A DNA stretch of 49,298 nucleotides from Escherichia phage BrunoManser, in sequence record MZ501053; one strand, 5' to 3'. Every line of letters starts with the position of its first letter. Position 1 is the first letter of the stretch. Made by a program: the position numbers and the translations under genes. Positions 1 to 49,298 of the stretch are shown here, one piece after another. The notes beneath the pieces are model-generated. The model was not told the DNA's origin. It worked only from the letters and a program-made list of their open reading frames with translations, and did not search any database.

Positions 1-540
1 ATGTTAAACAGCGAGGACGAATCTATGAAACAGGAAAAAGCGCCCGTCGTTCAGGGTGGCAACTTTAAAGAGCTATACCGGAAAGAGTTCGGAACCGTGT
101 TAGGCAAAACGCGACAGACCACGCCGAAGCAGTTGTTTGATCTGGCGGTTAAGTATTTCGAATGGGCGGAAGACAACGCAATCAAAGCGGCTGAGACTGC
201 CAGTTTTCAGGGCGATGTAGAAGAGTCGTTAGTGCATAAGCCGCGAGTGTTTACCGTTACCGGGTTTAAGCTTTTCTGCAGCCTGAGCGACGGCACTATC
301 GCGCGATACCGATCCGAACCGGACTATGCCGAAGTTATGGAATTCGTCGATTCCGTTATCAATGAACAGAAATTCCAGCTTGCGGCAAACGGCATCATTA
401 ACGCTTCGTTTATCGGCAAGGACTTAGGCATCGACAAGCCAGCGTCGATTAACATCGACAACACGTCGAGCGCGGCGGCTGTTGCCACCACAGAAGACGC
501 GATGAAGGACGCGGTAAACAGCGTTCTTGATATGCTCTAA
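1..540 (+). CDS. putative terminase small subunit
   Basis: 179-aa ORF directly upstream of the large terminase gene; positional call, no diagnostic motif. ORF starts at window base 1, so its RBS/upstream region is not visible. Confidence 0.4.
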   Translation: MLNSEDESMKQEKAPVVQGGNFKELYRKEFGTVLGKTRQTTPKQLFDLAVKYFEWAEDNAIKAAETASFQGDVEESLVHKPRVFTVTGFKLFCSLSDGTIARYRSEPDYAEVMEFVDSVINEQKFQLAANGIINASFIGKDLGIDKPASINIDNTSSAAAVATTEDAMKDAVNSVLDML

Positions 541-581
541 CAGTTAACCGGGCGGCTAGTCCGCCCTATAGGATCACGATA

Positions 582-2153
582 ATGTTAATTTGGGAAGAAC
601 TGGACGCAACACAAAAGCTTGCGATCAAGAAAATGTCGGAAGCCAGCTTCGAAAAGATGATTCGGATCTGGTTCCAGTTGATACAGGCACAGAAATTTTT
701 ACCTAACTGGCATCACCTTTACTTGTGCCACGAAGTCGAAGAGATTATCGCCGGGCGACGCGGTAACACGATCTTTAACGTGACTCCGGGTTCGGGGAAA
801 ACGGAAGTCTTTTCGATCCACTTGCCAGTTTATGCAATGCTGAAGCTGAAGAAGGTCAGAAACTTGAACGTGTCATTCGCCGACAGCCTTGTAAAGCGTA
901 ACAGTAAGCGCGTCCGCGAAATCATTTCTTCGCCGGAATTCCAAGAGCTATGGCCTTGCGCGTTCGGCACGTCGAAAGATGAAGAAATGCAGGTGCTAAA
1001 CAATGCGGGAAAGGTCTGGTTTGAGCTTATTTCAGCGGCGGCGGGCGGTCGCATTACTGGTTCGCGTGGCGGCTATATGGTTCCGGGCTTTTCAGGTATG
1101 GTAATGCTGGATGATATCGACAAGCCGGACGATATGTTTTCGAAGGTCAAACGAGAGCGTACACATACGCTTTTAAAGAACACAATCCGAAGCCGACGAA
1201 TGCACAACGAAACTCCGATTATCGCCATACAACAGCGCTTACACGCGCAGGATTCTACGTGGTTCATGATGAACGGCGGCATGGGGATAGACTTCGATCA
1301 GATTTCAATCCCGGCGCTAGTAACTGAGGAATACGGGAAATCACTTCCTGAATGGTTGCAACCGCACTTCGAAAAGGATGTGCTTTCGTCTGAATACGTG
1401 CTAATCGACGGAGTGAAGCATTATAGCTTTTGGCCTGAGAAAGAAACCGTTCACGACTTAATGGCGCTACGCGAGGCTGACCAATACACCTTTGATTCAC
1501 AGTATCAGCAGCGCCCGATCGCGCTAGGTGGTGCAGTGTTTAATTCCGAATGGTGGACGTACTACGGCAACAGTTTAGAAGCCGACGAACCAGATCCGGG
1601 TAAATTCGACTACCGCTTCATTACCGCCGATACCGCGCAGAAAACAGGCGAGCTAAACGACTACACTGTCTTCTGTTTGTGGGGTAAGAAAAACGATAAG
1701 GTGTATTTCATCGACGGCGTTCGCGGCAAGTGGAAAGCTCCGGAAATGGAAACGCAGTTTAAAGCGTTCGTTAACGCGGCGTGGAGGCATAATAAATCAA
1801 TGGGGGTACTGAGAAAGATTTACGTCGAAGATAAGGCAAGCGGTACGGGCTTGATCCAGAACTTAGAGAAGAAAACGCCTGTTGCTATCACGCCGTTGCA
1901 GCGTAACAAAGATAAAGTTACTCGCGCGATGGATGCGCAGCCAGTAATCAAAGCTGGGCGTGTGGTGCTACCGGAAGAACACCCTATGCTGTCCGAAATA
2001 ATCGCCGAGCATAGCGCGTTCACATACGACGATACGCACCCGCACGACGATATTGTCGATAACTTCATGGACGCGGCGAACATCGAACTTCTGACAATCG
2101 ACGATCCTGTCGAGCGAATGAAGCGTTTAGCCGGAATGGTAAAGCGTAAATAA
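582..2153 (+). CDS. terminase large subunit
   Basis: 523 aa; N-terminal P-loop-like VTPGSGKTE, acidic MLDDIDKPDD Walker-B-like segment, C-terminal nuclease-like region; precedes the portal gene. Confidence 0.8.
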   Translation: MLIWEELDATQKLAIKKMSEASFEKMIRIWFQLIQAQKFLPNWHHLYLCHEVEEIIAGRRGNTIFNVTPGSGKTEVFSIHLPVYAMLKLKKVRNLNVSFADSLVKRNSKRVREIISSPEFQELWPCAFGTSKDEEMQVLNNAGKVWFELISAAAGGRITGSRGGYMVPGFSGMVMLDDIDKPDDMFSKVKRERTHTLLKNTIRSRRMHNETPIIAIQQRLHAQDSTWFMMNGGMGIDFDQISIPALVTEEYGKSLPEWLQPHFEKDVLSSEYVLIDGVKHYSFWPEKETVHDLMALREADQYTFDSQYQQRPIALGGAVFNSEWWTYYGNSLEADEPDPGKFDYRFITADTAQKTGELNDYTVFCLWGKKNDKVYFIDGVRGKWKAPEMETQFKAFVNAAWRHNKSMGVLRKIYVEDKASGTGLIQNLEKKTPVAITPLQRNKDKVTRAMDAQPVIKAGRVVLPEEHPMLSEIIAEHSAFTYDDTHPHDDIVDNFMDAANIELLTIDDPVERMKRLAGMVKRK

Positions 2154-2166
2154 AGCGGGTATAATT

Positions 2167-2193
2167 AAGGCTGGAATTTTCCAGCCTTTTTTA
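2167..2193 (+). terminator. intrinsic terminator after terminase large subunit
   Basis: GGCTGGAATTTTCCAGCC hairpin followed by TTTTTT. Confidence 0.6.
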
Positions 2194-2209
2194 TTGGAGG
2201 AAAGACAGA

Positions 2210-3526
2210 ATGAAAATTGTAAAGCACGATGGGTATAACGAGATTTTCAACAACGGAGGCGACAACGCGCCGAAGCCGTTTTACGTCACCGGGGAGCAGT
2301 CTTACGGGTTGGGGTGGATGTACGAAAACAACGGGCTAGCGCGACGCATTATCGACGTTGTTCCAGAAGAAATGGTATCGCCCGGCTTTAAAGTATCAGG
2401 CGTGAAGGATGAAGCGGCGTTCCGGTCAGTGTGGGATGATCTGGAAATCGAAGGGCTAATCGTTGACGCGTTAGCGTGGCGTCGTCTGTATGGCGGTTCC
2501 GGTATCGTGGCGATTATCAACGACGGGCGCAAGCTTACTTCGCCAGCGAAAGAAGGAGGCGTACTGGAAGGGATCAGGGTTTACGATCGCGATCAGATTG
2601 CTATCGCGAAGAAGGAAACAAACGCGCGGAACGTCCGTTACGGCGAACCTGTCCTTTACGAAATTAGTCCGGGCGATGGTCTTACGCCGTATCAGGTTCA
2701 CTACACGCGAATCAAGATCCTAGACGGTGAACGACTCCCGCCACAACAGCGCAAGCGTAATAACGGATGGGGAGCACCATTCCTTAATAAGTCACTGATT
2801 GAAGCGATTTACGATTACGAATATTGCGAAGAACTAGCAACGCAACTTCTACGTCGTAAGCAACAGGCAGTATGGAAGGTAAAAGGGCTGGCGGAAATGT
2901 GCGACGACGACGACGCAGCTTACGCGGCGCGTTTGCGATTGGCACAGGTGGATGATAATTCCGGCGTAGGTAAGGCGATCGGCATTGACGCGAACGACGA
3001 AGAATACGAAGTGTTGAATTCTGACGTTAACGGCGTTTCTGAATTCCTGCAAAATAAGTTCGATCGTATTGTGTCGCTGTCCGGCATTCATGAAATCATC
3101 TTGAAAAACAAGAACGTCGGCGGAGTTAGTGCAAGCCAGAACACGGCGCTAGAAACGTTTTACAAGCTGATTGACCGACAGCGCGAAGAACATTACCGCC
3201 CGATCTTAGAATTCCTTTTGCCGTTCGTAATCCACGAAACGGAATGGTCTGTCGAGTTCGAGCCGCTTTCCATGCCTTCAGAGAAGGAAGCGTCCGAGAC
3301 TACGAAGAATCACGTTGAGTCTATCCGTGGCGCACTGGAAGATCAGATGATTGATTTAGAAGAAGCCCGCGACACGTTGCAATCTATCGCGCCGATGTTT
3401 AAGCTTAAAGACCTGAATCACGCGGAACTGAAGAAGCGCACCGAAGAGCAACAGAAAGTTGAAAAGGAACCGGGAGTCGGCGAGGTAATCAACGAGAACG
3501 AGGAAAACGGAAACGATGAAGATTAA
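2210..3526 (+). CDS. portal protein
   Basis: 438 aa, directly after terminase, strong RBS (GGAGGAAAG), acidic C-terminal tail; size and position typical of siphovirus portal. Confidence 0.6.
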   Translation: MKIVKHDGYNEIFNNGGDNAPKPFYVTGEQSYGLGWMYENNGLARRIIDVVPEEMVSPGFKVSGVKDEAAFRSVWDDLEIEGLIVDALAWRRLYGGSGIVAIINDGRKLTSPAKEGGVLEGIRVYDRDQIAIAKKETNARNVRYGEPVLYEISPGDGLTPYQVHYTRIKILDGERLPPQQRKRNNGWGAPFLNKSLIEAIYDYEYCEELATQLLRRKQQAVWKVKGLAEMCDDDDAAYAARLRLAQVDDNSGVGKAIGIDANDEEYEVLNSDVNGVSEFLQNKFDRIVSLSGIHEIILKNKNVGGVSASQNTALETFYKLIDRQREEHYRPILEFLLPFVIHETEWSVEFEPLSMPSEKEASETTKNHVESIRGALEDQMIDLEEARDTLQSIAPMFKLKDLNHAELKKRTEEQQKVEKEPGVGEVINENEENGNDED

Positions 3527-4280
3527 CGGAATCGCTAAAACGTGGCGCTTTCCTGAATCCAGCGAGCGACAATTAAGTCGCTCTATGGAACAATTTACGG
3601 GCGCGATTGTCGCCCGTATGCAGGAGAGTTTAAAGCCCATGAAATGGGATGCGGACGAAAGTCAGATCGAGCAGGTAGAGCGAAGCTTGCTTGACTACGC
3701 CGAAGATTTGTTGCAATCAATGTTCGCGGCACTTCCGGCGCTGGCGTTCACGATCTATAAGTTCAACGCTAAACAGTGGATTAAGATCGCAAAGAGTGCG
3801 GGAGGTTCGAAAAATCAGGCTGTTATGTTGCTTGTCCTGATTGGTGCTAATATTGGCGAAAGCTGGTACGCGCCACAGTACGATCTATGGGAAGCGCAGA
3901 CGAAAACATCATTACGAAAATTCGCGGCGAACATGATTACCGACTTCACCGGGAAGCTACGCGACGCGGCGGCGAATGGCTACGAAGCCGAGCGGGTTTA
4001 TGAAGAAACCAATCAGCGTTACAAGGTTTACTCTTCGTGGGCGCGTAACAGGGCATCCGGGATCGTGACTACATGGAACAGCCGAATGATGCGTCAACGC
4101 CTGAAGGATGCGCAAGTTACCCACTACTTCTGGCGCGGAATGATGGATTTACGCGAACGTGAAAAGCACGTAAAATGGGAGGGTAAGCGCATTCCGGTAA
4201 ACAGCAATCACATATTCCCCGGCGAGGAATACGGTTGCCGTTGCTGGGTTGTTCCAGATTTCAATCAGATAGGAGATTAA
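3516..4280 (+). CDS. head morphogenesis protein (Mu F / SPP1 gp7-like)
   Basis: 254 aa, overlaps portal stop; C-terminal segment KWEGKRIPVNSNHIFPGEEYGCRCW resembles the conserved motif of phage minor head/morphogenesis proteins. Confidence 0.55.
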   Translation: MKINGIAKTWRFPESSERQLSRSMEQFTGAIVARMQESLKPMKWDADESQIEQVERSLLDYAEDLLQSMFAALPALAFTIYKFNAKQWIKIAKSAGGSKNQAVMLLVLIGANIGESWYAPQYDLWEAQTKTSLRKFAANMITDFTGKLRDAAANGYEAERVYEETNQRYKVYSSWARNRASGIVTTWNSRMMRQRLKDAQVTHYFWRGMMDLREREKHVKWEGKRIPVNSNHIFPGEEYGCRCWVVPDFNQIGD

Positions 4281-4283
4281 TTA

Positions 4284-5390
4284 ATGGCAAAGCAAAGATT
4301 CGATAGCGTCAAGATCAAAGCCCACTTTGACGAACACGGCTTTTTAGTCGATCGCCCGGTTGTCGCCCGTATCGGCGCACAGACTTATAAAACACCATTC
4401 GGCGATCGCGTGGAATTCCGCCCGGCTTCCGAAGTGTTCGATCCTGAATCGCTGGCAACTTACGCGGGCAAGCCCGTAACAGTCGGTCACGTAACCGTAA
4501 CGCCTGAGAACGCGGAAAAGGTTGTCGTAGGTTCATGCGCTGGCGACGGTATCCCGAACGGCGTCGGCGTCGAAGTGCCTATGTCGATTTACAGCCAACG
4601 CGCGATCGAGAAGGCGAGGCGCAAAATGGCGGCGGAATTGTCTGTCGGGTACACGTCCGAAGATATCGAAAAACCGGGCTGGGGTTCGAACGAAACGGGC
4701 GAATACATCTTCGAAGAGGATATGAAAGAAAACGAAGTGATCCCGAAAGGCTGGGTTAAGTTCGACGCCGTACAGACAAAAATCCGCGTAAATCATGTTG
4801 CTATGGTATTCAAAGGTCGCGCAGGTATCGCTAAATTAAACCTTGATAGCGAACAAGAATTCCCGTATGATTACGACGTTAATTCAAACAAAGAGGATCA
4901 CGTAATGAAGAAAATTAAAATCGACTCCGTAGAAGTGGAAGTGCCGGAAAGTGTAGCGGCGCACATCGAAAAGCTTAACGGTGAAGTGGCAACTATTCAG
5001 GGCAAGGCCGACGGTCTGGAAGCGGAACGCGATTTACTGAAAACTAAAGTAGACGGCATTCCGGCGCTGATTACTGAAGCAGTAGAAAAGCACAAGGCCG
5101 ACGCCGCCGAACTTACCGCGCTGATTGCTACAGCTTCCGAAGCTGGCGTGAAGTGCGACGGTCTGGACGCTAAAGCGATCAAAGTTGCTTTCCTGAAAGC
5201 TGTTACCGGGAAGGACGTTTCCGCGAAATCTGACGCTTACATCGATAACGCCTTCGACTTCGCGAAAGATTGTGATAATATGGCGTCACAGCGTCAAAGC
5301 ATCAAAGGCGACGCAGCAAACGAACCAGGCAAGAAAGAAGACGAAGACGAAGTGACTCCGAATTCCCGCCTGAATAAACTTAACAAGTAA
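4284..5390 (+). CDS. putative scaffolding / prohead-associated protein (DUF2213-like)
   Basis: 368 aa; N-terminus MAKQRFDSVKIKAHFDEHGFLVDRP..., coiled-coil-like acidic C-terminal half; located between morphogenesis and capsid genes. Confidence 0.4.
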   Translation: MAKQRFDSVKIKAHFDEHGFLVDRPVVARIGAQTYKTPFGDRVEFRPASEVFDPESLATYAGKPVTVGHVTVTPENAEKVVVGSCAGDGIPNGVGVEVPMSIYSQRAIEKARRKMAAELSVGYTSEDIEKPGWGSNETGEYIFEEDMKENEVIPKGWVKFDAVQTKIRVNHVAMVFKGRAGIAKLNLDSEQEFPYDYDVNSNKEDHVMKKIKIDSVEVEVPESVAAHIEKLNGEVATIQGKADGLEAERDLLKTKVDGIPALITEAVEKHKADAAELTALIATASEAGVKCDGLDAKAIKVAFLKAVTGKDVSAKSDAYIDNAFDFAKDCDNMASQRQSIKGDAANEPGKKEDEDEVTPNSRLNKLNK

Positions 5391-5403
5391 GGAGATTTAA
5401 ATT

Positions 5404-5880
5404 ATGCCAATTGCAGCAAGCTACCAGAAAGATATGGCGATCGCGCTTCCGGGTATGGTTGCGGACACTTCCCGATATAACATTGACGGCGCGTGTGTCC
5501 TGAATGGTGACGTTGATATCCTTGTCGGCGTAGCGGTTCAAATCGACAGCGTTCAAGCGGTTGACGGTCACAAAGTCATGAAACCTATGGCGTCCGGCGG
5601 CGTTCCTTACGGTATCGCTATTCGTTCCCACTTCCAGACTAAAGGCAAAAACGGCCAGATGTATTACGAAGCTGGCGGCGGTCTTAACGTTATGACTTCC
5701 GGTCGCGTTTGGGTTATCTCTAAAGACTCCACCGCCCCGGCGTTCGGTACTCCTGTCAAGTTCGACGTTGACGGACAGCAGAAAGCAGACGGCGCGATCG
5801 AAACTACGTGGACTTACGCGGGCGGATTCACCACTTATCAAGATCTGAAGCTGGTAGAAATTCAGTTGATGCAACTGTAA
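5404..5880 (+). CDS. head protein paralog A (putative decoration/structural protein)
   Basis: 158 aa; shares DTSxYNIDGACV, VPYGIA and GRVWV blocks with the next ORF; strong RBS; terminator downstream. Confidence 0.45.
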   Translation: MPIAASYQKDMAIALPGMVADTSRYNIDGACVLNGDVDILVGVAVQIDSVQAVDGHKVMKPMASGGVPYGIAIRSHFQTKGKNGQMYYEAGGGLNVMTSGRVWVISKDSTAPAFGTPVKFDVDGQQKADGAIETTWTYAGGFTTYQDLKLVEIQLMQL

Positions 5881-5895
5881 TTAACCGTTAATATG

Positions 5896-5927
5896 GGGGC
5901 TATCCTTTTGGATAGTCCCTTTTTTTA
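5896..5927 (+). terminator. intrinsic terminator (imperfect stem)
   Basis: GGGGGCTATCC-TTTTG-GATAGTCCC followed by T7. Confidence 0.5.
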
Positions 5928-5942
5928 TGGAGGTAATAAAAT

Positions 5943-6725
5943 ATGTCAGATTACGGAAACGTCATTCTAAAAGCTTTTCCCGGCTGTCTTTCCGACACGT
6001 CGGACTATAACATCGATGGCGCTTGTGTTGTTGGCGGGCAGGGTGAAGGCTCAGGTGGAGAACACGTCTTTTCAGGTTGTGCAGTGTGGGTTGAGTCAGT
6101 AGATCCGGGCGGGCATAAAATCGTTCGTCAAAACCTGATTTCTACTCAAAACGTGCCATACGGGATCGCAATGACGCATCACTATGCGCCGCACGAATCG
6201 GCGGACGGTTACGCGATGTATAACGTAGGCGATGTGATTAACGTCGTAACGCATGGTCGCGTGTGGGTTTACGGTAACAATACGGATATTACGCCAACCT
6301 TCGGACAGCGCGTTCGGATTCAGACAAACGGCACTGTCGGCACTTCTGGAGGAACGCTGGTTAACTGGCGATTCACTGGCGGAAAAGTAATCATCAAGCC
6401 TAACGTTGCGATCTTTGAGGTGCAATTAGTTCAGGGTATTAACGCGTTTTTGGTTGTGCATGGTGGCGACATGGTAATTAACCCGAATTCAATCGAAGCG
6501 GGGGCAACCGTTCAGGCAAGATTAATCGCTATCACTCCAGCCGCACCGGATCGAACTGGCAAATTCTCTTCGGAAGACGAAGGCGTCGCGACGGTAGATC
6601 AGGATACAGGCTTAATCACTGGCGTAGCGGCTGGAACGACTAACATCGTGTGGACAGCTAACGATTCCGGCAAGTACACGATCACGCGCCCGATTACCGT
6701 CACGGAAGCGCCGCCCGCACCATAA
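5943..6725 (+). CDS. head protein paralog B with C-terminal Ig-like (Big_2-like) domain
   Basis: 260 aa; N-terminal 130 aa paralogous to 5404-5880; C-terminal ~80 aa (GVATVDQDTGLITGVAAGTTNIVWTANDSGKYTITRPITV) resembles bacterial Ig-like domains common on capsid decoration proteins. Confidence 0.45.
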   Translation: MSDYGNVILKAFPGCLSDTSDYNIDGACVVGGQGEGSGGEHVFSGCAVWVESVDPGGHKIVRQNLISTQNVPYGIAMTHHYAPHESADGYAMYNVGDVINVVTHGRVWVYGNNTDITPTFGQRVRIQTNGTVGTSGGTLVNWRFTGGKVIIKPNVAIFEVQLVQGINAFLVVHGGDMVINPNSIEAGATVQARLIAITPAAPDRTGKFSSEDEGVATVDQDTGLITGVAAGTTNIVWTANDSGKYTITRPITVTEAPPAP

Positions 6726-6746
6726 CATAAAAACAGTTTGACGCTT

Positions 6747-6761
6747 TAACAAAAAGTGCTA
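6747..6761. promoter_or_regulatory. palindrome TAACA-N5-TGCTA (module family)
   Basis: TTTAACAAAAAGTGCTA in leader of major capsid gene, followed by hairpin. Confidence 0.5.
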
Positions 6762-6764
6762 TCA

Positions 6765-6791
6765 TAAAGCCGTTATCAATTAACGGCTTTT
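6765..6791 (+). terminator. hairpin with short U-tract upstream of major capsid gene
   Basis: AAAGCCGTTA-TCAAT-TAACGGCTTTT. Confidence 0.4.
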
Positions 6792-6814
6792 CACCAATAA
6801 GAGGAAATGAAAAC

Positions 6815-7792
6815 ATGGCTAAAAAATATGATGAATTCGAAGCTTCCGTCGTTGCTAATCACCTGCAAATGCGCGGCACTAAAGCGGACGCCGACACGTT
6901 AGGTATTTGGACGGCGCAAGAACTTAATAAGCTGAAGTCGCAGTCTTACGAAAAGGATTACCCGGCTGGCTCCGCACTTCGCGTTTTCCCGGTTACGTCT
7001 GACCTTTCCCCGGTTGATAAAACCTTCGAATATCAGACTTTTGATAAAGTCGGTATCGCGCAAATTATCGCCGACTACACTGATGATTTGCCGCTGGTAG
7101 ATGCAATGGCATCAAGCGAATTCGGTAAAGTCTTCCGCCTGGGTAATGCGTATCTGATTTCTATTGACGAAATCAAAGCAGGTCAAGCGACTGGTAAGTC
7201 TCTGTCGAATCGCAAAGCGAACGCGGCACAGCTTGCGCATGATCAGCTTGTCAACCGTCTGGTCTTCAAAGGTTCCGCACCGCACAAAATCGTAAGCGTG
7301 TTCAATCATCCGAACATCACGAAGATTACGTCTAAGGGCTGGACTTCTACCACTGGCGGCGTTACTACTAAACTGCCAGCGAACGCAGAAGAAGAATTGA
7401 CCACAGCAATCGAAACTATCGAAACGCTGACTATGGGCGCACACCGCGCGACTCACATTCTGATTCCGCCGTCTATGCGTAAAGTTCTGACCGTTCGCAT
7501 GACCGACACTACCGAAAGCTATCTAGAATACTTCCAGAAGCAAAACAGTAATATTACCATCGAAGCTATCGCGGAGTTGGAAGATATCGACGGCTCAGGC
7601 ACTAAAGGCGCATTAGTTTACGAATACGATCCGATGAATATGTCTATCGAGATCCCGGAAGCGTTTAACATGCTGCCAGCGCAGCCGAAAGACCTGCATT
7701 TCAAAGTGCCTTGCACTTCTAAATGTACTGGCCTGACAATCTACCGTCCGTTGACGATTGTCCTGATTACCGGGCTTGCAGTTACCGAATAA
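6815..7792 (+). CDS. major capsid protein
   Basis: 325 aa, strong RBS (AAGAGGAAATGA), position after scaffold/decoration genes, followed by a strong hairpin terminator. Confidence 0.6.
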   Translation: MAKKYDEFEASVVANHLQMRGTKADADTLGIWTAQELNKLKSQSYEKDYPAGSALRVFPVTSDLSPVDKTFEYQTFDKVGIAQIIADYTDDLPLVDAMASSEFGKVFRLGNAYLISIDEIKAGQATGKSLSNRKANAAQLAHDQLVNRLVFKGSAPHKIVSVFNHPNITKITSKGWTSTTGGVTTKLPANAEEELTTAIETIETLTMGAHRATHILIPPSMRKVLTVRMTDTTESYLEYFQKQNSNITIEAIAELEDIDGSGTKGALVYEYDPMNMSIEIPEAFNMLPAQPKDLHFKVPCTSKCTGLTIYRPLTIVLITGLAVTE

Positions 7793-7805
7793 TTGCCTTA
7801 ATATA

Positions 7806-7832
7806 GGGACTCATTAATTGAGTCCCTTTTTA
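7806..7832 (+). terminator. intrinsic terminator after major capsid gene
   Basis: GGGACTCA-TTAAT-TGAGTCCC followed by TTTTT. Confidence 0.65.
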
Positions 7833-7851
7833 TTATCAGGAGTAAACAAAA

Positions 7852-8154
7852 ATGGCTAAAGCACCTAAAGCAAAATCTGAAGTAACCGAATCCGGCAAAG
7901 TGGGAATCATCAATACTGGCGTAGCGCTGATTTTCATTGACGGCGAAAAGCTTATGCCGGGCGATGAAATGGAAGTGTCCGCCGAACTTCTGAAGACTTC
8001 AGGCATTGAATATCTGTTCGGGCAAGGCGCGTTAGAAATCAAAGACGACCGCGACGCAACCGACGAAATTCGCGAACGAATGGCGGCACGACGCAAGCAA
8101 GATCCTACCGCTGGCAAGTCACAAAAAGAACTTGAAGACGGCGGCGAATTCTAA
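7852..8154 (+). CDS. hypothetical structural protein
   Basis: 100-aa ORF with RBS (CAGGAG), between two terminator hairpins in the head module. Confidence 0.45.
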
Positions 8155-8162
8155 ACCGAGTC

Positions 8163-8186
8163 CGGGCGCTATATGCGCCCTTTTTC
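8163..8186 (+). terminator. intrinsic terminator
   Basis: GGGCGC-TATAT-GCGCCC followed by TTTTT. Confidence 0.6.
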
Positions 8187-8204
8187 ATATCTGGAGGTAA
8201 CGAA

Positions 8205-8618
8205 ATGTCAGAAGATGAATTGCAAGAAGTCTACGCGATTCTTGTCGCGCTGGCTCCGCCAATGCAGAATATTAACCCGACACAAATCAAAGTTTGGATC
8301 GACCTTGCAAGCGATTACGTTTGCAAATCGAAATTCAAGTCGCGCTATCATAAAGCTGTCGCACTGTATGCGCTTCATTTGATGGTATTGGATGGGGCAA
8401 TGAAGCAGGGAACCGAAAGCGTAGAATCAATGACGCGCCGTGTAACGTCATTTTCCCTGAGCGGTGAATTTTCGCAAACGTTCGGCGATGTATCGAAGAC
8501 GACTTCGAATGATGTTCTTGAACAAACGCCGTGGGGCAAAATGTACCGGGCTTTACTCCGCAAGAGTGGCGGCGGTATGGGTTTAATGACAGGACTTCGT
8601 AGGGGGTGCGGAAGATGA
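8205..8618 (+). CDS. putative head-tail connector/adaptor protein
   Basis: 137 aa, RBS GGAGG, first of four overlapping small neck-region ORFs; positional call. Confidence 0.4.
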
Positions 8619-8992
8619 ACTATGCAGCGTTGCAAAAGTTAGCGAAGGACGGGATCGGCTTTTTTGCTGATCCTATGCTGGGCGGTGGCGAATGTACGTT
8701 GATTCGTGGCGGCTGCGTAACGATGGTTAACGGCGTCGAAGTTGTGCAGCCGGAAGAGGTGTTAACCATTCAGGGAGTTATCCGGGATATTCAGGCGCGT
8801 GACGTTAACGGCGACACTATACGGGCAGACGATAAGCGCGGAATCTTCACCTTTGAAGAATATATCAATAAAGGAAACTGGATCGTGGTTGAAGGCGTGA
8901 AGTATGAAGTTGTAGACCCGCGACCGATCAAACCGTCCGGGACTGTCGTCGCATACCGCCCGATTTTGCGAAGGGTGGCTCTGTATGGCTAA
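8606..8992 (+). CDS. putative head closure / head-tail joining protein
   Basis: 128 aa, overlaps neighbours; positional call. Confidence 0.4.
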
Positions 8993-9428
8993 CTATCAGG
9001 TGCGGCAATTTCACGCGTCAATCGACGCGTGGATTAAAGCGGCTAGGAACGGATTAGAAGACACATTGCGAATCTTCATTGAAGAGGTTCACAAGGCGTT
9101 AGTAATGGGTTCTCCGGTCGATACAGGGCGATTTAGGGCTAACTGGCAGATAACTTTTAACGCTCCGCCTATGTACGCTCTAAACCAATATGATAAATCA
9201 GGCGGACAAACGATCGCATACGGGAAGCGTGTAGCCAGCGTGTTCACTCTTCGACGTGGCGCGGCTATAACGTCAATCTATTTTTCTAACATGCTGATTT
9301 ACGCTAATGCGCTGGAGTACGGGCATTCGAAACAAGCCCCGGCTGGCGTCGTTGGCGTGGTGGCAATTCGCCTTCGCTCTTTCATGGCGGACGCGATCAG
9401 ACAATCGAGGGCTAAAAATGCACTATGA
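8985..9428 (+). CDS. putative neck/tail component
   Basis: 147 aa, overlapping start/stop with neighbours; positional call. Confidence 0.4.
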   Translation: MANYQVRQFHASIDAWIKAARNGLEDTLRIFIEEVHKALVMGSPVDTGRFRANWQITFNAPPMYALNQYDKSGGQTIAYGKRVASVFTLRRGAAITSIYFSNMLIYANALEYGHSKQAPAGVVGVVAIRLRSFMADAIRQSRAKNAL

Positions 9429-9828
9429 TCTAGCAGTTGCGGCGCGTAATGAATTAAGCAACTTCATTAATAGCGCCCCGGAATATGTTTTTCCTGTTGC
9501 TTACGAAAGTGTGCCGTTCGATCCTCCCGCTGATGGTTCTACGTGGCTGAAGTTCGACTACAAAGAAGCGGACACAGTATTCGTCGGGTTGTCCCGCAAA
9601 TGCAAATACGCGGTTGGAATGGTTCAGATCTCTATCCACTTCGCGCCGGGTTTGGGAATGGATAAAGTTAGAATGTTAGCGCGTGATATTGCGGAATTTT
9701 TCGAAGATGGTAAAATGCTGATTAACGATTGTTATATCGTAGACGGTGGAAAAGTTCACCCGATACAAAAATCTGTCGGCGGCTGGTCTTATCCCGTCCG
9801 ATTCTATGTTCGTAAAGACAAAAAATAA
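9418..9828 (+). CDS. putative tail completion/terminator protein
   Basis: Start moved to internal ATG (MHYDLAV...) that overlaps the upstream stop; tool ORF 9307-9828 begins further upstream in an overlap. Confidence 0.4.
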   Translation: MHYDLAVAARNELSNFINSAPEYVFPVAYESVPFDPPADGSTWLKFDYKEADTVFVGLSRKCKYAVGMVQISIHFAPGLGMDKVRMLARDIAEFFEDGKMLINDCYIVDGGKVHPIQKSVGGWSYPVRFYVRKDKK

Positions 9829-9840
9829 GGAGTTACAATT

Positions 9841-10497
9841 ATGCACCTTCCTAATGGTTCACAAATTTTTATCGGTTCCACGCTGGGCGCTGAGATCGAG
9901 GCAACCAACGTTTCAAACGCTGCCGATCCGGTCTTCTCTGTTGCGTCAACTTCCGGCGTAACTGTCGGTCAATATGTGTTAGTTACTTCCGCCGCGTGGG
10001 GGCGTCTTCTGGATCGCGTCCTTCGTGTTAAGGCTGTATCCGAAGATGTAAGCGTAACGCTTGAGGGTATCGACACTACCAACGCGAACGTATTCCCAAC
10101 AGGCACTAACCCGGCTTCGTTCCGACCTGTTACCGCATGGACTGAGATCCCTTGCGTACAGGATATCGGGCAGGACGGCGGCGAGCAGCAGTATTACACT
10201 TACCAGTGCCTTTCTGACGATCAGGAACAGCAGTTACCGACCTTCAAATCTGCCGTGTCGCTTACTTACAGCTTCGCGCACGAATTTGATAACGCGATTT
10301 ACCCGATCCTTCGCGGTCTGGACGAATCCGGCGAAGTAACGCCGCTTCGAATGTTCGTTCCGAAGGCTAAAGAAATGCGCCTTTGGGCTGGGGTTCTGTC
10401 GTTTAACGATATCCCACAAACGCAGGTAAACGAGATGGAAACTGTTTCTTTGTCCGTTTCCCTGAAAGGTAAATTTACTTACCTTGCATCCGAATAA
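9841..10497 (+). CDS. major tail (tube) protein
   Basis: 218 aa, strong RBS (AAGGAG), directly upstream of tail chaperone and tape measure genes; terminator/promoter hairpin downstream. Confidence 0.55.
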   Translation: MHLPNGSQIFIGSTLGAEIEATNVSNAADPVFSVASTSGVTVGQYVLVTSAAWGRLLDRVLRVKAVSEDVSVTLEGIDTTNANVFPTGTNPASFRPVTAWTEIPCVQDIGQDGGEQQYYTYQCLSDDQEQQLPTFKSAVSLTYSFAHEFDNAIYPILRGLDESGEVTPLRMFVPKAKEMRLWAGVLSFNDIPQTQVNEMETVSLSVSLKGKFTYLASE

Positions 10498-10506
10498 CAT
10501 CACTCC

Positions 10507-10530
10507 GGGGAAGCTTGCTTCCCCTTTTTC
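10507..10530 (+). terminator. intrinsic terminator after major tail gene
   Basis: GGGGAAGC-TTGC-TTCCCC followed by TTTTT; overlaps -35 of downstream promoter. Confidence 0.6.
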
Positions 10531-10543
10531 TTTTCTGTAGAAT
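10515..10543 (+). promoter_or_regulatory. sigma70-like promoter (TTGCTT-N17-TGTAGAAT, extended -10) overlapping terminator
   Basis: -35 sits in the 3' arm of the terminator hairpin; extended -10 TGTAGAAT. Confidence 0.45.
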
Positions 10544-10572
10544 CATCGTATCAAATCGGCTCGACGCTGTTT

Positions 10573-10587
10573 TAGCAATTCGTGCTA
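10573..10587. promoter_or_regulatory. palindrome TAGCA-N5-TGCTA
   Basis: TTTTAGCAATTCGTGCTA between promoter -10 (10538) and RBS of tail chaperone gene, i.e. in the transcribed leader. Confidence 0.55.
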
Positions 10588-10609
10588 TTACCTATCAGGA
10601 GAATCAACA

Positions 10610-10924
10610 ATGGCTAAATTCAAAATTACTTTGGGCGCACTGCCTGACTTCGCACTACCCGTAAAATTCATCATGCCGAACGGCGACGAAGCGAAAATCA
10701 CTTTCAAAGTGAAGCATCGCCCGTCTAACGAAGTGCAGGAGCTTTACGATCGACAAGATATCAAAGACCACGATTTCATTATGGAATTGGCTTCCGGCTG
10801 GGATCTGGAAGAAGAGTTTAATCAAGAAAACGCCGAAATGCTTGTCCGCTACTATCCGGGCGCGGCGCTGGCTCTTACGTCAACCTACCTTCGAGCGCTG
10901 GCAGGGCAACGCGTAAAAAACTAA
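10610..10924 (+). CDS. tail assembly chaperone (G-like)
   Basis: 104 aa, immediately upstream of tape measure; ends with slippery A_AAA_AAC before stop. Confidence 0.6.
   Translation: MAKFKITLGALPDFALPVKFIMPNGDEAKITFKVKHRPSNEVQELYDRQDIKDHDFIMELASGWDLEEEFNQENAEMLVRYYPGAALALTSTYLRALAGQRVKN
10915..10921 (+). other. candidate -1 programmed ribosomal frameshift site (A_AAA_AAC)
   Basis: Heptamer X_XXY_YYZ in zero frame two codons before the stop of ORF 10610-10924; -1 frame continues into ORF 10942-11241. Confidence 0.5.
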
Positions 10925-10941
10925 AGCGGGCGGTTTATCTG

Positions 10942-11241
10942 ATGTACCAGAAACCGCCCACAGATGAAGAGTTAAGATCTGTCGGCCTGTCCCGTTCTGA
11001 CTACGAAGGAGAGGAACCGGAAATACTTTATTTCCCTGAAGACATGATCCAATCGTATGACGTGTTTTGTGCGATGGGTACGCAGTGGAGAAGCGCTGGC
11101 GCTGGGGCTTATGGTCTTGATTATAATGTTTTGCCTATGTTGTTCAAAATCTATAAAATAGACGATGAAGAGCAGGTGTTAAACGATATTCGTGTTATGG
11201 AACAGAAAGCATTAGAAATGATGCACCATAACAGCAAATAA
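10942..11241 (+). CDS. tail assembly chaperone extension (GT-like, probably made by -1 frameshift from 10610-10924)
   Basis: 99-aa ORF in the -1 frame relative to upstream ORF; that frame is open back through the slippery heptamer at 10915-10921. Confidence 0.5.
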   Translation: MYQKPPTDEELRSVGLSRSDYEGEEPEILYFPEDMIQSYDVFCAMGTQWRSAGAGAYGLDYNVLPMLFKIYKIDDEEQVLNDIRVMEQKALEMMHHNSK

Positions 11242-11265
11242 GCGCCTTCGGGCGCTTTTCTTTTA
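11241..11265 (+). terminator. intrinsic terminator before tape measure gene
   Basis: GCGCC-TTCG-GGCGC followed by TTTTCTTTT. Confidence 0.55.
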
Positions 11266-11282
11266 TCTGGAGGTAATCACAT

Positions 11283-13988
11283 ATGGCGGAACAATACGCG
11301 GGATTGTCGCTAGGTGTTGACGTATCGCAAGTCGATCGGGCTGTAAAGTCTCTTCGTGAATTTGCGAAGGCGAACGACGGCGCGGCGGACTCGACCCATG
11401 AATTTCTAAATCAAACGGAAGTTGCGAAACAGAAGGCAAAGGATCACGCGCGTGAACTGTCGAAACAGGCGAGGGAATATTCCAACGTTGTAGCGGCTAT
11501 CGATCCCACAGTCAAGAGCATGAACCGCTTACGCGAAACGGCGAAGCAGTTAGACGCACTTTGGAAAAAAGGCGTCGTACCGGACGACGAATTCTTCCGG
11601 CTTGGCGAAGTTCTGGAATCGCAAGAGGTTGCATTGCGCAAGAATCAGCAAGCGTTAACGGCTGAAGGTCGAGCGGCGGCGGAAGCATCACGCCAGAAGG
11701 AGGCGGCAACGAAGGCCGGGCAAAACTTCATCAAGAGCTTAGAACAGCAAGCCTTATTCGCTGGCAAGACGGCGCAAGAAGTTTTAGAACTGAAGGCCGC
11801 GCAATTAGGCGTAAGCGAACAGGCCGCGCCATTTATCGCGCAGTTGAATAATCAGGCGAAGGGTTTAAAACTGGCTGGCGTTTCTGCCGGGCAATATGCG
11901 CAAGCAATGCGAATGCTTCCGGCGCAGATTACGGACGTTGTAACGTCGCTTGCTTCCGGTATGCCTGTTTGGTTGGTAGCAATCCAGCAGGGCGGACAGA
12001 TTAAAGACAGCTTCGGCGGGCTGGGTAATACGTTCAAAGTTCTGTTGTCTTTCCTGAATCCGCTTAACGTCGGATTGGGCGTTACGGTTGGGGCGCTGGG
12101 AGCACTGATTTATAAGGTTGTCAGTACCCGCAACGAGATCAAGGAAACTCAATCCGCAGTCAATACCCAGCTTGGTATTACTGGCGATTACGCTGATCGG
12201 TTGTCCTTGAACATTATGGGGATCGCGAAAGCCGCCGACCAATCAGCAGACGAAGTAATCAAAGCTTTCATTTCGACGAAAGACGGCGCGGAAGAGTCGT
12301 TACAGAAAATGCTAGACGTCGGGATCAGCTACGACGAAGCGCGACAGCGTGTCGAGCAGTACAAGAAATCGGGCGATTTCACGGCGCTAAACGTTGACAT
12401 TGAACAGCACCGATTAAAGGTTCTGGAAATCAAAGACGCGTGGAGCGATGCGGCGGAAGAGGTGAGGAACTATTACACCGGGGCAAATGAAGGGAAACAG
12501 TCTGTCGCGCTGGGTGGTGCGGTTGATCCGATCGTCAAAGTTCTGGAACAGGCCAAAACGCTTAATCAGCAAGTCAACACGGCGCGAATCGAAGGTAACA
12601 AGCATGTAGCGAAAACCATCGATTTGATTAACAAAGAGTATTTAGCGGCGGATCGTGTCGCAGGGGCTGAGAAGGCATTAGCCGACGCGAGAAAGAACGC
12701 CAACGCGATCGCGGCGTCCGGCAATAAAGAAGCAATCGCCAACGCTCAAAAGTTAATCAAGATTCGTGAAGACGAAGTGAAACAGGCGAAGGAGGCGGAG
12801 AAGAAGAAAGGCACTAAGGGCGGCAAGAAAGGTTCTGGCGGTATCACGCGAGCACCTACCGAGCAACTCGACAAAGAGCTTTACGTGCTTCAGGCGCAGT
12901 TAGTGACGCTGCAAAAACACGCCAGCATTAACGATCGCATTTCGCAACAGCGTAAAGCGCTATGGGCTGTCGAAGGACAGATTCAGGTTCTGGAGGAAGC
13001 GCAATCCACGCGCAAATTAACCAATGCGGAACAGGCGTTATTACTGGAACAGAAACAGGTACTAGCCCGCGCACAGCAGAAAGCCGAATTAGGCGATCAG
13101 ATTGCGCAGCAGGAAAAGCTAAACCAGTTGAATCAAGATTCCGTTAAATTCGTATTGCAAATGGATCAAGCAACGAAGACGCTAAACGATACGCGAAGCA
13201 TGGGCGCACTTGCGGCACAACGTGAAGCGGAACGCCAGAAGATGCAAGCGGATTGGTTAGCGAAAGGCGGAAGTCTTGAGGAAGACACGTTCAAGCGTAT
13301 GCAGGAAGCGCAAGAAAAATACTACGCAGCCGAAGACGAAAAGCGCGGAGATTGGCTAGCGGGGGCGCAATCTGCATTTGCCACCTACGGCGAAGAAGCA
13401 ACAAACATGTATGATAATGTAGGCAACATTGCTTCGAATGCACTGTCGGGAATGTCCGATATGATGGCGGAATTCCTCATGACCGGGGAGGCGAACTTCG
13501 CAGATTTCGCTAAGAGCATCATTAGCCAGATTATCCAGATGATTACTAAGATGGTAATCTTCAATTCGATTTCTGGTATGATGGGCGGCTCTACGTGGAG
13601 TTTTGCGGGCGGGTTTGCTAACGGCGGTTATACCGGGAACGGCGGCAAGTACGAACCGAAAGGCGTAGTGCACGGCGGCGAATTCGTATTCACGAAGGAG
13701 GCGACAAGCAGGATCGGGGTTGGCAACCTAAACCGACTCATGCGGGGTTATGCGAACGGCGGTTCGGTTGGCAATGCTTCGCGCGGAACAGGGTTAACGC
13801 TTTCGAGCGGTGGCGCTGGCGCTGGGAGCTATATCGACGTTAGCGGGATGAAAGTCGATGTGAATAACGGCAACGACCCGAAAGGGCTTGAGCAGGGCAT
13901 TCGTATGATCTGCAACGAAATGATTAACGAATCGTTTTCACAAGGTGGCAAGGCTTACACCTACATTATGGAAAAAACAGGAGGCTAA
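11283..13988 (+). CDS. tail tape measure protein
   Basis: 901 aa, largely coiled-coil (A/E/K/Q-rich), Gly-rich C-terminal region, position after chaperones. Confidence 0.85.
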   Translation: MAEQYAGLSLGVDVSQVDRAVKSLREFAKANDGAADSTHEFLNQTEVAKQKAKDHARELSKQAREYSNVVAAIDPTVKSMNRLRETAKQLDALWKKGVVPDDEFFRLGEVLESQEVALRKNQQALTAEGRAAAEASRQKEAATKAGQNFIKSLEQQALFAGKTAQEVLELKAAQLGVSEQAAPFIAQLNNQAKGLKLAGVSAGQYAQAMRMLPAQITDVVTSLASGMPVWLVAIQQGGQIKDSFGGLGNTFKVLLSFLNPLNVGLGVTVGALGALIYKVVSTRNEIKETQSAVNTQLGITGDYADRLSLNIMGIAKAADQSADEVIKAFISTKDGAEESLQKMLDVGISYDEARQRVEQYKKSGDFTALNVDIEQHRLKVLEIKDAWSDAAEEVRNYYTGANEGKQSVALGGAVDPIVKVLEQAKTLNQQVNTARIEGNKHVAKTIDLINKEYLAADRVAGAEKALADARKNANAIAASGNKEAIANAQKLIKIREDEVKQAKEAEKKKGTKGGKKGSGGITRAPTEQLDKELYVLQAQLVTLQKHASINDRISQQRKALWAVEGQIQVLEEAQSTRKLTNAEQALLLEQKQVLARAQQKAELGDQIAQQEKLNQLNQDSVKFVLQMDQATKTLNDTRSMGALAAQREAERQKMQADWLAKGGSLEEDTFKRMQEAQEKYYAAEDEKRGDWLAGAQSAFATYGEEATNMYDNVGNIASNALSGMSDMMAEFLMTGEANFADFAKSIISQIIQMITKMVIFNSISGMMGGSTWSFAGGFANGGYTGNGGKYEPKGVVHGGEFVFTKEATSRIGVGNLNRLMRGYANGGSVGNASRGTGLTLSSGGAGAGSYIDVSGMKVDVNNGNDPKGLEQGIRMICNEMINESFSQGGKAYTYIMEKTGG

Positions 13989-13991
13989 TCA

Positions 13992-14345
13992 ATGGCGACG
14001 CTGGACGAATTTACATGGTGTACACAAATTCAGAATAGCGGCGGAGCAATGACTACCGAGAACAACGACAGGGAAGTCGTTTTCGGTAACGGCTACAAGC
14101 AAGTTGCATCGTCTGGATTTAACACTGAGCGCCGGGAGTTTACGATCGTATACGCTGGCAATGATTGGAAGGCGGTTAAGGCGTTTTGTACCGGGCATCG
14201 ACTGAAGCCGTTTTTATGGCTTCCGCCAGATGAACAGCTAGGCTTGTTCATTGTGAAGTCAGGTTCGGTTGCGCTCACCCCGATCGCGCCGGGATTGAAC
14301 GAAATACGCGCTACGTTTTCCGAACAGTTTACATCTATGGAATAA
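13992..14345 (+). CDS. minor tail protein (lambda gpM-like)
   Basis: 117 aa, immediately after tape measure; lambda-like M-L-K-I-J order. Confidence 0.6.
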   Translation: MATLDEFTWCTQIQNSGGAMTTENNDREVVFGNGYKQVASSGFNTERREFTIVYAGNDWKAVKAFCTGHRLKPFLWLPPDEQLGLFIVKSGSVALTPIAPGLNEIRATFSEQFTSME

Positions 14346-14359
14346 CACGATCTGACAAT

Positions 14360-14385
14360 AGCCCGCCTTGCGCGGGCTTTTTTAT
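14360..14385 (+). terminator. intrinsic terminator
   Basis: AGCCCGC-CTTG-CGCGGGCT followed by TTTTTT. Confidence 0.65.
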
Positions 14386-14396
14386 GGCTGTAGAAT
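14368..14396 (+). promoter_or_regulatory. sigma70-like promoter (TTGCGC-N17-TGTAGAAT) overlapping terminator
   Basis: Same architecture as the 10515 and 16510 promoters. Confidence 0.45.
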
Positions 14397-14426
14397 GGTT
14401 GCACATTCACAAGCGGAGTAAATAAA

Positions 14427-15185
14427 ATGGCTGAAACTGGTAAAGAAAAATGGGAAAACTGTCTGCAATCCCTTTACCCCGGCGAGATTATCACGCTGGT
14501 AGAGATTGACGGCGAGAAGTTCGGGGCGCAGGTCTACCGATTCCACGCAGAGAATATCGCGTACACTCCTGAAGAGCTTATGCAAGCGCGTGAAACTGGC
14601 GTATTGCCTCCGAAAGAAATCACCTTTCAGGGCGAACAATACGGGGCGCGACCTTTTGGAATTTCCGGGATCTCGTTCACAAGTAACGGAAAGGCCGGAA
14701 AACCTAAACTTACGATCTCTAACATTGATTCGCAGGTTGCCGCGCTAATCCGTTCCTACAACGGCATGATGCAAGCTAAGGTTACGATATGGGTTGCACC
14801 AAAAGACCTAATGAACGAAGACGGCACAATCGAAGACGGCGCGTTCAGAAAGCTGGTTTACTACATTGAGCGCCCGGATTACGTCGATTCAACGTTAGCA
14901 CGATTCGATCTCACATCACCTTATGATATGGATGGGGTTATGATCCCGCCGCGCACGTCGCAAAGCGTTTGTTATTGGGCGCAACGTGGATGGTATAAAA
15001 GCGGAAAGGGCTGTTCGTATGATGGGCGTAACGGTTGGTTTGATAAAGACAATAATCCGGTAGACGATCCGTCGAAAGATTTTTGCCCCGGCACGTTAAC
15101 GGCGTGTAAACTTCGCTTCGGTGCGGATCAGGAATTAGATTTCGGCGGATGCGCCGTAGCCTCACTACAAAGGAAAATGCAATGA
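14427..15185 (+). CDS. minor tail protein L-like
   Basis: 252 aa; C-terminal four-Cys cluster (CYWAQ...GCSYD...FCPGTLTACKL) as in lambda gpL Fe-S proteins. Confidence 0.65.
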   Translation: MAETGKEKWENCLQSLYPGEIITLVEIDGEKFGAQVYRFHAENIAYTPEELMQARETGVLPPKEITFQGEQYGARPFGISGISFTSNGKAGKPKLTISNIDSQVAALIRSYNGMMQAKVTIWVAPKDLMNEDGTIEDGAFRKLVYYIERPDYVDSTLARFDLTSPYDMDGVMIPPRTSQSVCYWAQRGWYKSGKGCSYDGRNGWFDKDNNPVDDPSKDFCPGTLTACKLRFGADQELDFGGCAVASLQRKMQ

Positions 15186-15898
15186 TTAATGCTAAAGTTA
15201 AGATCGAAATTATGCGTCACGCACAAGACGTTTACCCCGCTGAGTGTTGCGGGGTTGTCACTCAAAAAAGCCGTGTTCAGCGTTACCACAGGATCGATAA
15301 CATGCACGACGACCCGGAAAACCATTTTGAAATGAACGCGCAACAGTACGCCGACGCGCTGGAATGTGGCGAACTGGTTAGCGTGGTGCATAGTCATACT
15401 GGCGACGGGGCAACTACACTACCTTCGCCGCACGATACATGTGTCTGTAACGAAATGGGCGTCATGTGGACTATCGTTAGCTTGCCTGAAGGTGATATGC
15501 GATTTGTTCAACCGTCAACGCTTCCGCTGATTGGTAGGCCGTGGGCGTTAGGTTCGTTTGATTGCTGGGGCTTGATTATTGCTTACCACAAAGAACACGG
15601 AATCGAATTAGGCGATCACAGAAAACCTTATGAGTGGTGGAAACCTGAGTTCGGGGAAAATCTATATCAGGATCTTTATCAGGACGAAGGGTTCGTCCCG
15701 ACCAATCAGGAACCGAGGCCGGGCGATATGATTATCATGCAACTACAATCGCCAGTATGGAACCATGCCGGGATTTACGTCGGCGACAATAAGATCTTGC
15801 ATCATGCGTTCGGCAAGTTGTCGCGTGAAGATTTATATTCCGGTTGGTATCAGGAACACACTGTTATGATTTGCAGACACAAGGATCTGAAACTATGA
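15182..15898 (+). CDS. tail tip assembly protein K-like (MPN/JAMM + NlpC/P60)
   Basis: Start set to ATG overlapping L stop (ATGA); JAMM-like HSHTGDGATTLPSPHD motif and C-terminal Cys/His peptidase-like region (DCWGL...H). Confidence 0.65.
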   Translation: MINAKVKIEIMRHAQDVYPAECCGVVTQKSRVQRYHRIDNMHDDPENHFEMNAQQYADALECGELVSVVHSHTGDGATTLPSPHDTCVCNEMGVMWTIVSLPEGDMRFVQPSTLPLIGRPWALGSFDCWGLIIAYHKEHGIELGDHRKPYEWWKPEFGENLYQDLYQDEGFVPTNQEPRPGDMIIMQLQSPVWNHAGIYVGDNKILHHAFGKLSREDLYSGWYQEHTVMICRHKDLKL

Positions 15899-16497
15899 AT
15901 ACATCATTGAAGAAAATAAAGCTTTCTGGTTCGCTGGGGCGTCGTTTCGGCGTCTTTCACTATCTGGCTGTTGATTCATACCCGGAAGCAATTCGGGCGC
16001 TGTCGTCGCAGGTAGAAGGCTTTAAAGACTACATGCAAAGCGAAGTCGGTTCCCGGATGAAGTACGCCGTATTCGTGGACGGGAAGAACATTAGCCACAA
16101 CAACGAAAAGGAATTCGCTTGCGCTAACGAAGTTCGAATCCTTCCGATCCCTACTGGTTCAAAGTCGGGCGGTCTGTTTCAGATCGTGTTAGGTGCGGCA
16201 ATTATGGCGGCTGCATTCTTCACGGCTGGCGCATCGCTGGCGGCGATGGGGGCGCTTGCTTCCTCCGCCTTTATGATGGGCGGCGCTATGGTATTAGGTG
16301 GCGTCATGCAGATGATTAGCCCGCAAGCTGGGGGGCAAAACTTCGAAGTGCAATCCAGCAAGAACAAGCCGTCATATGCTTTCGGCGGGGCGGTGAACAC
16401 AACGGCGGCGGGGTATCCGATCCCTCTTCCGTATGGCGAACGAACTGTCGGCGGGGCGACCTTCTCCGCAGGTTCCTACGCTGAAGATATGGCATAA
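15895..16497 (+). CDS. tail assembly protein I-like
   Basis: Start at ATGA overlap with K stop; hydrophobic Gly/Ala-rich C-terminal half as in lambda gpI; precedes J-like gene. Confidence 0.55.
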   Translation: MNTSLKKIKLSGSLGRRFGVFHYLAVDSYPEAIRALSSQVEGFKDYMQSEVGSRMKYAVFVDGKNISHNNEKEFACANEVRILPIPTGSKSGGLFQIVLGAAIMAAAFFTAGASLAAMGALASSAFMMGGAMVLGGVMQMISPQAGGQNFEVQSSKNKPSYAFGGAVNTTAAGYPIPLPYGERTVGGATFSAGSYAEDMA

Positions 16498-16501
16498 AAT
16501 T

Positions 16502-16527
16502 AGCCCGCCTTGCGCGGGTTTTTTTTC
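16502..16527 (+). terminator. intrinsic terminator
   Basis: AGCCCGC-CTTG-CGCGGG followed by T8; near-identical to the 14360 hairpin. Confidence 0.65.
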
Positions 16528-16538
16528 GCCTGTATAAT
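16510..16538 (+). promoter_or_regulatory. sigma70-like promoter (TTGCGC-N17-TGTATAAT) overlapping terminator
   Basis: Extended -10 TGTATAAT 17 nt after TTGCGC inside terminator stem; upstream of J-like gene. Confidence 0.5.
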
Positions 16539-16574
16539 GACTTCACCGATAAATAGCACAAAAGGTTAAACATC

Positions 16575-19500
16575 ATGATTAAAAAAGTGATAACCGGATC
16601 GAAAGGTGGTGGCGGAAAGCCTCATACACCTGTCGAAATGGAAGATAACTTGATTTCAATCAACAAAATACGCGTGTTGCTGGCAGTGTCAGACGGCGAA
16701 GTCGATCCAGACTTTGACATGAAAATGTTGTTGCTTAACGACGTTCCAGTTATGAACGACGACGGCACATACAACTACGAAGGCATTACGGCGGAATTCC
16801 GTCCCGGTACGCAAACGCAAGATTACATACAGGGATTCACCGACAGCGCAAGCGAAGTAACGATGAATCGCGTTATCGATCGCGATACCCCGTACAGCAT
16901 CAACGTTACGAACAAATCGCTTTCGGCTATCCGTATCAAAATGTATATGCCGCGTGGCGTGAAGGTGGAAAGCAACGGCGACAAGAACGGCGTTCGCGTC
17001 GAATACAAAGTCGAATTAGCTGTCGATGGTGCGGCGTTTACCGAATACTTCACCGACGTAATCGACGGTAAAACAATGTCGGGCTATGACCGCAGCCGCC
17101 GAATCAACCTTCCGGCGTTCAACAGTCAAGTAATCGTGAGAGTGTCGCGCGTTACTCCTGATTCCGACGATTCTAACTTGATCGACGAAATGCAGTTGAA
17201 AAGCTATGCGGAAGTAATCGACGCTAAATTCCGTTACCCGCTGACTGGTCTGTTATTCGTGGAATTCGATTCGAAGATGTTCCCGACCCAGATCCCGAAT
17301 ATTTCGCTTCGTAAAAAGTGGAAGGTGATTAACGTCCCGTCGAACTATAACCCGATTACCCGCGACTATAACGGAAGCTGGGACGGCACGTTCAAAAAGG
17401 CGTGGAGTAATAACCCGGCATGGGTTCTTTACGATATCATCACGAACCAACGTTACGGGTTAGATCAGCGTGAGTTAGGGATTAATGTCGATAAGTGGGC
17501 GTTATACGAAGCCGGGCAATATTGCGATCAGATGGTTCCAGACGGAAAAGGCGGAACCGAACCGCGTTACCTTTGTGATGTGGTTATTCAGTCGCAGATT
17601 GAAGCGTTTAAACTGGTTCGCGATATCTGTTCAATCTTCCGTGGTATGTCGTTTTGGAATGGCGAAAGTTTATCTGTCGTGATCGATAAGCCGCGCGACC
17701 CGTCTTACATTTTCACCAACGAAAACGTAGTCGGCGGTAACTTCTCTTACTCGTTCGCGAGCGAAAAGAGCATGTACACGACTTGCAACGTGCAGTTTGA
17801 TGATCATGAAAACTTATATCAACAGGACGTTGAACCTGTATTCGATACTGACGCGGCGCGACGCTTCGGCAATAACCCGACAAGCATTACAGCGATCGGA
17901 TGTACGCGACGCAGCGAGGCTAACAGGCGCGGACGCTGGATTCTGCGAACGAACCTTCGCAGCACGACGGTTAACTTTGCTACCGGGCTGGAAGGTATGA
18001 TCCCGCAAATCGGCGACGTCGTGGCGATTGCAGATAATTTCTGGTCAAGCAATCTTACGTTAAACCTTTCCGGGCGAGTCATGGAAGTATCAGGATTGCA
18101 GATTTTTACGGCGTTTCGTGTTGACGCTCGCGCAGGTGATTTTATTGTCGTAAATAAGCCGGATGGGAAGCCCGTCAAGCGCACAATTTCTTCGGTGTCA
18201 CCAGACGGCAAGACAATAGAAATAAACGTAGGATTCGGCTTTGACGTCGCACCAAGCACTATCTTTGCTATCGACCGAACCGACGTTGCTTTGCAACAGT
18301 ACGTTGTAACCGATATCAAGAAAGGCGACGGCGACGAAGAGTTCGTATTCAGTATCACGGCGGTTGAGTATGACCCGAACAAATACGACGCAATCGACTA
18401 CGGCGTAAACGTTGACGACAGGCCGACAAGTATCGTAGATCCTGACAAGTTGCCAGCGCCGCAAAACGTAGCTGTCGAATCGTTTTCGCGTATCGTGCAG
18501 GGCTTGAGCGTCGAAACGATGGTCATTAGCTGGGAGAAGGTCGATTATGCGGCATTCTATGAGGTTCAATGGAGAAAGAATAACGGTAACTGGATTAACG
18601 TTCCGCGCACCCAAACGAACGAAACATTCGTCGAAGGGATTTACGCGGGCGAATACTCCGTCCGAGTTCGCGCTATTTCATCTTCGGAAAACGCTTCCGT
18701 ATGGTCTGAGGTGGTAACGGTCGGATTAACTGGCAAGGTAGGCGAACCGGGCGCACCGATTAACTTCACTGCGTCCGACGACGTTGTTTTCGGTATCCGG
18801 TTAAAATGGGGTATGCCTGAAGACTCCGGCGACACGGCTTACATTGAAGTGCAGCAATCGCCAAACAACAGCGTAGAAAATGCATCGTTGCTAACGTTAG
18901 TCCCGTATCCGCAACATGAGTATTTCCATACTCCGCTTGAGGCCGGGAAGATGATTTTCTATAGAATTCGCGCCATCGACAAAATCGGCAACGTGTCTCC
19001 TTGGACTGACTTAATACCCGGAATGGCGTCTACCGACGTGGAAAGTATCATCGGTGAAATTAAGGTTGATATCGAAAATTCAGAGGGATATCAATGGCTG
19101 AAGGAAAACGCAACGGACGCAATAGCGAGAATCCAGAACACGGCAGAATCGGCGATAGAGAATGCGTTAGCCAATGATAAGGACATAAGAATCCAGCGAG
19201 TGAAGAACGGCAAATTCACGGCGCAGATTAAAGAGTCGTTACAGCTTATCGCCAACGAAACCGAAGCGCGTGTGACGCAAGTTTCACAGATGGAAGCGGA
19301 CTTCGACGGCAAGATTAACGCTCAAAATACTGAGCTTCGACAGGTTATCGCAACGGAAACGGAAGCGCTATCCGAAGAGATCGAAGAACTGAAAGCCTCA
19401 ATCGGTGACGATATTCAGGCGCAGTTAACGCAGGTTCAACAGGCGATCGCCAACGAAACGGAAGCGAGAACCACGGCGGACACGGCGTTAAGCGCAAGAA

Positions 19501-19997
19501 TCGGAAACAACGAAGCGGCATTGAATCAGAAGCTTGATTCGTGGGCTAACGTTGATTCTGTTGGTGCGATGTATGGCGTTAAGCTTGGATTGACATATAA
19601 CGGACAGCAGTATAGCGCGGGTATGGCTATGTCTCTGATTGCTTCCGGTAACGATGTTAAGTCACAACTTCTGTTTGAGGCCGACAGATTCGCGATCTAC
19701 AATGGTGCTAATAATCATATTAGATACCCATTTATCGTTGAGGGCGGGCAGGTAATACTAAGTAGCGCGGTGATTAAGGATGGATTCATCACTAATGCCA
19801 TGATTGGTGGATACATTCAATCAAATAACTACGTGTGGAACCAATCTGGTTGGCACTTAGGGAAGGACGGAACGTTCCTTAACTTCGGTTCAACTCCGGG
19901 CGAAGGTTCGATGAAACAGGATAACCAGACGATCAGCGTTAGAGATCAGAACGGTGTTCTTCGCGTCCAGATTGGTAGAATTACTGGCGTATGGTAA
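16575..19997 (+). CDS. central tail fibre / host specificity protein (lambda J-like)
   Basis: 1140 aa, last large gene of the tail tip module; C-terminal ~150 codons look AT-richer than the rest by eye. Confidence 0.8.
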   Translation: MIKKVITGSKGGGGKPHTPVEMEDNLISINKIRVLLAVSDGEVDPDFDMKMLLLNDVPVMNDDGTYNYEGITAEFRPGTQTQDYIQGFTDSASEVTMNRVIDRDTPYSINVTNKSLSAIRIKMYMPRGVKVESNGDKNGVRVEYKVELAVDGAAFTEYFTDVIDGKTMSGYDRSRRINLPAFNSQVIVRVSRVTPDSDDSNLIDEMQLKSYAEVIDAKFRYPLTGLLFVEFDSKMFPTQIPNISLRKKWKVINVPSNYNPITRDYNGSWDGTFKKAWSNNPAWVLYDIITNQRYGLDQRELGINVDKWALYEAGQYCDQMVPDGKGGTEPRYLCDVVIQSQIEAFKLVRDICSIFRGMSFWNGESLSVVIDKPRDPSYIFTNENVVGGNFSYSFASEKSMYTTCNVQFDDHENLYQQDVEPVFDTDAARRFGNNPTSITAIGCTRRSEANRRGRWILRTNLRSTTVNFATGLEGMIPQIGDVVAIADNFWSSNLTLNLSGRVMEVSGLQIFTAFRVDARAGDFIVVNKPDGKPVKRTISSVSPDGKTIEINVGFGFDVAPSTIFAIDRTDVALQQYVVTDIKKGDGDEEFVFSITAVEYDPNKYDAIDYGVNVDDRPTSIVDPDKLPAPQNVAVESFSRIVQGLSVETMVISWEKVDYAAFYEVQWRKNNGNWINVPRTQTNETFVEGIYAGEYSVRVRAISSSENASVWSEVVTVGLTGKVGEPGAPINFTASDDVVFGIRLKWGMPEDSGDTAYIEVQQSPNNSVENASLLTLVPYPQHEYFHTPLEAGKMIFYRIRAIDKIGNVSPWTDLIPGMASTDVESIIGEIKVDIENSEGYQWLKENATDAIARIQNTAESAIENALANDKDIRIQRVKNGKFTAQIKESLQLIANETEARVTQVSQMEADFDGKINAQNTELRQVIATETEALSEEIEELKASIGDDIQAQLTQVQQAIANETEARTTADTALSARIGNNEAALNQKLDSWANVDSVGAMYGVKLGLTYNGQQYSAGMAMSLIASGNDVKSQLLFEADRFAIYNGANNHIRYPFIVEGGQVILSSAVIKDGFITNAMIGGYIQSNNYVWNQSGWHLGKDGTFLNFGSTPGEGSMKQDNQTISVRDQNGVLRVQIGRITGVW

Positions 19998-20047
19998 AAT
20001 CTTAGGGCGGCAATCGTCGCCCTATATCTTTTAAGGAGGTTCGAATT

Positions 20048-20353
20048 ATGGCTTCTTACGGCATTGGAACGTGGGACGGTAACGGAAACTATAATAACTA
20101 CGGCATTAAGCCAGTTTCGGTTATTGGAATCATAAATCTTAGTAGCGGTCAGAATTCCGGCTCGTGGAATTTCGATGTTCCGCAGGGGATGAAAGTAGGG
20201 TTTGCGGTAACGCTTGATACTGGAGGCCAAACGATAGGCCGACGAATAGTTGCAAGCGGTAATAACATTTCAATCTATCCGGCGTCTGATATCGGGATCG
20301 GTAACTACCCGGCATCTAATTGTGAATTAGTTGTGTTTTTGGAGAATGCTTAA
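20048..20353 (+). CDS. hypothetical protein (Gly/Asn/Ser-rich), possible host-range accessory
   Basis: 101 aa, RBS AAGGAGG; AT-richer codon usage than core structural genes (by eye). Confidence 0.4.
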   Translation: MASYGIGTWDGNGNYNNYGIKPVSVIGIINLSSGQNSGSWNFDVPQGMKVGFAVTLDTGGQTIGRRIVASGNNISIYPASDIGIGNYPASNCELVVFLENA

Positions 20354-20355
20354 TT

Positions 20356-21027
20356 ATGGCTAGATATGGCGCTTACATTGACAGTAATTCTGGGCATCCG
20401 TTTATAACTCCAGTATCAACTCCGTTCGTACTCTATACTAAGGCTTCTGTATCATCCGTTGATATCGGTGCGGATTATAAGGGCGCTAACGGAACCATAG
20501 ATATTAATCCGTCATATCCCGCTATGGTTTTCCTGAGATCTGATAACAGGGCTACTCTTAGCGCGACAAGATCGGGCGGTAAAATATTATTCGGTGGAAG
20601 TATTCAGGGGCGGAATAATCCACATTTCACCGTTACGGCGTATGTGTTCGCGAGATTCCCGCAACCGACCCCGCGCTATGGGATGGCTATATGGGATGCG
20701 TCCGGGACTTGCATACTGACTAACGAAAGCAGGGTGTTAACAGATCTAGTTACTGTTGGTACTGTTGGTAATGGCGGTGGGATAAATATCGATCAGACCC
20801 TTCCGGGCAATTATGCAGTTTCTCCAATGACTATGGGCGCGACGCTTATACAAATATTTGTTCAGGGACAGCCGCAGATAATTAACATATCCGCGTCTAC
20901 TGGAGCATATAACAGCGGAGGCGGGACAAGGATTAATGCCGTATCAAGTCAGGCGGCAAGCGGTAACGTTGTAGGATATCTTAATACAGGGGTGACAATA
21001 ACAGCTATAAACGTTGATGGACTATAA
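20356..21027 (+). CDS. hypothetical protein (Gly/Ser/Thr-rich beta-type), possible host-range accessory
   Basis: 223 aa, translationally coupled to previous ORF; bidirectional terminator immediately downstream. Confidence 0.4.
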   Translation: MARYGAYIDSNSGHPFITPVSTPFVLYTKASVSSVDIGADYKGANGTIDINPSYPAMVFLRSDNRATLSATRSGGKILFGGSIQGRNNPHFTVTAYVFARFPQPTPRYGMAIWDASGTCILTNESRVLTDLVTVGTVGNGGGINIDQTLPGNYAVSPMTMGATLIQIFVQGQPQIINISASTGAYNSGGGTRINAVSSQAASGNVVGYLNTGVTITAINVDGL

Positions 21028-21032
21028 GAAAA

Positions 21033-21060
21033 AGCCCGGAATTAACCGGGCTTTATATTT
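21033..21060. terminator. bidirectional terminator between tail accessory genes (+) and cor (-)
   Basis: AAAGCCCGG-AATTAA-CCGGGCTTT flanked by A-run and T-run. Confidence 0.6.
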
Positions 21061-21061
21061 T

Positions 21062-21289
21062 TCATCGTTTGCAGTCGTGAGTGGTGAATTGCCTTTCGTT
21101 TACATAATGAAATGAGAACGGGTATCCGGCGCGTAACATTAACTCCCCTCCATTGAGCCTCGTTCCGAACACATACACTTCGTATTTGTTATATCCAGAT
21201 TCGTATATAGCGGTACACGTTCTTTTCGGCATATCAGCACAACCAATCAGAGCTAACGCAATCGCCGCGACCATAAGCTTCTTCTTCAT
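21062..21289 (-). CDS. cor: Cor-like superinfection exclusion lipoprotein
   Basis: Start set to internal ATG with RBS GGAGGG; N-terminus MKKKLMVAAIALALIGC has signal peptide plus lipobox (LIGC); small size and location just downstream of the J-like gene match Cor of T1/phi80-type phages. Confidence 0.55.
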   Translation of the reverse strand: MKKKLMVAAIALALIGCADMPKRTCTAIYESGYNKYEVYVFGTRLNGGELMLRAGYPFSFHYVNERQFTTHDCKR

Positions 21290-21444
21290 TCTAAAACCCT
21301 CCATTCGTTTGTTTATCGGCATTATACACGTTTGCGATCGTGAGTGTTGGCAAAAAGTGCGATCCATAAAAATGACGCTGTAATCCTATTACATGTAATT
21401 CGTGTAACTTTTGTCTATCATTTTCATGATTACAGAATCCGCAC

Positions 21445-21535
21445 AAAATTTGAGCAACTATGGAGCGCACTGATATACGCTAACTCCTTATAATATATAG
21501 ATAATAATAATAATCTTAAATTGGTTTTTTATATG
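21445..21535 (+). repeat. AT-rich direct repeat, copy A
   Basis: AAAATTTGAGCAA...CGCTAACT...TATAATATATAGATAATAATAATAAT...TTAAATTGGTTTTTTATAT; about 75% identical by eye to copy B. Confidence 0.55.
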
Positions 21536-21779
21536 TGTAATTATCATGTAATCAATGTAAGCGGTGTAATCGTGTTTTTTGTGATGCGTTCAAATTGATA
21601 GTGATTCTCTATGGAATGATGCGTTATCGATGGGGTGTCTTGATATTTATCTATGGGGCGATTACAAGCTCACATCTTATACATGCAACTTTACGGGATT
21701 CATGGCATTGAATTACATAGAGATTTTGTGTAATCGTATTTTTTCTAAGAAATGATTACGAACAATTACAGCGTAACTG

Positions 21780-21807
21780 TTGACTAAATGTCCCTACTGG
21801 CTATAAT
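21780..21807 (+). promoter_or_regulatory. strong sigma70 promoter (TTGACT-N16-TATAAT) upstream of recombination genes
   Basis: Near-consensus -35 and -10 about 30 bp upstream of ATG at 21838, followed by leader CATCATCAACGAAGGAG. Confidence 0.6.
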
Positions 21808-21837
21808 GACCACATCATCAACGAAGGAGATAAACGA

Positions 21838-22908
21838 ATGTTTAAAGTGCTCACCAACAAACAGCTTACCAACGACGAATATCACGATCCGAAAGGATGG
21901 GCGGCGGAGTACGTTAGCGGATCAAGCCTTGCCGATATATTCAATACCTGCCCGGCGAACTGGCGATTCAAGAAGAATAAGGTAACTAAGGCGCTTGAAT
22001 TCGGTACGCAATCGCACACCAACTTCGAAAGCAAAAAACTGTTCGAAGCTGCATACAAACGTTGCCCGGCTCCGTCTGAGTTTAAGGATCTGATCACGTC
22101 GCAAGCCGGGTTAGCCGCTAAGTTAAAATCATTCGGCCTGAAAGGTACTTCAGGGAAGCAGTATCCCGACCTTTTGAAAATGATGGTTGATTGTGGCGAA
22201 ATGCTTAACGTTCAATACCTGATCGAAATGGTGGCGGAAGCCGAAGCGCGGGCAGAAGGCAAGCAGTTAGTAGACGCCGAAGCATACGACGCTTGCGTTA
22301 CAATGCGAAAAGTTCTTGAATCAATCCCGGAACATGACGCTTGCATCAACAGTGAAACAGCAATGCACGAAGTTTCAATCTTCGGAACGATTTCCGGCGT
22401 GAAGGTTAAGGTTCGACTCGATCACTTAGATTTACGCGAGAACGTCGAAGCGCGTGTGCTGAATGGTTATTCTGACGAAGGAGATCCGATTTATGAAACC
22501 GTTATTCATCCTGAAGCGCTAGTGATTACAGACTTCAAGACGACGGCAAGCGCTAACCCTCTGGAGTTTCCGCGATTGGCATTCAATCACGGCTACTACT
22601 TGAAAATGGCGTTACAACATGACTTACTGAAGCGAGCAATTCAGGCCGGGGCATTCGAAGGAGTCGATCCGAATATCCCGATCGTTGTCCGCCTTCTGGC
22701 GCAAGAGAAAAAGGAACCGTTCTTGCCGATGGGCTACCGCATGACGCCGGAACAACTTCGAATCGGACGCACACAATACGTTAGCGTGGTGCATACGTAT
22801 AAAGAATGCGTAGAATCGGATGTATGGCCTTCATACGCTAACGGCGCGGCTGAGGTCGATTTAGAAACGCCACAGTGGGTAAGATACCAGTACAAACACG
22901 CATTGTAA
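21838..22908 (+). CDS. recombination exonuclease (PD-(D/E)XK family)
   Basis: 356 aa; D...E...K-type nuclease signature (LDHLD ... ITDFKT); precedes ERF and SSB genes; driven by consensus sigma70 promoter. Confidence 0.5.
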   Translation: MFKVLTNKQLTNDEYHDPKGWAAEYVSGSSLADIFNTCPANWRFKKNKVTKALEFGTQSHTNFESKKLFEAAYKRCPAPSEFKDLITSQAGLAAKLKSFGLKGTSGKQYPDLLKMMVDCGEMLNVQYLIEMVAEAEARAEGKQLVDAEAYDACVTMRKVLESIPEHDACINSETAMHEVSIFGTISGVKVKVRLDHLDLRENVEARVLNGYSDEGDPIYETVIHPEALVITDFKTTASANPLEFPRLAFNHGYYLKMALQHDLLKRAIQAGAFEGVDPNIPIVVRLLAQEKKEPFLPMGYRMTPEQLRIGRTQYVSVVHTYKECVESDVWPSYANGAAEVDLETPQWVRYQYKHAL

Positions 22909-22912
22909 TAAA

Positions 22913-22927
22913 CAGCACAAATAGCTA
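22913..22927. promoter_or_regulatory. degenerate palindrome cAGCA-N5-AGCTA + hairpin (GATATAAT in loop)
   Basis: AGCACAAATAGCTAAAC then GACGGGGTGATATAATTCATCCCGT then leader and RBS of erf. Confidence 0.5.
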
Positions 22928-22990
22928 AACATATGAAAGACGGGGTGATATAATTCATCCCGTAAACAAAACCAATCAGGAGATAACAGA

Positions 22991-23644
22991 ATGATTCTTT
23001 CCCAACAATCCGATCAAATCCTTCCGGCTCTGTTTAAGGCGCGTGGCAAGTTCGTAAAGGCCAAGAAAGACAAGCAAAACACACACCTGAAAAACAAATA
23101 TGCGACGCTTGATTCTATGATGGAGGCCGTTACCCCAGCATTGACGGATAACGGGATCATGATTATGCAATCCATGCTGGACACAAGCACCGACACAACC
23201 TTCCATCTTGAAACGATGCTTATTCATGCGGAAAGCGGTCAATTCGCCCGGTTCTTTATGTCAATGCCAATCGCGAAGCGTGACCCGCAAGGCGTAGGAT
23301 CTGCAATGACATACGCACGACGTTACGGACTGGCGGCGGCATTGGGCATTAGCCAAGCGGACGACGACGCGCAATTAGCCGTTAAATCCGCGGCGGATTG
23401 GAAAAAGGATCTTGACGAATGCGAAGACTTCGAACAATTGAAAGATGTTTGGGCGACAGCATTCAGGCAGTGCGACGCGGCAAACAAGGCTATTGTCCAA
23501 GACCACTACAACAAATTGAAAGCGAAGTTTGAAGTTGGTAAAGCGCGAGGATTCCGCCCTGCTGAAAAACCAGAACAGAAAAAACCAGTTGAACCGGAAC
23601 ATCGACAGACGGTACAATCTAAATCAATCAACGATTTCGAATAA
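22991..23644 (+). CDS. erf: ERF-family single-strand annealing protein
   Basis: 217 aa; N-terminal region (KNKYATLDSMMEAVTPALTDNGIMI) resembles ERF family; between exonuclease and SSB. Confidence 0.55.
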   Translation: MILSQQSDQILPALFKARGKFVKAKKDKQNTHLKNKYATLDSMMEAVTPALTDNGIMIMQSMLDTSTDTTFHLETMLIHAESGQFARFFMSMPIAKRDPQGVGSAMTYARRYGLAAALGISQADDDAQLAVKSAADWKKDLDECEDFEQLKDVWATAFRQCDAANKAIVQDHYNKLKAKFEVGKARGFRPAEKPEQKKPVEPEHRQTVQSKSINDFE

Positions 23645-23651
23645 TATCAAC

Positions 23652-23675
23652 GGGCGGCGAATGTCGCCCATTTTT
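23652..23675 (+). terminator. hairpin with U-tract after erf
   Basis: GGGCG-GCGAATGT-CGCCC followed by ATTTTT. Confidence 0.45.
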
Positions 23676-23690
23676 ACGGGAGATTAAAGA

Positions 23691-24101
23691 ATGCACGTAA
23701 TTACAGGCGAAATCCGCAAGGAACCGAAAACATTAGATCGCAATGGCTCTACGGTTTACATTGTTGAACTGGCAGAAAGTTACAAACCGCGAGACGGCAA
23801 CCGTGAATACACGAACTACACTTTTTTCTTTAGTGACGGTGGCAAACCCGGTTTAGCGCAATGGTATGCTGAAGCATTCCAGATCGGTAAGGTCATTTCA
23901 GTATCGTGCGAAACGCTGAAGATTTCCTCACGCGAGCACAACGGAACGATTTACAACACGCTTCAGGCGGCAGACTTCCCGCGACTGATATTTAGCCAGC
24001 GCGGAGAAAGTCAAGCACCACAACAGCAAGGCGGCGGGCAACAGCAACAACAGCGACAGCCTAAACCGCAACAGGGATTCGACGACGATATCCCATTCTA
24101 A
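23691..24101 (+). CDS. ssb: single-stranded DNA-binding protein
   Basis: 136 aa; Gly/Gln-rich linker and acidic C-terminal tip DDDIPF typical of bacterial/phage SSB. Confidence 0.7.
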   Translation: MHVITGEIRKEPKTLDRNGSTVYIVELAESYKPRDGNREYTNYTFFFSDGGKPGLAQWYAEAFQIGKVISVSCETLKISSREHNGTIYNTLQAADFPRLIFSQRGESQAPQQQGGGQQQQQRQPKPQQGFDDDIPF

Positions 24102-24105
24102 CAGC

Positions 24106-24137
24106 AAAAATAAAGGAGCCTTTCGGCTCCTTTTTTG
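24106..24137. terminator. bidirectional terminator between ssb (+) and tail fibre (-)
   Basis: AAAAATAAAGGAGCC-TTTC-GGCTCCTTTTTTG. Confidence 0.65.
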
Positions 24138-25922
24138 TTACTTCAGCAATAGCGATTCAAGCTTCGCTAATCTTTCTTCGAGTTCATCGACTCGACCTTC
24201 TGCTTTGTCTGCTCGTTCCTTCTGTTCGTTGAATGCGTTAACCAACAATGCAGTAACGCCAGCATAGTTCACGCCTTTCATACCTTCCTTTTTAGCATCA
24301 GGCGTCTTTCCATTATCTTCAAGCTGGACAACAGCTTCTGGCAAAACAAATTCAAGATCCTGAGCAATTAATCCAGCCTCAACGCTGTATAACGATCTGT
24401 CAGTTTCATGCAATTCATTACGTTTATAGTACGTATATCCGACAAGCCTTTCCACGCGCTCACTTGCTGACTCGATTTTTTTGAGATTTGTTTTCATCCT
24501 CAAGTCGGATGTACTTGTCCAGTTTGCCGCCATAGCCACTCCGTCATCAGTAAACCTGAATAAAGCACTCCTAACATAAAGGTGTGTCTCACACATGCCG
24601 GAGTCATATCTAGTACAATCTACGCCAGTTACCCAATCAGCGCCCAACTGCACAGCCTTGAAAATGTTGACGGCGGAGTCAGACCCGGGAAGCTCCACAA
24701 TAACGCCAGCCGCCCTATCACGCCACGCAGCAAAATAACCCCCCTCAACCTCCCCAGCAACAAATGCCCCGTTTCCAGTTGTTCTGCGTACATCAACCCT
24801 CAATGCTTCTTTTTCTTCCGAAGATAGGCTTCTGATTCGTCCGCTAGCGTTAATTTCGTTAACGTTATTCAAGTCTCCTCTTTCATTAATTTGTAGATAG
24901 TTTGTTCCACCACCCTCTCTGGCTGTCTGAATTGTTGTTTTTGCAACCCCATTCTGCATTTCATGATAAATCCTTGAATACGAAACTTTAGATCCATCTG
25001 GATTATTATTTCGTAAAGCAATAATCCCTGAAGTTGTGCCATTCTTAGCCTCAAACTCAATACCACCAAATACTGGAACTTGATTTGCAGATAAACCCAA
25101 ATTGCTACGAGCGGCGTTAACGTCGGTTAGCCCTGATAGGTTCCCATCCTTGCGTAACAGCGCATCCGGGTTAACACTATTTGCGAACTGTTCCGCCTGA
25201 TTCCTGAATGCTTGCGACTGATCGCGGGCAGTTTCAGATCCAGACTGTGCCGTTTGCGCCGCGTTTCTGGCGTTTTCTGCTTGCGTAACCATGCCGCCAA
25301 TATCCGACTTCGCATTGTTGACGTCGATAACAGCCTGATCGCGAGTCTTGTTTACAGTATTAACCGCGTTCGTTTGTGCTGTACCAACTTCGGACAGCGC
25401 GTTATCTTTAATCTGTTGCGTCTGGTTCTTGAATCCTTCCGCCTCATTGCGATAGAAAAGCGATTCGTTCGCATATGTCCCGGCCTGAGTCTTCGACGCT
25501 TCCGCTTGTCCTTTGAACGTTTCCGCGTCATTCCTGAATGTCTGCGTTTCGTTGCGAAGGGTAATTATCTGTTGCAGGTCGAAATCTTTAAAGAATTCGA
25601 TCGCCTCTTCGATAACCGTTTCTTTGCTCTGATAGTATCGAAGCGTTTCCGCAACGTCTTGCGCCATGCCGTCAACGGTTAACGAGTCATTCAACAGGAT
25701 CACATATTTGGATTGCGCCACCGCTTCGCCGTCCGTAGTAATGGCGGTCATTTCCGTATCGCTATCGATCGTGTTGATTACCGCCAGCTTCAATGGTGTA
25801 GTAAGGAAAACTATAGTTGCGCCTTTGCGGATCAGGGATAACGGTTCGCGCCATTGAGTACCGACGCCCGTTACTTGTCCTTCCGCCGTCATTGACGCTT
25901 CGCCTTGTCTGTATAAAGCCAT
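24138..25922 (-). CDS. tail fibre protein with C-terminal intramolecular chaperone (peptidase S74-like) domain
   Basis: Start set to internal ATG after RBS GGAGG (MALYRQG...); Q/N/A-rich fibre repeats; C-terminal ~120 aa ([23 protein letters not shown]...) resembles endosialidase-chaperone autoprocessing domain ending in a coiled coil. Confidence 0.65.
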
Positions 25923-25942
25923 TTGTAAATCCTCCAAGTAAA

Positions 25943-25957
25943 TAGCACTATTTGCTA
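25943..25957. promoter_or_regulatory. palindrome TAGCA-N5-TGCTA
   Basis: AATAGCACTATTTGCTAAA immediately upstream of RBS of the - strand tail fibre gene. Confidence 0.5.
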
Positions 25958-26002
25958 AACCATGATTTTAGCATTGTGTTATGCGGGCGGCAATAGGGCA
26001 AT

Positions 26003-26024
26003 AAAAAACCCGCCGAAGCGGGTT
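26003..26024 (-). terminator. intrinsic terminator after primase gene (- strand)
   Basis: Reverse complement reads AACCCGC-TTCG-GCGGGTTTTTT. Confidence 0.6.
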
Positions 26025-26967
26025 AGAGTAAATCACTTGCATTAAATATTTTTCGTTGCATTCCAGATCGGAAGCCGCCTTCGTTCGGAATGATAACTTT
26101 CAATTCCCTGTCGTCCGCCATGTAAAGCGTATCACGATCTCCCGGCGTACATGCGACGCGCATTTCCCGTTCTCCTTTGTAGCGATAGGCTACCATTTCC
26201 AGATTTTCAGGAGTAAAGCACGTCCAGACTTCTTGACCTGTTGCAAGGTGTACATGTTGCGAGTCGATCCAGTTTAGGCAAAGGTAAATCGCCTTGTCGG
26301 TTGAACCACTCACGACAACGGAGGCGGCTGTATATTTCTTCGCGTAAAACGATTCGCGCCCTTCTTCGTCGATAAACAGGATATTGCAAAATTCATCGTC
26401 TAATCCATCTTCATGCACCATGCGACACGGCAACGCATGAATAAGCGATTCCCCACCATTCTCCAGCGTTTTTACGCCCACATCGTAAGATTCATCGCCC
26501 GGAAGATAAATCCCCTCAAACATCGACAGCGGCGTCGTGTCGCGCTTCTCTGTTCGCTCCATTACTGCGACGCATTGTTCATGCTCCGCCATTGCAACGC
26601 CGACATTGTGAACCGGAGTTCGGCGGGCTTTTTTGTTGGCCTTAATAACGTATTCTTGCGGAACCTTACCCAAAAACCGCCCTAAGATGTTAATCACTTC
26701 GCTGTATTCGCACCCGGTAAGCTTCATCATCCAGCCAATCCCGGTATCGTTGCCGCAAGAGTTACAGATCGCGCCACCGTCGCCAGCTTCCTTTAATTTA
26801 TCCGTCCATCTGAAGCGGTCTTTGCCGCCGCAATTCGGGCAAGATTGATGCTTTTTGTTGAACACGTCATTAGGTAGATTGCAGATCGATTGTAACGCCT
26901 CCCGCCACATTCCTTTCATGTACGGCAAAACGTCTTCTTTCTGGTACATCATGTTATCTTCGTGCAT
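26023..26967 (-). CDS. DNA primase (zinc-binding)
   Basis: 314 aa; CPNCGG...CNSCGN zinc-finger pair near N-terminus; adjacent to helicase; intrinsic terminator downstream on - strand. Confidence 0.5.
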   Translation of the reverse strand: MHEDNMMYQKEDVLPYMKGMWREALQSICNLPNDVFNKKHQSCPNCGGKDRFRWTDKLKEAGDGGAICNSCGNDTGIGWMMKLTGCEYSEVINILGRFLGKVPQEYVIKANKKARRTPVHNVGVAMAEHEQCVAVMERTEKRDTTPLSMFEGIYLPGDESYDVGVKTLENGGESLIHALPCRMVHEDGLDDEFCNILFIDEEGRESFYAKKYTAASVVVSGSTDKAIYLCLNWIDSQHVHLATGQEVWTCFTPENLEMVAYRYKGEREMRVACTPGDRDTLYMADDRELKVIIPNEGGFRSGMQRKIFNASDLL

Positions 26968-27026
26968 CTTCTTTGCTCCAATAAAAAACGCGTAACGAGA
27001 TTCTAACCCGCTACGCGTTCATTGTT

Positions 27027-27473
27027 TTAGCTATTTGTGCTTTGCGTCGTTTCGTCTTTTCGAACAACGCGCATTAACTTGCGATTCTTGCAACGCTTTT
27101 CTAAGCACTTGCCGTTACTGTCGAACTTCAGGTCGAAGCGAAGCCAGCTTGCGCGATAACCTTTACAGCCTTGCCGACGGTATGCACGATGCGCCGCCTC
27201 CGCGCCTTGCCATGAAATCATACCGCGAACTTTCCATTCGTTCACGTTCTGATTGGTCACTTTCAGCGCCTTAGCTGTTGCGGACGGCGAACCGTAATAT
27301 TCGATCAATGCGTCAAGTCTGGCTCGTAGTCCGGCGCGAACTTCATCCTTCAGGATGTAGAATCCGCATCGCTGGCGGGGCTTGATATCTTTCCCGCGTC
27401 GTGTACCATTATTCCCGTTGATGTGGCGACGGTCGATTTCACCAGTTGATTCTGCAATACGTTTCATCGTCAT
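27027..27473 (-). CDS. putative HTH DNA-binding protein (Cro/YdaS-like)
   Basis: Start set to internal ATG with RBS GAGG (MTMKRIAE...); helix-turn-helix-like segment GSPSATAKALKVTNQNVNEWK; Arg/Lys-rich. Confidence 0.4.
   Translation of the reverse strand: MTMKRIAESTGEIDRRHINGNNGTRRGKDIKPRQRCGFYILKDEVRAGLRARLDALIEYYGSPSATAKALKVTNQNVNEWKVRGMISWQGAEAAHRAYRRQGCKGYRASWLRFDLKFDSNGKCLEKRCKNRKLMRVVRKDETTQSTNS
27028..27042. promoter_or_regulatory. degenerate palindrome + hairpin module upstream of primase (- strand)
   Basis: Minus-strand reading AGCACAAATAGCTAAAAC then AACGCGTA...GTTAGAAT...TACGCGTT hairpin then RBS GGAG. Confidence 0.45.
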
Positions 27474-27566
27474 AGTAAATTCCTCAATAGCATTTTTTGT
27501 TAAAACTGTTTCGTCAATGCGTGTATTATACAATCAACGAAGCATCTACGCAAAGGATTAAAATTC

Positions 27567-29618
27567 GTGAAAATTAGCAACGAAACACGACAGTATTTCA
27601 AAACTCAAAACATCAAAAAGCAGATCGAAATGCTTGGCGAAGAGTACATACGACGCACACAAGAACGTTTCACCGTAGGCGATATCAAGCCGTATGAATA
27701 TCAGGTTGCGGCATACTTCGAGATCGCAAAGCGCTTAGGTAAAGACTACGAACACCCGTTCTACGTGAAAGCGTCGGTATCGGCTGGCAAAACAATCATC
27801 TTCGCGATGGTTGCGAAACAGTGTCAAGCGATGGGTTTAAAAATGATGGTGCTTGCCCGGCAGGGTGAAATCGTCGATCAGGATAGCGAAGAGATCGATA
27901 ATTTCGGCGTTCCTAACTCTATCTTTTCCGCGTCGCTGGGTATCAAGTCTTGTCACTTCCCGATCGTAGTCGGTTCCGAAGGTACTGTCGGTAATGGCCT
28001 GTTTAACGAGCTGTCAGACTTCGTGCCGCACGTAATCGGGATTGATGAATGTCATCAGGTCGATTGGGAGGACGTAGCGAAAGCGATTGAGGGCGACGAA
28101 TCTTACGAACAAATGACGGCGGATAAAGGTCAAATCGTAATGAATGGCGATATTCCGCTGATCGGTAAAGACGGTTTACCTGTCACCGGGACGAAGCGTT
28201 CACAGTACACCGTAATCATTGTCGAAATGATGCGTCGTTGTCGTGAGGTTCACGGTCACGAATTGCGAGTATTCGGAATGACCGGATCGGAATATCGCGG
28301 AGTTGTTCCGATTCTTGTCGAAAATCCGAAGATGGTCGGATTCTGGCGTGAGCAGGTAACGAACATTGATACCAACTACCTGATCGAATTCGGTTCCGTT
28401 GTGCCGACAGTATTCGGATCTACTTCAGGCGTTCACTACAACTACGACAGCTTCACGGCATCCAGCGAAGACGGCGTAGCGGACTTCAGCGACAAAGACT
28501 TGAAAAAGATGGAAGCCGAAGCGCTGGCGAACAAGTCTTTAACCGAACAGATTATGCACATGGTCGCAAAGGAGGCGGAGAAGCGGAACGCGGTTCTAAT
28601 CACTTGCGCCGGGCAAAGGCATTGCAAAGAAGCCGCCGCAGCACTACCGCCCGGAAGCACTTACGCGATCATTACTGACAAGACGAACGCGAAACAGCGA
28701 CAAGCGATATTAGACGACGTTCGCGCCGGGAAGATTAAGTACACGTTTCAGGTTATGGCGCTTACTACTGGCGTAAACGTGCCGAATTGGGATTTTTCTG
28801 TAATCCTCCGCAAGATCGGTTCGCTTACCTTACTGATTCAGCTTTTAGGGCGCGGAATGCGACTACTGAAGAAGTGGCAGATTGAAGACGGAATGGTGAA
28901 GACAGACCATCTTGTTTGGGACTTCGCCGGGACTATGGACGAATTAGGGCAACTTTATTTCGATCCGATACTTGAGCAAGCGCAATACCAACGACGCTTT
29001 GAAACTGGTAAAGATCCGAAGAAATGTGAGCTATGCGGACACGAAAACAGCTTTTACGCCCGCCGTTGCGTTAACGTGATCGATGGAAAACGATGTGAGC
29101 ACTTCTGGACATATCAAACGTGCGAAGACCAGAAGGACGAAAAAACGGGCAAGATCCTTGTAAAAGGTTGTGGGGCGAAAAATGACGTTGTGGCGCGTGT
29201 CTGTCGTTGTTGTGACGTGTCGTTAGTAGATCCTAACCTGAAGTTATCCGGCAAGGCGTACACGAAAAATGATTGGTACGACGTTAAAAAGTTCGAAGTG
29301 CAGTTGACCAAAAACAGTAAAGGAATAATATTCCATTACGTGTTAGATAACGGCGAAGGTGAGTTCAACGCATACGAACGATTCTTCCCTGAATCCGAAG
29401 CGAAAGTGTGCGGTACGTTATGGAAAACTAAAGGCGTGTTGCCGCACGTATCAGATCCGAAGATGCGTAAATACTTCATCGGCATGAAGAACGCAATCAA
29501 GATCATGCAGTACGCGCACCACATCGCCGCCCCGGTTCGCGTGACGCACCGTAAGAACGCGAAGAAAGAAGACTTAATCAGCCGTAAAGATTTCGGCATG
29601 GAGGAAATACCAGAATGA
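27567..29618 (+). CDS. ATP-dependent helicase (SF2, DExH-type)
   Basis: 683 aa; Walker A ASVSAGKTIIF and DECH box (VIGIDECHQ); C-terminal Cys-rich region; likely non-ATG (GTG) start. Confidence 0.7.
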   Translation: MKISNETRQYFKTQNIKKQIEMLGEEYIRRTQERFTVGDIKPYEYQVAAYFEIAKRLGKDYEHPFYVKASVSAGKTIIFAMVAKQCQAMGLKMMVLARQGEIVDQDSEEIDNFGVPNSIFSASLGIKSCHFPIVVGSEGTVGNGLFNELSDFVPHVIGIDECHQVDWEDVAKAIEGDESYEQMTADKGQIVMNGDIPLIGKDGLPVTGTKRSQYTVIIVEMMRRCREVHGHELRVFGMTGSEYRGVVPILVENPKMVGFWREQVTNIDTNYLIEFGSVVPTVFGSTSGVHYNYDSFTASSEDGVADFSDKDLKKMEAEALANKSLTEQIMHMVAKEAEKRNAVLITCAGQRHCKEAAAALPPGSTYAIITDKTNAKQRQAILDDVRAGKIKYTFQVMALTTGVNVPNWDFSVILRKIGSLTLLIQLLGRGMRLLKKWQIEDGMVKTDHLVWDFAGTMDELGQLYFDPILEQAQYQRRFETGKDPKKCELCGHENSFYARRCVNVIDGKRCEHFWTYQTCEDQKDEKTGKILVKGCGAKNDVVARVCRCCDVSLVDPNLKLSGKAYTKNDWYDVKKFEVQLTKNSKGIIFHYVLDNGEGEFNAYERFFPESEAKVCGTLWKTKGVLPHVSDPKMRKYFIGMKNAIKIMQYAHHIAAPVRVTHRKNAKKEDLISRKDFGMEEIPE

Positions 29619-30040
29619 TTACCGACAAAGGCGACTATTTAGAATTCTACGAACGCGATCCAAGCGACACGCGGAAGGAGGTTAATCACCAGATCGAAAG
29701 CACATCGTTCGTTAAGGTTCGGCATCCTGAATTACTGTTCTGGCATAGCGTGAACGAGAACGAAAAAAGCAAGGTTACGGCGATGATAGATCAGCAATCG
29801 GGATTATTGAAAGGCGTTAGCGACTTCGTGTTCCTGATTGGTTTTAATCACCGCTACCCGTTCGGCGCTATCGAATTGAAGCGCGTCAATAAGTCGGGCA
29901 AAGGGAAGGCGTCACCAGTCAGCGACGAACAGAAATCTTTCTTGCGCAAGGTTCGCGAACGTGGAGGATTCGCCGCCGTTGCTTATGGCGTAGAGCAATT
30001 TAAATTAGCTGTCGCGGAAATGCTAAAACAGCACGAATAG
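29615..30040 (+). CDS. VRR-NUC domain nuclease
   Basis: 141 aa; PD-(D/E)XK-like core (GVSDFVFL...GAIELKR) typical of VRR-NUC proteins; overlaps helicase stop. Confidence 0.5.
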   Translation: MITDKGDYLEFYERDPSDTRKEVNHQIESTSFVKVRHPELLFWHSVNENEKSKVTAMIDQQSGLLKGVSDFVFLIGFNHRYPFGAIELKRVNKSGKGKASPVSDEQKSFLRKVRERGGFAAVAYGVEQFKLAVAEMLKQHE

Positions 30041-30043
30041 CTA
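30029..30043. promoter_or_regulatory. degenerate palindrome + hairpin module
   Basis: CAGCACGAATAGCTAAAAC, hairpin GCCGGAATGGAATCCGGTATTATC, leader CATCGAAACAACGGAGG. Confidence 0.45.
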
Positions 30044-30100
30044 AAACAGCCGGAATGGAATCCGGTATTATCTATTCATCGAAACAACGGAGGCGCATAA

Positions 30101-30334
30101 ATGAAAACTTTGGCAGAACTTAAGGCGATAGCTGTAGACCTTCAGGAAAGAATGAAGCCGTTAAATCATAAGCTTGAAAACTCCCAAATTACTCTTCGCT
30201 CAAGAATGTCCATAGAATCATCATTGCGCGAACTTAAAATATTCTGGTATGACGCAATGTGTGACGTTCACTCGCACCCAGAATACGAAGGTAACTTCAG
30301 ATTCGTAAAAGAAAATAACCCATACAGGAATTGA
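30101..30334 (+). CDS. hypothetical protein
   Basis: 77-aa ORF with RBS GGAGG downstream of a palindrome/hairpin module. Confidence 0.4.
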   Translation: MKTLAELKAIAVDLQERMKPLNHKLENSQITLRSRMSIESSLRELKIFWYDAMCDVHSHPEYEGNFRFVKENNPYRN

Positions 30335-30337
30335 AAA

Positions 30338-31051
30338 ATGAAAGACGAAAACGATAAAGTAACAATCGACACATTCGGTACAGGTTGCGAATTTGCCCGC
30401 GCCGGGTTAGTAACTGGCGGTCATTATCAGTATGTAAGGACGCGTCCCGAAGATATCGTATCCGGTCGCCGATACAAGGGAACCAATACGCCGGACGCGG
30501 TTCGCGATTTGTGGTCTACTCCGCGCGAAGTAGTGGCATATATGGAAGGCCGCTTCGGGAAATATGATCTTGACGCCGCCGCCAGTGAAGAAAATAAAGT
30601 GTGCGACAAGTTCTATTCGCAGGAAACAAACTGTTTAAAACGCTGGTGGGGTAAAAATAAACATGTTTGGCTTAACCCGCCATACAGCCGCCCGGATGTG
30701 TTCGTTAAGAAAGCGATCGAGCAAATGGAACACGGAAACCAGATTGATATGCTGTTACCTGCTGATAACTCGACGGCATGGTTTACCGAAGCGCGACGTA
30801 ACGCGGCGGAAATCATCTGGATCGAGGGCGATTTGTGGGAAGATATCGACGGAACGGAATTCGCCAGATCTGGACGATTGGCCTTCATTTCAGGAGCTAC
30901 CGGGAAGCAAGTAGACGGCAACAACAAAGGTTCTGTTCTGTTCGTCATTCGCCAGCTTAAAGAAGGCGAAACGCAACAAACGCATTACGTAAGCATCGCG
31001 GACATTTGTCCTTCAGTGAAAAATAAACGTGCAAAAGCGAGGAATATTTAA
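30338..31051 (+). CDS. dam: DNA N6-adenine methyltransferase (Dam-like)
   Basis: 237 aa; catalytic motif IV NPPY (WLNPPYSRPD); phage Dam-like size. Confidence 0.7.
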   Translation: MKDENDKVTIDTFGTGCEFARAGLVTGGHYQYVRTRPEDIVSGRRYKGTNTPDAVRDLWSTPREVVAYMEGRFGKYDLDAAASEENKVCDKFYSQETNCLKRWWGKNKHVWLNPPYSRPDVFVKKAIEQMEHGNQIDMLLPADNSTAWFTEARRNAAEIIWIEGDLWEDIDGTEFARSGRLAFISGATGKQVDGNNKGSVLFVIRQLKEGETQQTHYVSIADICPSVKNKRAKARNI

Positions 31052-31278
31052 TGAAACTTTTACTTATCGGCGAGAATAAATTATTCCTCCTTTATCGTGC
31101 AATGGTGTGCGCGGCGATTGAAAGCGCAATGGTCGAAGAAATGGTAGACGGCGAATTGTGGGAGTTTACAGAATGCCTTGATATGTCATTCGAAGAAATC
31201 AAGAATCAGCCGTTCGAGTTGTGGGATTCAATCATACAAAACGACTTGCGCGAATTCTTAGGAATTAGATCGCACTAA
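31051..31278 (+). CDS. hypothetical protein
   Basis: 75 aa, coupled to methyltransferase stop; palindrome module overlaps its stop. Confidence 0.4.
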   Translation: MKLLLIGENKLFLLYRAMVCAAIESAMVEEMVDGELWEFTECLDMSFEEIKNQPFELWDSIIQNDLREFLGIRSH

Positions 31279-31284
31279 TTGCTA
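31270..31284. promoter_or_regulatory. palindrome-like tCGCA-N5-TGCTA + hairpin module
   Basis: CGCACTAATTGCTAAAC, hairpin CCCGGCGAAAGTCGGGTATTATTATTTCATCAAAACGAAA. Confidence 0.45.
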
Positions 31285-31343
31285 AACGTACCCGGCGAAA
31301 GTCGGGTATTATTATTTCATCAAAACGAAACTGAGAAAAGCAA

Positions 31344-31538
31344 ATGGCTCGCATCAATAAACACTTTTTCGAAATGGCTCAATCTTCAGCGCGCGAAGGC
31401 GTAGAGTTAACCACGTATCACGCTGGTAACTTCGATTGGGATATCGCTATGAAGTTTCTTAAAATGGCATATTACCGCGCAAGCGTCGAAGAGGTGGAAA
31501 GCTTCATTAAGGACGTAGAGAAGGTGATTAATGATTAA
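31344..31538 (+). CDS. hypothetical protein
   Basis: 64-aa ORF downstream of palindrome/hairpin module. Confidence 0.4.
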   Translation: MARINKHFFEMAQSSAREGVELTTYHAGNFDWDIAMKFLKMAYYRASVEEVESFIKDVEKVIND

Positions 31539-31803
31539 AGAATCTGGAAAGCGGGCAGTGTGGGAACACGCAAAAGAAACAGGGCTTGCGGACGGGATCG
31601 CACTAATTGCTAAGTATTTCGACATTAAGGACGTTAGTATTATTGGCAACGGGAAGATAACATATATTGAAGAGCTTCCCCGCAAATGTCACCGCGTCCC
31701 GGCTGTTCCCGGTCTGGAATATTACCGGGAAGAAGGCAAGCGCATAATGAAGGAATTTAAGGAGAGTCAGAAGAATGGAAAGACTACCCGGCTTAAACGG
31801 TAA
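31531..31803 (+). CDS. hypothetical protein
   Basis: 90 aa, overlapping neighbours. Confidence 0.4.
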   Translation: MIKESGKRAVWEHAKETGLADGIALIAKYFDIKDVSIIGNGKITYIEELPRKCHRVPAVPGLEYYREEGKRIMKEFKESQKNGKTTRLKR

Positions 31804-32020
31804 TTTTGACGACTACCCGGAAACTGAGTTCGAAGGCGAAGTGTTTAAAATAATCCCTTTCGCTGATTGGTTGCCTTCCGACTTCGAAACGGTTCTATGT
31901 AGTCGCGGCGGAGGATATATAAAAATGTGGTATAGCCCACTAAAAAACATGATGATTTTCGACAGCGGCGGCGAAGGTATGAAGCCTTCAGACCTTGTAA
32001 ACTGGCTTAGGAAGAAGTAG
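31775..32020 (+). CDS. hypothetical protein
   Basis: 81 aa, overlapping previous ORF. Confidence 0.35.
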   Translation: MERLPGLNGNFDDYPETEFEGEVFKIIPFADWLPSDFETVLCSRGGGYIKMWYSPLKNMMIFDSGGEGMKPSDLVNWLRKK

Positions 32021-32045
32021 CATGTTCGGCTTTTTTGGTGTAGTA

Positions 32046-32074
32046 TTCACACCCGTAATAGCTTTCACTATCAT
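32046..32074 (+). promoter_or_regulatory. candidate sigma70 promoter (TTCACA-N17-TATCAT)
   Basis: Upstream of the HTH-metallophosphoesterase gene. Confidence 0.3.
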
Positions 32075-32105
32075 TTATCTAATTGTAATGTAAGGATGTA
32101 AAAAT

Positions 32106-33239
32106 ATGTCAACTGCAAAAATCACAACCGAACAGCTTATCGAAGAGCGTAGCAACGGCCTAACCCTTCGCGAGATCGCAGAAAAATACGGTATGCACAT
32201 TCGCACCGTCGAAGCGCGTCACGCTAAGTTAGCGAAAGAAGGTCACTTCCACGGCAACGCTCACGTAGCGGCCAACGTCCCGACAGGCTTCGCGGTCAAA
32301 GGTACTTCGACAATGATTCGTGCGGACGGTTCCGAAGTCGTTCGTTGGGTTAAGACCGATCAGGACAAAGAAAAGATTTACGAACTAATGAAGGCGGCAC
32401 AAATCGCATTTTGTGAAGACCTTCCGCGAGCGACGCCAAGCGACGCAACGCCGAACACTGAAGAAAGCTTGCTTGCGCTTTACCCGGTATTCGATCTTCA
32501 TATCGGCGCGTTAGCCCATAAACACGAATCCGGCGAAAACTATTCTACTGATATCGCCGAAGAAGTGTTGAACAAGTATTTCGACTACGCCGTAACCGTA
32601 GCGCCTGAAGCCAAAAAAGCCGTACTGTTAATCGGTGGTGACTTCCTGCATAGTGACGGTCTGGACGCAGTTACCCCGGCAAGCGGTCACGTTCTGGATC
32701 AAGATTCACGCTATGCAAAACTGGTTTACGTGGCAATCCGGGCAACGCGCCGCGCGATCTCAAGAATGCTTGAGAAACACGAAGAAGTCGAAGTGCAAAT
32801 CATTGAAGGCAACCACGATCAAGCCGGAATGATTTGGCTACGCGCTGCAATGGCGGCATATTACGACGACGAACCGCGCGTCTATGTCGATGTTAGCCCG
32901 ATGATTCTACATAAAACGAAGTGGGGTAAAACGCTTTTGGGTTACACTCACGGTCACACGATGAAGAAAGCCGACACGCGTTTAGCTGCTATGGCGGCGG
33001 ACTTCCGCGAAGAGTTCGGCGACAGCAAATACGTATACACGCATAGCGGACATTGGCATCATCAAACAATCACCGAGCACACGCTAGGGATTGACGAAGT
33101 ACACGGACAGCTAGGCGCTAAAGACGCTTACGCGGCGCGGGGCGGCTGGAGAGCATACCGACAAGCGGCGGTTATCGTGTACGACAAAAAATTCGGCGAA
33201 GTTGGGCGCTTCATCTACCGCCCGGAAATGACCGAATAA
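32106..33239 (+). CDS. metallophosphoesterase (calcineurin/Mre11-like motif set) with N-terminal HTH region
   Basis: 377 aa; motifs DLHIG, GGDFLHSDG, GNHD, THGH, GHWHH in canonical order; N-terminal ~45 aa LTLREIAEKYGMHIRTVEARHAKLAKEG looks helix-turn-helix. Confidence 0.5.
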   Translation: MSTAKITTEQLIEERSNGLTLREIAEKYGMHIRTVEARHAKLAKEGHFHGNAHVAANVPTGFAVKGTSTMIRADGSEVVRWVKTDQDKEKIYELMKAAQIAFCEDLPRATPSDATPNTEESLLALYPVFDLHIGALAHKHESGENYSTDIAEEVLNKYFDYAVTVAPEAKKAVLLIGGDFLHSDGLDAVTPASGHVLDQDSRYAKLVYVAIRATRRAISRMLEKHEEVEVQIIEGNHDQAGMIWLRAAMAAYYDDEPRVYVDVSPMILHKTKWGKTLLGYTHGHTMKKADTRLAAMAADFREEFGDSKYVYTHSGHWHHQTITEHTLGIDEVHGQLGAKDAYAARGGWRAYRQAAVIVYDKKFGEVGRFIYRPEMTE

Positions 33240-33240
33240 A

Positions 33241-33255
33241 TAGCACGAATAGCTA
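33241..33255. promoter_or_regulatory. palindrome TAGCA-N5-AGCTA + hairpin module
   Basis: TAGCACGAATAGCTAAAG, hairpin GGGGTAACGAGTTATAGTTACCCC, leader CATCAAAACAAAGGAG. Confidence 0.55.
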
Positions 33256-33313
33256 AAGACAAACGCGGGGTAACGAGTTATAGTTACCCCATCAAAACAA
33301 AGGAGATAGACAA

Positions 33314-33421
33314 ATGAAAGACTTCATCATCAAAACCGTAGTACCTTTCTTTGCTGGCGTAGCTGTTACCGGGTTCTTCTTGTGGGTTCTGTCTTTAGCT
33401 GGCAACTTCAACGGATTTTAA
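33314..33421 (+). CDS. small hydrophobic protein (35 aa), possible lysis-associated membrane peptide
   Basis: Not in ORF track (<60 aa); strong RBS AAGGAG; single TM-like segment (VVPFFAGVAVTGFFLWVLSLAG); downstream of palindrome module. Confidence 0.3.
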   Translation: MKDFIIKTVVPFFAGVAVTGFFLWVLSLAGNFNGF

Positions 33422-33431
33422 GGAAAACAAC

Positions 33432-33608
33432 ATGACTCGCGTTAAGTGTATTCGCAACGACTCTAAATCTTTACCGTTCCACGTTAACGAAATCTATTCG
33501 ATCGGCTATCACCACGGCGGCGGGATTTATGAGATCTACGACGGCAAAGGATCGGCAATTCAAGCGCCGCTAAACGGACATTATCTTGAATTCGTTGTTG
33601 TCAAATAA
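33432..33608 (+). CDS. hypothetical small protein (58 aa)
   Basis: Manual ORF with RBS-like AAGGAAAACAACATG; not in ORF track. Confidence 0.3.
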   Translation: MTRVKCIRNDSKSLPFHVNEIYSIGYHHGGGIYEIYDGKGSAIQAPLNGHYLEFVVVK

Positions 33609-33730
33609 CTGATACAAATCAAATCACTATCCTAAAGGGGGCTTTATGCCTCCTTTTTGTGCTGTTCCTTTCCTGTCCACCTTCCGTTATTATACCCCCA
33701 CTATCTTAAAACTTTATTGTGGGGTATTTC

Positions 33731-33946
33731 ATGAAAGACTTTATTCACGCTGCAACGTCCGGCACTGGCGGCGCTGCAATCACTAGCGCGGCAACAGGGC
33801 AGCTTGTTATCGCTGGCTTAACCTTCGTTTGTTTCTTAGGCTTCGGCGTTTGGGGCGCTTACTGGAAGTACCGCGACAGCAAGGCTATTCGCACGGCTAT
33901 CGACGCTGGGGATCTGAAGACGGCAATCAACATTCGGAATAAATAA
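33731..33946 (+). CDS. holin (small, single predicted TMD)
   Basis: Start set to ATG (MKDFIHAA...); hydrophobic core [21 protein letters not shown] followed by charged C-terminus; directly upstream of endolysin. Confidence 0.5.
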
Positions 33947-33948
33947 TT

Positions 33949-34446
33949 ATGAGCGCAATCAAGAACACTGTAGCGGCGACAGTAATTTCCGCCGCCCTTG
34001 TTCTTGTGCCGGGCTTGCTTGAGGAAATCGAGGGCATCCGGTACAAGCCGTACAAGGATATCGCCGGGATCTGGACGGTCTGTTCTGGCATTACCGGAAA
34101 GGATGTTATTTTAGGCAAGACGTACACGAAGAAAGAGTGCGACGCGCTACTTTACAAACACATCGCCGTAGCGAAGCGGCACGTTGATAGCGCGGTGAAA
34201 GTGCCTATTCCTGACACCATGCTGGCGGCTCTGTATAGCTTCACGTTCAACGTTGGCGGCGGGGCATTCCGTAAGTCAACCTTACTAAAAGACGTCAACG
34301 CCGGGCGATTCACGAAGGCTTGTTCGCGTCTTTATGATTGGGTTTACTTCTACAACCCAAAAACAGGGAAAATGGAAAAGTCACGCGGCCTTAAAAACCG
34401 TCGCGACATTGAATATAAATTCTGCATGAAGGAGTTAACGAAATGA
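33949..34446 (+). CDS. SAR endolysin (T4 lysozyme-like, GH24)
   Basis: 165 aa; weakly hydrophobic Ala/Gly-rich N-terminal segment ([14 protein letters not shown]) followed by E-x8-D-x5-T catalytic triad pattern ([16 protein letters not shown]). Confidence 0.7.
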
Positions 34447-34847
34447 AAGATTTTGCATTAGCAACATTTTGCGCATTGTGCATTACATTACCCGCGATCG
34501 TGCTGTCGGGCTGTTCAATGAATCCGCTGGATTCCCTGATTGGTAATAAGCCAGATGTGACGGCGCAAGTCGGCGCGGAGAACGTAAAACAGACTGTCGG
34601 CCTGACAGCTAAACAGGATCAGAAGAACGAAACGTCGGTCAAAGATTCCAACGTCGGCAAGGTGGATTCCTCCACTAAGAAGACGGAAAGCATTAAGGCC
34701 GGAACCATTCAGGCGGAACGCATCGAAGTAAACAACGGTAGCGAAGGCGCTGTATTCTGGTTCGGTGGCGGCATGATTGCGGCGTGGTTGATTTGTGCGG
34801 GGCTGTTGTGGTCAATCAGTTACAGGAAACAAAATAAGGAGGCTTAA
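34443..34847 (+). CDS. unimolecular spanin (lipoprotein N-terminus + C-terminal TMD)
   Basis: 134 aa; lipobox LSGC at N-terminus and C-terminal TM segment ([15 protein letters not shown]), as in T1-type u-spanins; overlaps endolysin stop. Confidence 0.55.
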
Positions 34848-34860
34848 AGCCTCCTTTTTT
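34836..34860. terminator. bidirectional terminator after spanin (+) and ORF 34859-35107 (-)
   Basis: AAGGAGGC-TTAA-AGCCTCC followed by TTTTTT; stem overlaps spanin stop codon. Confidence 0.65.
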
Positions 34861-35107
34861 ATGCGAGAATGTCGATACTTTCCGCGACCTTCACTTCATC
34901 AGGGATTCCGCATTCTACGGCGTGGATTGTGACAGCCTTAGTTACAATGATCGGATCGGCTGCAAAGTCATACCCAATTACGTTTAACGTTGCACAGATC
35001 GCGCGGTTACGTGCTGCAAACGGTACGCAATCCGGGATTGTAACAGTTTCGACTTTGCGTTCGTCGGTGCGGGCATTTAATTTGAAGTTAACGCGGTAAG
35101 TAGCCAT
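34859..35107 (-). CDS. hypothetical protein
   Basis: 82 aa; preceded on - strand by palindrome/hairpin module and RBS AAGGAG; ends at bidirectional terminator. Confidence 0.45.
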   Translation of the reverse strand: MATYRVNFKLNARTDERKVETVTIPDCVPFAARNRAICATLNVIGYDFAADPIIVTKAVTIHAVECGIPDEVKVAESIDILA

Positions 35108-35165
35108 TTTGCTTTCTCCTTTTGTTTCGATGAAATGATAATACCCGGAATTAACCGGGTAGTTT

Positions 35166-35180
35166 TAACAAAAAGTGCTA
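35166..35180. promoter_or_regulatory. palindrome module (leftward orientation)
   Basis: Minus-strand TAGCACTTTTTGTTAAAAC + CCCGGTTAATTCCGGGTATTATC hairpin + leader CATCGAAACAAAAGGAG before ORF 34859-35107. Confidence 0.55.
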
Positions 35181-35381
35181 TTGGTATCGCGTCACGCTCA
35201 ATATGCAAACGCCGTCGCCGTCCGCCAGATTGTGACACGTTTCACCGGACGCCCGCATCGAAGACAACAGAAGAGACATTAGCGCCGTGTTGAATTCATC
35301 TTCTGAAAGCTGGTGCGTTGCGCAAAATTCGACGCTCCGATCTATCAACATTTCGACCTTTCCCGAACAAATCTTCATCAC
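35178..35381 (-). CDS. hypothetical protein (start uncertain)
   Basis: 67-aa ORF overlapping 3' end of 35296-35700 by 86 bp in another frame; its stop TAG lies in a palindrome module; real start may be a later ATG. Confidence 0.25.
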   Translation of the reverse strand: MMKICSGKVEMLIDRSVEFCATHQLSEDEFNTALMSLLLSSMRASGETCHNLADGDGVCILSVTRYQ

Positions 35382-35700
35382 TCAATTCCTCAATGTGCAT
35401 CATTTCATAATTGTATCTGTTCGCGTAACCTTCCACGCAAACGAGCTTCATCATTAGCGGGCGCTTGATACGCCCACGGCAACTATAAACGCCTCCAGTA
35501 CAATCTAAATAACCTTCAGTCATGCACCGGGCGCAAAACTCCTTCGACATAATGCTAACGAATTCGCGATGCGGTAACCCAGCCGCCGCCGCCATTCTTT
35601 CGGATTCCTTATGCTGGAATATGAATTTCGCGATGTGCTGTCGCGTGTACCGATCGTAACCTTCGCAGAATTTAAACAGTTCAAGTAACAGCATCATCAT
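35296..35700 (-). CDS. hypothetical Cys-rich protein
   Basis: 134 aa; several Cys (CEGY, CARCMTEGYLDCTGGVYSC); follows the 521-aa gene. Confidence 0.4.
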   Translation of the reverse strand: MMMLLLELFKFCEGYDRYTRQHIAKFIFQHKESERMAAAAGLPHREFVSIMSKEFCARCMTEGYLDCTGGVYSCRGRIKRPLMMKLVCVEGYANRYNYEMMHIEELSDEDLFGKGRNVDRSERRILRNAPAFRR

Positions 35701-35706
35701 TTCACC

Positions 35707-37272
35707 TTATAGGAAACATGGATTCACATAAACAACTTCGTCAACTACGCAAACATGGTTCATTCGCTCTAACTCAATCAACAGCGTCTCGATACGTTCG
35801 CCGACCTTCTGTTGTCCGTTGAACGGGGTAATGTTGCGACACTTCGAAATCAGGCTATGGATCTGTACACGACCTTTTGAACGACGCGCCATTCCCGTAA
35901 TCACTTCCGACAGCTTGCGGGATTCGGCTTCGTCACCTGCAAAGCCCGCCGCGTTCGCCGACGACAGATACGTTTTCGACAGTTCGTTGAATATCATGAT
36001 CGCTTCCTGCATTGTGTCTAAATCGATCTCACGATTTGCCCGGTTCGGGTTTTCACCTGTCCAGTTACGGATCGCGTGAAGCACTGAAGCGATACGGATA
36101 ACGTGTTTATCGAACTTGCCTAAATGACCGCGTAACATAGAGTGCGAATAGCGCCCGCCCGCCGCGAAGCTGGATTCCATTTCCTGACGCGCCAAGTTAA
36201 GCGCCCGGTTCGCGTTCCGGTTTAGCGTGAATACGACTTTCTCTTCCTTCATGATATTGTGAATCAAGCGATAATATTTGCTAACTAACGATTGCTCTAC
36301 GGGTTTATATACCGCGTCGCCGTTTTCGTCGCAAAGTGTACGAGTACCTAACAACGGCTCTTCACGAACGAGCAAGAAACGTTCCGATACCCCGATCCCG
36401 CGTTGCCCGGCATCCATGATCCCACGTATCGTTTCATCCTGAGCAATAACGCAGATCGCGCCAACGGGACGAATTGACAGGTTGTTATCCTGATTGGAAC
36501 GCGCTACTTCCATGTGGTTCATATCCCACGCTTTAAGGATTAGTTCGCTGTTCGCCTTCTTATCAGTTCCGCCATACGTCAAGCCAAGAAGCGTATTTAT
36601 CGCCGTTGCTTCGTCCGATATTACTGAGAAGTTACCTTGCGCCGCAGCGACCTTCGCCAAGCCTTCAGGAGTCGGATCGGATACGGCAAACACGACGTTA
36701 GCCATTTTCTTGATCTTCTCTTCTAACTTCTCTTTTTCCTCGTAAAGCGCTACGGCTGAATTGCCTTTTACGTCATTCTTGATCTCGCGTTCGACGTTGC
36801 GAAGTTGCCCCATCAGTCGAGAACGTTCGGCTTTACGCGCTTCGTTAATGCGGTCAATTTCGGATCGCATCGGGTTAATCGCGGCGGAGTTAATCGCGGA
36901 TTTACCTGTTGACGGCGGTTGACTGATTACCATGTAAAGCGCGGTCGGTTGTTCTTCGCCGTGATACTCAACCCAAAAGCGCCCCAGCATAGCGGCGGAC
37001 ATACAGCCGATAAAATGCGCGTATGCAGATGAAACAGGGAATTGGACGGATTCAGCCTTTGCTTTCGCGTATTCGTAAACGAGGTTGTCGCCAGCAATAG
37101 AGATAAGCGGGAATTGATCGTTTCCGCTGTTAATCTGTTCCGGCTGGCTCCAGAACGATCGAGAATCAGGATAGCCATTTTCACGAATAGCTAACGCGAC
37201 AGGGTTAATCCCGTTCGTATTGGCGATTTCAATGATTTGACTAACTGAAAGTTTAGGTTTACCGAAAAGCAT
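35707..37272 (-). CDS. putative P-loop NTPase (DUF3987-like, replication/host-takeover associated)
   Basis: 521 aa; deviant Walker A (ISQPPSTGKSAI) and acidic hhhhDE-like segment (ICVIAQDE); largest gene of leftward operon; family recalled from memory only. Confidence 0.45.
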   Translation of the reverse strand: MLFGKPKLSVSQIIEIANTNGINPVALAIRENGYPDSRSFWSQPEQINSGNDQFPLISIAGDNLVYEYAKAKAESVQFPVSSAYAHFIGCMSAAMLGRFWVEYHGEEQPTALYMVISQPPSTGKSAINSAAINPMRSEIDRINEARKAERSRLMGQLRNVEREIKNDVKGNSAVALYEEKEKLEEKIKKMANVVFAVSDPTPEGLAKVAAAQGNFSVISDEATAINTLLGLTYGGTDKKANSELILKAWDMNHMEVARSNQDNNLSIRPVGAICVIAQDETIRGIMDAGQRGIGVSERFLLVREEPLLGTRTLCDENGDAVYKPVEQSLVSKYYRLIHNIMKEEKVVFTLNRNANRALNLARQEMESSFAAGGRYSHSMLRGHLGKFDKHVIRIASVLHAIRNWTGENPNRANREIDLDTMQEAIMIFNELSKTYLSSANAAGFAGDEAESRKLSEVITGMARRSKGRVQIHSLISKCRNITPFNGQQKVGERIETLLIELERMNHVCVVDEVVYVNPCFL

Positions 37273-37328
37273 TCTTAGATCTCCTTATTGAGCGTGGTAG
37301 ATTATACCCCGCCCATACTACACGCTTT

Positions 37329-37343
37329 TAGCAATAAGTGCTA
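37329..37343. promoter_or_regulatory. palindrome module (leftward orientation)
   Basis: Minus-strand TAGCACTTATTGCTAAAAG + ...GGGGTATAATC... + RBS AAGGAG before 521-aa gene. Confidence 0.55.
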
Positions 37344-37347
37344 TTTG

Positions 37348-37764
37348 TTACAGGTACTTCGCTTCGAAAGTGGTTCCGTCCGCAATGCTGAAGCCGACTT
37401 CTTCCCTAAAGAGCGTCCATCGACAGCCGTCCTTATCGAAGATGTAACCCGCAACGCCACCTAACGCGCGTCCGCTTTCCACTTGATAACGCTTGCCGAC
37501 AGTGAACGATTTCTTAATCGGGTTTTTGTGGTCAAGCCCGGTACACTTCAGCGTTTTAGTTTTCAGCTCGATGAAAGTCGCGTTCAACGGTTCGTCTAAC
37601 GAATTTTCGCCGTGTACCGTCATTTTATCCAACTTATGCCAGCCTTTCGGCGCGAACTTAACGAACATGCTTCCTTCGTTGTCGATGCGTCCTTTATAAA
37701 GATTGTTAGCAGTGAAGAAGAGTTTCATTGTTGATGAAGTGCATTTCAGGTTAATAGATTTCAT
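37348..37764 (-). CDS. hypothetical protein
   Basis: 138-aa ORF in leftward operon; palindrome module 4 nt after its stop. Confidence 0.45.
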   Translation of the reverse strand: MKSINLKCTSSTMKLFFTANNLYKGRIDNEGSMFVKFAPKGWHKLDKMTVHGENSLDEPLNATFIELKTKTLKCTGLDHKNPIKKSFTVGKRYQVESGRALGGVAGYIFDKDGCRWTLFREEVGFSIADGTTFEAKYL

Positions 37765-37846
37765 CGCATCATTCCTTCTGATTGGTTATCTTGAATAAGG
37801 CCACTTTATCAAATGACCTTACGGCAATATTAACAAATCGTGCCAT

Positions 37847-38059
37847 TTACCACGGAATATAATCTTCGCCTGGAATTGAATTATCTTCCGACGTCATCAC
37901 GAAATCCGGATCTAATTCGCTTTCGTCATCCATGTTCATATTGCCTAACGCTTCGTCTAGCGACACTTCTTTATATGCCACCTTCAAGCAAAATTCGTGA
38001 TTCAATCCAGAGTCAAGCGCGGTAAAATAACGAGTCCAAAAGTTATCTTGTTTCATCAA
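37847..38059 (-). CDS. hypothetical protein
   Basis: 70-aa acidic ORF in leftward operon. Confidence 0.4.
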   Translation of the reverse strand: MMKQDNFWTRYFTALDSGLNHEFCLKVAYKEVSLDEALGNMNMDDESELDPDFVMTSEDNSIPGEDYIPW

Positions 38060-38284
38060 TTAACTCCACGAATTAATATAAATTGAGTTAGTTTCAAGCA
38101 TGGCGCGAACGTCCGCCATTGTTGCGTTTACTAAGCGAGCGCCCGGAATCGTGCCGACTACGTTATTGCCGCTACGGCTTTTGTTAATGGTGATTTGATG
38201 ATATCCAGCCGCGCGATCCAGTTTTACAATTACCTTCCCTTTTGCCGCGTAGTGCTTAAGAATATTTTCAATCTTGATACTCAT
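38060..38284 (-). CDS. hypothetical protein
   Basis: 74-aa ORF; palindrome/hairpin module and RBS AAGGAG upstream. Confidence 0.4.
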   Translation of the reverse strand: MSIKIENILKHYAAKGKVIVKLDRAAGYHQITINKSRSGNNVVGTIPGARLVNATMADVRAMLETNSIYINSWS

Positions 38285-38341
38285 TGTTATTTCTCCTTTG
38301 TTTCGATGGGGTAACTATATCAAGATACCACGTTGTTGTTT

Positions 38342-38356
38342 TAGCAATTTGTGCTA
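38342..38356. promoter_or_regulatory. palindrome module (leftward orientation)
   Basis: Minus-strand TAGCACAAATTGCTAAAAC + ...GATATAGTTACCCC + CATCGAAACAAAGGAG. Confidence 0.55.
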
Positions 38357-38509
38357 TTTGACACGATGCCCGGTAAATGGATAATGCGCTACGTCTGCGA
38401 CACTATATCGATCTGAAACAATCCAGCTACCATCTTCCATAAGGCGGCGAACATGTTGCCCCACGATCGAATACCATGCTTTCGTTTCGTGATTATAATA
38501 TCGAATCAT
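38354..38509 (-). CDS. hypothetical small protein (51 aa)
   Basis: Manual ORF; ATGA overlap with upstream stop; its TAG stop is the first half-site of palindrome 38342-38356. Confidence 0.3.
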   Translation of the reverse strand: MIRYYNHETKAWYSIVGQHVRRLMEDGSWIVSDRYSVADVAHYPFTGHRVK

Positions 38510-38736
38510 TCTTCCACCACGTCAAAAGATGCCACACCCAAAACAACATACCCGGACGGATACGCGCTAATCGCTTGCCAGTTACCGCCGCCGCGCTTTA
38601 CCCTGTCGCCAATGACGAATAGTTCGTCACGGACGCCTGAAATTGATAGCGCATCATATACGCCGCCTTTTACGAATGGCTGTTTCTGTTTGCCGTCGCC
38701 AATCTGTATCGCTTTACTGCATTTCAGTTTAATCAT
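38506..38736 (-). CDS. hypothetical protein
   Basis: 76-aa ORF coupled to neighbours. Confidence 0.4.
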   Translation of the reverse strand: MIKLKCSKAIQIGDGKQKQPFVKGGVYDALSISGVRDELFVIGDRVKRGGGNWQAISAYPSGYVVLGVASFDVVEE

Positions 38737-39059
38737 TGCTTATTATCCCACGTTGCGTACTGAACGGATAAAACCACTTTCCCGGTTTTCTTCATATCTT
38801 CGTAACTGTTATGCTGCAACGGGCTGAAGCGGATTACTTCTTCGCCTGTCGGTTCGTCGATAAGGATTCGTGCGCTTTCGGTGTAGACGTATTTCACACG
38901 ATCTTCGAAATCAGCACCAACTTTTCGTAATGACGCCGCCCTAGCTCGCTCCAATACGTGCGGCTGTAAATCTTCGCCAGCTTTCAATACAGCGTCGGAA
39001 ATGCTTCCGCCCCAACCAATCAGGCGCTTGACGTTGATTTCGTACAATTTGCCGATCAT
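38733..39059 (-). CDS. hypothetical protein
   Basis: 108-aa ORF coupled to neighbours. Confidence 0.4.
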   Translation of the reverse strand: MIGKLYEINVKRLIGWGGSISDAVLKAGEDLQPHVLERARAASLRKVGADFEDRVKYVYTESARILIDEPTGEEVIRFSPLQHNSYEDMKKTGKVVLSVQYATWDNKQ

Positions 39060-39280
39060 AATTTAATCTCCTGATATTCGATGAAGTCTTGAACGTACAT
39101 ACATTCGCGCGGGCTTTCCTGTCCTTTGAGGACTTCGCACCCATTGTTAAACAGCAAGTAACAGCCGCAAAGTGAACCGGGGAAATGCTGTTCGACAATA
39201 GCGATCCCGTTACAACGTCCGCCGCCGAATCTATGCGGGAAGTCATACGCGCGACAACGGCAAGTTACTTGCTTTCTCAT
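39056..39280 (-). CDS. hypothetical Cys-rich protein
   Basis: 74 aa with 8 Cys (CRCRAYD...CNG...CGCYLL...C...C), candidate metal-binding. Confidence 0.4.
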   Translation of the reverse strand: MRKQVTCRCRAYDFPHRFGGGRCNGIAIVEQHFPGSLCGCYLLFNNGCEVLKGQESPRECMYVQDFIEYQEIKL

Positions 39281-39469
39281 TTAGTCGGATTCCATAACGA
39301 TTACGGGTTCCATAATTTCAAGCTGGATCTTGAAATCTTCCATAAACATTTTGCGTTTCAACAGGTCTTCGTAAGTGTCGGTCGCGAGGCTGGCGCTATC
39401 ACCTGCATAGCAAACCGACTCCTGTTTCGTGGCGCGACTCTTTGCAACGACGCGGTATTGTTTCTTCAT
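39281..39469 (-). CDS. hypothetical protein
   Basis: 62-aa ORF. Confidence 0.35.
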   Translation of the reverse strand: MKKQYRVVAKSRATKQESVCYAGDSASLATDTYEDLLKRKMFMEDFKIQLEIMEPVIVMESD

Positions 39470-39738
39470 TCGATAATCTCCGTAGTAACGCGGACTTTGC
39501 GTTCTTTCACCACAAGGCGAACAATCGTTAAATTTCTGTCGTCATAGCGATAGTGATCGCCTACCTTTTCCATTAACGACAGGAAGTTCGGATCTGTCAA
39601 GAACTCTACGACGTCTTCGTCGCGCGGTACGTAAACGGGTTGTTTGTCGCCCAAGCATTGCACCGCGATAGTGTCCGGGAGAAGAGTCATAACGGCGATG
39701 TATTCCACTGATTCGGTAACGGTCTTGTTCTGTTCCAT
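39466..39738 (-). CDS. hypothetical protein
   Basis: 90-aa ORF; module and RBS upstream. Confidence 0.4.
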   Translation of the reverse strand: MEQNKTVTESVEYIAVMTLLPDTIAVQCLGDKQPVYVPRDEDVVEFLTDPNFLSLMEKVGDHYRYDDRNLTIVRLVVKERKVRVTTEIIE

Positions 39739-39800
39739 TTTTGTGATCCTCTTGTCTCGTTTCGATGGGGTAATGATGCCACACCACCCCGATTGTGTTT

Positions 39801-39815
39801 TAACAAAAAGTGCTA
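39801..39815. promoter_or_regulatory. palindrome module (leftward orientation)
   Basis: Minus-strand TAGCACTTTTTGTTAAAAC + GGGGTGGTGTGGCATCATTACCCC + CATCGAAACGAGACAAGAGGA. Confidence 0.5.
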
Positions 39816-39816
39816 T

Positions 39817-40005
39817 TTAGTACCCGCAAAACGTTTTACGCCATTGTTTCAGCTTTTCCCAAATCAGGAAATCGCGATTGCTAAACGGATCGCCCCAAAA
39901 GCGAAACAGGTTGTCAGTATAGAAATCGACCTTGCGTTCTACGGTATCGGAAAGTGTCTTGCACTGCCCTTTATTGGTGAATCGCTTTAAGATCTTCACT
40001 GTCAT
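39817..40005 (-). CDS. hypothetical protein
   Basis: 62-aa basic ORF; ATGA-coupled to upstream small ORF. Confidence 0.4.
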   Translation of the reverse strand: MTVKILKRFTNKGQCKTLSDTVERKVDFYTDNLFRFWGDPFSNRDFLIWEKLKQWRKTFCGY

Positions 40006-40145
40006 TTCTCCATCTGTTCTAAAAGTTTTTCTATCACCTCGATTCGGTTGTAGTGGTGATTAAACTCCCGGACGTCTACTTCGTACCCCATCGCTTCGAT
40101 CGCGTTAAGGTGAATGCCGATTGCGCTCCTCAGTCTGCGAATCAT
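40002..40145 (-). CDS. hypothetical small protein (47 aa)
   Basis: Manual ORF bridging 40142-40462 and 39817-40005 with ATGA overlaps at both ends. Confidence 0.3.
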   Translation of the reverse strand: MIRRLRSAIGIHLNAIEAMGYEVDVREFNHHYNRIEVIEKLLEQMEK

Positions 40146-40432
40146 AAGTCCTTCCACAAGTGACGGTTAGCGCCGATGTAATCCAGCATTTCGCGAACGT
40201 GCTTTTCATCCTTCAGTGTGCCGGGTAACTCTCCTTTCAGCTCTTGCGGCAACCACACGTTACCGTTATAGGTGAAAGAACCGTTCTCATTTGCCTGATA
40301 GGTGAACATCCATTCGCAATCGTTATTCAGATCCCACACTGCCAGAAAGTCACCTTCGCCAACGTTCTCGATCGTAACGTCTAATCCGCGCTTGCGTGCA
40401 AAGTTGATTGTCGTTTTGCTGATAGTTGTCAT
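40142..40432 (-). CDS. hypothetical protein (first gene of leftward operon)
   Basis: Start set to internal ATG (MTTISKTT...) after RBS AAGGAG and palindrome/hairpin module. Confidence 0.45.
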   Translation of the reverse strand: MTTISKTTINFARKRGLDVTIENVGEGDFLAVWDLNNDCEWMFTYQANENGSFTYNGNVWLPQELKGELPGTLKDEKHVREMLDYIGANRHLWKDL

Positions 40433-40489
40433 TGCTGTATCTCCTTCGTTTCGATGAAGCAACTATACCCGAACCACCCCGCCGATGTG

Positions 40490-40504
40490 TTGCAAAAAGT
40501 GCTA
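40490..40504. promoter_or_regulatory. palindrome module (leftward orientation), first gene of leftward operon
   Basis: Minus-strand TAGCACTTTTTGCAA + CGGGTATAGTTGCTTCATCGAAACGAAGGAG before ATG at 40432. Confidence 0.5.
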
Positions 40505-40585
40505 TTCCTGATCCGATACGATTATTCCTCGCTTTTGGAATAACTGGAATAATGAGTGATTACTCATGATTGCAAATGACAAGTT

Positions 40586-40629
40586 ATGATTATTGCTTGA
40601 TTGTTCGCAATCGTGATGATTATTGCTTG
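40586..40629 (+). repeat. direct repeat ATGATTATTGCTTG x2
   Basis: Two exact 14-bp copies (40586-40599 and 40616-40629), 30 bp apart, in the leader of the leftward operon. Confidence 0.5.
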
Positions 40630-40685
40630 TGAAGCATTAAATTGGAGAGAGGTTATAGAGTGAAACGGTCTTCGCCACCAACTTT

Positions 40686-40700
40686 TAGCAATTCGTGCTA
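40686..40700. promoter_or_regulatory. palindrome TAGCA-ATTCG-TGCTA in divergent control region
   Basis: Perfect copy ACTTTTAGCAATTCGTGCTA with no adjacent long ORF. Confidence 0.45.
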
Positions 40701-40767
40701 CGTGTCTAAATTACGCTTGTAATCTTTGTCTAAAATTTGCTAGATTTGTCACTTAGACAAAATGATG

Positions 40768-40860
40768 AAAATTTGAGCAATCCTAAGAGCTGGCCGATTT
40801 AGCGCTAACTATATGATATATATAATAATAATAAGTTTTAAATTAGCTTTTATATAGTAG
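40768..40860 (+). repeat. AT-rich direct repeat, copy B
   Basis: AAAATTTGAGCAA...GCGCTAACT...ATATATATAATAATAATAAG...TTTTAAATTAGCTTTTATAT; same orientation as copy A, 19.3 kb away. Confidence 0.55.
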
Positions 40861-41053
40861 AAATACTGTTGTATATAGGGCGTGTCACTAATGTATAAGG
40901 TGTAAGGGTGAGATTCGGTATATTGAGGATTTCTGGTTATATATACAGTACATTAGGAGGCAGACCCATAAATATCTCTATAGGTGCTTACATCTAATAC
41001 ATCTTATACAGGGGCGATTACGTAGTTGTGACGCGCGTCCTTGCTGGATTGTG

Positions 41054-41082
41054 TTGTCTAAGGTAAAAATTTAAGATATTAT
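41054..41082 (+). promoter_or_regulatory. candidate sigma70 early promoter (TTGTCT-N17-TATTAT)
   Basis: In the divergent control region ~65 bp upstream of ATG at 41146. Confidence 0.4.
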
Positions 41083-41145
41083 TACGCGCTTATACAACGT
41101 GTAATCTTTGTCTAAGCTTGTCTAAAACAATCAGGAGAATCAACC

Positions 41146-41736
41146 ATGACTAAACTAGCATCATCAAATGAACCGAACATCGCCGCAATGCTTCGCCACA
41201 TCGTCACGCTGAAGATTCAGGCTGGCGAACGGGAATTCAGCTTCACCGAATTGCAAATGCTGATTGAAGCCGCCCGGTTGCAGTATGAGGAACACGGCGT
41301 CACCCGCACTGAAGATGAATTAGACGACGACGCGCGAGTCTTCCGGGATCAGTACAACGGCCTGTTGCGCCTGAAGATGAAATCGCCGTACATCGCGCCG
41401 ACTATCAAGCGCCACGTTGCGAAAGCTGGCTTTGATTGTGCGATCTCACTTAGCCGGGATGAAGACGACGAAATCTTAGTGTCTGTCACGCTGTCGGACG
41501 AACCGATCGAGAAGCCAGCCCGCACACGTAAGGCGAAAGCGGCTCCGGTTGTCCAGGGTGATTCTGTTCAATCTGGTGAGCATATCGACACGGTTCGATT
41601 TAATGCGCTGGCGTTATGGGTTCCAGACTTCACGAAGTACGACGACGAAGAGTTATCGACGGCAAGGCAATTGCTTGAAGAGTTTCGGAATCACGTCGAA
41701 GCCCTGAGAGGTAAAAGCGAAGAAATCGCAGAATAG
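41146..41736 (+). CDS. hypothetical acidic protein (first gene of rightward early operon)
   Basis: 196 aa; RBS CAGGAG; sigma70-like promoter ~70 bp upstream. Confidence 0.5.
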   Translation: MTKLASSNEPNIAAMLRHIVTLKIQAGEREFSFTELQMLIEAARLQYEEHGVTRTEDELDDDARVFRDQYNGLLRLKMKSPYIAPTIKRHVAKAGFDCAISLSRDEDDEILVSVTLSDEPIEKPARTRKAKAAPVVQGDSVQSGEHIDTVRFNALALWVPDFTKYDDEELSTARQLLEEFRNHVEALRGKSEEIAE

Positions 41737-41748
41737 CACGAATTGCTA
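41734..41748. promoter_or_regulatory. palindrome TAGCA-CGAAT-TGCTA + hairpin module
   Basis: Starts at TAG stop of ORF 41146-41736; GCCCGGCGCGGAGTCGGGCATAATG then CATCGACAACGAAAACAG. Confidence 0.55.
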
Positions 41749-41810
41749 AAACGCCCGGCGCGGAGTCGGGCATAATGCACACATCGACAACGAAAACAGA
41801 ACCTATCAGG

Positions 41811-42107
41811 ATGAACAACTTTACCCGCACTGAATTTCAACACGCCTTCGCCGTCAACGTTCAAGCGATGCAGGGCTATCAAAAGCGCTTTGTCGCATTC
41901 GTTACCGCGCTTGGATTCAAACAAGCCTACGAAGGCACTGTAGCGGCACGTAACGCGCGTTTCATGGCATGGATTGGCGAACGTAAGGCCGACTTCGTGA
42001 AAGCGCATGATGAGCATGTACAGCGTGATTATTGCACTGGATATTACCGCATCCTAAGCGATGAAGCGTACACCGATTTTATTGTGTCGGGCGAATGGAT
42101 TAAATAG
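41811..42107 (+). CDS. hypothetical protein
   Basis: Start set to ATG after the conserved leader CATCGACAACGAAAACAG; tool ORF starts at 41775. Confidence 0.4.
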   Translation: MNNFTRTEFQHAFAVNVQAMQGYQKRFVAFVTALGFKQAYEGTVAARNARFMAWIGERKADFVKAHDEHVQRDYCTGYYRILSDEAYTDFIVSGEWIK

Positions 42108-42119
42108 CACTTTTTGCTA
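42105..42119. promoter_or_regulatory. palindrome TAGCA-CTTTT-TGCTA + hairpin module
   Basis: Starts at TAG stop; CCCGGTCAAACGGATCGGGTACTATAAC then CATCAACAACGAACGGAG. Confidence 0.55.
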
Positions 42120-42178
42120 AAACCCGGTCAAACGGATCGGGTACTATAACCACATCAACAACGAACGGAGATACACCA

Positions 42179-42661
42179 ATGAAAATCGAAATCTTTTGCA
42201 GTGGCGGATACAAGGGCTTCACGACTAACCATTTCCCGATTGTGGTCGATGCGGTGGAAACTGAGCGCAACGGCGGCTATCACGTCAAAGTGTCGGATCT
42301 GGAAGCGTTAGGCGTATACGACAGCGCAATCGGACAACAGCCTACTGAAGAAAATGGCGGCGGCATTGACTATAACCCGGAAACAGGCGTCTTGTTCTTC
42401 ATGCATCACGAAGTAGAGATCGCGAAGTTCGGCAAAGTTAAGGTGCGCATTCTTGAAAGTGGCGACTACTTTTTCAAGCCGGAGCACAATCGCACATTCC
42501 CGGTTATCGTCAACGGTTATCGCCACGAATACCAGTTGCACACCGTTTCGATCATGGAGGCCGACGCGCGGGCAATTGGGATGTATGTAAACGGGTTCAA
42601 GCCTTCATTCTGTCTTGGGGGTCACAAGTATTACGGCGCTGAAGCAGAAATAATCCGATAG
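42179..42661 (+). CDS. hypothetical protein
   Basis: 160 aa; module, leader and RBS upstream. Confidence 0.5.
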   Translation: MKIEIFCSGGYKGFTTNHFPIVVDAVETERNGGYHVKVSDLEALGVYDSAIGQQPTEENGGGIDYNPETGVLFFMHHEVEIAKFGKVKVRILESGDYFFKPEHNRTFPVIVNGYRHEYQLHTVSIMEADARAIGMYVNGFKPSFCLGGHKYYGAEAEIIR

Positions 42662-42673
42662 CACTTTTTGTTA
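42659..42673. promoter_or_regulatory. palindrome TAGCA-CTTTT-TGTTA + hairpin module
   Basis: Starts at TAG stop; GGGCTTGCGATATAGTAAGCCC then CATCAACAACGAAACAGGAG. Confidence 0.55.
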
Positions 42674-42734
42674 AAACACGCATTCGGGCTTGCGATATAG
42701 TAAGCCCATCAACAACGAAACAGGAGTTACAATC

Positions 42735-43250
42735 ATGTTAAAAGAACAAGATATTACTTACCCGATCACTTTTATCTGTAACGGCGTAGGCCGCTTCACA
42801 TTCACCAGCCGCTATCGTGGTGTGAAGGAAGGCGTGGGCGATTATAACGGTAGCGTTATGCATTTCGTCGAGCAGCACAACCTACGCAATCCGAGCAATA
42901 ACCCGACGAAGGATTATTTTTACTACAACAAAGGTTCGATTCGTTCGGGGCATCGTTCGCTGACTGGTTCAATGTACGCTGCCGGAATGATTATCCACAA
43001 CGCAGCCGCTAGCTCCAGCGCTGCCGCAACATCTGGCGGGATCTGCAAAGTCGAACAAATGCCGCTAGGCGCGAAGTTGACAGGAGTCCGCATGGAGTCG
43101 GGCGAATGGGTGGATATTCTCGTTAAGCCTGTCCGAATCGAAGTTGACGGCGAAACGGTTACTTTCCTGTTGCACCATAGCTTCAAAAGCAAAGGATTCG
43201 CCGGGGAAGTTAGCATGAAACGCGGCACTACGATCAAATGGTCTGAATAG
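42735..43250 (+). CDS. hypothetical protein
   Basis: Start set to ATG after leader CATCAACAACGAAACAGGAG. Confidence 0.5.
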   Translation: MLKEQDITYPITFICNGVGRFTFTSRYRGVKEGVGDYNGSVMHFVEQHNLRNPSNNPTKDYFYYNKGSIRSGHRSLTGSMYAAGMIIHNAAASSSAAATSGGICKVEQMPLGAKLTGVRMESGEWVDILVKPVRIEVDGETVTFLLHHSFKSKGFAGEVSMKRGTTIKWSE

Positions 43251-43262
43251 CACGAATTGCTA
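43248..43262. promoter_or_regulatory. palindrome TAGCA-CGAAT-TGCTA + hairpin module
   Basis: Starts at TAG stop; AAGCCCATTTGTTATAGTGGGCTT then RBS CAGGAG. Confidence 0.55.
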
Positions 43263-43330
43263 AACCTTCCGCAAGCCCATTTGTTATAGTGGGCTTATTG
43301 AAGCAAGGCAACCAATCAGGAGATAACGAA

Positions 43331-43408
43331 ATGACGCCAATCGAAAAGGTATGCTGTCCGAATCACGGCGGTAGTGGAGCAAAGTCAACCTGTCCATTTT
43401 GCAAATAA
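43331..43408 (+). CDS. Cys-rich micro-protein (25 aa)
   Basis: Manual ORF MTPIEKVCCPNHGGSGAKSTCPFCK with strong RBS (CAGGAG, 8 nt spacing) immediately after a module. Confidence 0.3.
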   Translation: MTPIEKVCCPNHGGSGAKSTCPFCK

Positions 43409-43418
43409 GGATCGAGAA

Positions 43419-43712
43419 ATGAAAATCACCTTAACCGAACAATACTTCAGCGATAGCAATCCGAATCGCTACATTATCACCGAAGGCATGACGACCGAAA
43501 CCGAACTAAAAGTTAATCAGACTATCGGTTCGCTCGTTCTGGTAAGCGCGAAGGAGTTAGACCGGTTCGCGAAGCCCGAACATCGCCACTTAGCCGACCC
43601 GCTTTTCGAAGGTGGCGAAATGCCGGACTATCCGTTCTTAGAGGGTGAGTATCGGAAGGCTAATCCGTTCTCGTTCTGGAATAAACTTAAATCCGGGAAG
43701 CTATTCAAATGA
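43419..43712 (+). CDS. hypothetical protein
   Basis: Start set to ATG (MKITLTEQ...); tool ORF begins at upstream GTG inside the micro-ORF. Confidence 0.45.
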   Translation: MKITLTEQYFSDSNPNRYIITEGMTTETELKVNQTIGSLVLVSAKELDRFAKPEHRHLADPLFEGGEMPDYPFLEGEYRKANPFSFWNKLKSGKLFK

Positions 43713-43948
43713 TAATCGTCAACACGGAAACGGGCGAGGTAATGGAAAATTGCGTCGTACTGGACGACAAGCCGAAACGGACGCCGAAGGCGAAGTCCGG
43801 GACTTACAAGAAAGTCGTTTGCAAGGCTCCCGGATGCGGCAATACGTACGAAGCGAAGGTGTCGGATCTTAATCGCGGCTGGGGTATGACGTGCTGCAAA
43901 TCATGCGCCGCCGTAGTTCGCGAACTGAAGAAAAAAGGACGGTGGTAA
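43709..43948 (+). CDS. hypothetical zinc-ribbon protein
   Basis: 79 aa; CKAPGCG...CCKSC four-Cys arrangement. Confidence 0.45.
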   Translation: MIIVNTETGEVMENCVVLDDKPKRTPKAKSGTYKKVVCKAPGCGNTYEAKVSDLNRGWGMTCCKSCAAVVRELKKKGRW

Positions 43949-43949
43949 C

Positions 43950-44162
43950 ATGAAACGATTATCACAATGGGACATTGCAGGAAAGGCTGACGCTGTCGAG
44001 GCGCTATTGTGCGACATTCACCCAAGCGACAGGATCGAGATTATCGCGAGGGCAATGTACAGCATGAACAAATACCACGACGGCGGCACTACCGAAATGC
44101 ACACTTGCGGCTGTCACGATTGGGATTTGACGATGGATTACCGGGAGGTTGGGAAACGATGA
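43950..44162 (+). CDS. hypothetical protein
   Basis: 70 aa, Cys/His-rich C-terminus (HTCGCHDWD). Confidence 0.4.
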   Translation: MKRLSQWDIAGKADAVEALLCDIHPSDRIEIIARAMYSMNKYHDGGTTEMHTCGCHDWDLTMDYREVGKR

Positions 44163-44299
44163 AACTTGAAAGGCGTAACACTGTCGGCGTGGATATGCCG
44201 AACACGAAGGATAAGCGCAAAATTCGCCGGGCGGCGCGTAACATTTCGAAAGAACTGTATTCGTGCGGACAACTTGAGAAGTTAGCCCGCAGATTCTGA
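44159..44299 (+). CDS. hypothetical small basic protein (46 aa)
   Basis: ATGA overlap with upstream stop; in frame with tool ORF 44009-44299, whose upstream part overlaps the preceding gene. Confidence 0.35.
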   Translation: MKLERRNTVGVDMPNTKDKRKIRRAARNISKELYSCGQLEKLARRF

Positions 44300-44300
44300 A

Positions 44301-44315
44301 TAGCACTAATTGCTA
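44301..44315. promoter_or_regulatory. palindrome TAGCA-CTAAT-TGCTA + hairpin module
   Basis: GGGGCTATGCCATAATAGCCC then ACACAAAACGAAAGGAG. Confidence 0.55.
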
Positions 44316-44374
44316 AAAAACATCATCGGGGCTATGCCATAATAGCCCTACACAAAACGAAAGGAGACACATCA

Positions 44375-44689
44375 ATGAAAACTAAATGCGTTTCGAACAA
44401 CACGAATAAGTTTACCATAGGCGGATTTTACGACGTTGTGCGCGTCGGCGAAAAAGACTTCATCGCAGCAGACGACAAAGGCCGGGCGCGTCCATGTATG
44501 CCGATTCACGGCGGCACGTTCTACCGCGTAACCCTCGCAGCCGATCGGGGCGCTGTATTCCAATTGCTGAAGCCGCAAAGCGAAATCGACGAAGCGAAAA
44601 AGCCGTGGTATCGCCGCAAAGAAAACATTGTCCCGGCAATCTTCACCGCCGTGATCCTGTTGGTCGCTACTGTCGCTTACGTGGCGTAA
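44375..44689 (+). CDS. hypothetical tail-anchored membrane protein
   Basis: 104 aa with C-terminal hydrophobic segment IVPAIFTAVILLVATVAYVA; module and RBS upstream. Confidence 0.45.
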   Translation: MKTKCVSNNTNKFTIGGFYDVVRVGEKDFIAADDKGRARPCMPIHGGTFYRVTLAADRGAVFQLLKPQSEIDEAKKPWYRRKENIVPAIFTAVILLVATVAYVA

Positions 44690-44741
44690 TTTTAACGGGG
44701 AATCAGTCGCTGATTGGTTCCCCATGACTTGAGGTTTTACG

Positions 44742-44864
44742 ATGATTGACGCCGGACACTGGAATGAACCGCCTGACTATACGCCTTTATGGTTCCTTTC
44801 CGGGATTTTGGGATTGCTGATTGTACTTAACGTTTTGAAGGGGGCTTTATGGATGGTGATGTGA
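44742..44864 (+). CDS. hypothetical membrane peptide (40 aa)
   Basis: Manual ORF after hairpin and RBS GAGG; hydrophobic core LWFLSGILGLLIVLNVL. Confidence 0.3.
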   Translation: MIDAGHWNEPPDYTPLWFLSGILGLLIVLNVLKGALWMVM

Positions 44865-45067
44865 ACTACGACGATTTAGCGGCGGACGCGGTAGCAGGTA
44901 TGCACCCAAATTCGAAGCGTAGCGCCCACTATCACGGTTTTAAGTATTCACCCTTGCGATTGCTTGACGCGATTTTGCGTCGTCCAGAAGTGATTACAGC
45001 GCGTTTAAGCTGGCATCGTTTTGATAATTTTTGCGTGACTATCGAAGTGAATAGCACTAAAAGCTAA
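44849..45067 (+). CDS. hypothetical protein
   Basis: 72-aa ORF; start overlaps preceding peptide ORF; stop overlaps a module. Confidence 0.35.
   Translation: MDGDVNYDDLAADAVAGMHPNSKRSAHYHGFKYSPLRLLDAILRRPEVITARLSWHRFDNFCVTIEVNSTKS
45052..45066. promoter_or_regulatory. palindrome-like TAGCA-CTAAA-AGCTA module
   Basis: Overlaps stop of ORF 44849-45067; downstream CTATAATG and leader CACCAACAAACGGAG. Confidence 0.45.
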
Positions 45068-45124
45068 AACCTATAATGTGAAATTCGCTATGATTCCCCT
45101 GCACCAACAAACGGAGATTCAACA

Positions 45125-45571
45125 ATGAACAAACTTATCGTGTGCATTCAGGGTGAGGCGGACGGCTTCAAGATGGGCGAAACCGGGCTTTACGGTCACG
45201 AAACCGAAATCAATCCGTACCGGGAATACATTCACACCGACGCGATTATTTGCAAGCCGGGCGATCTGAATCTGATTATGAAGCGCCTTACCCGTTATCA
45301 CTATCAAGTGTACGGCGGGACAGCTACCTATCTGGACGTTACCGCAATCCGCCGCAAGATGAACCGCGCATTCTACAAAGAAGCCATGAACACTTACGGG
45401 ATGTGCAAGCGTGACGCGAAGAAATGGTCGCGGGCTATGGCGGACGGCTACTTCTTCAAATCTGGCTACCCGATCAGCGAGCTAATCGAAACGATGCGCA
45501 TCGACTACGAAAGCGACTTTTCGCAAGCCAGCTTCGACAGCTACGTTATTGAAGAAATTAGCTACTGGTAA
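45125..45571 (+). CDS. hypothetical protein
   Basis: 148 aa; RBS ACGGAG; modules on both sides. Confidence 0.5.
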   Translation: MNKLIVCIQGEADGFKMGETGLYGHETEINPYREYIHTDAIICKPGDLNLIMKRLTRYHYQVYGGTATYLDVTAIRRKMNRAFYKEAMNTYGMCKRDAKKWSRAMADGYFFKSGYPISELIETMRIDYESDFSQASFDSYVIEEISYW

Positions 45572-45572
45572 A

Positions 45573-45587
45573 TAGCACGATTTGCTA
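45573..45587. promoter_or_regulatory. palindrome TAGCA-CGATT-TGCTA + hairpin module
   Basis: GAGGGTATTGCTATATATAGTGTCCTC then leader and RBS AAGGAG. Confidence 0.55.
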
Positions 45588-45657
45588 AAGACTTTCCGCG
45601 AGGGTATTGCTATATATAGTGTCCTCATTGAAAGCGAACAACAAAGGAGTAATACCG

Positions 45658-45720
45658 ATGCGCCAAAACTTCGAAAAGATTGTCGGCAAGCCGAAGAAGT
45701 TCGACGAAGGTTACAAGTGA
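45658..45720 (+). CDS. micro-ORF (20 aa) with strong RBS
   Basis: MRQNFEKIVGKPKKFDEGYK preceded by AAGGAG; first ORF after module at 45573. Confidence 0.25.
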   Translation: MRQNFEKIVGKPKKFDEGYK

Positions 45721-45779
45721 GTTAAGAAGACGCAGAAACGCGGCAAAAATCAGGCTGAAAAATGGGAAGGGTTACGATA

Positions 45780-46322
45780 ATGAAGATTAACGCATACGGA
45801 AGAGAATTTCGCACTAACGCGCCGTCCGGGATGATTTGTATTTTTGATTACGACGGTACTTTGTCAGACGGAACGCACCGCTTGCACCTGCTACCGAAAA
45901 CCGATCTTCACTTAACTGAAAGTTGGAGCGAGTTTAACCGGGCGGCAATCTTCGACACACCGATTACCAACACGATCGCGGTAATGAATGCGATGTATGC
46001 AGCCGGGCATTGTGTAATCATCCTAACCGGGCGAAGCGATGAAGTCGAAAAGGAGTCGCGCGAATGGCTGGCGAACCACAACGCGAAATATGATTTCCTG
46101 ATCATGCGCCGCCACGACGACAACCGGAAGGATACGGTAATCAAAGAAGAGATTTTGCGCGAAATCGGGTTGCATCGCATTTTAGCGGCGTGGGATGATA
46201 GCCCTTCAGTTATTCCACACTTTAGGAATATTGGAATAACAACCTATGCCGTGACCGACTACGGCGACAATGTACATTCACACCTGAAATCACACGGAGT
46301 AGACACACTATGCAAAAAGTAA
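45780..46322 (+). CDS. HAD-superfamily phosphatase (DxDGT motif)
   Basis: N-terminal ICIFDYDGTLSDG matches HAD motif I (DxDGT), as in polynucleotide 3'-phosphatases/nucleotidases; start chosen at ATG with AAGGG RBS. Confidence 0.5.
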   Translation: MKINAYGREFRTNAPSGMICIFDYDGTLSDGTHRLHLLPKTDLHLTESWSEFNRAAIFDTPITNTIAVMNAMYAAGHCVIILTGRSDEVEKESREWLANHNAKYDFLIMRRHDDNRKDTVIKEEILREIGLHRILAAWDDSPSVIPHFRNIGITTYAVTDYGDNVHSHLKSHGVDTLCKK

Positions 46323-46888
46323 TTATTCTTAACGGCTGTCCGGGCATTGGCAAAGATACGATCGGTTGTGTTATCGCTGATATGAACCAGTTAAAAGGCG
46401 TTCGCACGTTGAGCTTTAAAGCGCCGATGTTTGAAATTGCCCGCGCCATTTTGGGCGACGCGAATTACGATTACTTCTTATTCTTGTATAATGACCGACT
46501 TCATAAAGAGAAGCCAGATTCTGTCCTGAATGGTAAAAGCCCGCGCGAGTTCATGATCTGGATTAGCGAAGCAATCATTAAACCTGAGTTCGGAAATGAT
46601 TATTTCGGGCGGCGCATGGTGGAGGCGATTAAGGCAAGCGATACGCCAGCCGTTATTACTGACGGCGGATTCACTGAAGAGACAATCGCACTAATCGAAT
46701 CTGGTATTCAGGTTCATGTTTGCCGACTTCACAGGGGAGGATTCACGTTCGAAGGTGATTCCAGAAGCTATCTTCATTTACCTGTCGGCTGGCATGGCGT
46801 TAACGGGTACACCGAAGAAGACTTCACGTTGCGCGACGGCGACCCGGATTACACCGCAAGCGTCATCACAGGCCGCTATTTGAAATAG
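46310..46888 (+). CDS. P-loop kinase (dNMP kinase / polynucleotide kinase-like)
   Basis: N-terminal Walker A ILNGCPGIGKDT resembles T4 gp1-type dNMP kinase P-loop (GxxxSGKDT); overlaps stop of phosphatase gene. Confidence 0.5.
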   Translation: MQKVIILNGCPGIGKDTIGCVIADMNQLKGVRTLSFKAPMFEIARAILGDANYDYFLFLYNDRLHKEKPDSVLNGKSPREFMIWISEAIIKPEFGNDYFGRRMVEAIKASDTPAVITDGGFTEETIALIESGIQVHVCRLHRGGFTFEGDSRSYLHLPVGWHGVNGYTEEDFTLRDGDPDYTASVITGRYLK

Positions 46889-46900
46889 CACGAATTGCTA
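46886..46900. promoter_or_regulatory. palindrome TAGCA-CGAAT-TGCTA + hairpin module
   Basis: Starts at TAG stop of kinase gene; GGGGTAAGCTGTTATAGTTACCCC then CATCAACAACC. Confidence 0.6.
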
Positions 46901-46961
46901 AAACCGGATCGGGGTAAGCTGTTATAGTTACCCCATCAACAACCAATCATGGAATTACGCT

Positions 46962-47159
46962 ATGAAAATGAAGGCTTTATTTATCTTCGGCTGGGCTTGC
47001 ATCGCATTATCGATTGCGCTTCAGCCTTCCGGCTTCGTTGTTGCCTCCGCAATGTTCCTTGCGTTCTTAGGTGGTCATTTGTTGGGCTGGCGAAATGGTC
47101 GATTAGATGCCGCCGATATGCTTCGAAACGAATTCCGCAAGGGGAGTAAATTACTGTGA
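46962..47159 (+). CDS. hypothetical membrane protein
   Basis: 65 aa with two hydrophobic segments; preferred over overlapping ORF 46949-47149. Confidence 0.45.
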   Translation: MKMKALFIFGWACIALSIALQPSGFVVASAMFLAFLGGHLLGWRNGRLDAADMLRNEFRKGSKLL

Positions 47160-47362
47160 CCGAGCAGAAAAAGATCCGAATCCGCACAACGTATAACGGT
47201 TCGCCGTGGATTAAGGCAACTAAGATTTACGACGCGGAGTTATGCGAAGAAGGTTCGTTTAAAGGTTGTTACAGCTTCAAAGGCGAATTGGGCGCACCAT
47301 GTTACACGCGGCTAAAACATAGCGTACATCTTGCCGGTCAAGATTGGGAGATTGTCGAATAG
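47156..47362 (+). CDS. hypothetical protein
   Basis: 68-aa ORF coupled to previous; probable GTG start. Confidence 0.4.
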   Translation: MTEQKKIRIRTTYNGSPWIKATKIYDAELCEEGSFKGCYSFKGELGAPCYTRLKHSVHLAGQDWEIVE

Positions 47363-47374
47363 CACGAATTGCTA
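47360..47374. promoter_or_regulatory. palindrome TAGCA-CGAAT-TGCTA + hairpin module
   Basis: Starts at TAG stop; AAGGGCATTTGTTAGAATGTCCTT then GAAACAAAGCGAGGAAACG. Confidence 0.55.
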
Positions 47375-47433
47375 AACTTTCCGCAAGGGCATTTGTTAGA
47401 ATGTCCTTATTGAAACAAAGCGAGGAAACGAAA

Positions 47434-47625
47434 ATGATTTGCACCGGAAAAGTTTACTTTGACAAACACGGCAACGAATACGAATTGATTTTCACCGACG
47501 ACGGCGATTTCATGTATGACGGTTGCGATCAGTTTATCGAAGTACGCGAATCAGATTACAGCGAAGGCGCATATTATGATCGCAAAGATGTGCGTCGATT
47601 CTTTACCAAGGAGAAACCGGAATGA
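47434..47625 (+). CDS. hypothetical protein
   Basis: Start set to ATG (MICTGKVYF...) after leader and RBS GAGG. Confidence 0.45.
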   Translation: MICTGKVYFDKHGNEYELIFTDDGDFMYDGCDQFIEVRESDYSEGAYYDRKDVRRFFTKEKPE

Positions 47626-47996
47626 TTCAGATTAACCTTTCAGAGAAGCAAGCCCGCGAATTCTGCGACTTCTGTTTTTCGGTAACTGGCGTACTTGATA
47701 CGCCTATCGCCCGCGAAGTGTTCAAGATCGTAGAGCGTCAATTGCTACCGCATTCAAGCGAACAGGCCGCTTTAGCCGTGTGGCGTTCGGAACGTGTTTT
47801 ACCGAACCTGATCGAAGCGTGGCGACGCAAGAATGAAACGGCGGAAAAGTCATTCGGTCAAGCTGAAATGTTCCGCGATATCATGCCAGCCGAGGCGATG
47901 AAGTATTCGGTTAATGCTGGCGGCGCACTTTATAACGAGATCGTCGGCAAACGCGGAAAGGTTGTATCGGTTAACGGTCGTTCCGGTCGCTTTTAG
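47622..47996 (+). CDS. hypothetical protein
   Basis: 124 aa, overlaps upstream stop. Confidence 0.5.
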   Translation: MIQINLSEKQAREFCDFCFSVTGVLDTPIAREVFKIVERQLLPHSSEQAALAVWRSERVLPNLIEAWRRKNETAEKSFGQAEMFRDIMPAEAMKYSVNAGGALYNEIVGKRGKVVSVNGRSGRF

Positions 47997-48008
47997 CACG
48001 AATTGCTA
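47994..48008. promoter_or_regulatory. palindrome TAGCA-CGAAT-TGCTA + hairpin module
   Basis: Starts at TAG stop; GCGGGGTTGCGATATAGTGACCC then AATCAAAACAAACGGAG. Confidence 0.6.
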
Positions 48009-48067
48009 AACCATTAACGCGGGGTTGCGATATAGTGACCCAATCAAAACAAACGGAGTAAGTAAGA

Positions 48068-48301
48068 ATGTTCGGACTAACTGAAGCGCACTTGAATATT
48101 GTTAAGCGTCGTTGCCGGGAAATGTCTTCCGAGTTGAAAGCGGCTATCGAAGGCGGCGCGAAATACGATCACGTCGCAAAGCGCATAATCGACGAGCACC
48201 ACAAGAAGGACGGAGTTCACACCCTTGTGACGCGACAACAATTCATATGGTTAGCCGGGTATTTTAACGGGCGTTTTGGAAACAAATTTGACTACGAATA
48301 G
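48068..48301 (+). CDS. hypothetical protein
   Basis: 77 aa; module and RBS ACGGAG upstream. Confidence 0.45.
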   Translation: MFGLTEAHLNIVKRRCREMSSELKAAIEGGAKYDHVAKRIIDEHHKKDGVHTLVTRQQFIWLAGYFNGRFGNKFDYE

Positions 48302-48312
48302 GAGATCTAACA

Positions 48313-48516
48313 ATGTCACGCTTCCCGAAGAAAAACGATCAATTACGTTGTATTACGTCACGAAATTGCGACACCTTTTCTCATGGTTGTTTGTACGACG
48401 TGGAGAAGGTAAGCAAGGCTAAACGTCTGGTCTATGTGTACGGCGACGATGGAGACATTCACGAAATCGACTTCCCTCAGGATATAACGAAAGGTCATTT
48501 TGAAATTAACGATTGA
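48313..48516 (+). CDS. hypothetical protein
   Basis: 67 aa; RBS AGGAG. Confidence 0.45.
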   Translation: MSRFPKKNDQLRCITSRNCDTFSHGCLYDVEKVSKAKRLVYVYGDDGDIHEIDFPQDITKGHFEIND

Positions 48517-48679
48517 TCTTCGTCCCTGAACGGTGATAACATTATTTCCGTAGACAAAAGAGGCGCATAGAGCGCAACGCGCATCGCGATAGATGCACTT
48601 TCGTAGTAAGTTCGGTTGGATTGTGGAACCAACGCCGTAGACCCGTACACGGCATCAATTCTAAAAGGAACCTACCTAA

Positions 48680-48841
48680 ATGAAACAAGATATCAAAATC
48701 GAAATCAAAGTCACCCGTAACGGCGAAGTAACCCGCTACAAAAAATCATTAAAACCGGGCGAAGCGGTTATCGGTCGAATCGGTGGCGTTATGCTGAAGG
48801 CGCAAGAAGATGAAGCGATTCACAGTAAATCTACTAATTAA
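48680..48841 (+). CDS. hypothetical small protein (53 aa)
   Basis: Manual ORF MKQDIKIEIKVTRNGEVTRY... after AAGGAA RBS. Confidence 0.3.
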   Translation: MKQDIKIEIKVTRNGEVTRYKKSLKPGEAVIGRIGGVMLKAQEDEAIHSKSTN

Positions 48842-48845
48842 GAAG

Positions 48846-48995
48846 ATGGGGCGACAGTGCAAAACCTGTCGTCAACATTACGAAGCAGAAATCGAAGCGG
48901 GTTCCACTGAAGAAGCTGTCGCAATTGCGAAAGACCAATCAGGCGCGAATCCAGCAACTCACAAATTCAACATTCTATTAGTTAAGGAGATTTAA
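48846..48995 (+). CDS. hypothetical small protein
   Basis: Start at internal ATG of tool ORF 48810-48995 (MGRQCKTCRQ...); CxxC pair. Confidence 0.3.
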   Translation: MGRQCKTCRQHYEAEIEAGSTEEAVAIAKDQSGANPATHKFNILLVKEI

Positions 48996-48997
48996 CA

Positions 48998-49228
48998 ATG
49001 GCTATCGTTCTTTACATTCTGTCGGCAATCGCGATTTTCGGTTTTGGTGCATTTTGTGCGTTCGTTGTTGTAGCCTTCGCGCTTCGCCACGATGCGGAAC
49101 ATAAGGACGGCGTTTGGTTGACCTACGATCGCAAGCGTGACGAATGGGATTGTTTCGGCGACCTGTCGGCGGTATACGCAAAAGCTTACAGTCACCCCAA
49201 GCCGATTAACTTCAAAGTTATCAAATAG
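48998..49228 (+). CDS. hypothetical membrane protein
   Basis: 76 aa; N-terminal hydrophobic region (IVLYILSAIAIFGFGAFCAFVVVAFAL); strong RBS AAGGAG; terminator downstream. Confidence 0.5.
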   Translation: MAIVLYILSAIAIFGFGAFCAFVVVAFALRHDAEHKDGVWLTYDRKRDEWDCFGDLSAVYAKAYSHPKPINFKVIK

Positions 49229-49245
49229 AAAATCAGGTTGAAAAC

Positions 49246-49270
49246 CAACCCGCTTCGGCGGGTTTTTTTG
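49246..49270 (+). terminator. intrinsic terminator at end of rightward early operon
   Basis: AACCCGC-TTCG-GCGGGTT followed by TTTTTT. Confidence 0.7.
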
Positions 49271-49289
49271 TGCCTGTAATATGCTAAAA

Positions 49290-49298
49290 TAGCACGAA
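49290..49298. promoter_or_regulatory. truncated palindrome half (TAGCACGAA) at window end
   Basis: Window ends inside the motif; the rest would lie upstream of base 1 if the molecule is circularly permuted. Confidence 0.4.

Follow-up and report, generated by a model that had tools for sequence, protein, structure and literature searches.

What reads the palindrome TAGCA-N5-TGCTA, which recurs again and again ahead of the early genes of a T1-like phage, and what does it do there? The window analyzed here is the whole 49,298-nt stretch of record MZ501053, from Escherichia phage BrunoManser, a T1-like siphophage of the Drexlerviridae (genus Sertoctavirus). The original prediction was that the palindrome either serves a dimeric, phage-encoded regulator at many promoters or folds, as RNA, into a stem-loop that acts as operator or processing site. 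A motif search of the window bears out the enrichment on which this idea was founded: TAGCANNNNNTGCTA occurs 13 times exactly versus 0.01 expected and 23 times with at most one mismatch versus 0.93 expected, and its oriented core, TAGCACNNNTTGCTAAA, gives 28 matches at two or fewer mismatches versus 0.58 expected. The 10 copies claimed for the rightward early operon (41734-48008) are all there, starting at 41734, 42105, 42659, 43248, 44301, 45052, 45573, 46886, 47360, and 47994; elsewhere there are about 19 rather than the 15 or so proposed, giving a sum of 29 instead of about 25. The repeat is situated between early and middle genes of the phage.

It had been left undecided whether such an element was already described. 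The repeat itself is known: it is in print for phage TLS, as a direct repeat of 21 nt, aaATAGCACnnnTTGnTAAAA, carried likewise by T1 and Rtp, with its function left open (PMC11447400). What appears to be new, judging from the sequence, is that the palindrome is incidental and that the unit is an asymmetric, oriented 20-mer matching the marbox, the site of the host regulators MarA, SoxS, and Rob.

An asymmetric, oriented box

The consensus of the 20-bp box is A(T/C)AGCAC-nnW-TnG-YT-AAAAC, with ATAGCAC-nnW-TTG-YT-AAAAC as the main form. Its description as a symmetric palindrome was rejected, since the arms vary differently, the center and flanks are asymmetric, and the orientation is fixed. Thus, the conserved stretch extends unevenly past both arms (aA-TAGCAC ... 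TTGCTA-AAAC); in the right arm TGTTA or AGCTA is frequent, TAACA never occurs in the left, and no compensatory changes between the arms were found among the copies compared, the left-arm variants CAGCA, TCGCA, AAGCA, and TGGCA included. The box always points along transcription and tracks the downstream gene, and for 20 of the 27 top boxes an ORF in the same orientation starts 62-92 nt downstream. These properties are at odds with a dimeric regulator that reads the palindrome.

With its TAG and TAA, the box shuts two of three reading frames, which is why the genes ahead of it usually have their stop codon within it: across five T1-like genomes taken together, 48 of 77 upstream ORFs do so. As originally noticed, the upstream ORF mostly stops at the TAG itself, as it does in 7 of the 10 early-operon modules; in 1 further module the stop is the TAA within the box (GCTAAA).

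Match to the host marbox

MarA, SoxS, and Rob are monomeric AraC-family activators of the host that serve the response to drugs and stress, and RamA is their counterpart in Klebsiella, Citrobacter, and Salmonella. The consensus marbox obtained by ChIP-seq is gcactaattgctaaa (PMC5684230). Two boxes of the window, at 31272 and 44303, agree with it at 15 of 15 positions, and a third, at 25945, has exactly the sequence of the yeeF site that MarA binds in E. coli. When a position weight matrix (PWM) was made from 33 MarA-bound E. coli ChIP sites alone and the top-quartile score of those sites was used as the cut-off, 27 sites were found in the window versus 0.30 expected. There are 24 such sites in T1, 19 in TLS, 19 in Rtp, and 17 in Klebsiella phage Shelby; among the comparison genomes, T7 has 1 and a Vibrio siphophage 0. 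The phage boxes outscore most natural host sites. When the phage and host matrices are compared, their columns correlate at a mean of 0.93 for a single offset, in forward orientation (next best, 0.47), and 14 of 15 positions share the preferred base. The IUPAC consensus GCAHWWWWTGYYAAA, taken from PMC6900184, matches 15-26 times per T1-like genome versus about 1 expected, and a scan with AYNGCACNNWNNRYYAAAY gives 24 matches versus 0.88 expected. The host consensus is looser than the phage box: 24 of 27 phage copies have A at position 3, and the T at position 11 and the AA directly upstream are also conserved.

The box is accordingly best described as a predicted binding site of host MarA, SoxS, or Rob, through which some 25 phage promoters seem to be driven. 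A Pfam search of all ORFs (the best 25 of 52 families, with 10 of the other ORFs also scanned singly) detected no AraC-like protein in the window. The phage also has many small proteins without known function, which could include a DNA-binding protein of no recognizable family.

Predicted promoter architecture

The -10-like hexamer lies, as first reported, 22 bp past the palindrome, which corresponds to 18 bp past the 20-bp box; the recognition element is indeed upstream and too distant from the -10 for a -35. When 27 copies are profiled column by column without gaps, columns 37-42 read T/A/t/a/a/T, G is found at -14 in 23 copies, and A is found at the presumptive +1 in 20. Many modules have G-14 or a TG extended -10. 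In phage boxes pooled from four genera, the gap between the box and a proper hexamer is 18 bp in 73 of 99 cases, 17 bp in 9, and 19 bp in 2, and A occupies the predicted +1 in 70 of 84. A -35/-10 scan recovered none of the modules, and no -35 is present. The same layout is seen in T1, TLS, Rtp, and a Klebsiella Webervirus. The modules of the rightward early operon are as follows, with each +1 (and hence the box center at -40.5) predicted from the -10 hexamer.

41733-41810, plus strand: R1, box ATAGCACGAATTGCTAAAAC at 41733-41752, -10 CATAAT at 41771-41776, +1 A at 41783, ATG at 41811; 18.7 bits (PWM); box TAG ends the upstream ORF
42104-42178, plus strand: R2, box 42104-42123, -10 TACTAT at 42142-42147, +1 A at 42154, ATG at 42179; 17.9 bits (PWM); TAG stop within box
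42658-42734, plus strand: R3, box 42658-42677, -10 TATAGT at 42696-42701 inside the hairpin loop, +1 A at 42708, ATG at 42735; 17.7 bits (PWM); TAG stop within box
43247-43330, plus strand: R4, box 43247-43266, TGtTATAGT with -10 at 43285-43290, +1 A at 43297, ATG at 43331; hairpin AAGCCCA/TGGGCTT; 90% identical to T1 3535-3613, with different flanking genes
44300-44374, plus strand: R5, box 44300-44319 with GCACTAATTGCTAAA (the ChIP-seq consensus marbox, 15/15), -10 CATAAT at 44338-44343, +1 A at 44350, ATG at 44375; 19.8 bits (PWM); IME-JL8 homology block begins at 44300
45051-45124, plus strand: R6, box 45051-45070 (TAAAAGCTA variant), -10 TATGAT at 45089-45094, ATG at 45125; 18.0 bits (PWM); upstream ORF stops at the box TAA; weak hairpin
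45572-45658, plus strand: R7, box 45572-45591, best hexamer TATAGT at 45615-45620, short ORF from 45659; an outlier with a 23-bp gap owing to a TATATATAGT run; 18.1 bits (PWM)
46885-46948, plus strand: R8, box 46885-46904, TGtTATAGT with -10 at 46923-46928, +1 A at 46935, ATG at 46949; hairpin GGGGTAA/TTACCCC; many T1-like phages similar within the module only
47359-47433, plus strand: R9, box 47359-47378, TGtTAGAAT with -10 at 47397-47402 (the micF hexamer of E. coli), +1 A at 47409, ATG at 47434
47993-48067, plus strand: R10, box 47993-48012, -10 TATAGT at 48031-48036, +1 A at 48043, ATG at 48068; TAG stop within box

Further modules and boxes are found throughout the window.

22912-22990, plus strand: module before an ERF-type recombination gene, box 22912-22931, TGaTATAAT after a 17-bp gap, ATG at 22991; 16.8 bits
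27487-27566, plus strand: module before a helicase gene, box 27487-27506, -10 TATTAT at 27524-27529 (gap 17), +1 A at 27536, GTG at 27567; no hairpin; opposes a minus-strand sigma70-like promoter
30028-30100, plus strand: module, box 30028-30047, -10 TATTAT at 30066-30071, +1 A at 30078, ATG at 30101
31269-31343, plus strand: module, box 31269-31288 with GCACTAATTGCTAAA (consensus marbox, 15/15), -10 TATTAT at 31307-31312, +1 A at 31319, ATG at 31344; 19.8 bits; spacer hairpin with GAAA loop
33240-33313, plus strand: module, box 33240-33259, -10 TATAGT at 33279-33284 (gap 19), +1 A at 33291, ATG at 33314; hairpin GGGGTAAC/GTTACCCC
21305-21363, minus strand: degenerate module, box 21363-21344 (ATCGCAC..TTGCCAAC), -10 TATAAT at 21326-21321 (gap 17); 14.9 bits
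26968-27043, minus strand: module before a primase gene, box 27043-27024, -10 TAGAAT at 27005-27000 within the loop of a complete intrinsic terminator (14 bp and a T run), ATG at 26967
35108-35181, minus strand: module, box 35181-35162, spacer hairpin, -10 TATTAT at 35143-35138, +1 A at 35131, ATG at 35107
37273-37344, minus strand: module, box 37344-37325, -10 TATAAT at 37306-37301, ATG at 37272; 18.5 bits; T1 homology block stops at 37345
37765-37846, minus strand: degenerate module, box 37846-37827 (ATGGCAC..TTGTTAAT), TGaTAAAGT, ATG at 37764; 14.7 bits
38285-38357, minus strand: module, box 38357-38338, TGaTATAGT with -10 at 38319-38314, +1 A at 38307, ATG at 38284; T1 homology block stops at 38357
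39739-39816, minus strand: module, box 39816-39797, -10 CATCAT at 39778-39773, +1 A at 39766, ATG at 39738; hairpin GGGGTGG/TTACCCC; IME-JL8 homology block stops at 39821
40433-40505, minus strand: module, box 40505-40486 with degenerate 3' part TTGCAACA, -10 TATAGT at 40467-40462, +1 A at 40455, ATG at 40432
40682-40701, minus strand: box with no recognizable -10, at the genome-ends junction and directed at the leftward early operon; 18.7 bits
6743-6762, minus strand: box lying between the decoration and major capsid genes, antisense to the late operon, with TGtTATGGT 18 bp on; conserved copies in T1 (15083-) and TLS (15039-)
10538-10588, minus strand: box following the major tail protein gene, antisense to the late operon, TGaTACGAT at 18 bp, predicted +1 A at 10538; conserved in T1 (18847-)
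16553-16572, plus strand: box adjoining the ATG (16575) of a J-like tail fiber gene, no -10; conserved in TLS (DR8, 24906)
25942-25961, plus strand: orphan box GCACTATTTGCTAAA, identical to the yeeF MarA site of E. coli, with poor -10 TATGCG, antisense to both adjacent genes; 19.2 bits
31597-31616, plus strand: intragenic box copy ATCGCACTAATTGCTAAGTA, TAGTAT at 18 bp, no downstream ORF start

In the host, promoters of class II carry a forward-facing marbox that overlaps the -35 position, clustered near -41, together with a canonical -10 but no recognizable -35 (PMC12052159, PMC10268841, PMC8811837). At E. coli micF, the box ACAGCACTGAATGTCAAAAC is followed after 18 bp by TAGAAT and the +1; the phage modules share both its orientation and its 18-bp gap. 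A literature search found no paper on start-site mapping in the Drexlerviridae. The proposal of promoter-associated modules at about 25 promoters stands, as does its activator-box logic, for which the MotA boxes of T4 are a loose analogue.

Hairpin and leader

A second, variable hairpin lies between the box and +1 and acts at the RNA level. Over 35 nt its MFE averages -10.4 kcal/mol (mean z, -2.7), and compensatory changes affect both sides of 7 of 9 pairs; for covariation the score is 0.72 versus 0.28 in shuffles, of which 0 of 500 score as high, and internal wobbles are G.U in 14 cases versus A.C in 1 (p = 0.001). Because the hairpin precedes the predicted +1, it would be carried only by read-through transcripts. 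The view that such hairpins are not ordinary terminators is upheld: they lack U-tracts, and a terminator scan of 40400-48300 matches none of the modules. Also confirmed is the conserved leader (consensus A-t-C-g-A-A-A-C..GGAG), with the start codon at a median distance of 25 nt from +1.

Alternative explanations

The box might be read by a phage protein rather than by MarA, SoxS, or Rob, with its likeness to the marbox arising from coincidence or competition. The reader could be the Cro-like HTH protein (27030-27533, minus strand; a homologue of T1 gp23), acting as an activator or a shut-off repressor, or else an uncharacterized early protein or an injected one. Such a protein would account for a box that is tighter than the host consensus at positions the marbox leaves free, which is what yields the TAGCA/TGCTA symmetry; in addition, the HTH regulator is conserved in all T1-like phages examined, and most early proteins have no known family. 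However, coincidence is hard to credit given two copies with a perfect host-motif match, the matrix correlation at a single offset, and the micF orientation and gap. The asymmetric, uncompensated arms argue against a symmetric dimer, and the box is found on early genes at both genome ends, where a phage-made factor would be unable to start the cascade unless it were injected. The HTH protein, which had been suggested as the regulator, gives a weak Cro/YdaS-like match below the Pfam threshold, and nothing connects it to the box. A phage reader is thus unlikely, and a phage-encoded factor is disfavored by the host consensus site, the class II geometry, and the failure to detect an AraC-like protein. 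Given the tighter phage box, a second reader of the same DNA besides MarA, SoxS, or Rob is possible.

It is rather more doubtful that the boxes are mainly negative or decoy elements, either orientation-dependent roadblocks like the stoperators of L5, an analogy raised by the TLS authors (PMC11447400), or a sponge that, with about 25 consensus sites in each genome copy, titrates MarA, SoxS, and Rob from host genes while adjacent extended -10 promoters work alone. Several boxes lack a usable -10 or are antisense in the late operon (40701, 25942, 16553, 6762), as would suit this idea, and so would the TG or G-14 of many modules and the high scores of the boxes relative to host sites. Nevertheless, the 18-bp gap, kept across four genera, is needed by a promoter element but not by a roadblock or decoy; the phages are virulent, with no repressor-immunity system; and a sponge effect is compatible with activation and need not replace it.

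There is a very slim chance that the modules are retained above all as PeSL-like recombination linkers through which genes are shuffled in modular fashion, with a secondary promoter role. Homology blocks shared with IME-JL8 and T1 do start or end within a few bases of boxes, and in early regions the modules are often the sole sequence in common with T1, but the fixed orientation, rigid gap, conserved +1, and RNA-level hairpin would be superfluous for homology patches; recombination more plausibly follows from the conservation of the cassettes than explains it. Finally, that TAGCA-N5-TGCTA itself folds in polycistronic mRNA into a stem-loop serving as operator or processing site is hardly credible and largely refuted by missing covariation: read-through RNA would place it right after the stop codon and the common TGTTA variant would retain a G.U pair, but the left-arm variants are never compensated, the frequent AGCTA variant disrupts an inner pair, the flanks and center are asymmetric, there is no Rfam match, and RNA-structure behavior is confined to the second hairpin.

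A model for the module

Each module is probably a composite cassette, consisting of a class II marbox promoter driven by a host activator, a hairpin at the 3' end of the upstream cistron, and a 25-nt leader. In this model, the box at -50 to -31, in the forward orientation, would take the place of the -35 hexamer, with the -10 (TATAGT, TATAAT, CATAAT, or TATTAT), usually preceded by G-14 or TG, 18 bp downstream; a C-rich 6-nt discriminator would then lead to a predicted start at the conserved A. MarA, SoxS, or Rob on the box would contact and recruit RNA polymerase, as at micF. Rob, being constitutively produced, is the likely default activator; MarA and SoxS would come into play during drug or oxidative stress. 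The hairpin would most likely give the upstream cistron a 3' end that is protected or partly terminated, and the uniform, A/C-rich leader, predicted to be unstructured, would present a GGAG ribosome-binding site. The conserved cassettes, which mark recombination breakpoints, also double as homology patches for the exchange of gene blocks among T1-like phages.

How strictly the promoters would depend on these activators is uncertain because T1-like phages grow vigorously on laboratory strains that are not stressed. The G-14 or TG extended -10 elements could allow activity independent of an activator, and class II activation is sometimes modest, as with RamA, which activates micF about twofold (PMC8811837). 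If the model is correct, the phage drives some 25 of its promoters through a drug- and stress-response regulator of its host.

The repeat and its orientation

The window covers all or nearly all of the genome of a T1-like siphophage (Drexlerviridae, Tunavirinae, Sertoctavirus). Across the part that contains the repeat modules, it shares ~95% identity with Citrobacter phage IME-JL8 and Escherichia phage SRT8. It had been postulated that a palindrome, TAGCA-N5-TGCTA, recurs throughout this genome as part of a regulatory module, with ten copies in 41734-48008. The motif search with shuffled controls that had been suggested yields 13 exact copies, compared with 0.01 expected from the shuffles, and 23 copies at one mismatch, compared with 0.93; ten copies are indeed located within 41734-48008. 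The TAG half-site is the stop codon of the upstream gene, as had been noticed, in seven of these ten modules, and in one more the stop is the TAA of GCTAAA. The abundance of the repeat is far beyond chance.

However, the element is not a palindrome. It is asymmetric and oriented, the unit being aATAGCAC-nnn-TTGCTAAAAc, and comparison of the copies and their flanks reveals a centre that appears as CGAAT or, on the opposite strand, as ATTCG, depending on which way the next gene runs. The oriented core TAGCACNNNTTGCTAAA has 28 matches in the window at no more than two mismatches, versus 0.58 expected. Furthermore, the two arms of the supposed palindrome vary asymmetrically, with no compensatory change, a pattern that argues against both a symmetric site for the dimeric regulator first suggested and an RNA stem formed by the arms. 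An ungapped column profile anchored on the core shows what lies downstream: a T-A-t-a-a-T hexamer at fixed columns 37-42, a G at -14 in 23 of 27 copies, an A seven bases past the hexamer in 20 of 27, and then an A-rich leader with GGAG. The 20-bp element is referred to here as the box, and the box together with its hexamer, leader, and start codon as the module.

The repeat as such has already been published, although its function was not given. In a 2024 re-annotation of phage TLS, 21 copies of a 21-nt direct repeat, aaATAGCACnnnTTGnTAAAA, are described; the repeat follows the orientation of transcription, is located ~76 nt before start codons, and is divided into subgroups A, T, and G (PMC11447400). 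Similar repeats were stated for T1, Rtp, and Rogue1, and only three sigma70-like promoters were found in TLS (PMC11447400). This is the same element. The aaATAGCACnnnTTGnTAAAA consensus and its logo equal those of the window repeat, and the TLS copies are found again by our search; the orientation is the same, as are the distance to start codons of ~75 nt (counted from the T of TAGCAC, 49 nt and then a median of 25 nt) and the subgroups, which correspond to the central triplets GAA, TTT, and AAA. Stoperators, enhancer-binding sites, or UP elements were proposed as roles and the function was left open, but the 21-mer was considered alone, with no tie to a -10 element 18 bp away, a hairpin, a +1, a leader, or the host site discussed below (PMC11447400). 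An UP element does not fit, given that the box is not an A/T tract and has specific invariant G and C positions. Within the limits of the searchable literature, no paper joining this phage repeat to the marbox was found, nor anything relevant on Drexlerviridae transcription start sites or on Drexlerviridae with rob.

Identity of the box

The 20-bp box fits the marbox, the binding site of the host AraC-family activators MarA, SoxS, and Rob, which act as monomers. The marbox consensus AYnGCACnnWnnRYYAAAYn has 24 matches in the window at no more than one mismatch, compared with 0.88 expected, and the mismatch is almost always at the last constrained position. Marbox consensuses derived from ChIP-seq have been given as GCAHWWWWTGYYAAA (PMC6900184) and gcactaattgctaaa (PMC5684230). 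The first is matched with at most one mismatch in 25 of 29 modules; the boxes at 31272 and 44303 equal the second at all 15 positions, and the sequence of the yeeF site, which MarA binds, recurs unchanged in the box at 25945. In E. coli, 15-mers identical to the phage ones are bound by MarA in vivo, and in vitro at 0.3 uM (PMC5684230).

A weight matrix built solely from 33 MarA ChIP-seq sites of E. coli H10407 gives the same picture. In the window, 27 sites score at or above the top quartile of the E. coli sites themselves, versus 0.30 expected; T1 has 24 such sites, TLS and Rtp have 19 each, and Klebsiella phage Shelby has 17. T7 has one, and an unrelated Vibrio siphophage, which had been chosen as a distant T1-like phage and shares only terminase, so that it became a negative control, has none. 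When the E. coli matrix is slid along the phage module matrix, the mean column correlation reaches 0.93 in the forward orientation (the next best is 0.47), and the two matrices favour the same base at 14 of 15 positions. What variation there is among phage copies stays within the bases that the host consensus permits: the central triplet always ends in A or T, C and T alternate in TTG(C/T)TA, and T and A alternate at a position that is free in the older consensus.

As a separate observation, four of the five strain-specific MarA ChIP-seq targets of E. coli H10407 lie in prophage remnants (PMC5684230 Table 1). Marboxes in phage-derived DNA may be more frequent than recognised.

Geometry of the predicted promoter

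The E. coli micF promoter belongs to class II of the promoters activated by these proteins, and its RNA polymerase complexes have been solved. Its sequence, which was fetched, reads ACAGCACTGAATGTCAAAAC, 18 bp, TAGAAT, 7 nt, +1; the phage module reads A(T/C)AGCAC-nnW-TTG-YT-AAAAC, 18 bp, hexamer, 6 nt, A. To define this spacing, 99 boxes were pooled from the window, T1, TLS, Rtp, and Shelby, and a proper hexamer was taken as nAnnnT with at least 4 of 6 matches to TATAAT. The gap between box and hexamer is exactly 18 bp, the micF value, in 73 of the 99, 17 bp in 9, and 19 bp in 2. The pooled modules have A-11 (73/84), T-7 (76/84), G-14 (69/84), and an A at +1 (70/84), and T-12 is also seen in the pooled -10 logo. 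If the hexamer occupies -12 to -7, the box would span -50 to -31, centred at -40.5 relative to the predicted start site.

Box orientation matches that of the downstream gene on both strands, and an ORF start is found 62-92 nt downstream of 20 of 27 boxes in the orientation of the box, versus 4 in the opposite one. A standard sigma70 -35/-10 scan finds no module, and none has a -35 at 16-18 bp. At class II promoters of MarA, SoxS, Rob, or RamA, a forward marbox, clustered near -41, overlaps the -35 position, and the -10 is canonical with no recognisable -35 (PMC12052159; PMC10268841; PMC8811837). With "forward" defined by PMC6900184 and the micF sequence, the sequence, orientation, predicted position, and missing -35 of the phage modules all fit this definition.

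Other readings of these bases were rejected. If TTGCTA were a sigma70 -35, its spacer would be 22 bp; in addition, 5 copies have TAG instead of TTG, and no module is detected by the -35/-10 scan. A sigma54 -24/-12 element (TGGCAC-N5-TTGCW) resembles the phage TAGCAC-N3-TTGCT, but the phage spacing is 2 bp short and AG replaces the invariant GG; this reading also leaves the conserved downstream -10 and +1 unexplained. An IHF site, WATCAANNNNTTR, is not present in the leader, CATCAACAACGAA, which by inspection lacks the TTR part.

Two further features of the modules can be mentioned. In R7 (45572-45630), the seventh of the ten plus-strand modules in 41734-48008, a TATATATAGT run places the best -10 hexamer at a gap of 23 bp rather than 18, and a very short ORF follows (21 codons, ATG 45659); this module may be weakened or drifting. 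Across all modules, the discriminator (-6 to -1) is C-rich on the non-template strand, often with CCCC immediately before +1, because it doubles as the 3' arm of the hairpin considered next. C-rich discriminators produce short-lived open complexes that are sensitive to ppGpp/DksA and to supercoiling, and this one could tie phage transcription to the growth state of the host.

The hairpin within the predicted promoter

It was also originally predicted that the modules contain hairpins that are not ordinary terminators, and here the prediction stands. For the 35 nt between the end of the box and +4, folding gives an MFE that averages -10.4 kcal/mol and a z that averages -2.7 relative to shuffles, with z below -1.5 in 74% of modules; U-tracts are lacking in the modules of 40400-48300. 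Two forms occur. In the first, positions ~-24 to -17 form the 5' arm, the extended -10 and the -10 are contained in the loop, and the discriminator serves as the 3' arm (for example, GGGGTAA...TTACCCC); in the second, the hairpin is entirely within the spacer, often with a GAAA loop. Neither form reaches past about +4. Consequently, RNAs initiated at a module would not have the hairpin, which would be present in read-through RNA alone.

Internal non-Watson-Crick pairs are of the G.U type in 14 cases and of the A.C type in 1 (p = 0.001), an excess indicating that selection acts on the sense RNA rather than on DNA or the antisense strand. In a set of 16 modules in register, drawn from four genera, pairing is seen in 96.5% of cells, a value inflated by the choice of this set for stem register, and both sides have changed in 7 of 9 pairs, a count that such a choice does not inflate. 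The covariation score is 0.72, compared with 0.28 in shuffles (0.72 is reached by none of the 500) and with 0.07-0.27 for slid partners. The micF promoter has no such hairpin, and the hairpin is thus an addition by the phage.

Other annotators have labelled these hairpins "rho-independent terminators". A terminator scan of 40400-48300 found three terminator-like sites, none at a module, and Rfam 15 gave no match at gathering score in the whole window. The hairpin probably acts as a protector of the 3' end of the upstream cistron, as a weak terminator of it, or as both. The module of the primase gene (27042, minus strand) has a hairpin at 27020-26986 that is a full intrinsic terminator, with 14 bp and a T run, and its loop carries TAGAAT, the -10. 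No other module shows as clearly a terminator and a promoter on shared bases.

Distribution of the modules

The map of the window is permuted relative to T1, and a second repeat lies in the junction of the genome ends.

Genome blocks and the genome-end junction
35296-40462, minus strand: counterpart of the T1 right-end block
40570-41146: junction of genome ends
41146-49298, plus strand: counterpart of the T1 left-end block, with small early genes
40726 (plus), 40752 (minus), 41054 (plus), 41108 (plus), 41118 (plus): copies of TTGTCTAAR, all in 40700-41130
41054-41082: sigma70-like promoter TTGTCT-17-TATTAT, 5' of the first rightward gene, its -35-like part being one TTGTCTAAR copy

The five copies of TTGTCTAAR in the window (0.64 expected) are confined to the junction and are common to the near-identical IME-JL8; the repeat is absent from T1, TLS, and Rtp. 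The copies could be operators bound by a phage regulator, or they could belong to the packaging region.

Sense-oriented modules precede essentially all early units, in both arms, as well as the middle units (recombination, primase, helicase, methylase, and lysis-proximal). No sense-oriented module is present inside the late structural operon of the window. Several boxes are placed unusually.

Unusually placed boxes
6743-6762, minus strand: antisense box in the late operon, between the decoration and major capsid genes; conserved in T1 (15083, minus) and TLS (15039, minus)
10538-10588, minus strand: antisense box in the late operon, just past the major tail protein gene; conserved in T1 (18847, minus)
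16553-16572, plus strand: box directly next to the J-like tail fibre start codon (16575), leaving no space for a -10; conserved in TLS, as DR8 at 24906
25942-25961, plus strand: orphan box, equal to the MarA site of E. coli yeeF, antisense to the genes on both sides and with only a poor -10, TATGCG

Both antisense boxes of the late operon have a TG-extended -10 at the standard 18 bp, and they would yield antisense RNAs or transcriptional interference against late genes. The box at the tail fibre start codon may be a relic, may act as a roadblock, or may contribute to the ribosome-binding site. The orphan box has no counterpart among the T1 matches.

The edges of homology blocks shared with IME-JL8 or T1 fall within a few bases of boxes at 39821, 41731/41750, 44300, 37345, and 38357. 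Matches of 55-90 bp that comprise the module only are also seen, and in the early regions the modules are often the sole sequence in common with T1.

What reads the box

The original prediction included a phage-encoded factor as one reading, with an HTH protein as a candidate. However, the box matches the site of a host monomeric activator, and no AraC- or MarA-like protein was found in the window: phmmer and tblastn with an approximate MarA query sequence returned E > 1 only, a Pfam scan of 82 ORFs had no AraC type among the best 25 of 52 families, and ten early proteins scanned singly in Pfam had no AraC-type domain. The HTH protein (27030-27533, minus strand) is the homologue of T1 gp23, Rtp52, and TLS gp57; its Cro/YdaS-like match is weak, below the Pfam threshold, and nothing connects it to the box. 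Thus, of the first interpretation, an activator box at many promoters and a hairpin acting at the RNA level have survived, and a palindromic site, a dimeric regulator, and a factor that comes from the phage have not.

The HTH gene has a sigma70-like promoter of its own.

Promoter of the HTH gene
27553-27548 (TTGCGT), 17 nt, 27530-27525 (TATAAT), minus strand: promoter preceding the Cro-like HTH gene, ATG 27473

Within 27474-27566, this promoter, whose TLS counterpart is the annotated P57, faces the helicase module (GTG 27567), and the -10 elements overlap, that of the plus strand being TATTAT at 27524-27529. The face-to-face promoters could form a switch between expression of the regulator and of the replication genes.

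Taken together, the explanation with the best support is that the modules are a family of class II marbox promoter cassettes, at which binding of the activator and activation are predicted. The hosts of the phage family in this comparison are all Enterobacterales, which carry activators of the MarA/SoxS/Rob type. Rob is constitutively abundant and is consequently a natural candidate for immediate-early use. In this model, Rob would read the boxes immediately after infection, and MarA, SoxS, or RamA would raise expression under stress. That a host activator reads the box is something we infer, and it is the weakest link in the model, because T1-like phages thrive in unstressed cells and many modules have extended -10 features.

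A bolder extension, which we consider rather unlikely, is that a virulent phage family both needs a stress transcription factor of the host and serves as its decoy. Nearly all early and middle genes of the Drexlerviridae would then be wired to MarA/SoxS/Rob/RamA through ~25 consensus class II marboxes per genome, and their expression would be set by, and highest in, cells whose antibiotic, bile, or oxidative-stress response is on. Replicating phage DNA, with more strong marboxes than the whole host chromosome, would titrate the activators, and the efflux/porin response would collapse.

Comparison with known systems

One close likeness is to the class II promoters of the host (such as micF, fumC, and lpxC P2), which share with the phage modules a 20-bp asymmetric box of matching sequence, lying forward over the -35 with its centre at ~-41, a canonical -10 with no -35 hexamer, and, in micF, the 18-bp gap. 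The host sites are degenerate, whereas the phage boxes are almost all near-consensus, number ~25 per 49 kb, and are found in a virulent phage. The phage modules also differ in having an embedded hairpin, a box over the upstream stop codon, and a uniform leader, and their activation is predicted.

The promoter-early stem-loops (PeSLs) of the T4-type phages RB49 and phi1 (PMC2839356, PMC4122927) are similar as cassettes that run from stop codon to ATG between small early genes and combine a stem-loop for upstream transcripts with a promoter for the next gene. Their use as linkers for the exchange of gene blocks, shown for the T4-type PeSLs (PMC2839356), is paralleled by the phage modules. However, a PeSL has a strong sigma70 promoter with a -35 and an AT-rich stretch, where the modules have an activator box in place of the -35. 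In addition, the PeSL stem-loop (GGGG...CCCC) is a separate one, upstream of the promoter, and has been shown to terminate; the hairpin of the modules is inside the promoter, covering spacer, -10, and discriminator (-30 to -1), and mostly lacks a U-tract.

The T4 middle promoters, to which the modules had first been likened, also have a phage-wide upstream box for the -35 and retain a good -10. The MotA box, TGCTTtA, is centred near -30 and requires phage MotA and AsiA. The phage box, in contrast, has its predicted centre at -40.5 and matches the site of a host activator, and the Pfam matches listed (the best 25 of 52 families, and ten ORFs singly) include no transcription factor beyond the weak Cro-like one. 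The Mor/C middle/late promoters of phage Mu have a -10 with no -35 and a small activator at about -43; Mor and C are phage-encoded dimers on dyad-symmetric sites, whereas the T1-like site is asymmetric and matches a monomeric activator of the host. Finally, the stoperators of phage L5, an analogy drawn in PMC11447400, are likewise many, short, asymmetric, oriented with transcription, and often intergenic. However, stoperators bind a prophage repressor, block elongation, and have no fixed distance to a -10, and the T1-like phages are virulent.

Implications

How T1-like phages carry out transcription is a decades-old question; to our knowledge, these phages encode no RNA polymerase or sigma factor. 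The marbox reading gives a concrete answer that can be tested cheaply and directly, as it names a probable activator (Rob, MarA, SoxS, or RamA) and predicts where transcription starts and which mutations would abolish activity, and it is unexpected for a virulent phage. The modules also point to a second phage lineage, beside that of the T4-type PeSLs, with promoter-plus-hairpin cassettes as linkers for gene shuffling. If the reading is true, near-consensus marbox promoters that are natural and compact would be available for synthetic biology. Moreover, the regulators of intrinsic antibiotic resistance would be linked to a very common enteric phage family, some members of which are candidates for therapy against E. 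coli, Klebsiella, Shigella, and Citrobacter. This would bear on phage-antibiotic synergy and on the limits of host range to the Enterobacterales, and it could account for the behaviour of T1-like phages in the bile-rich gut.

Follow-up and report, generated by a model that had tools for sequence, protein, structure and literature searches.

The record ends of Escherichia phage BrunoManser meet inside a known T1-type repeat before the small terminase gene, very probably as the opened circular map of a complete genome

Phages T1 and TLS package their DNA in the headful mode from a pac site, which leaves virion DNA that is terminally redundant and, to a limited extent, circularly permuted; for T1 this has been established experimentally. 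Read-based or restriction analyses of KanT1, SU57 and MSK agree with this, in that they report either an absence of fixed termini or a headful mode. P22-like phages have pac inside the gene for the small terminase subunit (terS), whereas the mapped end of T1-like phages lies kilobases upstream of terS. Headful packaging of the P22 and Sf6 type produces permuted, terminally redundant DNA, so that assemblies of these genomes close as circles. A repeat family is also on record for the T1-like group: the re-annotation of TLS described 21 copies of a 21-nt direct repeat, aaATAGCACnnnTTGnTAAAA, with similar repeats in T1, Rtp and Rogue1 (PMC11447400). Its authors proposed stoperator-like, enhancer-binding or UP-like roles for this element (PMC11447400).

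The DNA analysed here, hereafter the window, is the whole 49,298-bp record of Escherichia phage BrunoManser (MZ501053). Its closest database phages are Escherichia phage SRT8 (NC_042043) and Citrobacter phage IME-JL8 (MT023084), which have approximately 96-97% nucleotide identity to the window and are both classified in the database as Drexlerviridae, Tunavirinae, Sertoctavirus. Gene order is the same as in the window throughout both relatives. SRT8 is collinear with the whole window, with 46.7 of 49.3 kb inside megablast HSPs at 90-97% identity; all of its segments are present in the window in the same order, and the sole gaps are substituted segments of 3-1461 bp. The common gene order and a genome-wide similarity to the type phage SRT8 well over 70% (about 90% overall, a figure that is arithmetic from megablast HSPs only) place the window phage in Sertoctavirus. 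This estimate is probably below the 95% species line, and the two may well be distinct species within the genus. The segments substituted relative to SRT8 include window 24149-25575, which is the distal part of the tail-fibre ORF at 24138-25937, and, at 43.3-44.3 kb, several small early ORFs. No tRNAs were found in the window. In the assembly collection, exact-protein look-ups of the large terminase subunit (TerL), the long form of the small subunit (TerS) and the last ORF gave no match, and no second assembly of the phage was found there.

The two ends of the window are joined in both close relatives. The IME-JL8 counterpart of window 47800-49298 is 29203-30700 and that of window 1-2200 is 27002-29202, so that the ends abut at 29203/29202; in SRT8 the same segments map to 27441-28938 and 25240-27440 and abut at 27441/27440. 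A 200-nt query made from the joined ends matches at 192 of its 200 positions in each of the two phages and is free of indels at the join. With a 600-nt query over the join, every Tunavirinae record among the 60 matches listed gave a single unbroken alignment; these matches include more than 50 Tunavirinae records, in which the intact junction lies at coordinates from approximately 4.4 kb to approximately 48.4 kb, on both strands. An exact search of the IMG/VR viral contigs with the 50-nt junction sequence returned 0 matches. The records of SRT8 and IME-JL8 are opened elsewhere than the window and on the opposite strand. The ends of the SRT8 record fall at window 27401-27403, and those of the window are internal to SRT8; ends that are mutually internal are the pattern expected of different linearizations of one circular map. 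The window thus closes as a circle, and its record ends are arbitrary with respect to its relatives. These alignments show the window ends to be contiguous in the biological sequence and the genome to be complete. Completeness had been proposed from the letters of the window before any comparison, and the abutting ends in SRT8 and IME-JL8, the match of 192/200 at the join and the collinearity with SRT8 bear it out.

Two other accounts of the ends are difficult to reconcile with these data. One is that the window is an incomplete fragment, either a truncated contig or a piece of a prophage, that ends in a repeat by chance. We regard this as highly improbable: no supporting evidence was found, the length of 49,298 bp matches those of SRT8 (49,579 bp) and IME-JL8 (49,838 bp, circular), and all SRT8 segments are present in order, with ends that abut with zero missing bases. 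The other is that the genome has fixed physical termini at the record ends (cos, blunt or direct-terminal-repeat) and that the half repeat found there is coincidental. The string does simply end at these positions, and the SRT8 and T1 records are flagged as ‘linear’, but we give this account next to no credence. The cut coincides with an annotated start codon and divides a conserved motif that every relative among the matches listed carries in unbroken form, and the records of the relatives open at many different positions. The window contains no terminal repeat, its two ends have no overlap of at least 5 nt and they are not conserved as ends among relatives. Furthermore, cos was not found in SU57, and the terminase of the window is of the T1/headful type.

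Read through the join, the order would be the stop codon of the last early gene, a terminator, TAATAT, the repeat, the Shine–Dalgarno motif GAGGA and the ATG of terS at position 25. The features of this region, including the terminase genes that follow, are:

48998..49228, + strand: last ORF before the break, 76 aa; small protein, last gene of the rightward early block
49247..49271, + strand: intrinsic-terminator-like hairpin AACCCGCTTCGGCGGGTT (stem 49247-49264) with T-run, from a terminator scan
49277..49282, + strand: -10-like hexamer TAATAT with TG directly before it, read from the sequence
49287..49298, + strand: 5' part of the repeat, aaATAGCACGAA, matching the TLS consensus and cut by the record break
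1..9, + strand: 3' part of the repeat, ATGTTAAAC, including the in-frame ATG at which the record opens
13..17, + strand: Shine–Dalgarno motif GAGGA, 7 nt before ATG 25
25..540, + strand: small terminase subunit, probable coding sequence of 171 aa (longest ORF, 1..540)
582..2153, + strand: large terminase subunit of the T1 type (PHROG 38, E=1.4e-116; Pfam Terminase_6C)

The last ORF before the break belongs to PHROG 5976 (E=2.9e-25), with a weak DUF7299 match below the Pfam cutoff, and its counterpart by position in T1 is ORF55 (8084-8311), which directly precedes the terS terminator. The RNA fold of 49229-49275 has a free energy of -16.7 kcal/mol (z = -2.5), and the stem and T-run are invariant across 8/8 aligned phages and annotated as a terminator in T1. 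At the position of TAATAT the relatives have CAATAT, TAATAT or GAGTAT; the hexamer is a possible candidate for a weak promoter of the packaging/late operon. A simple sigma-70 scan of the + strand of the intact junction in IME-JL8 found no canonical -35/-10 pair, only the terminator, and in an Rfam scan over the intact junction all matches were driven by the terminator hairpin and stayed far below gathering scores. After TAATAT, the tail of the window reads aaaaTAGCACGAA up to the last base, and its head begins with ATGTTAAACAGCGAGGACGAATCTATG. The arrangement of terminator, yAATAT, TAAAATAGCAC(G/T)AAATGTTAAACA, GAGG and ATG is kept in 7/7 Tunavirinae compared, T1 included, with the stretch TAAAATAGCAC(G/T)AAATGTTAAACA identical in all seven of those aligned; the layout was seen in T1, JMPW1, UP30, EF3-1, IME347 and SRT8. 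The region upstream of terS in SRT8 and IME-JL8 is identical to that of the window, with the repeat intact. Before late genes, a terminator hairpin, a T-run and a TGTA(G/T/A)AAT-like element are combined three times (repeat family D10), at 14359-14404, at 16501-16573 and at 49245-49298 plus 1-9; a copy of the repeat follows in two of the three.

The break divides the junction copy of this 21-nt repeat, a member of the aaATAGCAC-N3-TTGnTAAAA family, into 12 + 9 nt. Once joined, the ends read aaATAGCACGAAATGTTAAAC and carry the conserved ATAGCAC and TAAA(A/C) ends of the TLS consensus. The junction copy is intergenic, lies on the + strand between ORF 48998-49228 and terS, and points in the direction in which terS is transcribed. 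Base 1 is the A of an ATG that opens ORF 1..540 and that equals the annotated terS start in both SRT8 and IME-JL8, and this first in-frame ATG of the small-terminase ORF is where the string would have been opened, after the genome had been assembled as a circle and then written as a linear string. The SA32RD record is opened at terS too, but at the second ATG. The break at base 1 looks like annotation convention, namely the common re-opening of circularly closing phage assemblies at the terminase gene. Because the first in-frame ATG belongs to the second arm of the repeat, the splitting of the repeat is a by-product of cutting there, rather than chance.

Most of what the sequence-only reading had said about the ends can be placed within this layout. 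It had taken the final nine bases for half of a palindrome, and 49290-49298, TAGCACGAA, are indeed the 5' half of the repeat. Its statement that a gene starts at base 1 is correct in that an ATG there opens ORF 1..540, but the probable start is ATG 25, and base 1 lies inside the repeat. Similarly, an upstream region is absent before base 1, as it had noted, but the terminator, TAATAT and the repeat stand at the end of the window. The remark that the record is opened just upstream of terS is literally right if ATG 25 is the true start. Its proposal of a circularly permuted, headful-packaged genome agrees with what homology to T1 predicts.

Comparison of homologues suggests that the true terS start is probably ATG 25 rather than base 1. 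GAGG or GGAGG is conserved at the same distance in all relatives aligned, the curated T1 annotation has the equivalent ribosome-binding site at 8384-8387, and the equivalent second ATG is the annotated terS start in T1, IME347, EF3-1, JMPW1, UP30 and SA32RD. Apart from the GAGG motif, the eight codons that separate the two ATGs show free variation across eight aligned phages. The match to PHROG 606 (E=1.1e-58) is aligned from residue 13 of the long ORF, and that to T1 TerS (76% identity) from residue 14. ATG 1 was considered as the terS start and rejected: it has no Shine–Dalgarno motif upstream, homologues align from residue 13-14 and most relatives use the second ATG. The annotated terS start is probably eight codons off in the window record and in the annotations of SRT8 and IME-JL8.

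The terminase proteins encoded after the break connect this phage to T1. Its TerL is 92% identical over 522 aa to that of the experimentally headful phage T1, and the portal protein, which is also encoded after the break, is 69% identical to the T1 portal. TerS matches Pfam PF16677 (GP3_package, the P22 gp3 family; E=2.5e-10, 40.9 bits versus a cutoff of 29.4), a family of pac-recognizing small terminases that the window phage has in common with P22/Sf6-type pac phages. On the basis of the homology of TerL and TerS to those of T1, the membership of TerS in the P22 gp3 family and the documented pac/headful packaging of T1-like phages, we strongly infer that the virion DNA is linear, terminally redundant and partially permuted, with pac-initiated headful packaging as in T1. 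In T1, the terminal redundancy is 2.8 kb and permutation is limited. The IME-JL8 paper reports no terminus or packaging analysis. Taken together, we hold it very probable that the window is a complete genome whose circular map was opened at the first in-frame terS ATG, with a junction that splits the repeat, and that packaging is, by homology, of the T1 type. The window would then be the complete non-redundant genome, 49,298 bp in length, of a virulent T1-like siphovirus (Drexlerviridae, Tunavirinae, Sertoctavirus).

Packaging of the T1 type need not begin where the record does. In the T1 record (NC_005833 / AY216660), a repeat_region is annotated from base 1 (1..2800) and terS is at 8396; T1 8371/8372 corresponds to window 49298/1, so that the join is internal in T1 too. 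From this annotation, and reportedly from Roberts et al. 2004, T1 base 1 is taken to be the left end of the 2.8-kb terminal repeat. The T1 record would thus begin 8.4 kb before terS, whereas the window is opened at terS.

An alternative is that pac is at or next to the record break, in terS or upstream of it as in P22, Sf6 and SPP1, and that the repeat before terS is perhaps the recognition signal. TerS does belong to the P22 gp3 family, and P22-like phages have pac inside terS; in addition, Tunavirinae strictly conserve the copy of the repeat in front of terS, whose layout is atypical. We nonetheless consider this location very improbable, given that terS is 8.4 kb into the T1 record from the presumed left end of the terminal repeat. 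Restriction analysis has located the pac site of TLS, in whose record terS is at 8792; for SU57, the authors consider the end likely to lie in the untranslated region that precedes the small early ORFs, as it does in T1. The repeat itself is a poor fit to a unique pac signal, as it occurs approximately 25-30 times per genome on both strands, and TLS, which has no repeat before terS, still packages by pac. The break position is no marker of pac or of the packaging start.

Homology to T1 instead points to a different region. A sequence made of the last 100 nt and the first bases of the T1 record has 70% identity to window 40492-40599, and in the base-level alignment T1 base 1 corresponds to window 40592, approximately 8.7 kb upstream of terS. 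The predicted feature is:

40586..40629, + strand: predicted pac-proximal end neighbourhood, from homology to T1 only

This segment is bounded by a 14-nt direct repeat, ATGATTATTGCTTG, at 40586-40599 and 40616-40629, with window 40592 inside the first copy, and it lies between two minus-strand copies of the 21-nt repeat family (40504 and 40700). The first packaging cut would be expected at approximately window 40.59 kb, in the divergent early intergenic region and not at the record ends; the position is approximate, because the T1 pac region is only about 70% identical and the estimate depends on how T1 base 1 was defined. The early regions of T1 have largely diverged from those of the window. 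The surrounding region, 40463-41145, is a divergent non-coding stretch of 683 bp between the leftward and rightward early blocks, with a TGTAATCTTTGTCTAA motif at 40718 and 41100 and an AT-rich stretch that contains several ATATA runs. As the homologue of the T1 record ends, it is likely to be a pac region, a regulatory hub or both.

The repeat that the break splits is already known from the description in TLS and has been noted in T1. Counted on both strands of the window, the 9-mer TAGCACGAA has 9 exact occurrences; for a random 9-mer in a total of 2 x 49.3 kb, our own arithmetic gives an expectation of approximately 0.4. The pattern TAGCAC-N5-G[CT]TAAA, which the repeat finder lists as families D1-D7, has 21 zero-mismatch copies on the circularized window, and 35 copies when up to two mismatches are allowed, where 100 shuffles gave 6.6 on average and 13 at most. 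The junction copy, which starts at 49290 with TAGCACGAA and continues across the break with ATGTTAAAC, has zero mismatches to this pattern; its second arm is the TGTTA variant, also found in the copies at 6761-, 35180-, 39815- and 42659+ (signs give the strand).

Most copies have a fixed geometry with respect to the genes that follow. Counted from the T of TAGCAC, a -10-like hexamer begins at exactly +37 in 18/28 window copies (background, 1.7% per position), in 19/29 copies in SRT8 and in 7/9 copies in T1 bases 1-12000; the T1 repeat family thus has the same +37 spacing as that of the window. Typical window copies are followed by an ATG with a Shine–Dalgarno motif at +72 to +77. From these distances we infer that the palindrome centre of typical copies lies approximately 30 bp upstream of the hexamer, or at approximately -42 if transcription starts 7 nt after the hexamer. 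The +37 geometry resembles that of activator-dependent class II (approximately -42) promoters, and there is no -35 hexamer at the canonical spacing. The TTGCTA of the repeat was considered as a -35 hexamer and rejected, as by our own count it is separated from the +37 hexamer by 22 bp, not 16-18.

The junction copy departs from this geometry: its ATG with a Shine–Dalgarno motif is at +33, and it has no -10-like hexamer at +37. It instead sits downstream of the terminator and of a -10-like element, 33 nt before ATG 25, whereas TLS repeats lie approximately 76 nt before start codons. In TLS, a member of the Tempevirinae, terS has no repeat in front of it, unlike in the Tunavirinae compared. The reversed layout of the junction copy recurs in a second copy, found at 16554 in front of the large tail gene (16575-19997); the spacer of this second copy, AAAAGG, doubles as a Shine–Dalgarno motif for the ATG at 16575.

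Many of the typical copies are accompanied by secondary structure. The 39 nt after the repeat form a stable hairpin (z < -2) in 16 of the 22 typical module copies, examples being those at 33241+, 42659+, 43248+, 44301+, 46886+, 47360+, 35180- and 39815-. The stems vary from copy to copy (GGGGTAA/TTACCCC, GGGCTT/AAGCCC, AAGCCCA/TGGGCTT and CCCGG/CCGGG), and the +37 hexamer falls within the loop or the 3' arm, or immediately beyond the hairpin on its 3' side. A hairpin after the repeat is not mentioned in the TLS paper (PMC11447400). These copy-specific hairpins could act in DNA, as a promoter feature, or in the RNA of read-through transcripts, as an element for processing or stability. At 41734, 43248, 46886, 47360 and 47994, the TAG of TAGCAC is the stop codon of the upstream ORF; these ORFs end at 41736, 43250, 46888, 47362 and 47996, respectively, and the repeat abuts or overlaps the end of the gene with no spacer.

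One tentative reading, drawn from geometry and conservation only and to our minds rather unlikely, is that the repeat is the operator of one dimeric regulator that times gene expression in T1-type phages. Such a regulator would bind at approximately -42, the class II activator position, in promoters that have no -35 hexamer and that carry copy-specific hairpins around the -10 element. Before terS and the tail gene at 16575-19997, it would cover the transcription start or the leader, and the packaging and tail operons would be held back or coupled to antitermination. The terS copy would then act, speculatively, as an operator-like or leader element and not as the usual upstream promoter element.

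One ORF of the window can be considered as a source of such a regulator. The minus-strand ORF at 27027-27475 (MTMKRIAES..., approximately 149 aa) has a weak match to a P22_Cro-like helix-turn-helix domain (E=3.9e-5, below the Pfam cutoff), and its product is a candidate binder of the repeat. The SRT8 record opens inside the Cro-like gene that matches this ORF; because the SRT8 ends fall there, the 77-aa SRT8 ‘gp1 transcriptional regulator’ looks like a truncated remnant.

The record ends of the window must not be taken for physical termini or for the pac site. Motif and gene scans should handle the window as circular, since a linear scan misses one copy of the repeat along with the entire regulatory region of terS. 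The break itself is ordinary bookkeeping; it matches prior knowledge of T1-like phages and adds no new biology. The regulatory logic of the repeat, with its reversed layout before terS and its copy-specific hairpins, is an only mildly interesting residue. For the packaging of this phage, the position at approximately 40.59 kb provides a testable prediction of where the real packaging start may be.
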